From Saccharospirillum sp. (GTDB taxonomy: Bacteria > Pseudomonadota > Gammaproteobacteria > Pseudomonadales > Natronospirillaceae), in the NCBI GenBank assembly GCA_022565595.1, contig JAIUML010000013.1, positions 56,348 to 88,347 on the forward strand: 32,000 nt of DNA, written 5' to 3'. The notes beneath the pieces are model-generated. The model did no database searches. It saw only the letters and a program-made list of their open reading frames with translations, and was not told the origin of the DNA. Numbering within the stretch: position 1 is the stretch's first letter; each line of letters begins with the position of its first letter. This document shows positions 1-32,000 of this stretch, in pieces. Made by a program: the position numbers and the translations under genes.

Positions 1-402
1 GTGACTTCAAGCGAGGTTGAGGCTCTCGTGGTAAAGATGATATGGGGAACAAGATATGGAGAGCCAGAACCATATTTGACTCAAACGAATATTATGACAT
101 CGCTGCAGCGACTATCTAAGAACCCGAAGGCTACAGAGTTGATGCCTAATTATGAGTTTCTGTGCGACATAGCTCATCCTAGCTTCATAGGCAATACCAG
201 CTACTGGTCACATGTGGACTCGGTTTATCCGGATGGTTCAGAAAAACGAGTAATGTCGCGTTTGTCGAGCAGAGAGTTCAATACAGACATTACTGATAAA
301 ACCATATGGGCTCTGGCTTGGTCTTCAGCCTGTGTTCGTAACGCTTTCGAGATTATGAGTGATGCGAATAGAGTCCTGTTGGGCAAGCTGAAAATCAGCT
401 AA
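1..402 (+). CDS. 3' end of a hypothetical protein; the gene begins upstream of the window
   Basis: The frame is open from the window edge to TAA at 400-402. I recognise no family motif. The GTG at position 1 is a window-edge artefact, not a start codon. Composition is intermediate to low GC. Confidence 0.45.
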   Translation: MTSSEVEALVVKMIWGTRYGEPEPYLTQTNIMTSLQRLSKNPKATELMPNYEFLCDIAHPSFIGNTSYWSHVDSVYPDGSEKRVMSRLSSREFNTDITDKTIWALAWSSACVRNAFEIMSDANRVLLGKLKIS

Positions 403-545
403 CAAACGGCTGTTGTCGCCCCTTCGGGGCTGGGACGGCCTTTCCGCCGCTTCGCGGCTACAAGTCCGCCCCAAAGCCGGGCGTTATATCGCAATGCTTT
501 CTGCGACATTTTGGATGTTTTGGCTATCAAAATTATAGGTATTTT
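403..545 (+). other. GC-rich hairpin cluster and possible promoter upstream of the RT; candidate ncRNA or terminator region
   Basis: Read directly: GCCCC-TTC-GGGGC at 418-430, GCCGC-TTC-GCGGC at 446-458, and CGCCC-N7-GGGCG at 467-483. TCGCA-N8-TGCGA at 489-506 is followed by CATTTT. A weak sigma70-like pair follows: TTGGAT (511-516), 17 nt, TATAGG (534-539). Confidence 0.3.
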
Positions 546-2198
546 GTGAAACGTGATCTGGATGAGAATCTTCTAGCATTTCCAATCAACATTGGAGCCA
601 CACTAAAACATCTTCGCCAAGATATGAAGGATGACTGGTTCTATGATTCTGTACGGTATGAAGACCTTCTTTCAAGTGGTAAGAACCTCCACGAGATTCT
701 TTCACAAAACCTTGAGATAAACCATGGTGAATACAAGGCTGGTCATAAGGCTATATATGATGTTCCAAAAAGAGCGCTAGGGCTAAGGTATACATTGGAA
801 TTAGACTTTTATGATAGATTCCTGTACCAAGCGATTTGTAGCTACCTAATTCCATATTTCGATCCGCTCTTATCAAATCGTGTATTCAGTCATCGATACA
901 ATAAGTATGGTAAAGAGAAGTATCTTTTTAAACATCGAATTGAACTGTGGAATACGTTCGAGAACATTAGCCATCTTGCCTTAGTCGATGATAAAACCCT
1001 TTTGGTAACTGACCTTCTTAATTATTTTGAGCAAATATCAATAGATGCCATTGAAAATGCGTTTGTTGGAATGATATCTGAAATCGAAGCAACTGGGGCA
1101 GATAAAAATAAGATACGAAGCGCGGTAAGCACGTTGAGGGTATTGCTCGAAAAGTGGTGTTACAGCGAGAGGCATGGTTTACCACAAAATCGTGATGCAT
1201 CTTCATTTATTGCGAATGTGGTACTTGATGCGGTTGATAAAAGCATGGTCGATAAGGGGTATGATTACTTTCGCTATGTCGATGATATTAGGATTATATG
1301 CTCTGACGAATACCAAGCTAAAAGAGCGCTCAATGACCTTATTTTTGAAATAAGAAAGTTTGGCCTGAATATAAACTCAAAGAAAACTGTAATCCTTGAT
1401 AAGGATAGTGAAAATATTCAAGAGTTCTTTCCGAGCTCTGACGACACTATGACTCTTATCGATACTATGTGGAGGTCTAAGAGCAGGAAAGTAATCGCTC
1501 GGTCGATACCAGTATTATTTGATTTTCTAAAGAAACAAATAGATGAGGGAGAAACACAGAGCCGCCCTTTCCGTTACTGCATAAATCGATTTAAAACATT
1601 GATCTCATCAAACCTTTTTGACTCTAAATCAATTCTCGCCAGTGAGATTGCAGATACCCTAATTCGAGAATTTAGTAGGCAGCCAGTGTCTACTGATCAG
1701 TTTTGTAAGCTATTGATGGATTTGGATTTATCTAATGCGCAAAATCAATCAATCGCAAATTTTATAATGAATAGAGATGTCGCCATACATGGCTGGCAAA
1801 ATTATCACCTTATTTTGCTTATGGCGCATAAGAAATTCAAGGCTACTGACCTAGTGGAACACTGTAAAACTCTGGTTAGGCAAAGTGTTCTTAGTCCCGA
1901 AGTCCCTGCTTGTTTTATATATCTTGCTTCCATTGGTCTTGAAAGTGCCGTTGAAGATTTCATTGAGGATTTTAAGGAAACTTGGCCCTATCAGCACCAG
2001 AGGTACTTTTTGATTGCGCTTCAGAACACACCAAAGGAGAAACTGCAACCCATGTTCGGTAAGGTTGGATATCGTCTGCGGGGGACTGCGGCCAGATTGC
2101 AAAAGAGCAAAATTTTTAAAGGTGATACGGTGTACTTAAGGGATTTCAATACGACACTTATCGATGAAATATATGATGAGATATCTCCGTATGAGTAA
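546..2198 (+). CDS. Reverse transcriptase, stand-alone UG/Abi-like (defence-associated RT type) with an alpha-helical C-terminal half
   Basis: RT motifs occur in the correct order. Motif 1/2 is YDVPKRALGLRY. SHRY follows. Motif A is LLVTDLLNYFEQI. Motif B is GLPQNRDASSFIANVVLD. Motif C is FRYVDDIRII, with YVDD at nt 1275-1286. GLNINSKKT follows. About 220 C-terminal residues look helical. The start is uncertain: GTG at 546 or ATG at 624. Confidence 0.85.
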   Translation: MKRDLDENLLAFPINIGATLKHLRQDMKDDWFYDSVRYEDLLSSGKNLHEILSQNLEINHGEYKAGHKAIYDVPKRALGLRYTLELDFYDRFLYQAICSYLIPYFDPLLSNRVFSHRYNKYGKEKYLFKHRIELWNTFENISHLALVDDKTLLVTDLLNYFEQISIDAIENAFVGMISEIEATGADKNKIRSAVSTLRVLLEKWCYSERHGLPQNRDASSFIANVVLDAVDKSMVDKGYDYFRYVDDIRIICSDEYQAKRALNDLIFEIRKFGLNINSKKTVILDKDSENIQEFFPSSDDTMTLIDTMWRSKSRKVIARSIPVLFDFLKKQIDEGETQSRPFRYCINRFKTLISSNLFDSKSILASEIADTLIREFSRQPVSTDQFCKLLMDLDLSNAQNQSIANFIMNRDVAIHGWQNYHLILLMAHKKFKATDLVEHCKTLVRQSVLSPEVPACFIYLASIGLESAVEDFIEDFKETWPYQHQRYFLIALQNTPKEKLQPMFGKVGYRLRGTAARLQKSKIFKGDTVYLRDFNTTLIDEIYDEISPYE

Positions 2199-3747
2199 GG
2201 GAAGTACTGTATATTTCACGTATCAGAAAGACTTTTCTGAAAGCGGTAAAGATCGATACTTTATATATGACGGTGAGGCATTCTACGAAGTTTCTTCAGA
2301 AGAAGTTGTTGCACTTGATTGTTTCGTTGTAACTCATGATTTCTGGTTGATTTCTAGTTCGTTATTTAAAAAACATGGAAGCTTGCCCTCGAAAATTGTT
2401 GATGTTGTTTTGTTATCAAAGATATCGATCGGAGTGAAATCAATAGACGGAGATGTTCAGCCGTGGGATGTGTCAAAAACTATTAGACCACTATTCAAGG
2501 TTGTCGATGACTTTGATAGTTATATGGACATGTATTATCGGCGCAAAGATCTGGTTTTTGACGTGTACATGCTTTTTTCTCACAAGCTTGCCGAATATTT
2601 TGAGAAATTATCAGTCTTAGCAACAGATTCAGGAGAAATGGAAAGGTTTTATAGTTTGGAGCTCCCTGTCTTTAACAAGCTTACACTTTCAGCATGCAGA
2701 GGCATTCGAGTAGACAATAGTGCTGTTAGAAAGCAAAAGGACAATCTTAAATTGGACTTCTATCGGCAGCTTAAGTTGTTCGCTGAGAAGCATAAAGTGC
2801 TTTACGAACTTCCCAGTAAAGGGGATGCCAGGGAGAAATTGTCCAAGCTAGGATATAACGTTCAGGATTATAGTCTTGAGTTTTTGATTGATTTTCTGCC
2901 TTCGCGTGATGGCTATACCGATGATTTGCGAAGTCTTCAAAAGACGAATAAAGCCTATAGAGTATTTAATTCAATTTCGTATGGTTCTAGTCGACTGAGA
3001 CCAATAGTCGAATCACATTGGACTTCAACATCTAGAATATATCATAAGTCGCCAAACCTTCAGAATATACCAAAAAAGTATCGGAATATATTTATCCCCG
3101 ATGAAGGAATGTCTCTTTGTTATGTGGATTATGATCAGTTTGAAGTTGGCATTATGGCCGCGATTTCATCTGATCCGATAATGAAAGATATATATGAAAA
3201 TCGTGACGCCTATAAAGATTTAGCTGTTCAAGTTTTTAATGACGAGGGAATGAGGAAGAAAGCTAAAGTAATGTTTCTTTCTTACACGTACGGAATGTCA
3301 CTCGAAAATATTATTAGGGCTGTCAAAGAGTTGGGTGGGGATCAAAAAAATGCTCGCGAGTATTTTTCAGGGTTCACTGTATTTGAGTCATGGAAAGAGT
3401 CGGTAAATAATGCATTTTTGAAAAATGGGAAGATTGCGACTATTTCGGCTAATTATTTGAATAGAAATACAAATGCAGAATTAACTGATAAAGAGAAAAG
3501 GGCATCGGTCAATCATGTAATTCAAGGCACAGCCACATATATATTTAAGAGAGCGCTGTTAGAGCTTTCTAGTCTTGATGGTGTTCAAATTCTAATACCA
3601 ATGCATGATGCTGTATTATTTCAGCATACAAACCAAGTAGATCCTAATTCAGTGGTTGAATTATTTGAAGATGTAATGACTAAAGAGTTGTCCGGAAAGG
3701 TGTCTGGTAAGGCATCTATTGAAGCGTTTTATGAGAAAAATAATTGA
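2164..3747 (+). CDS. Family-A (Pol I/Klenow-like) DNA polymerase domain protein with no recognisable 5'-3' or 3'-5' exonuclease domain
   Basis: Pol A motifs are present. YSLELPVFNKLTLSACRGIRVD matches the thumb region. TSTSRIYHKSPNLQNIP has PNLQNIP at nt 3052-3072. Motif A is DYDQFEVGIMAAIS (from nt 3121). Motif B is RKKAKVMFLSYTYGMS. NHVIQGTATYIFKRAL follows. Motif C is IPMHDAVLF (nt 3601-3621). An alternative start, ATG 2191, lies inside ATGAGTAA and overlaps the RT stop, which would give translational coupling. Confidence 0.85.
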   Translation: MKYMMRYLRMSKGSTVYFTYQKDFSESGKDRYFIYDGEAFYEVSSEEVVALDCFVVTHDFWLISSSLFKKHGSLPSKIVDVVLLSKISIGVKSIDGDVQPWDVSKTIRPLFKVVDDFDSYMDMYYRRKDLVFDVYMLFSHKLAEYFEKLSVLATDSGEMERFYSLELPVFNKLTLSACRGIRVDNSAVRKQKDNLKLDFYRQLKLFAEKHKVLYELPSKGDAREKLSKLGYNVQDYSLEFLIDFLPSRDGYTDDLRSLQKTNKAYRVFNSISYGSSRLRPIVESHWTSTSRIYHKSPNLQNIPKKYRNIFIPDEGMSLCYVDYDQFEVGIMAAISSDPIMKDIYENRDAYKDLAVQVFNDEGMRKKAKVMFLSYTYGMSLENIIRAVKELGGDQKNAREYFSGFTVFESWKESVNNAFLKNGKIATISANYLNRNTNAELTDKEKRASVNHVIQGTATYIFKRALLELSSLDGVQILIPMHDAVLFQHTNQVDPNSVVELFEDVMTKELSGKVSGKASIEAFYEKNN

Positions 3748-3846
3748 ACCCGCGAAAATTTCAGCAATAGTAAACAAATCTAGAGACGATATAACAAGCG
3801 ACTGTGATCCATAGTCAACCCAATTTTTGCTGCCCCGAAATATGTA

Positions 3847-3957
3847 TTAAGTGGCTACCCACTCACTATCATTCTTAACCATGGTGTTTAAAATGGTGAC
3901 CATTTTTCGCATACACGCAGTCAAAGCGACTTTTTTGTGCTTACCCTGCGCTACAGC
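3847..3957 (-). pseudogene. C-terminal remnant (~35 codons) of an IS110-family transposase, truncated at the terminal CRISPR repeat
   Basis: The minus-strand translation is AQGKHKKVALTACMRKMVTILNTMVKNDSEWVAT*, with the stop at 3847-3849. It resembles the conserved IS110/IS1111 transposase C-terminus of the form GKPKKVALVACMRKLLTILNAML(R/K)D..W. The frame hits a TAG inside the repeat immediately upstream, and no N-terminal part is present. Confidence 0.55.
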
Positions 3958-6900
3958 TGCCTATGCGGCAGTGAACGGCCGACCATGTAGCGACCACTGA
4001 TTTCGGCGTTTCTGAGCTGCCTATGCGGCAGTGAACAGTCTGCGCTCATACAATCCCCAACTGGCTCATTTCTGAGCTGCCTATGCGGCAGTGAACTCGG
4101 TCGAACTACTAAAATATTTCACTATTAATTTCTGAGCTGCCTATGCGGCAGTGAACCCTGCCGTAATTGTCACAAAAGCCTCCCCACTTTTCTGAGCTGC
4201 CTATGCGGCAGTGAACCCTTAGGGGCTTTGTAAACCCCTTTTAATATGTTTCTGAGCTGCCTATGCGGCAGTGAACGCGTTCCAGGTTACGCGCTTGTTC
4301 TTCAGTAATTTCTGAGCTGCCTATGCGGCAGTGAACGCGACTCAGCAGCCGATAGCAGGCCAAATAGGTTTCTGAGCTGCCTATGCGGCAGTGAACACCT
4401 ACACGCTCACCTATACGGTTATCTATCATTTCTGAGCTGCCTATGCGGCAGTGAACTTGATCAAACATGGATTCCAACTCAGCTTCACTTTCTGAGCTGC
4501 CTATGCGGCAGTGAACGCGTTTTGGGTGCAAATGAACTCAGCCCCAGGTTTCTGAGCTGCCTATGCGGCAGTGAACTTCACACCTATTTCATTCCCCGCA
4601 AGTCCGATTTTCTGAGCTGCCTATGCGGCAGTGAACCAGTAGTGTCTGGCGTTGTGAAGAATAGTTTATTTCTGAGCTGCCTATGCGGCAGTGAACTGAT
4701 AGGCGCTCGCGATCGTCGCCTGCGCGTTTTTCTGAGCTGCCTATGCGGCAGTGAACGGCGGCGTACAGTGCCGAGAACCTGATCAACTTTTCTGAGCTGC
4801 CTATGCGGCAGTGAACACAGTTGTCAGTGACACTGAGGTCAGCGGCACTTTCTGAGCTGCCTATGCGGCAGTGAACGGCTGACCAGTGGTAGCCTTTTGA
4901 TACACCACTTTCTGAGCTGCCTATGCGGCAGTGAACGTAATACAACAAGTGTCAATCTTTCTACTACTTTTCTGAGCTGCCTATGCGGCAGTGAACCCAA
5001 AGCCTATCTCACGTTCTACCTGTGTCATTTTCTGAGCTGCCTATGCGGCAGTGAACGAGGCTACGGCGGGGAGGTCTGCCGGGGCGGTTTTCTGAGCTGC
5101 CTATGCGGCAGTGAACGCCCTGGTTTCCGGCAACATCTACATCTTGCATTTCTGAGCTGCCTATGCGGCAGTGAACACACTTGAAGGCCCATAACGGGCC
5201 TCTTAAAGTTTCTGAGCTGCCTATGCGGCAGTGAACTCAAACATTTCACTTGCTACATCGGCTGCAATTTTCTGAGCTGCCTATGCGGCAGTGAACTTTA
5301 TGACAGAGTTCAATAACTACTGCTGGGCTTTCTGAGCTGCCTATGCGGCAGTGAACCCTATACGCCGGTAACCATGGCCGCCGCTGAATTTCTGAGCTGC
5401 CTATGCGGCAGTGAACCCTGAAAGCGAGTTTATCTATCTTGGGAAAGTTTTCTGAGCTGCCTATGCGGCAGTGAACGAATAGCAGCATCAGACCGAATAT
5501 CAATCAGCTTTCTGAGCTGCCTATGCGGCAGTGAACCCGTTTATGTACTGGCTATTAATTGATCTATATTTCTGAGCTGCCTATGCGGCAGTGAACGACG
5601 CCCGCTGACCCTGATCCAATCCTTTGATTTTCTGAGCTGCCTATGCGGCAGTGAACATACAGTGTTCCGCGTCCCCTTGACTGTACCCTTTCTGAGCTGC
5701 CTATGCGGCAGTGAACGATCTCTTTGGCTTTGCGCTCAGCTTCTTTGCTTTCTGAGCTGCCTATGCGGCAGTGAACGCTATGCCGTTAGGGTTCTGTTCG
5801 TTCCATGTTTTCTGAGCTGCCTATGCGGCAGTGAACGATAATTCAAGGTTGATACCAGTTGATGACTGTTTCTGAGCTGCCTATGCGGCAGTGAACCTAC
5901 CGGACGATGAGCGAGAATGGAGCCTTGATTTCTGAGCTGCCTATGCGGCAGTGAACTATCAATGCCTTTATCCGGTGACTCGCCAATATTTCTGAGCTGC
6001 CTATGCGGCAGTGAACATGTGGCAATATCGGTATCACCCAGATCAATATTTCTGAGCTGCCTATGCGGCAGTGAACTGCTGTCTCTGTCTGACCGCCTCT
6101 CTGCACCATTTCTGAGCTGCCTATGCGGCAGTGAACGCGCAAAACATATAACGGTGCGGAATAATGCCTTTCTGAGCTGCCTATGCGGCAGTGAACTTCG
6201 CCACGGTAGCGGATGGTGCGATTCTGTATTTCTGAGCTGCCTATGCGGCAGTGAACGTTCACCTTAGATCAGGTTTCGGGACAGCACATTTCTGAGCTGC
6301 CTATGCGGCAGTGAACGCGGCACCAATCCTCACCAGTCCAACGGCAACTTTCTGAGCTGCCTATGCGGCAGTGAACTCTCTATGTCTCGCTTAAACGCTA
6401 CATCGTCATTTCTGAGCTGCCTATGCGGCAGTGAACACAAGACCGAAGCGGCTATGGTCCATTACTGTTTTCTGAGCTGCCTATGCGGCAGTGAACAAGG
6501 CTTGACGATTCCTGAGCCGTTGCAGTGTTTTCTGAGCTGCCTATGCGGCAGTGAACTCGAAATGAATTCCGAGCCAGGTGCTGCTGATTTTCTGAGCTGC
6601 CTATGCGGCAGTGAACGAAGAAATTAGAACCCAGCCAGCGTGCGAGCTTTTCTGAGCTGCCTATGCGGCAGTGAACCGCGTCTTCTTCATTGATCAACTT
6701 GGAGTAAATTTCTGAGCTGCCTATGCGGCAGTGAACCTGGGCTTCGCTGTAATCCCCTACCCGGCCAATTTCTGAGCTGCCTATGCGGCAGTGAACGTAC
6801 GGTTGGTGTCTACCCTGACACTTCCACGTTTCTGAGCTGCCTATGCGGCAGTGAACCTATTGATCGTTCGATAGTTTTACCCTTTAATTTTCTGAGCTGC

Positions 6901-7996
6901 CTATGCGGCAGTGAACTATCCGCTTGACTCGGGTTTGTGGAGTGGCTTTTTCTGAGCTGCCTATGCGGCAGTGAACCACACTCCTTGAATGGCCAGTTGG
7001 CACCATTATTTCTGAGCTGCCTATGCGGCAGTGAACTGAACAAGACCGACAGAACACTCACTGTTTTTTTTCTGAGCTGCCTATGCGGCAGTGAACGCTA
7101 TAGCGCGAGCAATGAGCGATAACCCAACTTTCTGAGCTGCCTATGCGGCAGTGAACGCACAGGAAAGGCGTTTGTCGCTTATAGATTTTTTCTGAGCTGC
7201 CTATGCGGCAGTGAACATGGTCTGACTTTTTAACCAGTTTAAAACTCTTTTCTGAGCTGCCTATGCGGCAGTGAACGCTGTCGCCTTCACATCGTGCTTG
7301 TTATAGCTTTTCTGAGCTGCCTATGCGGCAGTGAACGAAAACTATCAGTTGATTGCTTATGCACTAATTTTCTGAGCTGCCTATGCGGCAGTGAACTCCC
7401 CCCAACCTTCGCGTATGATATCCTGCTTTTTCTGAGCTGCCTATGCGGCAGTGAACAGAATGGAACGCCTGTTTAACCGTAGCGCCCTTTTCTGAGCTGC
7501 CTATGCGGCAGTGAACTTGTCGCAACGCAATGGACTTTGCGGACCAGTTTTCTGAGCTGCCTATGCGGCAGTGAACTTGATGTACTCATAGAGTTCGTCG
7601 CTTCCGGCTTTCTGAGCTGCCTATGCGGCAGTGAACGTTTCAGGGTGTGCGTTTGTGGGTGTTTTTGTTTTCTGAGCTGCCTATGCGGCAGTGAACCTCC
7701 CCGCTGGTTGCGTCGTATTCCTGCCCTTTTTCTGAGCTGCCTATGCGGCAGTGAACACAATACGCACACATTTGGTGATTTTGCTAGCTTTCTGAGCTGC
7801 CTATGCGGCAGTGAACACGGGGATGTAACAGGCGACATTGCGGTCACTTTTCTGAGCTGCCTATGCGGCAGTGAACTTGACGACTTCAATCACTTTATTG
7901 ATTCTCTTTTTCTGAGCTGCCTATGCGGCAGTGAACCAGAGCCAGACCCGGCTGACGTTATTGCATTGTTTCTGAGCTGCCTATGCGGCAGTGAAC
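3949..7996 (-). CRISPR. Type I-F CRISPR array with 68 repeats and 67 spacers
   Basis: The 28-nt repeat is GTTCACTGCCGCATAGGCAGCTCAGAAA on the minus strand. It differs at 2 positions from the P. aeruginosa I-F repeat as I recall it. The period is exactly 60 bp, so every spacer is 32 bp. I checked 67 identical repeats line by line (4009...7969). The trailer repeat at 3949-3976 is degenerate in its outer 6 nt. Orientation follows the repeat sequence and the adjacent cas6f and leader at the high-coordinate end. Confidence 0.98.
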
Positions 7997-8128
7997 TAGC
8001 CCAATACTAGCCTAATATCCTGATTTTTAAAGAACTTTCACTCTAAACGTGAAAAAGCCCCTCTTGGAAGGGGCTATGCTAAGTCATTGTTTTTAAAGCA
8101 CTAAAAAATACTGCTGAAAAAAGGGTCA
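7997..8128 (-). promoter_or_regulatory. CRISPR leader: AT-rich spacer between cas6f and the first repeat
   Basis: This is 132 bp of AT-rich sequence between the cas6f stop (8129) and the leader-proximal repeat (7996). I found no convincing -35/-10 pair by eye. Confidence 0.6.
8051..8075 (-). terminator. Rho-independent terminator after cas6f, inside the leader
   Basis: The minus strand reads AGCCCCT-TCCAAG-AGGGGCT followed by TTTTTCAC. Confidence 0.5.
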
Positions 8129-8692
8129 TTAGAACCAGGGGATAGTCGCCCCCTTGCTCAACCCGTAGCTTGAAAATGCACCGGGTTGCTCAGCGGTCAG
8201 GGGCTCCCCCTGGTCAATGAATAGCTTGAACAGCTCTCCTGTGCTTCTACTGCTCAATGTTGCAAAAGGCAGGTTGCTTTTTTGCTCAATTGAGATAGGA
8301 ATAGCCTGGGCTGCTTGTTCGTACGTTTCCCCTTTTCGTTTCATCCGCCTTCGCCTGAGCCGTTCTGCATTGGACTTCACTTGACGGCGTTGCACAATAC
8401 GGTGCTTGGCTTCTGCCGGAACAGGTTGAGGCGTATTGCATATTGCGTGATCAGACATACCCAAAAGCCATCGTTTTTCCATCAATTGATTGAGCCGCTG
8501 TTCATTACCGTGAAGCCGCAAGCGGCCTCCCAGGTTACGAGGCGATAAACTGTAGTCTGGAAAGCTGATGCCAATGTCTGTCGCTTCCATTTCGACCAAA
8601 GCCCGGTGAAGCTTGCTGATCAAGGCATTCATCAGCATGGGAGCACCAAACTCGGGGTCGGGTCGCAATTGTATTTCCAGATAATGGTCCAT
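8129..8692 (-). CDS. cas6f: Cas6f (Csy4) crRNA endoribonuclease
   Basis: MDHYLEIQLRPDPEF...GLSKGATIPWF is collinear with P. aeruginosa Csy4 as I remember it (MDHYLDIRLRPDPEF...GLSKGGFVPWF). I chose ATG at 8692 rather than the TTG at 8698 in the ORF track. Confidence 0.95.
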   Translation of the reverse strand: MDHYLEIQLRPDPEFGAPMLMNALISKLHRALVEMEATDIGISFPDYSLSPRNLGGRLRLHGNEQRLNQLMEKRWLLGMSDHAICNTPQPVPAEAKHRIVQRRQVKSNAERLRRRRMKRKGETYEQAAQAIPISIEQKSNLPFATLSSRSTGELFKLFIDQGEPLTAEQPGAFSSYGLSKGATIPWF

Positions 8693-8694
8693 AA

Positions 8695-9732
8695 TCAACC
8701 GGCCTCCCCGAACACGCCTCCGCGAATGAGCGTGGCGATAACAAAGTGCTGGTTACCCTCATCGGGCTGCTCATCTTTCAGCACCCAGCGGTCCAGCAAG
8801 GTATAGAAATCTGCCTTGTCTTTGGGTTGGCGATAAGCTTTACCCTGGGTGGTAACAGAGCCATAAGGCTCCACTGCGATGGGGCCAAGGTCTTTCCCTT
8901 CGTCATCTGGGTACCAGGTGTCGATGGTGCGAATGGCATTGCCGATTTTTTGTGAATGAATACCCGCAACATCCTGGACCGAGTAGAGTGTCCGGCTCTT
9001 GGAGCCTTTATCGCGGCCTAGTATTAGCTCTTGAGAGGGGAACACTTCCTGGCCAGCACCCATGCGGGCAAAGGCGATGACTTCCAGTAAGGCATGACTA
9101 CTGCCAGACAACCCTTGTTCCACTTGTTGTGCGAGCTGCTCAATCTGCTGAGCATTGTTGCCTTCTGCAGAAAAGTTTCGCGTGGGGCAAGTAAGGGCAT
9201 CGAAAGTCCAGCGTTGTGCCTCGGTGCCCTGTGTGAGTTGTCGTACATGGACTTCAACCTGCTCTGCACCGAATCGGTTACGCCACAAAAAGCGGCCATT
9301 GGCCAGGTTGATAGCATAACGCCTGGCTACTTCACCGAACCCATGGCTGGCGATGTATCCATCCACCACCTCTTTCAACTTGGCTTGATAGTCTGCATCG
9401 TTGCAGGAAGAGGGCGTGCCTGCGCCTGCCAAAACCCTCAAGGTGAAGCGAACCATTAGGGTGTCGGCATCGCTAGGCAAAGTAGCAACATCGACGGTTT
9501 GCAGGTTGGGGTTTTCTATAGCAGCATCGAGTTTGGCAGCATCCTGATCTTTGGCTTTTAACCTGTTGGATATCGTCCCCCGAACGGATTTCTCCCTCAC
9601 ATTTATGGGTTGCCAATTATCCAGTTGGTCTCGTTGGTCCCAGTTCCCGGCATACAAGAGTGCATCCGAAACATCCAGTTTGCGTTCGAATGCCAGAACC
9701 GAGGCGGTTTTCAATACAGTTGGCTTAGTCAT
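8695..9732 (-). CDS. csy3: Csy3 (Cas7f) Cascade backbone subunit
   Basis: [25 protein letters not shown]...[11 protein letters not shown] closely parallels P. aeruginosa Csy3. ATG 9732 sits 1 nt after the csy2 stop (TGAcATG). The 34-codon N-terminal extension in the ORF track overlaps csy2 and I rejected it. Confidence 0.95.
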
Positions 9733-9733
9733 G

Positions 9734-10702
9734 TCAGATCTCCTGTACTTCGTGGTGGTTTTGCTGTTCATTAACGTTTTGCAAGCGGTACATACCTTGA
9801 TCGAGGTCATTCTCGACGTACCACAGCAGTTCACTTGGATGTTTTAACCGATGGGGGCTGATCCACTGGCCAATTGAATACAAGCTTTCTACGAAGCGAA
9901 AAGGCGTGGTGGCATCACGAGCATTGGCAACCACTCCAGGTTTGTACAACTCAGAAAGCTTCGAGTATCCGACCGGGATTGGCACCAGCCAACCCGGCTG
10001 CATACGAATCTGCCATTCCACCTCTCCTTTATCTTCCTCACACTCCATGTTCAGTCGGGATAGGTCGAGCCAGGCGTCCAGTTGAGTGACTTCGGGATCT
10101 TGAGCGGCCATGCTCTGGAAGTGGCTTTGCAGCAAGTCATCACGCAGAACCAGGGCAAAACCTGGCATCAAGCGACGTCGTAGTGACAGGAAATCCTTAT
10201 ATTGCTCTGCTGAGTCCTCGGGTATTTTCGATATATAAGGTGACGGAGCCCTGGTACCCGGCATAGGTGGTACAATGACACCTCCGGCAATCCTCATGGT
10301 CTGCAATATTTGGTTGAGACTTTCGGCGACTTGCTGCTTGTCTTCTTTACTGCCCGAGAGGTCTGCGCCTCGTATGCCAAAGGCCAGGCTGATATCAAGA
10401 TGAATGCGCCCCTCTTCGACAATGGCTGAGGTCTTGCCGGTCTTGTCTACCGGATTCCGAGTCAAATTGAAAGTACGGACAAAACCGCCTCTGGAAACCT
10501 GAGCCTCGTGGTGGTGGCATACGACGCCAATACCATCGAACAGCACATTGATGCCAGCGGCAATGGCCTTTCGTTCCAGTGCCTGCATGATGCCGACAAA
10601 GGCACTCATGGCCGGGAATCCCCAGGTCAGGTTGCTGGAAATGGTGTTGGCATTTTGAACACGCAGGCGTGGTATAACCAATAAATTGCTGAGGTCTGTC
10701 AT
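9734..10702 (-). CDS. csy2: Csy2 (Cas5f)
   Basis: The segments [37 protein letters not shown] and [10 protein letters not shown] parallel P. aeruginosa Csy2. It overlaps csy1 by 4 nt (ATGA). Confidence 0.93.
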
Positions 10703-11991
10703 ACCAGCACCTCCCTGAAAAAGTTTAAACGACTACTGATATGGCTTAGCCACTCCTTGTGTTCGGAATCACCTACGGGTAAATCGCGAAGTTGGTGGTT
10801 TACCCATTTTGCGAATCGGTCTTCGATTTGTGCGGGCCATTCCATGCGAACCCTTTGAGCCAGGAAGACTTCATCTGTTTCACCTCGCCAGGCATCCAGC
10901 CAGAGCTTTTCGGCATCTGCTAACCGGCAGTTTTCATCGGCAGACCAGCCCGGTTCGAGCAGATCAAATCGTGCAGCATAAACGACCAGTTCCTCGATCA
11001 GGGCATTAATGAATTCATCGACCTTGTCGCGAGTACCCATATTGGGCTGTGGGTTACTCTTCAGGAACTTGAGCAGGTTGCGGGTGAGCCATTGCACTTC
11101 TCGCTGACGACCAAAGCGAGGAAAAATGGAATCGGTATGCAAGGGTGGGTTGATCGGATTAGAGCGCCACTGGGGTGGTAGTGAAGCCAATAGATAATTG
11201 GTGCCACCTCGTTCACTATTGAGTTGGGAGATGTTCTGTGGCTTGGTTCCTCCCAGCTTTTGTACTGCCAGATTGGGGTAGTCGCTGTAGCCGTTTTCAG
11301 AATGCTTCTTGTCCTTCTTGGCTTGCCGAGCGGCTTTCGCTGCCTCTCCGAATCGGTCTTCCTGAATATGTTGGTAGAGTTGATGCACCAGTGATGTAGG
11401 ATAGAGAGGGGCCAAAAGGTGGTACTGGCTGTCGTCAGTTGGATCATCACCGGTCAGCCAGTATATTTGCTTGGCTCGGGTGCTGGAGGCTTCTGTGCCT
11501 TTGGGTTCTACAATGGCGGCGAATGCAGCCGTTTGTTGTTGAGCAATTTCCGCGTCATTGTTCATTGCTTCAACGAACTGAGGGTCATTTTCTAGTGCCA
11601 TGTCCAGCAGCGTACGGCCGTTGAGTTCCAGCTTGAGGAATTTATAGACGTCCAATGCAGCTGCGTTGCCAACGACATCAGCCGAATAGTTGCTCTTGAG
11701 CAGGTGGCTACTGACCTGGTTGGCTTTTGGTAGGGAGTCTGGCGTTACAAAAAGGTTGGTGCCTTTTGCATCCGGATGAATGGCTTTTAGAGAGTGAGTA
11801 ACAACCTGAAGCTGGGTAACCCGGCGTGCGGCATCCGCTATCCAGGTTTCGTACTCAAGCTGTTGTTGGGTTTCTTGGTATTTCGGGTCGTCGGGTTTGA
11901 GCTTTTCGAGTTTGGTAGCGAGACGTTCGTTCAGAAAGGTTTGTATCAACCCGCGTACGTCCGTGCCCCTCTCAGTGTTTGAGTTGGCCAT
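10699..11991 (-). CDS. csy1: Csy1 (Cas8f) large subunit
   Basis: Its position and size (430 aa) match the first gene of the csy1-4 block. It has an AAGGAAG Shine-Dalgarno 5 nt upstream of the ATG. It is coupled to csy2. Confidence 0.88.
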   Translation of the reverse strand: MANSNTERGTDVRGLIQTFLNERLATKLEKLKPDDPKYQETQQQLEYETWIADAARRVTQLQVVTHSLKAIHPDAKGTNLFVTPDSLPKANQVSSHLLKSNYSADVVGNAAALDVYKFLKLELNGRTLLDMALENDPQFVEAMNNDAEIAQQQTAAFAAIVEPKGTEASSTRAKQIYWLTGDDPTDDSQYHLLAPLYPTSLVHQLYQHIQEDRFGEAAKAARQAKKDKKHSENGYSDYPNLAVQKLGGTKPQNISQLNSERGGTNYLLASLPPQWRSNPINPPLHTDSIFPRFGRQREVQWLTRNLLKFLKSNPQPNMGTRDKVDEFINALIEELVVYAARFDLLEPGWSADENCRLADAEKLWLDAWRGETDEVFLAQRVRMEWPAQIEDRFAKWVNHQLRDLPVGDSEHKEWLSHISSRLNFFREVLV

Positions 11992-12246
11992 AAGTCTTCC
12001 TTAGCCCGGCATGGGCTTTTAAAAGAGGGTATGGCACAATGGTGACCGTTCAAGAAAGGCCACCATTGTGCTTTTTGGTATTGGGCGAGATTCTCGCCAC
12101 TAATGTCTTCTAATGACGCAATAGCCAATCACGCTCTGTTACCTCCTTTCTTGTGCGGGGCTGACAAGATCAGCTGGCTGTATTGCCGTACAGCCGGTTC
12201 TAGTCTCTTGCTTACAGCTCAACCCTGATGGGTTGGGCTGTACTCT

Positions 12247-12274
12247 ATAATATGGTAAAAGCTTGACTTGTCAA
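12247..12274 (-). promoter_or_regulatory. Near-consensus sigma70 promoter reading toward csy1
   Basis: On the minus strand, TTGACA (12274-12269), a 16-nt spacer, then TATTAT (12252-12247). The -35 box is one arm of the perfect palindrome GCTTGAC-TT-GTCAAGC (12261-12276). Confidence 0.5.
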
Positions 12275-12275
12275 G

Positions 12276-12301
12276 CCTTAGTGTTCTCAAGTTTTATTAA
12301 A
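12276..12301 (+). promoter_or_regulatory. Predicted Csy-complex binding site: CC PAM plus a partial protospacer matching the psi-spacer at 12392-12415
   Basis: CC lies at 12276-12277. It is followed by TTAGTGTTCTCaAGTTTt, against psi-spacer TTAGTGTTCTCtAGTTTc. Positions 1-11 and 13-17 match, positions 12 and 18 do not, and the match decays after 19. Confidence 0.5.
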
Positions 12302-12363
12302 TAACTATTTGCTGGATATGAAGGAAGTAGATATTGTTGAATAAGTAGTTAAAATACGTTCGC

Positions 12364-12443
12364 AATTACTACTGCCTAAGTAGCTTAGAAATTAGTGTTC
12401 TCTAGTTTCAAACTAAAAGACTGCCGAATAGGCAGAAATTTTG
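12364..12443 (+). ncRNA. Degenerate mini-CRISPR (psiR1, 24-nt psi-spacer, psiR2) encoding a crRNA-like RNA of the CreA/CreR class
   Basis: psiR1 (12364-12391) matches the array repeat at 19 of 28 positions without gaps. It keeps a 5-bp/5-nt hairpin through two compensatory pair changes and keeps the handle CTTAGAAA. psiR2 (12416-12443) matches at 15 of 28 and keeps ACTGCCGaATAGGCAG. It is oriented opposite to the cas genes and is followed by a strong terminator. Confidence 0.6.
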
Positions 12444-12470
12444 AGCCAGTTTTCTGGCTCAATTTTTTTT
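12441..12470 (+). terminator. Intrinsic terminator for the plus-strand mini-CRISPR transcript; its hairpin also lies just past the convergent cas2-3 stop
   Basis: TTGAGCCAG-TTTT-CTGGCTCAA is followed by TTTTTTTT on the plus strand. On the minus strand the same hairpin starts at the cas2-3 stop codon but has only a weak AATTTCT tail. Confidence 0.65.
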
Positions 12471-15400
12471 CGTGAAACCCAAGTTTGGATGAAAACGCCA
12501 GCCACTTTCATTACTGGTTAAACTTATGGTTCCAAACTTTAATGCACAAAATTTTAATTCCAGCTCCATTTCTTCGGATAATTTTTCCAGTGTCTCCAAA
12601 TAATTTGGATCACCCCATGGCGAAATGCCTTTTTCCGGTGCCATTTCTAGGCGTTCCAAAAGATTGTTCACTGGGGCGTAGAGGTCTTTTTTTTGCTTCC
12701 GATCAAAGCTAATCTCGAACAAGTCAAAATCATCCTCATCTTCATTTGGTAGTAGCACCAGATCCGTACTCTCTATTGGGTCTTCCCGAAAAGGTCTCCA
12801 TTTCTGCAGTAAAGCGGTCAAATTGACCTGCGGTTGGCTATGCCAGCTATAAGCCCCCAATTTGGGCGCTGCGAATTCTTGACCAAGAGCTCGTTGCTCC
12901 CTTGGACTTAACGGCTTGAATTCAGGCTCTATCATCAGTCTATCCAACCGAGCATGCTCCAGGTCCACCAGGCTGGACTTGGGGTGCAGTGGCACTCGAG
13001 GCACTATGCGTGGACGTGAATCAATCGTCTCACGTTCTTCGGGTTCAAGGAGTTGATCCATCTCATGAGTTGTGAGTTTCCATTCTCCGTTGTCTTCAAA
13101 GCCTGGCCTGCAAAAGGCGGCTTCGCCTTTGAGCTCCAATGCCCTCAGGTTGGTCTTTAACAGAAATATATTGGCCAGCTCACAAGGTTCGAATCGATGT
13201 CGACGAACCCGACCGGCAAGCTGGATCAGAGATCTCATGGATGACGGTTCGACAATGGCCCAGTCGTAGTCGTGGTCCCTGCCTACCTCTGTAACGGGTG
13301 AGCCAAGTACTATAAGCAGATGGTCTGATTCCGGGTGGGCGTCGATGCGAGTGCGGATATCCTCGAGTTTGAACACGGAATCGGGGTCGCTCCGATTAAG
13401 GGCCTGGTCGAGCCTGCGCTCTATGGCAGAGCGCAACAGCAGGGGGTACTGGGAGTGGTATACGCAAAGGTGAATGTGAACCCCCTCGGGGGCGCCTAAC
13501 CGATAGAGGTTTTGGGCTACTTCGACTAGAGGTTCTATGTTGGCCATGCGGATCAGGCCAAAACTAACTCGCTTGTTGCTGTGGGGGTCTGTGCAGTGGT
13601 GGCGTTGGTGCAGTGTTAGAGCGCCTTTTAGCAGGTCTTCAGCCAGGGAAGCACGTAGGGTTTCCTTGGTACCTTGGCACACGCTGATAGGGTAGATCTC
13701 TGTGCGTCTTCTTGCAGTTTCTTCGGCCAGCTTTTGGCAGCGTTTTTGGGCGAAAGCATTGTGTATTTGTAGAAAGGTTTCAGAATCTGGGCAGCTCTGA
13801 TGCTGTTGGCCGTGTTCATCGAACCAGGCACAACAGGTGGAGAACACCTGGTTCGGTTCTCCTCTGTTGCGTTGGTATTCTTCACGCCCGGCCCGATAAG
13901 CATTAAATAGGCCCTGTACGAGAGCTGGCGGTAATGTCGCGGAGGAAAGCAATACTTTGGTTCCTAGGAGGCCTGCCCAATGGACGAGTCGGGTGAGGGC
14001 TGGCAAGTCACTCAGGTCGAAGTCGTCTATTTCATCGAGTACCAGGTCGCTGCTGAGCAAGCGCAACATGGGGGCAATCTGGCGGCCGCCTCGATCGCCT
14101 TCTGTTGCAGGGATTAAATGGTCGACGGTGCATACCAGAATGGGCGCAGAGAGTAGCGGTTTGATCTTGTCGTTGTGTGAGGTGGCCTTTAAAAGCGGGT
14201 GCTGGCTGAAGTTGCCTTCGTAGTGAACGTGGCTATCTTCTTCCATCAAGGCCTGGTTGGAAGCGGAACCGGTTTTTTCGGCTTCTGCCTCGTAGTGTTC
14301 GAAGAGCTTGCGGCTGGCGCTACCGCCGACGCGAACTGCAAGGTCATCGTCGTTCAGGTTCAGTCTGTCTCGGTAGGCCTGGCCGGTTTGCAGCGTCAGG
14401 GTGCGTAAGCCCAGTGCAATGGAAAAGCGGGCGCCTTTGGCCGGGTTGGAGAGAGCGTAAAGAATGCGGCCGTTGGCCAGTGTTTTACCACAGCCTGTTG
14501 AGGCCATGTTAATACCAAAGAACCCTTGGCTCTCGGCCAGGTCGCGTATGCCCTCGGCTAGGTCGAATGCTTTATCCTGCCAGCGAAAGCGTGGGTCTTT
14601 GCTGCGCTGTCTGAAACCTTTGTGTCGGGCCAGCCGCGGCAGGTTGTTGGTCAGGGTGGTGAGGTGGTAGCTCACTTCTCGGCTGACTTTGGCAACACCG
14701 AGCAGGTGTTCATCCAGTTTCTGGCAGAGCTCTCCGGTTTTACGAATGGTATTGGCGTAGAGCGGGTATTCCTTGTCGCCCGTTACGCGGTCTGCACTGG
14801 CTGTCAGGCTTGAGTAGTGGTGGTCGGCCAGCATCAGTGAGAGCCGAGCCAGGTGCATGACATAGGTGTTGGCGAGCCAGCCTCTGGGTTCGTTGTCTTG
14901 CCGTTCCAGCAAGCGTGTTGCGTATTTGGCCGCTTGAGTACGCCACTTGGTTGTGATGACGGGTAAGGGTTTGCTGAATGTCCAATAGGGTTTCATGGCT
15001 TTGGGTTCTGCACCTTCGTAGAGCTGATTCCAGTCTGCCTGGATGTTACCAGGTAAACCGATAAGGCTCTCACCGCTGATCTCTTTGCGCTCGGGCATGG
15101 CCGGTAGGCGATGATGCGTCAGTATCAGCCAGCCAACGGCGGCGGCCAGAGGTGGCAGGTGGCGAAAAGGGTTGCCGTCAGCCGCATCGATTCCGTCTTT
15201 TTGCAGTCGGTCTTTCCAGGTTTTGTCATCGGCCTTTGAGGGGTTTGCCAGTCGTTTGAGCCAAACGTCATCTGAATCGTTGCCGACAAAGGCCTGAAAT
15301 AGCCTCAGAGATATCCATTCGTGCCGGTAAATATTTGGGCCTGGGTCGTTTGTGCCCAGCAAGCGTTTCTGGAAAGCACTGCAGGCTTTGCCCAGGTCGT

Positions 15401-15767
15401 GCATCAAGGCCGAGAGTGCAGCGAATAGTTTGATGTCTTCGGCAGTGTGCCAGTCGTTTTCGTCTTCGCGGCGTACAATATTACGTTTTGTGGTGTTGGT
15501 GGGTACGGAACCTTCGGTATTGAACCGGCTGGAATCGCCAACAATCCAGAGTAGCTCGCTGTGATCTTTGCCCCGAATCCAGTGACAGGAAACCGCTGTG
15601 TTTTTTCGAGCCGTTCTGCGCAGCAGTTTGCGTAAGGTATTGAGCCCTTCGTAAGTAATGGGGGTTTGCCAGGTGCGGTCACCTCGGCGTTCAGCAAATT
15701 GATCCAAAATGCGTCGGGTCTCAGTCAGGGCGTTCTTGTTGCATTGGGAGATCAACAAAATATTCAT
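12459..15767 (-). CDS. cas3: Cas2-3 fusion (Cas2 domain, HD nuclease, SF2 helicase), type I-F
   Basis: The protein is 1102 aa. It has an N-terminal Cas2-like segment, an HD motif (LMHDLGKACSAFQ), Walker A (ASTGCGKT) and a DExD-like box (LVLDEIDDF). It overlaps cas1 by 4 nt. Confidence 0.95.
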   Translation of the reverse strand: MNILLISQCNKNALTETRRILDQFAERRGDRTWQTPITYEGLNTLRKLLRRTARKNTAVSCHWIRGKDHSELLWIVGDSSRFNTEGSVPTNTTKRNIVRREDENDWHTAEDIKLFAALSALMHDLGKACSAFQKRLLGTNDPGPNIYRHEWISLRLFQAFVGNDSDDVWLKRLANPSKADDKTWKDRLQKDGIDAADGNPFRHLPPLAAAVGWLILTHHRLPAMPERKEISGESLIGLPGNIQADWNQLYEGAEPKAMKPYWTFSKPLPVITTKWRTQAAKYATRLLERQDNEPRGWLANTYVMHLARLSLMLADHHYSSLTASADRVTGDKEYPLYANTIRKTGELCQKLDEHLLGVAKVSREVSYHLTTLTNNLPRLARHKGFRQRSKDPRFRWQDKAFDLAEGIRDLAESQGFFGINMASTGCGKTLANGRILYALSNPAKGARFSIALGLRTLTLQTGQAYRDRLNLNDDDLAVRVGGSASRKLFEHYEAEAEKTGSASNQALMEEDSHVHYEGNFSQHPLLKATSHNDKIKPLLSAPILVCTVDHLIPATEGDRGGRQIAPMLRLLSSDLVLDEIDDFDLSDLPALTRLVHWAGLLGTKVLLSSATLPPALVQGLFNAYRAGREEYQRNRGEPNQVFSTCCAWFDEHGQQHQSCPDSETFLQIHNAFAQKRCQKLAEETARRRTEIYPISVCQGTKETLRASLAEDLLKGALTLHQRHHCTDPHSNKRVSFGLIRMANIEPLVEVAQNLYRLGAPEGVHIHLCVYHSQYPLLLRSAIERRLDQALNRSDPDSVFKLEDIRTRIDAHPESDHLLIVLGSPVTEVGRDHDYDWAIVEPSSMRSLIQLAGRVRRHRFEPCELANIFLLKTNLRALELKGEAAFCRPGFEDNGEWKLTTHEMDQLLEPEERETIDSRPRIVPRVPLHPKSSLVDLEHARLDRLMIEPEFKPLSPREQRALGQEFAAPKLGAYSWHSQPQVNLTALLQKWRPFREDPIESTDLVLLPNEDEDDFDLFEISFDRKQKKDLYAPVNNLLERLEMAPEKGISPWGDPNYLETLEKLSEEMELELKFCALKFGTISLTSNESGWRFHPNLGFTKKN

Positions 15768-16741
15768 GCGACACTCTCTTCCATCTGAACAGCGATGGTT
15801 TTCAAACTGTCTATCATGAAATCCAATGATTCAGAACGGGTCAGCACTTCGATGCAGTTCTGACGAAACTCCTGTTCGCTTTCGCCACGAATGGCCGAGA
15901 TAAAAGCCTGGGGGAGAATGGCAGCGTCTTTCACTAGGTCGGCGACATCAAACACCAATCCACCACGTCGGGTTTTACCGTGCAGTACAGCGAGCCCGTG
16001 TGGTAGCCCAAGCACCCAGGTGGCCGTGGCGGCCAGGCCATAGGCTAGGTAGTTGCCGTGATCCAGGAATCGGTTGGCAGGGTCGGTACCCGTGCCCCGT
16101 TTGGCTCGAGTAAAGTCGCCATAGCCACTGGCCAGGATGGCGAGCTTAAAGAGTACTTTGGTTAAACGGGCTTCTTCCGTTAACAGAAAGGTGACATCGG
16201 GCGCGTCCATAACTTTGGTACGACTGCGCTCGATGGCATGACCTAATTGTGCCTTGTCGACTTCAAATCCCGCGTCTTGTAAGCGGCGGTTGTCCGTCCA
16301 GGTGGCCATGATTCTATCCAGCCTTGCCATCTGTATGGCTTTGGCGGCCTGCAAGCGTTTTTCGTCATCAAACCAGAAGCCTACCCATTTTTGCAGGTAT
16401 TCGGTGGGGCGGTACTCACTTTGAGGTGTAAGCCAGGCTGCGTCGATGTCTACTTCGCTAGCGCTAAAAAGAGGGGTGCCACCACCGCCGCAAAATCCGA
16501 CGAGTACACCGGCCTTGGCCAGTTCGCGCATGGCGGCCTGGGTAATGGAGGTGCCTGTGCCCAGCAACAAGGTAGTGGTGTTGGCGATGGGGATGTTCCA
16601 ATAGAGAGACTGCTTGCCTTCATCCGTGACGTATTCTACCCGGCCACCCTTAACCAGCACTCGGCAGTGCTGCAAGTAATAAATATTGGCACGCTTGGAA
16701 TGCAGAATGGTTTTCAGATCCGTAGGGGAAAAATCGTCCAT
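15764..16741 (-). CDS. cas1: Cas1 integrase, type I-F
   Basis: MDDFSPTDLKTILHSKRANIYYLQHCRVLVKGGRVEYVTDEG...GTGTSITQAAMRELAKAGVLVGFCGGGGTPLFS is near-collinear with P. aeruginosa I-F Cas1 as I remember it. An AAGGAGAG Shine-Dalgarno lies upstream. Confidence 0.97.
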   Translation of the reverse strand: MDDFSPTDLKTILHSKRANIYYLQHCRVLVKGGRVEYVTDEGKQSLYWNIPIANTTTLLLGTGTSITQAAMRELAKAGVLVGFCGGGGTPLFSASEVDIDAAWLTPQSEYRPTEYLQKWVGFWFDDEKRLQAAKAIQMARLDRIMATWTDNRRLQDAGFEVDKAQLGHAIERSRTKVMDAPDVTFLLTEEARLTKVLFKLAILASGYGDFTRAKRGTGTDPANRFLDHGNYLAYGLAATATWVLGLPHGLAVLHGKTRRGGLVFDVADLVKDAAILPQAFISAIRGESEQEFRQNCIEVLTRSESLDFMIDSLKTIAVQMEESVA

Positions 16742-16840
16742 CTTGTCTCTCCTTGGTTATTGGTGGTTCTACTGTGACCAGGCTGAAGAGCGGTTTCCAT
16801 ACTGGCCAAAACCACAGGTAAAGTTACCCGACACACCCAC

Positions 16841-17674
16841 TCAATAAAGCCACCGCCTCACCTTGTCATAATTAGCCAGTACCAACTGCTGCGCCTCCGG
16901 GCTTCCATCCAGCATTTTGGTGTTTACCTGCAGGTCTTGCAGGGTGTATTGGGCCAGGGCGGCTCGGGTTTTTATGGTCAGAGTGTCGTTTTGCATTTGG
17001 TAATCCTGGGCGAGGATCTGTCGCTTTTCTTGACTCAACCTGGGGTCGGGCTGAATGATCAGGTCGATCCAGGTTTGCCAGTCGGTGTCCTGGTCTGCTG
17101 TTCGTTCGCTTGCATCCATCAACTCGGGTTCGCCGCGAAAGCGGCTGAGTACGAAGTCTCTGTAGGCCTGGCTTTTTTCACACCAGGCGCGTACGTGCCA
17201 GCGTAACCCGGTGTTCACCAGTGTATGGGGTGCGATCACTCGGCCTTCGGTATCGGCACTGGTTACCGAGAGGTATTCGACGTCCAGGCGTCGGTTCTCG
17301 CGCAGGGCGGTGACTATGGGGCGTATGATGGTGGGTGAAATAAGGCGCGGTGGGTGCTGTATTGTTTGAAAGGGTATCTGATGGTCGGTTGGGGCGGTGC
17401 TGATGCCGGTTAGCCAGTTCAGGTATTCGCTGACATCGCCCGAGAGGTGCTGCGGTTGAAAGTGCTCTGTCGGCTCATAGCATTTGTTGGCGGGGTTGTA
17501 GGCGAGTTGATCGGAGTAGGCTTCCCGGTATCGGGAAAGCTGCTGGCTGGCCGCCTGGCGGGTGATGCCGAAGTAGCGCGTCAAGGGCCCGGTGTTCACT
17601 CTGCCTTCCCACCAGGCATTCAACTCGATAAACCAGTCGTATTGTCGGCGATGTTCCATTGCCATGGTCTGCAC
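16841..17674 (-). CDS. HTH plus WYL-domain transcriptional regulator, co-oriented and immediately upstream of cas1
   Basis: The N-terminus has an HTH-like LTRYFGITRQAASQQLSRY. The central region, RVIAPHTLVNTGLRWHVRAWCEKSQAYRDFVLSRF, is typical of WYL domains. Confidence 0.75.
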   Translation of the reverse strand: MQTMAMEHRRQYDWFIELNAWWEGRVNTGPLTRYFGITRQAASQQLSRYREAYSDQLAYNPANKCYEPTEHFQPQHLSGDVSEYLNWLTGISTAPTDHQIPFQTIQHPPRLISPTIIRPIVTALRENRRLDVEYLSVTSADTEGRVIAPHTLVNTGLRWHVRAWCEKSQAYRDFVLSRFRGEPELMDASERTADQDTDWQTWIDLIIQPDPRLSQEKRQILAQDYQMQNDTLTIKTRAALAQYTLQDLQVNTKMLDGSPEAQQLVLANYDKVRRWLY

Positions 17675-17757
17675 AGCTCTTTTACGTCTGCGGCTGTGCT
17701 GTTACCCTACCACAGTTTTAGCTTCTGGTAAGGGGTGTTGTTCCTGGTGTTCTGGGG

Positions 17758-18660
17758 TCAAGGCTTCCGCCGCGCCATCTTCTGCTGTATCAACAACCCC
17801 GCAATTATCAGAAACAACCCACCAAAGGTCATTACCTGCAACGGCTCACCCAGAATAAAGTGAATCAAAAACAAACTGATAAAGGGCGAGAGGAAGATCA
17901 GGGTGCCGATGCGGCTGGCGTTGTTGGTGTGGTGCATGGCCAGTTGCCAGAAGACGAAGGTGATGCCCATTTCGAATACGCCGACGTAGGCCAGGGCGGC
18001 GTTTACTTGCCACAGGCTGAGGTCGGGCAGGCCGTCGGTGGCGAGCATCCAGACTATCAGTATCGGAAAGCCGTAAACGAAGTTCTGGAACAGGCCGATG
18101 ATGGGGGAGCGTTCGTCGCGGGTGTTCAATAGCCAGTAGGCGGCCCAGAGCAGGGTGGAGGCGAGGGCGAGAAAGAGGCCGAACAGGTCGAGGTCGCCGG
18201 TGACGTTCCGCCCGGCGAGGGAGATAAACACCACGCCGGAGTAGCCGAGCAGCATGCCGATGAGGTCCCACCTCGTCAGGCGGTGGCCGAGGAAGGGTAC
18301 GGCCAGCAGGCCGAGGGTGATGGCCCAGGTGTAGTTCACCGGTTGGGCCACCTGGGCGGGCAGGCGGTCGTAGGCTTCGAACAGTACGGCGTAGTAAATA
18401 ACGGGGTTGATCAAGCCCAGGCGCAGGGCGGCATAGCGTTGAACCCAGAGGGTACTCAGGGCGGTTTTCAGTTCGCCGCGTATGGCGAGGGTGGCGGCCA
18501 GTGCAAGAATGGAAAAGAAGGCCGCGCCTGCCATAAGCTGGCTGACGCTGACGTACTGCAGGGCCACCTTGAAGGCGGTGGCCACGGTGGACCACAGCAG
18601 TACGGCAATCAAGGCATAGAGCAGGGCTTTGTTTTCGGAGGCCATGGGGTGTCCATGCAA
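17758..18660 (-). CDS. EamA/DMT-family permease
   Basis: There are about ten hydrophobic helices and an N-terminal ALLYALIAVLLWSTVATAFKV typical of EamA repeats. Confidence 0.75.
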   Translation of the reverse strand: MHGHPMASENKALLYALIAVLLWSTVATAFKVALQYVSVSQLMAGAAFFSILALAATLAIRGELKTALSTLWVQRYAALRLGLINPVIYYAVLFEAYDRLPAQVAQPVNYTWAITLGLLAVPFLGHRLTRWDLIGMLLGYSGVVFISLAGRNVTGDLDLFGLFLALASTLLWAAYWLLNTRDERSPIIGLFQNFVYGFPILIVWMLATDGLPDLSLWQVNAALAYVGVFEMGITFVFWQLAMHHTNNASRIGTLIFLSPFISLFLIHFILGEPLQVMTFGGLFLIIAGLLIQQKMARRKP

Positions 18661-18691
18661 TACAGGAAGCCCGCTAGCCTACCTTATCGAT

Positions 18692-19831
18692 CTACAACTG
18701 CAACTCTATGTACCAGCCGCCGGACAGGCTGTCGTAGTTCGAGAGGTCCGGCCGTAATTTCCAGGTGAGCATCCAGCCCAGGTTCAGGCCTTTGGTGTTG
18801 GTTTTCAGGTTCACCGTGGCCTGCAGGTAGTCTTCGGATTCGTATTCGCGCGGGGTGCAGCCGCTGCAGCCGGGGTCGAGGGTGGTGCGGTAGGTGCGGG
18901 TGTCGACGTAGTGCAGCATGTTTTCAACGGTGACGGAGCGGTTGTCGAACATGCGGAAGCCGAAGCCGATGCCTCGTATGGCGTAGCGGTCGCCATCGTT
19001 GAACACGCGGTCGTTGTTGTCGGCAATGCCGGCCCGTTCGCTGCCCCACATCAGGGAGGCGCCAACGCGGTTGTTGGCCCAGATGCCCATGTTCCAGCGT
19101 TCTGCACTCAGGGCGAGCTGGCCGGGTTCGGCTCTGTTGTTGGTGTCCCAGGTGTACGAAAGGGTCAGGTCGAAGTCTTCAATCAGGCTGCGGTCTTTGC
19201 GCTCCGGGCGGCGTTCTATGCGTACTTCGGCTTCGGTGCTTCTTGGGGGCAGCGATTCGGGGCGGGTGGCCAGGGGCTCACGCACGCGGAAGTAGAAGGT
19301 GCCGTCCATGCTGAGTTGGGTTTCGCGGTTGCGCTGGCTGGAGCGCTGGGTGCCTTCAAAGCCATCGGGTTCCAGGTGAACGTCGCGTCGGCGAATGCCA
19401 TAGTCGTCCACCAGTTGCTCAAGCAGGTCGGCGGCGGCGTCGCGCTCTATGCGCTCGCGGCACAGCCGTTCGGTGCTGCAGGTGGCCTGGTAGGCGCCGG
19501 TGATGCGTTGTTCACTGCCAATCAGCTCGTCGGAGTCGCTCAGGATGGGGCCTTCTGCTGCGGCGCCTATCTGAGCCCAGCGGGTGGTGACGTGGCATTC
19601 GAAGCGGTCGGCGTCGTTACGGCCGAGGCGTTCGTCGGTTCTGGCGAGCATTTCCAGTTCGTCGGTATCAACGCCGAAGGTGCTGCGGGCATCGGCCTCG
19701 GTATCGGCAAAGGCGAGCTGGCAGGCTTCGTCCTGGCTTTGTGCTTCGGCCCTGGCTTCGAAGGTTTGGGGTTCCTGGCTCCAGGCCAGGGGGGCAAGGC
19801 CGAGCAGTGCGGCTACAGTCCAGTGTCTCAT
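18692..19831 (-). CDS. Secreted hypothetical protein with a beta-strand-rich, possibly outer-membrane, C-terminal half
   Basis: It has a signal-peptide-like N-terminus, MRHWTVAALLGLAPLAWSQEP. The C-terminal 180 aa show alternating aromatic/polar strand-like patterning. I did not recognise a family. Confidence 0.6.
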   Translation of the reverse strand: MRHWTVAALLGLAPLAWSQEPQTFEARAEAQSQDEACQLAFADTEADARSTFGVDTDELEMLARTDERLGRNDADRFECHVTTRWAQIGAAAEGPILSDSDELIGSEQRITGAYQATCSTERLCRERIERDAAADLLEQLVDDYGIRRRDVHLEPDGFEGTQRSSQRNRETQLSMDGTFYFRVREPLATRPESLPPRSTEAEVRIERRPERKDRSLIEDFDLTLSYTWDTNNRAEPGQLALSAERWNMGIWANNRVGASLMWGSERAGIADNNDRVFNDGDRYAIRGIGFGFRMFDNRSVTVENMLHYVDTRTYRTTLDPGCSGCTPREYESEDYLQATVNLKTNTKGLNLGWMLTWKLRPDLSNYDSLSGGWYIELQL

Positions 19832-20002
19832 GGCTACCTCCAGTGATATGGCGCTATTATCGGCGGAACCCTTGGGGGTTGCGAGTGCCAGTGGTCATTT
19901 TGCCACGTTTTTTGGCTGGGTATTGGCGAAAGGTCTGCGTTTCCAAGCCGGGGCTCTGTGCTGTTAATCTTCTGTTCATGTTGGATGAATGAGTGGATCA
20001 CC

Positions 20003-20479
20003 ATGGCGGACATGATTGTTTCTCTGCAAGGCCTGCCCGAGCGGGTGGTTTTGCCGCAAGGCTACAGCGTTTCGGTAGCCAAACCTTATGACAGAACGGT
20101 GGTACTGGATTGGGTGCGTGAGCACTTCAGCGAGAAGTGGGCGAGTGAGGTTGCCTGCGGTTTTGGCCAGCACCCGTGCAAGGTGTTGATCGCGCGCCAG
20201 GGGGAGCAGATGCTCGGCTTTGCCTGCTTTGATGTGACCTTCCCGGCTTTTTTTGGGCCGACTGGGGTGAGTGAGCAGGCGCGTGGGCTGGGTCTCGGCA
20301 AGGCGTTGCTGATTGACTGCCTTTGGGCGTTGAAGGCGCAAGGGTATGTTTATGGGTTTATAGGAGACGCCGGCCCGGTGGACTTTTACCGGAAAACAGT
20401 TGGCGCTGTTGCTTTGCCAGACAACCTCACCCCGGGTTATGAGCCGCCTCTGGCCGCTTCCGGTTTGCCAATAAAATAG
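20003..20479 (+). CDS. GNAT-family N-acetyltransferase
   Basis: The acetyl-CoA motif A-like sequence is VSEQARGLGLGKALL. The start is uncertain: 19958, 19985 and 20003 are all in frame. Confidence 0.65.
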   Translation: MADMIVSLQGLPERVVLPQGYSVSVAKPYDRTVVLDWVREHFSEKWASEVACGFGQHPCKVLIARQGEQMLGFACFDVTFPAFFGPTGVSEQARGLGLGKALLIDCLWALKAQGYVYGFIGDAGPVDFYRKTVGAVALPDNLTPGYEPPLAASGLPIK

Positions 20480-22569
20480 CCCTGAGCGTAGTCAACGCCA
20501 AGGGCTTGCAAACAGTCCTTGGCGGCCTGGCTGTCCACAAACTCGGCAACCAGTTTCAACTGATAACTCCTGGCCACATCGACCATCGAACGAACGATGG
20601 CCTGGTGTTTGGGGTTCTCTGCGATGTCGGAAATGAATTGGCCGTCGAGTTTAAGGATGTCTACCGTAAACTGGTTCAGGTATTCGAAGCTGGCCAGGCC
20701 TGCACCGAAATCGTCTATGGCGATGCTGAAGCCCATGGCACGCAGCGATAGAACATTGTGAACGGCGATCTCTTTGTTGGTAATGAGGTCACTTTCGGTG
20801 ATCTCGATGCAAATGCTTTGCGGCACGATGTTGTAACGGTGAACCTTTTCTCTGATCCAGGCCATCAGTGCCTTGTCGGCGAGTGTGGCGCCGCTGATAT
20901 TGATGTTGATCACTCCTGGTGCATCCAGCCCGCTTTGTAACGAGGCCAGCTTTGAGAAGGTCGTCTGGATGACCTGGCGATCGAAGTCGTTCAGGTAATT
21001 AAAGCGCTGGAAGACCGGCAGGAAGTCACCCGGGGAGACGATCGCTCCGTCCAGTTCTATTCGAGCGAGCACTTCAAATTTTTCGATTTTATCGTTTGCC
21101 AGGCTCTGAATGGGCTGCAGCCAGAGTGCCAGCCGGTCGGTTTCTACGGCTTCTCGGTACTGTTGAAAACGCAGCAGGAGTTCTTTACGTGCACTGATCT
21201 CTTTATCGTCATGGGATATTTGCAGCCGTTCGCTCGACTGTTGGCGGGCCATACCCCAAAGGGTGTGCAGTTTGGCGAGGTTGTCGGTCATGTTCTCGCT
21301 GAGGCGGTGAATCCCGGCGATGGCAAAGTCCATAGACAGCGAGGTTTGATCCAGAACGACGCGCAGTTGCAGCAAGGGCCGCAGGGTTGCAGCGTTGACC
21401 GACGCTGCCGGTGCCATGGCGACAAACACCAGGTCGCTGACTTTTGCGACCCGAGTCGCGCTTGGCAAGCGTGCCGACAACTGTTGCAACACCTGGCGTT
21501 CAATGTGGCCTAATTGTTCCCAGTTCAAAGTCTCCAGGTAGATGTCTTTGTTGATGGGTTTTAACAGCACGGAAGCAATGCCATTCAGGCTGGCTTGTTG
21601 GGTGGCCCAATTCAACAGCCCGCGCTCATTGAGTGTTTTGACGCGATGATCGTGCAGCGAAAGCCATTCTATTTCTCTGGATGCTTCGTCCCTGTCCATC
21701 CGTGTTGCGTGCAGCACATCGACGGTCATGAAGGCGCTGACCAGAAGCAAACAAAGCAATATCAGCTGATGCAGTTGGGTCATGGGTGTATAGCCGCCCA
21801 GGCCAAAGTAGGCCAGGCTCAGGTGGCCAATAAAGAGGATCAACAAGGCATGGCTGAGCGTCCCACGGTTGGTACTGTGAGCCAGCCAGGTCACAAAGGG
21901 TAATGTTAAAAACAGCGAGGGTTGTGCAAAGGCATGTTGCCCCAGTGCGTCCAGTAGCATCGGGATGGCCAGGGTGGCGAGCGTTAACAAAAGGTGATAC
22001 CACTGCAGGGGCTGCCGGGCTGTTCTCATCCAATGGCCCAGGACGGGAATGAGAAGAATCAGGCCGGTGAGCTCTCCGGCCAGGTAGACACCCAATATCA
22101 GCCAGCCGTCTTCAAAGGCCAAACTATTATCGTTGCTGACCAACAATAGCGTGCCAATCAGGCTGGCAGGAATGACGGCCAGGAAGACCATGTTACGCAG
22201 GTCGTGCAAGCGACGTTTGGTCATTGAGAGCGATGGCGCTCCCGCTTTGCTGTATCTCAGGTAGAGCAGGGGCCCAATCAGGGTTAACAGCTGAGCCACC
22301 ATCCATAGGGGCTTCATGCCAGCCTGAGTGCCCCATAGCCAGAAGGTGATCATCAACGCGACTATGGTCAAGGGGCGATGGCGAAGTGCCGTAATGGCGA
22401 AGGCGGTAACTGGCCAGAACAAATAGGCGTCGGCGTCGATAGGCGAAAGCAGCTCAGCCAGGCTCAGGCAGAGATAAAAGGCCGCGCCGAGCAGAAGGCT
22501 GGGGCGCCAGGACAGGCGGAACTCAAGCCTCAAAGGCTTGACCTGCTCGACCAGGGTGGTGTTTGTCAA
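20437..22569 (-). CDS. Membrane sensor protein with a degenerate GGDEF-like linker and an EAL (c-di-GMP phosphodiesterase) domain
   Basis: The N-terminal ~290 aa are multi-pass hydrophobic, possibly MASE1-like (unverified). EAL signatures present are FEVLARI, CIEITESD, AIDDFGAG, LKLDGQFI, VAEFVD and AQGYFIGKP. No intact GGDEF motif is present. Confidence 0.8.
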   Translation of the reverse strand: MTNTTLVEQVKPLRLEFRLSWRPSLLLGAAFYLCLSLAELLSPIDADAYLFWPVTAFAITALRHRPLTIVALMITFWLWGTQAGMKPLWMVAQLLTLIGPLLYLRYSKAGAPSLSMTKRRLHDLRNMVFLAVIPASLIGTLLLVSNDNSLAFEDGWLILGVYLAGELTGLILLIPVLGHWMRTARQPLQWYHLLLTLATLAIPMLLDALGQHAFAQPSLFLTLPFVTWLAHSTNRGTLSHALLILFIGHLSLAYFGLGGYTPMTQLHQLILLCLLLVSAFMTVDVLHATRMDRDEASREIEWLSLHDHRVKTLNERGLLNWATQQASLNGIASVLLKPINKDIYLETLNWEQLGHIERQVLQQLSARLPSATRVAKVSDLVFVAMAPAASVNAATLRPLLQLRVVLDQTSLSMDFAIAGIHRLSENMTDNLAKLHTLWGMARQQSSERLQISHDDKEISARKELLLRFQQYREAVETDRLALWLQPIQSLANDKIEKFEVLARIELDGAIVSPGDFLPVFQRFNYLNDFDRQVIQTTFSKLASLQSGLDAPGVININISGATLADKALMAWIREKVHRYNIVPQSICIEITESDLITNKEIAVHNVLSLRAMGFSIAIDDFGAGLASFEYLNQFTVDILKLDGQFISDIAENPKHQAIVRSMVDVARSYQLKLVAEFVDSQAAKDCLQALGVDYAQGYFIGKPEAARGGS

Positions 22570-22578
22570 TCGAGTAGA

Positions 22579-22610
22579 CTCGTCGTATTAGTGATCACTT
22601 TTACGACGAG
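22579..22610. repeat. 32-bp near-perfect palindrome between the ABC operon end and the EAL gene start
   Basis: The sequence is CTCGTCGTA-TT-AGTGATCACT-TT-TACGACGAG. Only the two TT dinucleotides break the symmetry. Confidence 0.4.
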
Positions 22611-22650
22611 AGCGCTCGACTGGTTTGCTCGAAAACGAATTCTCTTGTGG

Positions 22651-23493
22651 TTACTCCTTGACACCCCCCTGAGTCAAACCGGCGATAAACTGCCTGGAGG
22701 CAAGCATAAAGGCGATTAGGGTAGGCGCCATCATGATCAGGATGCCGGCAAACATCATGTGCCACTGAATCGAGAACTGCTGGTTGAAGCGTTGCAGACC
22801 CAGGGTGAGGGGGTACAGTTCTTCAGATTGCAGGAAGATCAGTGGCAGAAAGTATTCGTTCCACGCCTGCACAAAGGTGAGCAGGGCAATGGTGGCGATG
22901 GCCGGTTTCATCAGCGGGAAGATGATGCGCCAGTAAATGGTGAAGGGCAGGGCGCCGTCCATTCTGGCGGCTTCTTCGAGCTCCTTTGAGATGTTGCGCA
23001 TAAAGCTGACCAGAATAAAGACCGATACCGGCATCATGGCCGCGCTCTGCACCAGTATCACCCCAAGCAAGGAATCCAGCAGCCCCAGGTTGCGCACCGT
23101 GTCGAACAGCGGCGCCAGCGCCAGCCTAATCGGGATGGCCACCCCAATCAGAAAGCAGATAAAAATAAAGGTACTGCCACGGAAGGGCATGCGCGCCAGC
23201 ACAAAGGCTGTGGTGCTGGCGCAGAAGACGACGATGACCACACAGCTGACGGCGATAATGGCCGAGTTCATGAAGTACTGGGCGAAGTTGGCGTTAACCC
23301 AGGCGTGCGCGAAGTTGCCCCAGCTCCAGGGGTCTGGCAGGCCAAAGGGGTCACGCAGTACCTGGCCGACGTTGGGCTTGAGTGAATTGAACACGGCCGC
23401 CGCGAAGGGGATCAGCACCACCGCAACCCAGGCCAACATGATAAATTGCACCAGCAGTTGTTCGCGCTTGTTGAGTTTGAATATCTTGTCCAT
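22651..23493 (-). CDS. Carbohydrate ABC transporter permease (MalG-like)
   Basis: It has six hydrophobic helices and an EAA-loop-like ELEEAARMDGALPFTIYWRIIFPLMKP. Confidence 0.85.
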   Translation of the reverse strand: MDKIFKLNKREQLLVQFIMLAWVAVVLIPFAAAVFNSLKPNVGQVLRDPFGLPDPWSWGNFAHAWVNANFAQYFMNSAIIAVSCVVIVVFCASTTAFVLARMPFRGSTFIFICFLIGVAIPIRLALAPLFDTVRNLGLLDSLLGVILVQSAAMMPVSVFILVSFMRNISKELEEAARMDGALPFTIYWRIIFPLMKPAIATIALLTFVQAWNEYFLPLIFLQSEELYPLTLGLQRFNQQFSIQWHMMFAGILIMMAPTLIAFMLASRQFIAGLTQGGVKE

Positions 23494-23502
23494 GGTGCGT
23501 CC

Positions 23503-24510
23503 TTATTGTTGTCTCAGGTTGCGCAAGGCGAGAAACAAAGCCGCCGGCAATATCATGATGGCGGTTAACAAACCGATGGCCGCGGCCATGCCGAAGTTGG
23601 TGTCGGTGGTGTCGGCGCTGCCGCCAAAGGCGGTTCGGAACAGGAAGGTGCCCATGATGTCGGTGGAGCGCAGCGGGCCCGCTTCAGGCCCCATGATCAG
23701 CAGCACGTAGTCGGCGTTGTTGAACACATCGACCATCACAATCACGGTGATCAGAATGAACGCCGGGCCCAGTACGGGGAAAACGACATGGCGAATGGAT
23801 TGCCAGCGGCTGGCACCATCGAGCATCGAGGCCTCCAGCAAATCCGACCGAACCGCGAGTATGCCGGAGAGGATCAACATGATGGCGAAGCCCATTCGGT
23901 GCCAGGTGTAGAACATCGACATGGTGATCAGAGCGGTGTCTTCCGAACCCAGAAAAGGGAAGGGGCTATCAAGCAAGCCGGATTGCACCAGGGCAGCGTT
24001 CAGCGGGCCGCGCGGGTGGACAAACAAATCCAGCAGGTAGGCGACGGCCGCCCCTGCCATAGGATAGGGTAAAAAGAATATCACCTGGTAGGTTTTGCGC
24101 CCCCAGGTTTTGACGCTGAGCAACATGGCCAGCAGGGTGCCAATGAGCAGAAAGCAGACGATGATGACGACAAAGAACACCAGGTTCTGGATCAGGGCAT
24201 TGAGCATCTGGTCTCGGTAGTAGGGGTGCGTCAGTACCTTGGTGAAGTTGTCGAACCCGACGTAAACTTTCGGGCCGATGCCCGGCCAGTTGACCAGGCT
24301 GAGCTGAAACAGAGCCAGCAGCGGAATAAAGTTGAAGGTGGCGTAGAGCAGTACGCCGGGCGCCAGCAGCAGGTTACGCTGGATGATCTCCACAGCGCGA
24401 TAGCTGATCCGGTGAACCGGTTTGGACGTTGTAGACGACATACTATCTGGCCTGGGTGGTGCCAATGGTTCGGTTTTGGCAGATTCGGTCATGATAATCA
24501 CACTGGGCAA
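23503..24510 (-). CDS. Carbohydrate ABC transporter permease (MalF-like)
   Basis: It has multi-pass topology and an EAA-loop-like LLEASMLDGASRWQSIRHVVFPVLGP. The start is uncertain because there are several in-frame Met codons. Confidence 0.85.
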   Translation of the reverse strand: MPSVIIMTESAKTEPLAPPRPDSMSSTTSKPVHRISYRAVEIIQRNLLLAPGVLLYATFNFIPLLALFQLSLVNWPGIGPKVYVGFDNFTKVLTHPYYRDQMLNALIQNLVFFVVIIVCFLLIGTLLAMLLSVKTWGRKTYQVIFFLPYPMAGAAVAYLLDLFVHPRGPLNAALVQSGLLDSPFPFLGSEDTALITMSMFYTWHRMGFAIMLILSGILAVRSDLLEASMLDGASRWQSIRHVVFPVLGPAFILITVIVMVDVFNNADYVLLIMGPEAGPLRSTDIMGTFLFRTAFGGSADTTDTNFGMAAAIGLLTAIMILPAALFLALRNLRQQ

Positions 24511-24598
24511 GGAATACAGGAGGGGAAAAATCCCCTGAAGGCTTCCCGAAGGTCGCCTTCAGAGGTAAAGCAAGGGTCAGCCGGAGAGTGCGGCTGCC

Positions 24599-25849
24599 TT
24601 ACAATGCACAGTTGCTGGCGCCAACATAGCCGGCCTGGTTCAGGCCTGACTGTATTTTTTCAGCCAGTTCACGCGGGCTGATGCGGCCGGCGAGCATTTG
24701 TTGCATGCCTTCCGAAACCAGAGGGCGGTAACCCGGGTCGACGCTGATCAGCGAGTCTTCAAAGAAGGGCTGAGCGGCCAGCGAGTTGTTGGAGATCATC
24801 TCTGCAGCCCGTTGCACACGCTCGTTGCTGACGTCTACAGGATGGTTGGAAGCAGGTACGGCTTCGACCAGGTCGGCAAAGAGCTGGGTGAACTGGGGTG
24901 TTGTGTAGAACTCCAGTACTTTTTGTACGGCGTCCATTTTGTCCGAGTTCGGGTTGTAGGCCAGGTGGGCATCGGTGAAGCCATAGACCTTGCCGGCGTT
25001 ACCGGGAATGGGCATAAAGCCCAGTTCCAGAGTCGGGTCGATCTGGTACATGGGTGAAGCCGGTGTGGCGGACCAGATGCCGTCGATCATCATGGCCGAG
25101 GTGCCCAGGGCAACGCCGGTGCGCATGGCGCCGTAGTCATCGGCCAGGGGGTTGGGGTTCAACCAGCCGTTGTCACGCCAGGAGACAAAGCGCTCCATGG
25201 CTTCAACGTAGATGTCGTCGGTAAAGCAGGTGGTGCCTTCGACAACGCCAATGGCCCATTCGTCGCTGGTCATACCGGCGAGGATGGTTTCATGCAGCAC
25301 CTGGTTGAGGTACCAGCCATCGCGGCCATCGACGTGCAACGGAATGATGCCCTGGGCTTTCAGGTCGGCAAAGGTGGCTTCGAGTTCTTCCAGAGTAGCG
25401 GGTTCGTGGTCGAGTACGGCCTTGTTATAGAGAATGGCTTCCATCTCCATGACGAAGGGTACGCCGTAGATCTCGCCATCCAGGCCGCGCGCACCGGCCA
25501 GGGCGGCTTCGCCAAAGGCACTCAGATCGATGCCCAGGTCGGTTACCGGTGCAGCAACACCGGCGTTGATCCAGGGCTGCAACCAGGCGGAACCGGCTTT
25601 GGCGTGGTAGAGGTCGGGCCGGTTGGTTTGCATGTCGATGCGCAGCTTGGCTTCGATGTCTTCGGTGTAGACGTTCAGGTTGACCTTCACGCCAGGAATC
25701 AGATGACGTTCATTGATGTAGTCGAACAGGGCCTTGTCCTGCTCACGCCAGGTGTAGAGCTGGACGGTGGTGTCGGCCAGGGCGAATTGGCTGGCAGCCA
25801 GGGTAGCAACGGCCGTGGCCAGGGCCAGAGTCTTCTGTAAGCGTTTCAT
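24599..25849 (-). CDS. Extracellular solute-binding protein of a sugar (probably chitobiose) ABC transporter
   Basis: MKRLQKTLALATAVATLAASQFALA is a signal peptide. I chose ATG 25849 because AAGAGG lies 6 nt upstream. The ORF-track start at 25900 adds 17 unlikely residues. Confidence 0.85.
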   Translation of the reverse strand: MKRLQKTLALATAVATLAASQFALADTTVQLYTWREQDKALFDYINERHLIPGVKVNLNVYTEDIEAKLRIDMQTNRPDLYHAKAGSAWLQPWINAGVAAPVTDLGIDLSAFGEAALAGARGLDGEIYGVPFVMEMEAILYNKAVLDHEPATLEELEATFADLKAQGIIPLHVDGRDGWYLNQVLHETILAGMTSDEWAIGVVEGTTCFTDDIYVEAMERFVSWRDNGWLNPNPLADDYGAMRTGVALGTSAMMIDGIWSATPASPMYQIDPTLELGFMPIPGNAGKVYGFTDAHLAYNPNSDKMDAVQKVLEFYTTPQFTQLFADLVEAVPASNHPVDVSNERVQRAAEMISNNSLAAQPFFEDSLISVDPGYRPLVSEGMQQMLAGRISPRELAEKIQSGLNQAGYVGASNCAL

Positions 25850-25892
25850 ACGAACCTCTTTGTTGTTTTTTCCATAGTGGCAAGCCCAATAT

Positions 25893-25921
25893 AATACCAA
25901 TAACAGTATTGGGCAATACCA
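25893..25921. promoter_or_regulatory. Candidate NagQ-type (GntR) operator upstream of the binding-protein gene
   Basis: On the plus strand the site reads AATACCA-N4-CAGTATT-N4-AATACCA. These are TGGTATT-type heptamers at 11-bp phasing. Confidence 0.5.
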
Positions 25922-25993
25922 AAAGAGACTTTTCTGCCGTAAATTTGATTCCTTTGGGTTAACTGATTGAAATGGCTCAGGTTTTTGAATGCC

Positions 25994-27859
25994 TTACCAG
26001 CCCTGGGTTTCATCGCGACCGCGTACACCCAGCCTGGCCAGTAGCGACATCCAATGGCGGCTGGCGTCAGTAAAGGCATCAAAGGTCTGGTATTGGTTGG
26101 CGCCCCAGCCCACTTCGGCCAGGGCCAACAGGCGTGGGAAGAACATGAACTCGGCCTCTTCCCGAGTGCTGACCAGTTCGGTCCACAGGCAGGCCTGGAT
26201 GCCTTTTATATGCTCCCTGGCGGTTCCGGCTATGCCTTCTATTGGTTGGTATTCCCATGCCTGCTTCAGGTTCACCGTGCCAGCCCAATAGTAGCCGGGG
26301 TCGTTTTCTTCTGTGCTGATGGCCAGGTCCAGATAGCAATGCTGGGCCGGCGTCATGACCACCGGGTGGCCCGCTTCTGCCGCGTTTTTGCCTGCCTGGG
26401 TGCCCTGCCAGGAGAGCACCCAGGTGGCCGGGCTGACGGCCTCGCCGGTGCGGATTTCTTCCCAGCCCATGGTCACTTTGCCGCGTTGCTGCAGGTAGTG
26501 CTCCAGCCGGGCCATAAAGTCGCCATGCAGGTCTGACACCGGCCGTTGATGTTCGGCCGCCCAGGTCAGGGCCGCAGGGGATTGCTGCCAGACGCCTTCG
26601 GGCACTTCGTCCGAACCGAGATGAAACAGCTCACCGGGGAATAACTCGCACCATTCATCAATCAAAGTGGTGATGACCGACCAGGTCGATTCCAGAGCCG
26701 GGTTCAGGGTGTTGTCACTGTAGTGTTGAACGCTTTTGTAGACCGACTGATCTTCCGCCTCCACCAGTTCAGGCAGGCTCTTGAGCAGGGCGCGGGCATG
26801 GCCGGGGATGTCCATTTCCGGGATAACGGTCAGGCCAAGCTCTGCTGCGCGTTCGACCACGGCGCTGATCTCCCCCTTGCTGTAGCAGCCACCATAGGGC
26901 GCTGGTCCTGTGCCCATTTGCGGTGGCAACGGCAGATCATGGCCACGCCAGCAGGCGAGTTCGGCCAGTTGCGGAAAGGCATCGCTGGGTACCCGCCAGG
27001 CGTCGTCGTCGGTCAGGTGCCAATGGAAGTGGTTGAACTGAAAGAGGGCGAACAGATCAAGCCATTCGACCAGGGTTCCGGTCGGGAAAAAGTGCCGCAC
27101 CACATCCAGATGAACGCCTCTGTACTCAAAGCGGGGGGAGGCTTCCAGGTAACAGTCCGGCAGGCTACCCAGGGTTTGCCACTGCAACAACAGTTGCAGC
27201 CAATAGGCCTGCACGGCCTGTCGCCCGGCGCTGTCTCGGTAGCTGAGTTCGGCACCCCCTTCGGACAGTCTCAGCCGGCAAGCTGTTTCCAGTTCAGGTT
27301 CATGCACCAGCCGGCACGGCAAGCCTTCTGAGCCCAGGTTGACCGGAGCAGTGCCACTTAAACGAGAAGACAGGCGTTCTAGCCAGTTCTGCTGCCAGCC
27401 CTCACCCAGCAACTTGAATTGACCGGGCCAGGGCAGACGTTCAGAGCCAGGTTCCCATTGCTGGGGGCGAGGTATGAGCTGGGGTGACCGATCGAGCGGC
27501 GTTGCCTCCGCGAACTGCCGGTCCGGTTGGCGCTCTGCGATCACTTGTTGTGGGCCCTGTTCCGTTACCACATAGATGCCGTAAGGCAGATCGGTCAACT
27601 TGTAGGGTTTGCCGGCACCACAGAATTCGATGGACAGGGGTTTTTGCCCTTCCCAGGCTTCTTCCAGTTGCAGGCAATGCCAGTCCCCCTGACGTTGTTT
27701 GAGCTCGGCACCGCTCAGGCTCTGCGCGTTCATCGGGTGTGCGAGGCTGAAGCACAGTTGCCGTGCAGCCGTTTTCAGCCCAGCCTCCGCCTTCAGTTGC
27801 ATGTGCAGGCGATAACCGGATTCGGCAGCCAGAAAAGCGCAGTGAGCAGTCAGGGTCAT
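25994..27859 (-). CDS. GH20 beta-N-acetylhexosaminidase (chitobiase), probably cytoplasmic
   Basis: GH20 signatures present are NHFHWHLTDDDAWR and HLGSDEV. No signal peptide is evident. Confidence 0.88.
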   Translation of the reverse strand: MTLTAHCAFLAAESGYRLHMQLKAEAGLKTAARQLCFSLAHPMNAQSLSGAELKQRQGDWHCLQLEEAWEGQKPLSIEFCGAGKPYKLTDLPYGIYVVTEQGPQQVIAERQPDRQFAEATPLDRSPQLIPRPQQWEPGSERLPWPGQFKLLGEGWQQNWLERLSSRLSGTAPVNLGSEGLPCRLVHEPELETACRLRLSEGGAELSYRDSAGRQAVQAYWLQLLLQWQTLGSLPDCYLEASPRFEYRGVHLDVVRHFFPTGTLVEWLDLFALFQFNHFHWHLTDDDAWRVPSDAFPQLAELACWRGHDLPLPPQMGTGPAPYGGCYSKGEISAVVERAAELGLTVIPEMDIPGHARALLKSLPELVEAEDQSVYKSVQHYSDNTLNPALESTWSVITTLIDEWCELFPGELFHLGSDEVPEGVWQQSPAALTWAAEHQRPVSDLHGDFMARLEHYLQQRGKVTMGWEEIRTGEAVSPATWVLSWQGTQAGKNAAEAGHPVVMTPAQHCYLDLAISTEENDPGYYWAGTVNLKQAWEYQPIEGIAGTAREHIKGIQACLWTELVSTREEAEFMFFPRLLALAEVGWGANQYQTFDAFTDASRHWMSLLARLGVRGRDETQGW

Positions 27860-27887
27860 GAGGGGCTCCAGTAATCTTTTATTTTAA

Positions 27888-27916
27888 AGGTATTAAATTG
27901 GTATTGTAATGGATGG
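27888..27916. promoter_or_regulatory. Candidate NagQ-type operator in the divergent GH20/nagK promoter region
   Basis: The site reads aGGTATT-aaat-TGGTATT-gtaa-TGGATgg: three direct heptamers at 11-bp phasing. Confidence 0.55.
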
Positions 27917-28030
27917 TAAAAGATCGTAGTCTAACCGCCATGACTGTTCAAGTGCTGCCGTTCGTTGATGGCATAAAGGCGTGGAGCAGGCTCATAATAA
28001 TCAGAAATAACCGTTTGGAACGCGCAACGC

Positions 28031-28912
28031 ATGAAGCAAGGGTCTAACACAGCACTGTACATGGGCATCGATGGGGGTGGTACCTCCTGCCGGGTGCGCC
28101 TGGCGGATGCCACTGGCAAGCCCCTGGCCGAGGCCCGGACCGGTAGCGCCAATGTGTATCAGGATGCAAACCAGGCCTGGCGTTCTGTCGACGAAGCCAC
28201 TAACCTGGTGTTGCAGAAGGCCGGGCTGGAAGCCGCAGACCGGGCGCGCCTTCATGTGGTGGCTGGCCTGGCCGGCTCCGAAATCAGTCGAGCGGCGGAT
28301 GCCTTCTTGAGTCAGGTGAGCGGTTTTGCCCAGTTCGAGCTGCTCAATGACGGGCAAATTGCCTGCGTTGGTGCCCACGCAGGCCAGCCGGGTGTGTTGC
28401 TGGTGGTGGGTACCGGGGTCATCGGCTTTCGCTGGACGTCAGCGGGCTGGCATCAGGTATCCGGCTGGGGCTTCCCGCTGGATGACATCGGCAGCGGTGC
28501 CTGGCTGGGCCAGCAGGCCGTGCGTGCTGCGCTCTGGCAGCGCGATGGGTTACTGGCGGCTTCCGGCTTGACCGAAGCGGTCTGGCAATATTTCAATCAG
28601 GAGCTGGATGGACTTATTGGTTGGGCCCAATCGGCCCTTTCGGTGGACTATGGTAAGCTGGCGCCTTTGGTAGTGGATTGGTATGAACAAGCCGACCCCA
28701 ATGCCCAGCAGATAGTCGAGCAACAGCGCCAGCGATTGGGGCAGTTGCTGGACGCCTTGCACCAGCCCGGATTGCCGATAGTGATCACCGGCGGCCTCAG
28801 TGACTTTGTTGTCCAGGGGCTCGCAGCACACCATCGGCAATGGCTGCGACCCGCTCAAGGTGACGCTCTGGATGGGGCTTTGCGGTTGGCACAACACAAA
28901 GGTGCTCACTGA
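28031..28912 (+). CDS. nagK: N-acetylglucosamine kinase (BadF/BadG/BcrA/BcrD ATPase family)
   Basis: It has the N-terminal phosphate-1 motif YMGIDGGGTSCRVRL and a second motif, LVVGTGVIG. The nag cluster context supports the call. Confidence 0.8.
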   Translation: MKQGSNTALYMGIDGGGTSCRVRLADATGKPLAEARTGSANVYQDANQAWRSVDEATNLVLQKAGLEAADRARLHVVAGLAGSEISRAADAFLSQVSGFAQFELLNDGQIACVGAHAGQPGVLLVVGTGVIGFRWTSAGWHQVSGWGFPLDDIGSGAWLGQQAVRAALWQRDGLLAASGLTEAVWQYFNQELDGLIGWAQSALSVDYGKLAPLVVDWYEQADPNAQQIVEQQRQRLGQLLDALHQPGLPIVITGGLSDFVVQGLAAHHRQWLRPAQGDALDGALRLAQHKGAH

Positions 28913-29685
28913 TGTCGACCGTACGAAACGACCAGGCGTTGATAGAATTCCTGAAGCCGGATACCTCAAGGCCCGGCTCGCTCTACACCCAATTGTCTCG
29001 ATCACTGACCCAGGCCATCCACGAAGGCCTGCTCGAAGACGGTGACTATTTATTGCCTCAGCGCGAACTGGCCGAAGTGCTGGGTGTTTCCCGTGTCACG
29101 GTGCGCAAGGCCATTGAAGCACTGGTCAGCGAAGGCTTATTGCGACAGCGGCAGGGCGCCGGCACGGTGGTAACGAGCGGTGGCAAACAGTCCATTCACA
29201 AGAATCTTTCGGTGCTGAACAGCTTCACCGAAGACATGCAGATGCGCGGCATGACGCCTTCTTCTGAGTGGGTCAGCCGCAACACAGTGCAAGCCTCACC
29301 GCGCGAAGCCATGGCCTTGAACCTGTCGCCCGGTACCGGCGTTAGCCGCTTTGTGCGAGTGCGCTTTGCTTCAGAAACGCCCATGGCCTACGAAATCGCC
29401 GCCGTGCCGACCAGCATTATCGCCACGGCCGCGCAAGTGAGGGAGTCACTCTACGCGGAATTAGGCAAGGCCGGAGCGCGGCCAGTGCGAGCCCTGCAAA
29501 CGATGACGGCTCACAACGCCGACGCCGAAGTGGCGCGCTATTTGAAAATTGTCCCCGGTGATGCAGTGCTCTATATCGAACGCCAGGGGTTCGATGCCAA
29601 TAATCGCCCAGTTGAATTTACCCGCTCCTGGTATAGGGGTGATATTTACGATTTTGTAACCGAGTTGTCGACCGTATCGAACTGA
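28912..29685 (+). CDS. nagQ: GntR/HutC-family transcriptional regulator (NagQ-like) with a UTRA effector domain
   Basis: It has the GntR HTH LPQRELAEVLGVSRVTVRKAIEALVSEGLLRQRQGAGTVV. Its start overlaps the nagK stop by 1 nt (TGATG). The symbol is assigned by context and motif recollection only. Confidence 0.8.
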   Translation: MSTVRNDQALIEFLKPDTSRPGSLYTQLSRSLTQAIHEGLLEDGDYLLPQRELAEVLGVSRVTVRKAIEALVSEGLLRQRQGAGTVVTSGGKQSIHKNLSVLNSFTEDMQMRGMTPSSEWVSRNTVQASPREAMALNLSPGTGVSRFVRVRFASETPMAYEIAAVPTSIIATAAQVRESLYAELGKAGARPVRALQTMTAHNADAEVARYLKIVPGDAVLYIERQGFDANNRPVEFTRSWYRGDIYDFVTELSTVSN

Positions 29686-29736
29686 TTGTACTGAACAGTA
29701 CGGTTAGAGCGCAGGGGCATCGACAGCCAGACAGGA

Positions 29737-30882
29737 ATGACTATGCACCAGGCTTTGATTGCGCCAACACTCTTTGATGGATACGACCGTGCAAGTGGTG
29801 TCGCTCTGTTGTTGTCGGGTGAGACCATTGAGGCGGTAGTGCCGGTGAGTGAGATTCCGACTCACTATCAGCGTACTGAGCTGAAAACGGGCCACCTCAG
29901 CGCAGGCCTGATCGATCTACAGGTTAATGGCGGTGGCGGTGTGCTCTGGAATAACCAGCCCGACCGCCAGGCGTTGAATACCATGGCCGCAGGCCATGCT
30001 CGTGCTGGTGTAGCGCGTATTCTACCGACGCTGATCAGCGATACTCCGCAAGTCACCCAACAGGCCGTACAGGCAGCCCTTGCCGCCAGTGCGGATGTGC
30101 ACAGTGGCCTGCTGGGCGTTCATGTTGAAGGCCCATTCTTCAGTCAGGATCGCAATGGGGTGCATCATCGCAACCATTTAAGGCACATTACCGAGAGCGA
30201 TTGGGCCTGGCTGGAAGCAGCGGCTCAGGTTCCGTCCATCGTCACCTTGGCGCCGGAAGAAGTCGCACCAGAAGACATCGCCCGCATGGTGAGCCTGGGC
30301 ATTCGCGTCAGTGCCGGTCACACCAATGCCACTCATCTGGAAGTGAACCGGGCCATTGCTGCTGGCTTGTCGGGTTTTACGCATCTGTTCAACGCCATGC
30401 GGCCGATGAGCGGCCGCGAGCCTGGTGTGGTTGGCTCGGCCCTGTCGGCCGCTAACTGCTGGTGCGGCATCATTGCCGATGGCATTCACGTTCACCTTGA
30501 GAATCTGCGTCTGGCCTTTAACGCCAAGCCCAGAGGCAAGTTGTTTCTGGTGTCCGATGCCATGGCCACAGTTGGCTCTGATGAGAAGCGCTTTCGGCTT
30601 TACGATGAGTGGATCTCTGAGCAGGATGGGTGTCTGGTTAATGCCGAGGGGCGGCTGGCGGGCAGTGCGATTTCGCTGGCGGACGCGGTGCGCTTTTGCA
30701 CCACCGAACTCAAGTTGCCCTTTGACGAAGCCATTGCCATGGCCAGCCGTTACCCGGCCGAATACCTGGGGGTGGATGATCGCTGTGGTGTTTTGCGGCC
30801 AGGGCGCTTGGCCGATGTTACCTGGTTTGACGATCAACTTCAGGTGGCCGGCCTGTGGCGTGCAGGCCACCGCTTATATTGA
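29737..30882 (+). CDS. nagA: N-acetylglucosamine-6-phosphate deacetylase
   Basis: Motifs present are GLIDLQVNGGGGV, GVHVEGPF, SAGHTNA and HLFNAM. Confidence 0.92.
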   Translation: MTMHQALIAPTLFDGYDRASGVALLLSGETIEAVVPVSEIPTHYQRTELKTGHLSAGLIDLQVNGGGGVLWNNQPDRQALNTMAAGHARAGVARILPTLISDTPQVTQQAVQAALAASADVHSGLLGVHVEGPFFSQDRNGVHHRNHLRHITESDWAWLEAAAQVPSIVTLAPEEVAPEDIARMVSLGIRVSAGHTNATHLEVNRAIAAGLSGFTHLFNAMRPMSGREPGVVGSALSAANCWCGIIADGIHVHLENLRLAFNAKPRGKLFLVSDAMATVGSDEKRFRLYDEWISEQDGCLVNAEGRLAGSAISLADAVRFCTTELKLPFDEAIAMASRYPAEYLGVDDRCGVLRPGRLADVTWFDDQLQVAGLWRAGHRLY

Positions 30883-30936
30883 GCGTTGTAACTCACCTCT
30901 CTGGATTGATCTGGCGGCAATGGCCCGCGTCGGCTA

Positions 30937-31028
30937 CCGGTGATGCCTCTGCAGGGTCGGCGTGAATCCTCCCTGGAGCCTAGACCGCAGCATCCATGCT
31001 GCGGACTCCCCTGCTGAGGCATCACCGG
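30937..31028. repeat. 92-nt nested palindromic element between nagA and nagB
   Basis: The outer 13-bp arms are CCGGTGATGCCTC (30937-30949) and GAGGCATCACCGG (31016-31028). CAGGG/CCCTG pairs lie inside them. The inner 9-bp hairpin is CCGCAGCAT-CC-ATGCTGCGG (30985-31004). Confidence 0.6.
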
Positions 31029-31102
31029 CATCCGTCGCTCTAACTGTGCCAATTCCGGAATTTGAGGTGGTAATTGATAAAGGGCTTTTTTAAGGCATCA
31101 AA

Positions 31103-31891
31103 ATGCAAATCATCATCCTCGAAAACGCCGATCAGGTAGCGCAATACGGTGCGCAGCAGTTTGTCGACTTGTTGAATCGCCAACCGGATGCGGTTTTAGG
31201 CCTGGCGACCGGATCAACGCCTGTTGCTCTGTATCAGAACTTGATTCAACGCTATCAGGCTGGCGAAATCAGTTTTGAGCGAGCATCCAGTTTTAATCTG
31301 GATGAATACCTGGGGCTGGCGGGTGACCATCCGCAAAGCTACCGGCATTTCATGAACAGCCAACTGTTCAATCACATCGACATAGCCCCACAGAATACCC
31401 ACATCCCGGATGGTAGTACCGAAGACCCGCTGTCGACCTGCGAACAATATGAGGCGGACATCGTGAAAGCCGGCGGCATCGATCTGCAGTTGCTGGGCAT
31501 TGGCCGGAATGGCCATATTGGTTTTAATGAACCGAGCTCGAGCCTGGCTTCTCGTACTCGCGTGAAGACTCTGACGCCCGATACTGTCGCTGCCAATCAG
31601 CGCTTTTTCAGCGAAGGTGAATTCCAGCCTCGACTCTCCTTGACCATGGGCATCGGCACCATCATGGAAGCGCGTCGCATTCTGTTGCTGGCCACCGGCG
31701 AAACCAAGAGCGCCGCCGTGCGCGAGGCGGTAGAAGGCCCTGTCGCGGCACGCTGCCCTGCCTCCATTTTACAAATGCACCCACGCGCCACCCTGGTGCT
31801 CGACCGCGCTGCGGCCTCGGCGTTAAAGGATGTCGAGTTTTATGAGTATATAGAGCGGGAGAATGAACGGTTGTTGCACGGAGGCGAGTGA
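31103..31891 (+). CDS. nagB: Glucosamine-6-phosphate deaminase
   Basis: Motifs present are [15 protein letters not shown] and [15 protein letters not shown]. Confidence 0.93.
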
Positions 31892-31930
31892 CCTGACAGG
31901 CTATCCCGAAAATTCGTGGGGTTAGAAGCT

Positions 31931-32000
31931 ATGTCCGTTCTTGTCATGATGTCAGGCAGCGAGAGCCGTCTGGATGCCATTCAACAGGATTTCTCTGCTC
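31931..32000 (+). CDS. 5' end of an unidentified ORF running off the window
   Basis: ATG at 31931 opens a frame to the window edge (MSVLVMMSGSESRLDAIQQDFSA). It is too short to assign. Confidence 0.25.
   Translation, partial: MSVLVMMSGSESRLDAIQQDFSA

Follow-up and report, generated by a model that had tools for sequence, protein, structure and literature searches.

The window analysed here, a stretch of 32,000 nucleotides from Saccharospirillum sp., carries a gene for a reverse transcriptase (RT) followed directly by a gene for a family-A DNA polymerase, and the locus raises the question of what such a pair is and what its second polymerase does. A sequence-only reading had put the pair forward as a new candidate module, but it has already been catalogued (2008, 2022 and in the PADLOC models). 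The RT matches the PADLOC profile RT_UG9_small over its full length (E 6e-239), as the second protein does RTasPolA (E 1e-172), and matches with E-values of 1e-172 to 1e-239 are not chance. By sequence, the two-gene module is almost certainly a UG9 RT of the small variant with its RTasPolA partner. The pair is intact, falls in class 1 of the UG/Abi lineage of 'defence-associated reverse transcriptases', and has the gene order and the defence-island and mobile-element context of UG9, from which it shows no essential difference. Assignment to the small variant rests on the absence of both the N-terminal protease and the MBL gene; the large variant additionally encodes an MBL nuclease and a protease, a pair that also occurs in Avs, Lamassu and Hachiman. 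The association of an RT with a family-A polymerase was first reported by Kojima & Kanehisa (2008) as 'family D', as relayed by Mestre et al. (2022; PMC9226505), who reanalysed it as UG9. In that survey UG9 is a defence system by prediction only, and the groups assayed did not include it. The searched literature yielded no experiments on any UG9 system, phage-protection assays included, and no description of a UG9-PolA mechanism, in keeping with the earlier statement that none was known.

The RT gene (positions 546 to 2198, + strand) starts with GTG, at a position kept as ATG or GTG in relatives, and encodes 550 aa with a match to Pfam RVT_1 (E 4e-11). The reading frame, its length and the catalytic motif YVDD (1275 to 1286; Y244-D247) are as originally read from the sequence, and residues D156, Y244, D246, D247, N277, K280 and T281 are invariant across 27 loci. 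Palm and fingers occupy approximately residues 1-300 and a helical alpha-repeat domain approximately residues 300-546, with an acidic C-terminal tail (IYDEISPYE). The best PDB fold matches of the AF2 model (pLDDT 84), all full length, are DRT4 (UG15), DRT6 (UG12), AbiK, Abi-P2 and AbiA. The RT is thus class 1 by profile and, as modelled, by fold, which bears out the suggestion of a UG/Abi defence-type enzyme; with NCBIfam Drt4 it scores 72 bits, where the cut-off is 450. The alternatives of a group II intron, retron or diversity-generating (DGR) RT were rejected, as profiles and fold matches place the enzyme in the UG/Abi lineage. The five closest solved structures share its RT and alpha-repeat architecture and belong to oligomeric, protein-primed enzymes whose untemplated product is single-stranded DNA. 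These enzymes work by themselves or in combination with HEPN or other domains; a dedicated DNA polymerase partner is found with none of them.

The second gene (2191 to 3747, + strand) encodes RTasPolA, which also matches DNA_pol_A (E 2.6e-34). The listed open reading frame begins at ATG 2164 and would yield 527 aa; the real start is ATG 2191, giving 518 aa, because homologues are mostly 513-524 aa long and the PADLOC profile starts at that methionine. The Pol I motifs and the ATG 2191 start recognized earlier therefore stand, but the 527-aa length does not. The AF2 model (pLDDT 89.8, pTM 0.90) predicts a Klenow-like protein with thumb, palm and fingers, a reduced exonuclease-like domain (approximately residues 1-120) and, unlike bacterial DNA polymerase I, no 5'-nuclease domain. 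It fits the Bst Pol I large fragment, Pol theta and KlenTaq over the full length with TM scores of 0.70-0.75. In an alignment of 131 sequences, P288 and Q291 of the PNLQNIP motif (3052 to 3072, + strand), the primer-terminus contact region of family-A polymerases, are invariant. Motif A (YVDYDQFE, 3121 to 3144, + strand) contributes the catalytic aspartate D313 (3127-3129) and the steric-gate glutamate E318, which align to Klenow D705 and E710 and are present in 131/131 sequences, as is R355 of the motif B O-helix (RKKAKVMFLSYTYG, 3253 to 3294, + strand). K359, Y367 and G368 of motif B are kept in 129-130 of the 131; one sequence has a gap and one a Y367F substitution. R282, R298, Q445, K453, H472 and D473, together with Q291, are invariant or nearly so. 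These residues and the modelled fold suggest that RTasPolA is competent for templated synthesis.

Motif C (PMHDA, 3598 to 3612, + strand) keeps the catalytic aspartate D473 and aligns to Klenow QVHDE, but the canonical glutamate is replaced by alanine in every one of the 130 sequences not gapped at that site, an invariance not found in the cited UG9 texts. The substitution could signal altered chemistry relative to ordinary templated synthesis. RTasPolA thus has the fold of the Klenow/Bst fragments, together with their motifs A and B, PNLQNIP and minor-groove-sensing residues, at approximately 17% identity; it differs from them in reading HDA for HDE, in having a shortened exonuclease-like domain without the conserved DEDD set, and in always being encoded behind an RT. 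A Pfam search of the protein found no exonuclease domain, and the cited UG9 texts were not found to describe the degeneration of this region. Within the proteobacterial subfamily, a number of acidic and histidine residues of the N-terminal domain are invariant; the exonuclease-like residues D14, D21, H49 and D50 are not kept in the 15 distant members. With these residues variable and the polymerase site invariant, selection acts on polymerisation and not on a nuclease.

The two genes are tightly linked. The polymerase start (ATG 2191-2193) and the RT stop (TAA 2196-2198) overlap by 8 nt in ATGAGTAA (2191 to 2198, + strand), and 20 of 33 junctions show this ATGNNTRA overlap, among them some from loci whose polymerase identity is as low as 27-38%. 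A further 11 lie between -4 and +12 nt, and 31/33 junctions in all fall within -8 to +12 nt. Judged from these junctions, the RT and polymerase are translationally coupled, as had been proposed; the conserved overlap was not found in the cited UG9 texts. The RT lies directly upstream of the polymerase on the same strand in 32/32 loci having upstream DNA, which span six or more phyla (Gamma-, Beta- and Alphaproteobacteria, Bacteroidota, Acidobacteriota, Desulfobacterota, Bdellovibrionota and Hyd24-12), and the co-localisation called for earlier is therefore found in unrelated genomes. When the search was made from the RT side, a polymerase lay downstream in 3/3 genomes, and the conjugative plasmid pDSHI01 carries the same arrangement. 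No third conserved gene was found, as no flanking gene is common to more than 3 of the 33 loci.

The flanks of the pair point to its arrival as an integron-type gene cassette. Upstream lies the complete attC site of another cassette (396 to 492), starting with TAACAAACGG and ending with GGGCGTTAT, whose bottom strand forms a hairpin when folded (z = -3.3). Position 483/484 marks the cassette junction G|TT, and homology to the same cassette in four related loci (L001, L002, L003 and L005) begins at 480-483. A 63-nt 5' leader (484 to 545, + strand), conserved among attC-borne copies only, precedes the RT and has a weak AGG 6 nt 5' of the GTG start; a promoter scan found nothing convincing upstream of the RT on the + strand. 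Downstream, the remnant GATATAACAAGC of the cassette's own attC remains at 3789 to 3800 and the rest of the site is missing. Homology to L001 stops at 3797, the sequence 3' of the remnant diverges up to the CRISPR array, and the segment 3786-3870 does not fold (z = 0); in L001, L002 and L003 the attC here is complete (TATAACAAGGCGCTGC...GCAGAGCGCGGCGTTAT). No integrase was found within 10 kb upstream. The closest relatives are attC-flanked integron cassettes, a mode of carriage not found in the cited UG9 texts. The distribution of the pair is sporadic and its GC content is foreign to the host sequence (0.377 for 546-3747 vs 0.558 for 8129-32000), in line with the AT-richness remarked on earlier. 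The pair came in by horizontal transfer, in the form of an integron-type cassette, and now has a fixed place next to a type I-F CRISPR-Cas locus. According to the summary in PMC13434031 of Darracq et al. (2025) and Kieffer et al. (2025), integron cassettes are a reservoir of anti-phage systems. As in the cassettes summarised there, an attC-bounded defence-type module is found here as the same cassette across genera; it differs from them in being large (3.3 kb), in having two genes and in the truncation of its own attC.

How the two polymerases might work together is best approached through other RT systems. The earlier premise that the RT alone performs all DNA synthesis in such systems has been overtaken by the handoff in DRT7, the two RTs of DRT3, which make both strands, and DRT9, for which synthesis of the complementary strand is credited to a cellular polymerase. 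DRT7 (UG10) appears to be the best functional analogy for UG9-PolA: it too joins an RT of UG/Abi class 1 to a second polymerase activity that is DNA-templated, and what the RT makes is both primer and template for PrimPol, giving fold-back duplex DNA (bioRxiv 10.64898/2026.04.18.719102), a close precedent for the earlier idea of a second polymerase acting on an RT product. Its RT group is UG10 rather than UG9, and its second polymerase is a fused archaeo-eukaryotic PrimPol that can prime, whereas the separate Klenow-like partner here is a family-A enzyme, and these cannot. DRT3 (UG3 + UG8) is likewise a two-polymerase operon with duplex DNA output, in which two RTs make complementary strands (bioRxiv 10.64898/2026.05.04.722794), and its DRT3b partner is class 1, protein-primed and independent of a nucleic-acid template. 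Unlike the UG9 pair, both of its polymerases are RTs, one requires a cis-encoded ncRNA, of which none is evident here, and neither strand is copied from the other, whereas the UG9 partner is predicted to read a template.

By analogy, the most likely mechanism would convert protein-linked single-stranded DNA made by the RT into duplex DNA. The RT, probably an oligomer formed via its alpha-repeat domain, would prime on its own tyrosine (candidates are Y63 in the fingers loop and Y126 in the palm) and polymerise without a nucleic-acid template, like DRT4, AbiK and Abi-P2. The class 1 enzymes studied so far make DNA without such a template, several of them protein-primed (DRT6, for its part, is described as a homologue of DRT4 that shares its trigger), and an untemplated, protein-primed step is rather probable. 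RTasPolA, a template-reading enzyme without a working proofreading site, would then use the RT-made strand as template; it has no primase, and priming must therefore come from fold-back or another 3' end, with fold-back as the proposed primer yielding duplex or hairpin DNA. That the polymerase copies the RT product is a tentative proposal with somewhat less than an even chance. When a phage infects, the build-up of this DNA or the nucleotide consumption that it causes may harm the phage or the infected cell (abortive infection), and the small variant would do so without a separate nuclease or membrane effector. Taken as a whole, with near-certain identity and inferred mechanism combined, the explanation stands at about even odds. 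The pDSHI01 pair among conjugation genes and the alanine in motif C of every member count against it.

The RT might instead copy mRNA or a structured RNA embedded in the operon into cDNA, with the polymerase then making the second strand or amplifying the product, as happens in retroviral replication or DRT2. The RT active site is complete, the class 2 systems DRT2, DRT9, DRT10 and DRT3a use cis-encoded RNA templates, and an RNA inside coding sequence would be compatible with the data. Yet every class 1 enzyme studied is untemplated, no Rfam match was found in 1-4000, and intergenic space is limited to the 63 nt upstream of the RT and nil between the genes. Among loci whose proteins are 62-79% identical, the flank comparison found no conservation, nor was any non-coding region seen to be kept beyond the cassette copies. 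This alternative, and with it the 'cDNA' of the earlier proposal, is unlikely. Slightly better placed, if still improbable, is the view that the polymerase does not copy the RT product at all. Its exonuclease-like domain or DNA binding could restrain RT-made DNA until infection, or it could be an independent effector whose runaway synthesis on phage or host DNA ends drains dNTPs or blocks replication, the RT acting as sensor or primer supplier; the two forms share that low probability between them. DRT4 and DRT10 are controlled through the fate of the product 3' end (DRT4 by host exonucleases and a phage DNA-binding protein, DRT10 by SbcB), the N-terminal residues kept in the proteobacterial subfamily would suit such a regulator, and the unusual PMHDA hints at non-standard catalysis. 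Against this stand the loss of exonuclease-like residues in distant members beside an invariant polymerase site, and the conserved translational coupling, which fits a stoichiometric complex on one substrate.

A defence role for the UG9 pair is likely. In this window its defence context consists of the type I-F CRISPR-Cas locus and a WYL-domain gene. Defence neighbours recur at other loci (type I RM, AbiE, Cas1e, HEC-06, PDC-S11, Mrr and ParDE, in a survey without background control) and enrichment of UG9 in defence islands is published (PMC9226505), which upholds that part of the sequence-only reading; in pDSHI01, however, the pair lies between relaxase/coupling-protein genes and T4SS genes, not among defence genes. 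The latter setting, the reported role of the DRT7 RT-PrimPol protein in an oxidative-damage response besides defence, and the fact that no anti-phage assay of UG9 was found would suit a module concerned with DNA-damage tolerance or repair, or with plasmid or integron-cassette establishment or maintenance. The defence neighbours and island enrichment, the nuclease and protease pair of the large variant, the sporadic, horizontally transferred distribution with foreign GC, and the anti-phage record of integron cassettes weigh against this, and it is given about one chance in ten. Much more remote is a function as an accessory of the adjacent CRISPR-Cas system, for example in making dsDNA prespacers from RNA or ssDNA for Cas1-Cas2/3. 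In other CRISPR types, RT-Cas1 fusions are known to take up spacers from RNA, and the pair is indeed next to a complete type I-F locus, as first described: an array on the - strand (3949 to 7996; 68 repeats, 67 of them matching Rfam CRISPR-DR4) and cas genes for Cas1f, Cas3f and Csy1-4 (8129-16741, - strand). The array, which is context only, consists of 67 perfect repeats (4009-7996) and a degenerate trailer-end repeat (3949-3976) that lies 200 nt from the polymerase stop. The pair adjoins the trailer end, away from the leader and the adaptation genes; it came in as an integron cassette of different GC, its RT is outside the CRISPR-associated RT clade, no flanking gene is conserved, and 93 flanking ORFs at 17 other loci include only one Cas1 (type I-E). 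The absence of conserved CRISPR linkage brings this reading close to refuted.

The reverse transcriptase (RT) and the family-A DNA polymerase that follows it form a small-variant locus of UG9, a group of UG/Abi RTs. The RT is a 550-aa open reading frame at 546-2198 on the forward strand with a Pfam RVT_1 domain (E 4e-11), and the next frame, which ends at 3747 on the same strand, carries DNA_pol_A (E 2.6e-34). The assignment of the RT to UG9 rests on profile scores: in PADLOC its best match, at full length, is RT_UG9_small (E 6e-239, 792 bits, profile positions 3-541 of 541), with UG9_large (310 bits) and UG21 (190 bits) as runner-up models. A protein identical to this RT is annotated in a Saccharospirillum MAG. 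The polymerase matches RTasPolA ('RT-associated PolA', 'cluster 58') with an E-value of 1e-172. The RT alignment begins at profile position 3 of RT_UG9_small and the protein lacks an N-terminal trypsin-like protease; no MBL hydrolase was found upstream of the RT, where a 276-aa frame has neither an MBL nor a PADLOC RTasMBL match. The locus therefore has the small-variant features that were examined, namely the RT centre, the profile, the helical domain, the polymerase and the lack of protease and MBL. In the large variant, represented by locus L035, the gene order is RTasMBL, RT_UG9_large, RTasPolA (PADLOC), and because this locus also carries RTasPolA, the polymerase is the constant partner in the small and large variants.

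PADLOC holds dedicated models for both proteins, and the pairing is listed by Mestre et al. 2022 (PMC9226505); the association is thus already catalogued, and the suggestion of the sequence-only reading that it might not be has to be dropped. That survey traces the RT-polymerase association back to Kojima & Kanehisa 2008, where UG9 went under the name 'family D' (PMC9226505). The survey divides UG9 (n=79) into a small variant of 60 members and 19 members with an N-terminal RT protease and an upstream MBL hydrolase, and predicts a defensive role from enrichment in defence islands; UG9 is outside the groups that it assayed against phage (PMC9226505). The literature searched, to mid-2026, contains catalogue-level mentions of UG9 and neither UG9 biochemistry nor a UG9 phage assay, so that the accompanying statement that no mechanism has been described for an RT-PolA pair still holds there. 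The same search returned DRT10, which is UG17.

Translation of the window reproduces every motif that had been named from the sequence. The RT motif YVDD lies at 1275-1286, and the polymerase carries PNLQNIP at 3052-3072, motif A (YVDYDQFE) at 3121-3144, motif B at 3253-3294 and motif C (PMHDA, residues 470-474) at 3598-3612, all on the forward strand. The polymerase start at ATG 2191, inside ATGAGTAA, had been offered as an option and is correct: homologues are 513-524 aa long rather than 527, and the PADLOC profile begins at that methionine. The pair is AT-rich relative to the DNA on its right, as had been noticed, with a GC content of 37.7% vs 55.8%. In a promoter and terminator scan of 1-4000, promoter-like sites were rarer than in shuffled sequence, and none was positioned to drive the RT.

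The expectation that the two genes would be found together in unrelated genomes is borne out. One genome per species was scanned with two conserved polymerase peptides, giving 37 loci, of which five are truncated by a contig end; in all of the 32 loci that have upstream DNA, the gene immediately before the polymerase, on the same strand, encodes a UG9-like RT. The paired loci come from Gamma-, Beta- and Alphaproteobacteria, Bacteroidota, Acidobacteriota, Desulfobacterota, Bdellovibrionota and candidate division Hyd24-12, and distant pairs still match RT_UG9_small and RTasPolA (PADLOC). A check from the RT side agrees, with the polymerase immediately downstream in Alteromonas macleodii, Xanthomonas arboricola and Polaromonas naphthalenivorans, and likewise downstream of the RT on the conjugative plasmid pDSHI01 of Dinoroseobacter shibae. 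The RT is consistently better conserved than the polymerase (for example, 48% vs 37% identity at L012). All-against-all clustering of 785 flanking ORFs revealed no third conserved gene, none being common to more than 3 of 33 loci; the two genes of the small variant form an autonomous unit.

The junction between the genes is itself a family trait. An 8-nt overlap of the form ATGNNTRA is present at 20 of 33 junctions, some of them in loci at only 27-38% polymerase identity; a further 11 fall between -4 and +12 nt, and two loci look disrupted. The RT frames of L014 (Tateyamaria sp. SN6-1) and L031 (an Acidobacteriaceae locus) are shortened to 438 and 475 aa and lie 195-536 nt before the polymerase; these are probably decaying copies. 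The RT ends in an acidic tail (residues 542-550, window 2169-2198) that is semi-conserved across phyla in 27 loci and disordered in the structural model. This tail reads IYDEIS in Proteobacteria and LPDxIS in Bacteroidota, and the proteobacterial tails continue with P-Y-E/D, an extension that produces the 8-nt overlap with the start of the polymerase gene. It is tempting to speculate that the tail could serve as a docking peptide for the polymerase. The unit comprises two polymerases with intact catalytic residues, obligately paired and translationally coupled, with no further conserved component.

An AlphaFold2 model of the RT (pLDDT 84) consists of an RT core followed by an all-helical domain at residues ~300-546, and its best PDB matches in Foldseek, all full-length, are DRT4/UG15, hexameric DRT6, AbiK, Abi-P2 and AbiA. 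The modelled architecture is that of the class 1 'RT plus alpha-repeat' enzymes, in which the C-terminal domain is helical and HEAT-like. The catalytic residues D156 (the motif A Asp) and Y244, D246 and D247 (of YVDD) are invariant over 27 loci. Well-conserved tyrosines outside the active site in the same loci include Y63 in a fingers loop (96%) and Y126 in a palm loop (85%), which we put forward as candidate priming residues. DRT4 produces untemplated, random single-stranded DNA with Tyr125 as the priming residue, and its trigger is a phage DNA-binding protein by which the 3′ end of the product is protected; DRT6, a structural homologue of DRT4, is activated by the same phage protein (PMC12783706). 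Y126 as the priming residue stays a guess, because the PDB profile alignment of the RT with DRT4, used for mapping DRT4 Tyr125, spans residues 157-286 only. The priming tyrosines of AbiK, Abi-P2 and AbiA are at other positions than in DRT4.

Several other identities for the RT were considered. A retron, group II intron or diversity-generating (DGR) enzyme would use a cognate structured RNA. Against NCBIfam, the RT scores far under the cut-offs of the group II and retron models and of Drt2, Drt3 and Drt4. No msr-msd, intron domains or TR/VR repeats lie beside the RT in an Rfam search of 1-4000 or in the flank comparison, and the retron, group II intron and DGR identities are rejected on both grounds. 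Membership of DRT7, a UG10 RT-PrimPol system that also unites an RT with a second polymerase, is rejected as well, since the match to RT_UG10_small reaches only 52 bits, over the RT core, and Pfam detects no PrimPol domain. A phage origin of the pair was likewise rejected, with no relative among IMG/VR contigs or GenBank phage records.

The lack of an associated RNA also bears on what the RT makes. The only Rfam families that reach the gathering score in 1-4000 are CRISPR repeats. Nucleotide similarity ends at the coding sequence on both sides in loci at 62-79% protein identity, a loss of flank similarity that holds outside the cassette copies described below; the RT and polymerase genes overlap, and the leader upstream of the RT is 63 nt. 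This absence agrees with a class 1 enzyme and counts against the proposal that the RT makes cDNA from an RNA template, which the search results, the unconserved flanks and the short leader do not favour. An RNA embedded within the coding sequence may be present. A 2026 preprint summarizes class 1 RTs as untemplated and class 2 RTs as templated by non-coding RNA. By analogy with class 1, we lean towards a synthesis mode for the UG9 RT that is protein-primed and independent of a nucleic-acid template.

The polymerase model is of high quality (pLDDT 89.8, pTM 0.90) and superposes along its entire length on KlenTaq, on the large fragment of Bst Pol I and on the polymerase domain of Pol theta (TM 0.70-0.75), and PDB profile matches to Pol I reach 1e-28. 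Because of this full-length superposition on Pol I-type enzymes, the protein is modelled as a small exonuclease-like domain (~residues 1-120) followed by thumb, palm and fingers, with no 5′-nuclease domain. Residue conservation was scored over 131 family members, 15 of them at only 25-30% identity, with Klenow equivalents taken from alignments. The residues of templated synthesis are invariant or nearly so across these sequences: the catalytic D313 and D473, the steric-gate E318, the minor-groove contacts R282 and Q445, and R355, K359 and Y367 of the O-helix. The enzyme is a family-A polymerase, with motifs A, B and C, two catalytic aspartates, the O-helix Arg/Lys/Tyr set and a Klenow-like palm, fingers and thumb. 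Its motif C departs from the canonical form: it reads P-M-H-D-A in 130 of 130 sequences, the glutamate of the HDE motif always being alanine while the remaining templated-synthesis residues are kept. That glutamate is one of the three classical carboxylates of the Klenow fragment.

The exonuclease-like domain retains its fold, and its homology to the Pol I exonuclease domain is traceable, with no match to a Pfam exonuclease domain. Its residues D14, D21, H49 and D50 are not kept in the 15 distant members. In a profile alignment to a Klenow sequence, the polymerase domain aligns well and the exonuclease region with low confidence; within that low-confidence region, the counterparts of Klenow E357 and D501 are variable. 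The verdict on the exonuclease is based instead on conservation across the distant members. Since the acidic residues and H49 are lost there and no Pfam exonuclease domain is found, active 3′-5′ proofreading by DEDD carboxylates has probably been lost.

These features suggest, as the likeliest mechanism, a division of labour between the two enzymes. The RT would make protein-primed single-stranded DNA without a nucleic-acid template, and the polymerase, which is expected to extend 3′ ends along templates only, would take the RT strand as template and as fold-back primer. Infection would then be aborted by the duplex or hairpin DNA so formed, or by the drain of nucleotides from making it. The handoff step, in which the polymerase copies the RT product, is drawn by analogy and is held tentatively, at somewhat less than an even chance. 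The analogy comes from systems that have made outdated the premise that known RT defence systems rely on the RT alone. In DRT7, protein-templated poly(T) made by the RT serves the fused PrimPol as primer and template, giving palindromic fold-back DNA (bioRxiv 10.64898/2026.04.18.719102); in DRT3, two RTs make complementary repeat strands (bioRxiv 10.64898/2026.05.04.722794); and in DRT9, the complementary strand is attributed to a cellular polymerase. The likeness of DRT7 and DRT3 to the UG9 pair is one of functional analogy only, and the pair belongs to neither.

A stronger version of this scheme would make the RT and polymerase one machine that builds duplex or hairpin DNA from dNTPs alone, the RT strand being copied repeatedly by fold-back priming as a self-amplifying effector of abortive infection. 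The sequence of the RT strand would perhaps be dictated by the RT active site, and the repeated copying would fall to the polymerase, whose motif C, PMHDA, is non-canonical. We regard this version as unlikely. If true, it would join DRT3 and DRT7 as a third, independent way of making untemplated duplex DNA, and would be the first to recruit a Pol I-family polymerase. RT defence systems have repeatedly yielded unexpected DNA synthesis, including de novo genes, homopolymers and protein-templated repeats, and UG9 is among the few catalogued groups that join an RT with a Pol I-family polymerase. A polymerase selected to act on protein-linked, untemplated DNA could become a DNA-writing tool, and would show duplex DNA arising without a pre-existing template.

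The genomic surroundings suggest that the pair probably has a defence role. When 93 flanking ORFs from 17 loci were scanned with PADLOC, type I restriction-modification, AbiEi/AbiEii, Cas1e, HEC-06, PDC-S11, mad2 and a type II methylase were among them, and in Xanthomonas the neighbours of the pair are an Mrr-like nuclease, ParE/ParD, RhuM and UvrD/PD-(D/E)XK helicases. These families are in qualitative agreement with the published enrichment of UG9 in defence islands (PMC9226505). The large UG9 variant carries an MBL nuclease and protease pair, which in other systems is a protease-activated DNase (bioRxiv 10.1101/2025.07.28.667249). The CRISPR-Cas neighbour seen from the sequence is a complete type I-F locus with Cas1f, Cas3f and Csy1-4 (a cas1, cas2-3, csy1-4 operon), whose genes lie within 8129-17674, including a WYL-domain gene that follows cas1; beyond it are housekeeping genes for an EamA transporter, an EAL protein, an ABC transporter and a GH20 hydrolase. 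Its array of 68 repeats (3949-7996) is very long, with 67 identical repeats and one degenerate trailer repeat 200 nt from the polymerase stop. Such proximity could make the pair a CRISPR accessory, a reading rejected because neither flanking-gene clustering nor the PADLOC scan shows a conserved CRISPR linkage.

The closest relatives of the pair are 3.3-kb integron cassettes, and the window copy has lost its 3′ recombination site. A complete attC site at 396-492, TAACAAACGG...GGGCGTTAT, folds as a hairpin and lies directly after the upstream ORF. Similarity to L001 (a misbinned 'Pedobacter' MAG contig), L002 (Vreelandella olivaria), L003 (Marinospirillum minutulum) and L005 (Pontibacterium) begins exactly at the G|TT of this site, and a complete attC follows the polymerase gene in L001 (4083-4153), L002 and L003 (4908-4985); it is these two features that identify the relatives as cassettes. 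In the window, a 3′ attC remnant of ~12 nt is left at 3789-3800, after which the sequence diverges and does not fold. The genes called over 10 kb upstream, in L038 and L039, include no integron integrase, and none was found downstream in the window. More distant members occur elsewhere, among insertion sequences, in an integrase-bounded island and on a conjugative plasmid. It has been documented that integron cassettes act as a reservoir for anti-phage systems (Darracq et al. 2025; Kieffer et al. 2025; summarized in PMC13434031). The window locus leaves current knowledge unchanged; what it offers for cloning is an intact and compact putative cassette of 3.3 kb whose boundaries are defined. The UG9 family is an attractive target, for which mutagenesis could be guided by family-wide traits, namely the 8-nt gene overlap, the PMHDA motif, the tyrosines proposed for priming, the degenerate state of the exonuclease domain and the acidic tail conserved at the RT C-terminus.

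Three further observations concern individual loci. The upstream 276-aa ORF, of which window 1-402 is the C-terminal part (full length L038:8938-9768), ends just before attC and has no family assignment, with sub-threshold AbiB and DUF4158 matches only; as a candidate part of the module it was rejected, not being conserved beside the pair in other genomes. L001 (JAKFBV010000034.1), a 5.4-kb contig binned as 'Pedobacter sp.', holds a copy 96% nucleotide-identical to the window cassette, attC included, and likely reflects a binning error or a very recent transfer. On pDSHI01 (L040, a 190-kb conjugative plasmid; record 51856-55099), the pair has the same 8-nt overlap and lies between relaxase/coupling-protein and T4SS genes, a position that is unusual for a defence system and hints at a possible role in plasmid biology.

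Follow-up and report, generated by a model that had tools for sequence, protein, structure and literature searches.

A probable CreTA module of the Acinetobacter WCHA45 kind between cas2-3 and csy1 in the type I-F1 cas operon of a Saccharospirillum species

The 467-bp region between cas2-3 and csy1 in the cas operon of this Saccharospirillum sp. is probably (we estimate the probability at roughly 0.8) an inserted CreTA module of the kind found in Acinetobacter sp. WCHA45, whose creA gene may act, in addition, as an autoregulator of the csy genes. This kind of module has already been described in Acinetobacter and Pseudomonas, and the present locus is a further member. The initial annotation of the window, i.e., of the whole 32,000-nt stretch of DNA that was analysed, had recognized a crRNA-like gene at this site; the self-target, the promoter next to it and the toxin gene described below were absent from that annotation. 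It had left undecided whether a type I-F version had been reported. Such versions are in fact published (PMC10097628; 10.1101/2023.03.03.530964; 10.64898/2026.06.02.729485).

The cas operon is a complete type I-F1 operon on the minus strand, comprising cas1 (15764-16741), cas2-3 (12459-15767), csy1 (10699-11991), csy2, csy3 and cas6f (8129-8698). The CRISPR array, also on the minus strand (3949-7996), contains 68 repeats with the repeat sequence GTTCACTGCCGCATAGGCAGCTCAGAAA. The intergenic region (11992..12458) has a G+C content of 42%, versus 53% in the window. In the seven closest Csy1 relatives (61-92% identity), the cas2-3/csy1 gap is only 7-47 bp and, judged by this comparison, the whole 467-bp region is an insertion relative to these seven. 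The nearest named relatives of the Csy1 of the window, in Oceanimonas and Halomonas, are ∼60% identical, and a single-protein Csy1 scan of genome contigs yielded no confirmed relatives. According to published accounts, the region is missing in the reference strains PA14 and AYE, and a patchy distribution is the norm.

The initial annotation had considered that absence of the element from related loci would speak against a functional RNA gene. The element is indeed missing in the seven nearest relatives. This absence does not refute the assignment because the whole intergenic region is inserted and because patchiness is the published norm. The same layout is, moreover, present elsewhere: a pattern scan that used one genome per species, and a pattern without constraint on location, strand or target, identified a mini-array in the cas2-3/csy1 gap of the I-F loci of 59 other species. 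In 57 of these 59 loci, the mini-array was oriented opposite to the cas genes.

The putative creA gene is on the plus strand. Its first element, psiR1 (12364..12391; AATTACTACTGCCTAAGTAGCTTAGAAA), is a degenerate repeat that is identical to the array repeat at 19 of 28 positions and at nine of the last 10. The predicted fold of psiR1 is the Cas6f hairpin, CTACT/AGTAG (12369-12383), followed by the 8-nt 5′ handle, CTTAGAAA (12384-12391). Two compensatory pair changes distinguish this stem from the CTGCC/GGCAG stem of the array repeat; the pairs C6-G20 and T7-A19 are retained. The Rfam family CRISPR-DR4 matched at exactly 12364-12391 on the plus strand, at a sub-threshold score of 18.4 bits versus the gathering score of 35; Rfam yielded no above-threshold match in the intergenic region. 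psiR1 is followed by psiS, a 24-nt guide (TTAGTGTTCTCTAGTTTCAAACTA; 12392..12415), and by psiR2 (12416..12443), in which the hairpin CTGCC-GAATA-GGCAG (12421-12435) is kept and the handle is lost. More specifically, the psiR2 core, ACTGCCGaATAGGCAG, matches the repeat at 15 of 16 positions and the handle at none of eight. The gene ends in an intrinsic terminator (12441..12470), a 9-bp stem followed by T8, which overlaps the last codons and the stop codon of cas2-3 on the other strand. Recomputation thus upheld what the initial annotation had reported for the degenerate mini-CRISPR opposite the cas operon: the coordinates of its four parts, the repeat identities, the compensatory changes in psiR1 and the loss of the psiR2 handle. 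A short spacer-like stretch between two repeat-like units within the cas locus, the cas2-3/csy1 intergenic position, the orientation opposite to cas2-3 and the handle loss in psiR2 all fit published descriptions of I-F CreAs and mini-arrays.

Cas6f cleavage after G20 of each unit, as predicted from the repeat register, would yield a mature CreA of 52 nt (12384..12435) consisting of the 8-nt handle, the 24-nt guide and a 20-nt 3′ hairpin. A promoter is predicted at 12328..12355 on the plus strand (TAGATA-16 nt-TAAAAT), ending 8 nt 5′ of psiR1; in the promoter scan it had only 9 of 12 matches. A TATAAT-like hexamer (at least 5/6) occurs just 5′ of psiR1 in 32% of the 60 related loci versus 13% of shuffled controls. 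A plus-strand mini-ORF at 12319-12345 (MKEVDIVE) was considered as creT and rejected: it lacks a Shine-Dalgarno (SD) sequence, shares part of its length with the creA promoter and is not matched by anything similar in related loci.

The CreA guide partially matches a site in the same intergenic region. This target (12276..12301, plus strand) consists of a CC PAM (12276-12277) and a protospacer (12278-12301) that matches the guide at positions 1-11, 13-17, 19 and 24. Within the first 19 positions, the mismatches are at 12 and 18, which are non-pairing positions. No other site in the window matches the guide at 18 of 24 positions. The combination of a partial guide match too short for interference, a 5′-CC PAM and mismatches at every sixth position is that of I-F CreAs and mini-arrays. 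A single base separates the PAM from the −35 box of a predicted minus-strand promoter, the creT promoter (12247..12274), which comprises TTGACA (12274-12269), a 16-nt spacer and TATTAT (12252-12247). It faces csy1 and, according to the promoter scan, has 11 of 12 sigma-70 matches; the scan gave no second promoter-like site on the minus strand between cas2-3 and csy1. It is probably also the csy promoter. In many related loci, too, a TTGAC/TTGAT-like −35 box follows the PAM at a distance of 0-4 nt. Overall, the CC-flanked self-target adjoining a promoter supports the initial assignment of a plus-strand, crRNA-like RNA gene of the CreA/CreR type. A phage mimic of CreA was also sought: scanning viral contigs for the handle plus seed, GAAATTAGTGTTCTC, returned 29 hits, none of them in a repeat-like context.

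The leader that would be transcribed from the creT promoter is 250 nt long and contains an SD sequence, a 33-nt mini-ORF and several hairpins, all on the minus strand. At the predicted RNA start is a 5′ stem-loop (12214..12241) that has equivalents in related leaders, and the fold of 12241-12020 has an energy of −84 kcal/mol (z = −5.6). The SD sequence, AAGGAGGT (12141..12148), is 8 nt 5′ of the start codon of the mini-ORF (12100..12132), which reads GTG ATT GGC TAT TGC GTC ATT AGA AGA CAT TAG. The start codon is within a short hairpin (12134-12116) formed by the pairs G1-C15, U2.G14, G3.U13 and A4-U12 and closed by the 7-nt loop UUGGCUA. Its energy is −2.7 to −4.9 kcal/mol; the corresponding hairpin of the toxic WCHA45 RNA is less stable, at −0.7. 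Codons 8-9 are a tandem AGA AGA (12111-12106). Among the 61 codons, AGA ranks second-rarest in the window; with 5.5-5.7 occurrences per 1000, it is rare but not extreme. Just 3′ of the mini-ORF stop is the hairpin GGCGAGA-A-TCTCGCC (12084..12098); related loci also have a hairpin at this position. A second hairpin (12035..12070), with a 13-14-bp stem formed by CACAATGGTGGCC and GGTCACCATTGTG, is followed 9 nt later by CTCTTTT; G+C-rich hairpins occur at its position in related loci. The probable role of this second hairpin is either to stabilise the 3′ end of the RNA or to serve as a leaky terminator ahead of csy1. Among the ORFs that overlap the intergenic region, the longest encodes 60 residues. 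CrePA, whose toxin in A. baylyi is a KilAC protein of ∼100 aa, was discarded as a candidate: the 60-aa and 41-aa ORFs of the region had no Pfam hit.

The anatomy of the sequence, its conservation and covariation over the family and the register it has in common with a tested toxin are observed; for transcription, Cas6f processing, repression, toxicity and read-through at the locus, we infer the following. CreA would be transcribed from the 12328-12355 promoter to the terminator at 12441-12470, cut by Cas6f after G20 of both degenerate repeats to yield the 52-nt crRNA-like RNA, and loaded into the Csy complex. The guide would then pair with 12278-12296, directly 3′ of the CC PAM. Leaving aside the non-pairing positions 12 and 18, this pairing is complete over 19 positions and stops there; the complex should therefore bind the DNA without licensing cleavage by Cas2-3. 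Once bound, the complex would adjoin the −35 box of the divergent promoter (12274-12247) and should obstruct it; this promoter would otherwise make a structured minus-strand RNA of ∼200 nt. Were the Csy complex lost, or blocked by an anti-CRISPR, creT would be derepressed and translation would be expected to arrest. Since the scan predicts no further promoter ahead of csy1, csy1-cas6f are probably also expressed by read-through from the creT promoter, and CreA would then double as a csy autoregulator.

The proposed module is best compared with the type I-F CreTA of Acinetobacter sp. WCHA45 (Wang et al. 2023, Nat Commun; PMC10097628), in which PcreT is repressed by CreA and the RNA is toxic only with the SD sequence, the start codon and the hairpin intact. 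In WCHA45, as in the window, an intergenic module (∼400 bp) is located between cas3 and csy1 and is missing in reference strains; creA has two degenerate repeats, a psiR1 with the handle CTTAGAAA retained and a short guide; the partially matched target has a CC PAM; and creT, with its SD sequence and 33-nt mini-ORF, adjoins the CreA target and diverges from creA. The window further shares with WCHA45 and ANC3789 the SD spacing, the register of the mini-ORF, the pairing of the start codon with codon 5 and Arg-Arg at codons 8-9. The hairpin loop in WCHA45 is likewise 7 nt long with UURGC at nt 5-9, and the UUGGC of the window is identical to that of ANC3789. Over the 33 nt, the mini-ORF is ∼55% identical to the Acinetobacter ones, the likeness being one of register and features and not of a significant score.

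There are also differences from WCHA45. The published homologues are all from Acinetobacter, whereas the window is from another host. The start codon is GTG in the window and ATG in WCHA45, and the guide is 24 nt as compared with about 20 or 31 nt. The closest Csy1 relatives of the window lack the module. Finally, the target is upstream of the −35 box in the window and downstream of the creT transcription start in WCHA45, so the geometry of repression differs.

In this last respect, the window resembles the type I-F CreTA1 and CreTA2 of P. aeruginosa described in a 2026 preprint (10.64898/2026.06.02.729485), whose targets are upstream of the −35 box; repression exceeded 90% with a target ∼30 bp upstream of this box. 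The mature CreA1 and CreA2 were detected by northern blot and assumed to be 48 and 54 nt, respectively, the 54-nt CreA2 being confirmed by small RNA-seq. These systems share with the window the intergenic position (missing in PA14), a mini-array opposite to cas3, short guides (20 or 26 nt), the CC PAM, mismatches at every sixth position and a toxin composed of an SD sequence, a mini-ORF and a hairpin. CreTA1 shares its promoter with adjacent cas genes, as we propose for the window. The toxin itself differs: in P. aeruginosa it has a 15-nt ORF and its activity needs two Pro codons before the stop, whereas the mini-ORF of the window has no Pro codon and instead has the WCHA45-type hairpin and AGA AGA. 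One of the surveyed loci, L030, does have a Pro-codon ORF, ATG CCT CCT CCA TAG.

A more distant parallel is the type I-B CreTA of the haloarchaea Haloarcula hispanica and Halobacterium hubeiense (PMC8501985), in which a crRNA-like antitoxin likewise represses an RNA toxin. In the haloarchaeal CreT, a strong initiation signal precedes a mini-ORF in which two rare codons (AGA or AUA) stand in tandem, and a stem-loop follows; AUA is swapped for AGA between close homologues. The window leader has the same elements of this tRNA-sequestering design, i.e., a strong initiation signal, AGA AGA and downstream stem-loops, the likeness being one of design only: the host is archaeal, its type I-B system uses Cas6b, the sequences are unrelated and no start-codon hairpin is described there.

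The principal alternative is that the element is purely a CreR-type autoregulator of the csy promoter, the 250-nt leader being a structured 5′ UTR without a toxin. In a published account (10.1101/2023.03.10.532045), CreRs of types I-B, I-E and V-A are degenerate mini-CRISPRs whose guides have limited complementarity to a cas promoter and effect autorepression. The window is similar in that its targeted promoter probably also drives csy1-cas6f: this promoter is the only one predicted 5′ of csy1, and hairpins follow cas2-3. The analogous mini-array of P. aeruginosa YL84 represses its target promoter without needing Cas3 and was read as a regulator of the Cascade operon (Shmakov et al. 2023, 10.1101/2023.03.03.530964). 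In addition, many related loci have leaders of at most 110 nt, which leaves no room for creT. Against this explanation, the window leader contains, in register, all the determinants that experiments have defined for the WCHA45 toxin, the long-leader loci form a distinct class with a mini-ORF, and CreR is, according to reviews, generally not coupled to a toxin gene, unlike the window, in which a creT-type element is between the promoter and csy1. We consider a regulator without a toxin unlikely. It also overlaps the CreTA reading, which permits both roles.

It is far less probable that the element is a decayed, non-functional remnant of an array or of a repeat insertion, its target and mini-ORF being coincidental. 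When the window was simulated with a first-order Markov model, 20% of the sequences contained a match of at least 19/28 to the repeat; the identity of psiR1 is hence not significant alone and, like the absence from the nearest relatives, would suit a remnant. By contrast, none of 60 simulations contained a site that matched the handle at 9/10 or better and also had a 5-bp stem, as psiR1 does, and none contained a core match of 15/16, as in psiR2; in the window the two are 52 nt apart on the same strand. The CC-flanked, 19-position seed is unequalled in the window. Such seeds, of at least 11 positions, were found in 63% of 60 loci (window included) and in none of 1200 shuffled spacers.

The family-wide conservation also speaks against a remnant. 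The initial annotation had proposed that covariation in psiR1 be checked in related loci, and the hairpin does covary: over the 60 loci, 98.3% of cells in the psiR1 stem were paired and 36 had double changes, values that none of 500 shuffles reached. The two pairs that are changed in the window, to A-U (nine loci) and U-A (18 loci), are the commonest non-consensus variants. Blastn of the intergenic region gave no match in plasmids and, among the fetched I-F loci, only repeat-like pieces and weak hits to the SD region. A metagenome scan with the pattern AGGAGGN7GCRTGATTGGCTAY yielded six hits, of which two, L125 and L130, were real and are relatives of the Vreelandella locus L042; neither search found a close homologue of the module of the window. 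The spacer and target have changed together, position 9 differing by A to C in both when L042 is compared with L125 and L130.

The start-codon hairpin was evaluated in 25 sequences, the region from SD to ORF being compared in an ungapped alignment. Pair 1-15 was G-C in 17 sequences and A-U in seven, and pair 4-12 was A-U in eight, G-C in six, U-A in four and U-G in three. Overall, 80% of cells were paired as compared with 66% in shuffles, none of 500 of which reached 80%; three of the 25 sequences had been found using a filter that demanded pairs 1-15, 2-14 and 3-13, and part of the pairing could arise from codon constraints.

Least probable of all is that the hairpins at 12421-12435 and 12441-12462 are only minus-strand terminators of cas1/cas2-3 and psiR1 is incidental: CTGCCTATTCGGCAG followed by TCTTTTAGTT is terminator-like on that strand according to a scan, and the 12441-12462 stem overlaps the cas2-3 stop codon, but a terminator leaves unexplained the handle, the PAM-flanked match of guide and target and the repeat-identical hairpin sequence, and is in any case compatible with creA without replacing it.

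Within the CreTA reading, the tandem codons of the mini-ORF deserve separate comment. In WCHA45-type mini-ORFs, codons 8 and 9 invariably specify the same amino acid; in most loci they are one codon repeated, and they are usually among the rarest of the host. Between lineages they switch together: AGA AGA, AGA AGG, AGG AGA, ATA ATA, TTA TTA and TCA TCA all occur. We found no mention of this pattern in the literature searched. The mechanistic study of WCHA45 does not address the rare-codon pair. We raise tentatively, as a possibility that we favour less than its opposite, that codons 8-9 are a second selected determinant of WCHA45-type CreT. If so, toxicity may be due in part to ribosome stalling or to the sequestration of a rare tRNA, in addition to the start-codon hairpin mechanism already published. 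Alternatively, the mini-ORF may work as a leader peptide does, tying csy1-cas6f read-through to the supply of a rare tRNA.

Judging from the sequence survey, the Acinetobacter-type CreT seems to have a much broader distribution than the published list of homologues, all from Acinetobacter, would indicate. If this is true, the toxin family would extend from Acinetobacter to Halomonadaceae, Betaproteobacteria, Xanthomonadales and the uncultured lineage of the window. In the genome of the window, the type I-F system is probably addictive: if Csy is inactivated by mutation, an insertion sequence or an anti-CRISPR, an RNA that arrests translation should be released. Guide-RNA feedback probably acts on the effector genes as well. 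Addiction and feedback of this kind would bear on efforts to delete, repurpose or inhibit the CRISPR system.

A complete type I-F1 system is encoded on the window's minus strand; its cas genes score far above cut-offs (NCBIfam): cas1 (15764-16741), cas2-3 (12459-15767), csy1 (10699-11991) and cas6f (8129-8698), with csy2 and csy3 listed between csy1 and cas6f. The CRISPR array (3949-7996) comprises 68 repeats of the unit GTTCACTGCCGCATAGGCAGCTCAGAAA; 67 are identical and the terminal one (3949-3976, minus strand) is degenerate over its last 6 nt (GTTCACTGCCGCATAGGCAGCTGTAGCG). Just outside the array, adjoining its trailer end, are plus-strand genes for a 550-aa reverse transcriptase (546-2198; Pfam RVT_1) and, overlapping it, a 527-aa protein containing a family-A DNA polymerase domain (2164-3747); the pair may be a defence-associated RT system. 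Directly upstream of cas1, 16841-17674 (minus strand) encodes a 277-aa WYL-domain protein with no NCBIfam match. WYL regulators are frequent companions of CRISPR loci, and this one may provide a second layer of cas control.

The cas2-3 and csy1 genes are separated by 467 bp. This distance is 7-47 bp in the seven relatives recovered that are closest in Csy1 (all metagenomic, 61-92% identical), and the Cas2-3 C-terminus and Csy1 N-terminus align across the junction. The inserted DNA has a G+C content of 42%, versus 53% for the window. [quoted passage not shown] Gaps of >200 bp occur at cas2-3/csy1 in ~28% of I-F1 loci (10.1101/2023.03.03.530964). No close homologue of the window's own module was recovered.

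The initial annotation had placed a degenerate mini-CRISPR, creA, on the plus strand of this gap. Its description was accurate; the target, the PAM and both promoters had escaped it. The first degenerate repeat, psiR1 (12364-12391), shares 19 of its 28 positions with the array repeat, including 9 of the last 10, as originally read, and two compensatory pair changes give it the stem CTACT/AGTAG in place of CTGCC/GGCAG; the stem keeps C6-G20 and T7-A19 as its outer pairs. The second, psiR2 (12416-12443), keeps 15 of 16 core positions, has fully lost the handle and is followed by a terminator with a 9-bp stem and T8 (12441-12470). All three hairpins are present in the predicted plus-strand fold (z = -5.2), and Rfam returned a sub-threshold CRISPR-DR4 match with exactly the coordinates and strand of psiR1. 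The 19/28 identity alone is within chance, one such site occurring in 20% of simulated windows; none of 60 simulations produced the handle with stem, and none the 15/16 core. A promoter scan predicts a creA promoter, TAGATA-16-TAAAAT, whose end lies 8 nt upstream of psiR1 and which is weaker than the minus-strand promoter described below. An overlapping nine-codon ORF, stop included (12319-12345, plus strand; ATG AAG GAA GTA GAT ATT GTT GAA TAA), lacks both a Shine-Dalgarno (SD) site and a counterpart in related loci, and is probably due to chance.

For the 24-nt spacer-like stretch between the repeats, TTAGTGTTCTCTAGTTTCAAACTA, the window contains a single strong partial match, at 12278 on the plus strand. 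Guide positions 1-11, 13-17 and 19 match, 12 and 18 mismatch, and 20-23 are unmatched. The match directly follows CC, the I-F PAM, and positions 12 and 18 fall where every sixth guide position is unpaired in I-F complexes (bioRxiv 10.64898/2026.06.02.729485; 10.1101/2023.03.03.530964; PMC10097628). One base past the PAM is the -35 box of a predicted minus-strand promoter, TTGACA-16-TATTAT (11/12 matches), the only promoter-like site in the gap that faces csy1 in the scan.

To survey other species, each represented by one genome, we searched for AGCTNAGAAA followed after 20-32 nt by CTGCCNNNNNGGCAG, a spacing that rules out ordinary arrays. Location, strand, target and promoter were absent from the pattern and are therefore independent observations. 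The mini-array lay between cas2-3 and csy1 in 59 returned loci, and in 57 of them it was on the other strand from the cas genes. CC-flanked seeds of at least 11 were found in 63% of 60 loci (window included) and for 0 of 1200 shuffled spacers, and were nearly always located between the mini-array and csy1. In many loci, the window among them, a TTGAC/TTGAT-like -35 box follows the PAM within 0-4 nt. The covariation check proposed in the initial annotation bore out the psiR1 stem: 98.3% of cells were paired and 36 double-changed, values reached by none of 500 shuffles. Across the 60 loci, the first inner pair is G-C in 42, A-U in 9 and G-U in 6, the second C-G in 52 and U-A in 8, and the third C-G in 41 and U-A in 18. 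A19 and G20 were fixed by the search pattern; C6 and T7, which were free, are present in 57 and 58 of the 60 loci, respectively. The window's stem recurs in several unrelated loci. Within one sub-lineage of these related loci (numbered L), spacer and target changed together, position 9 going from A to C in both (L042 versus L125 and L130).

By target-to-csy1 distance, the loci divide into a short class of up to ~110 nt and a long one of 220-300 nt, which includes the window (285 nt). The window's leader has a far more stable predicted fold than shuffled sequences (-84 kcal/mol, z = -5.6) and contains, in this order on the minus strand, a 5' hairpin, the SD AAGGAGGT, a mini-ORF 8 nt after it (12132-12100; GTG ATT GGC TAT TGC GTC ATT AGA AGA CAT TAG), a short hairpin and a hairpin with a 13-14-bp stem. 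The same arrangement occurs in long-leader loci of Halomonas, Vreelandella, Salinicola, Azoarcus, Thauera, Zoogloea, Comamonas, Tahibacter and others. The mini-ORF equals, in 33-nt length and in register, the toxin gene creT of the experimentally studied Acinetobacter sp. strain WCHA45 (ATG TTT AGC ACG CAT TTA ATC AGA AGG GTC TGA) and of ANC 3789 (ATG TTT GGC ATA CAT TTG GTT AGA AGA GTC TAA; both PMC10097628, supplementary table). The toxicity of WCHA45 CreT requires the SD, the start codon, a hairpin (nt 1-15, 2-14, 3-13, 4-12) and its 7-nt loop, which may pair with 23S rRNA through nt 5-9 (UUAGC) (PMC10097628). The window hairpin has G1-C15, U2.G14, G3.U13 and A4-U12 and the loop UUGGCUA, nt 5-9 of which are identical to those of ANC 3789; its energy is -2.7 to -4.9 kcal/mol, versus -0.7 for WCHA45. 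This start-codon hairpin covaries among 25 family members aligned without gaps, three of which (L118, L034 and L106) were found with a filter demanding pairs 1-15, 2-14 and 3-13: 80% of cells are paired, a value that none of 500 shuffles reached (66% paired in shuffles). Pair 1-15 is G-C in 17 members and A-U in 7; CAT accompanies ATG starts, and CAC, CGC or TGC accompanies GTG starts. Pair 4-12, which was never filtered, is A-U in 8, G-C in 6, U-A in 4 and U-G in 3. On this sequence evidence, WCHA45-type creT seems to extend far beyond Acinetobacter, the only genus on the published list of homologues (PMC10097628); the limited library searched contained no mention of a wider distribution.

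Several leaders showed further variation. In L073 (Melaminivora MAG), an intact mini-ORF lies in register with GTA at the start-codon position, and no start-codon hairpin can form; this toxin may be inactivated. In L030, a MAG labelled Polyangiaceae, the leader upstream of csy1 has ATG CCT CCT CCA TAG after an SD-like site, the proline-codon design reported for P. aeruginosa, from which the contig label differs. Neither a proline-codon toxin nor a CreP-type protein toxin, both tested for, was present in the window module. L038 has a 363-nt leader between the CreA target and csy1, with no family mini-ORF and, by eye only, a tRNA-like stretch (GGTGACGCGATGGCCGAGCGGTCAGGC...TTCGAATCTCGGTCGCGTC). 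A short ATTCTA-like motif follows the G+C-rich hairpin at the creT 3' end in many long-leader loci (L029, L036, L063, L069, L110, L120); the window has CCATACCCTCTTTT instead.

Codons 8-9 are two successive codons for one amino acid in 21 of 21 non-Acinetobacter members (codons 6-7 in L116). In most, the same codon occurs twice; none mixes amino acids. The pairs are AGA AGA, AGA AGG, AGG AGA, ATA ATA, TTA TTA and TCA TCA, and switch across lineages (e.g. L029, L042, L055, L105, L073, L118, L034). Ranked from a few kilobases per locus, these codons are usually among the locally rarest (TTA, rank 1 of 61 in three loci; AGA, 1-13; ATA, 2-4), with L118 (ATA, rank 19) and L034 (TCA, rank 10) as exceptions. 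The concerted switching resembles the AUA/AGA swap of the haloarchaeal tRNA-sequestering CreT (PMC8501985). In the Acinetobacter study, synonymous change was felt only at codons 2, 3 and 5, and the Arg pair is unmentioned (PMC10097628); nor was the pattern mentioned in the limited library searched. The tandem codons may add to toxicity or tune read-through into csy.

The main rival, a CreR that has no toxin, overlaps with the CreTA reading and is disfavoured by the toxin features that lie in register in the leader. Were the element simply a terminator, the handle, target and PAM would be left unexplained. That it is a dead remnant is contradicted by the simulation and shuffle controls and by the family data. 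The initial annotation had doubted whether an I-F version had been reported; the kind is already published (bioRxiv 10.64898/2026.06.02.729485; 10.1101/2023.03.03.530964; PMC10097628). The window locus is a further instance of it, from an uncultured lineage in which Csy1 is ~60% identical to its closest named relatives.

The expression, processing, repression and toxicity of the window's CreTA module are all inferred; the supporting experiments come only from homologous or analogous modules, those of WCHA45, P. aeruginosa and the P. aeruginosa mini-array strain YL84. The predicted creA transcript would yield a 52-nt guide RNA. The guide-loaded Csy complex would bind 12276-12296, where cleavage would not be licensed and the adjacent promoter would be blocked; upon loss or inhibition of the complex, creT would be made and translation arrested. 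In P. aeruginosa, repression is still >90% with the target ~30 bp upstream of the -35 box (bioRxiv 10.64898/2026.06.02.729485), and in YL84 it requires Cascade, not Cas3 (10.1101/2023.03.03.530964). Because the scan predicts no further promoter ahead of csy1 and a U-tract is missing next to the large leader hairpin, we infer read-through from the creT promoter into csy1-cas6f. P. aeruginosa CreTA1 likewise has its promoter in common with adjacent cas genes (bioRxiv 10.64898/2026.06.02.729485). With such read-through, CreA would autoregulate the effector genes too.
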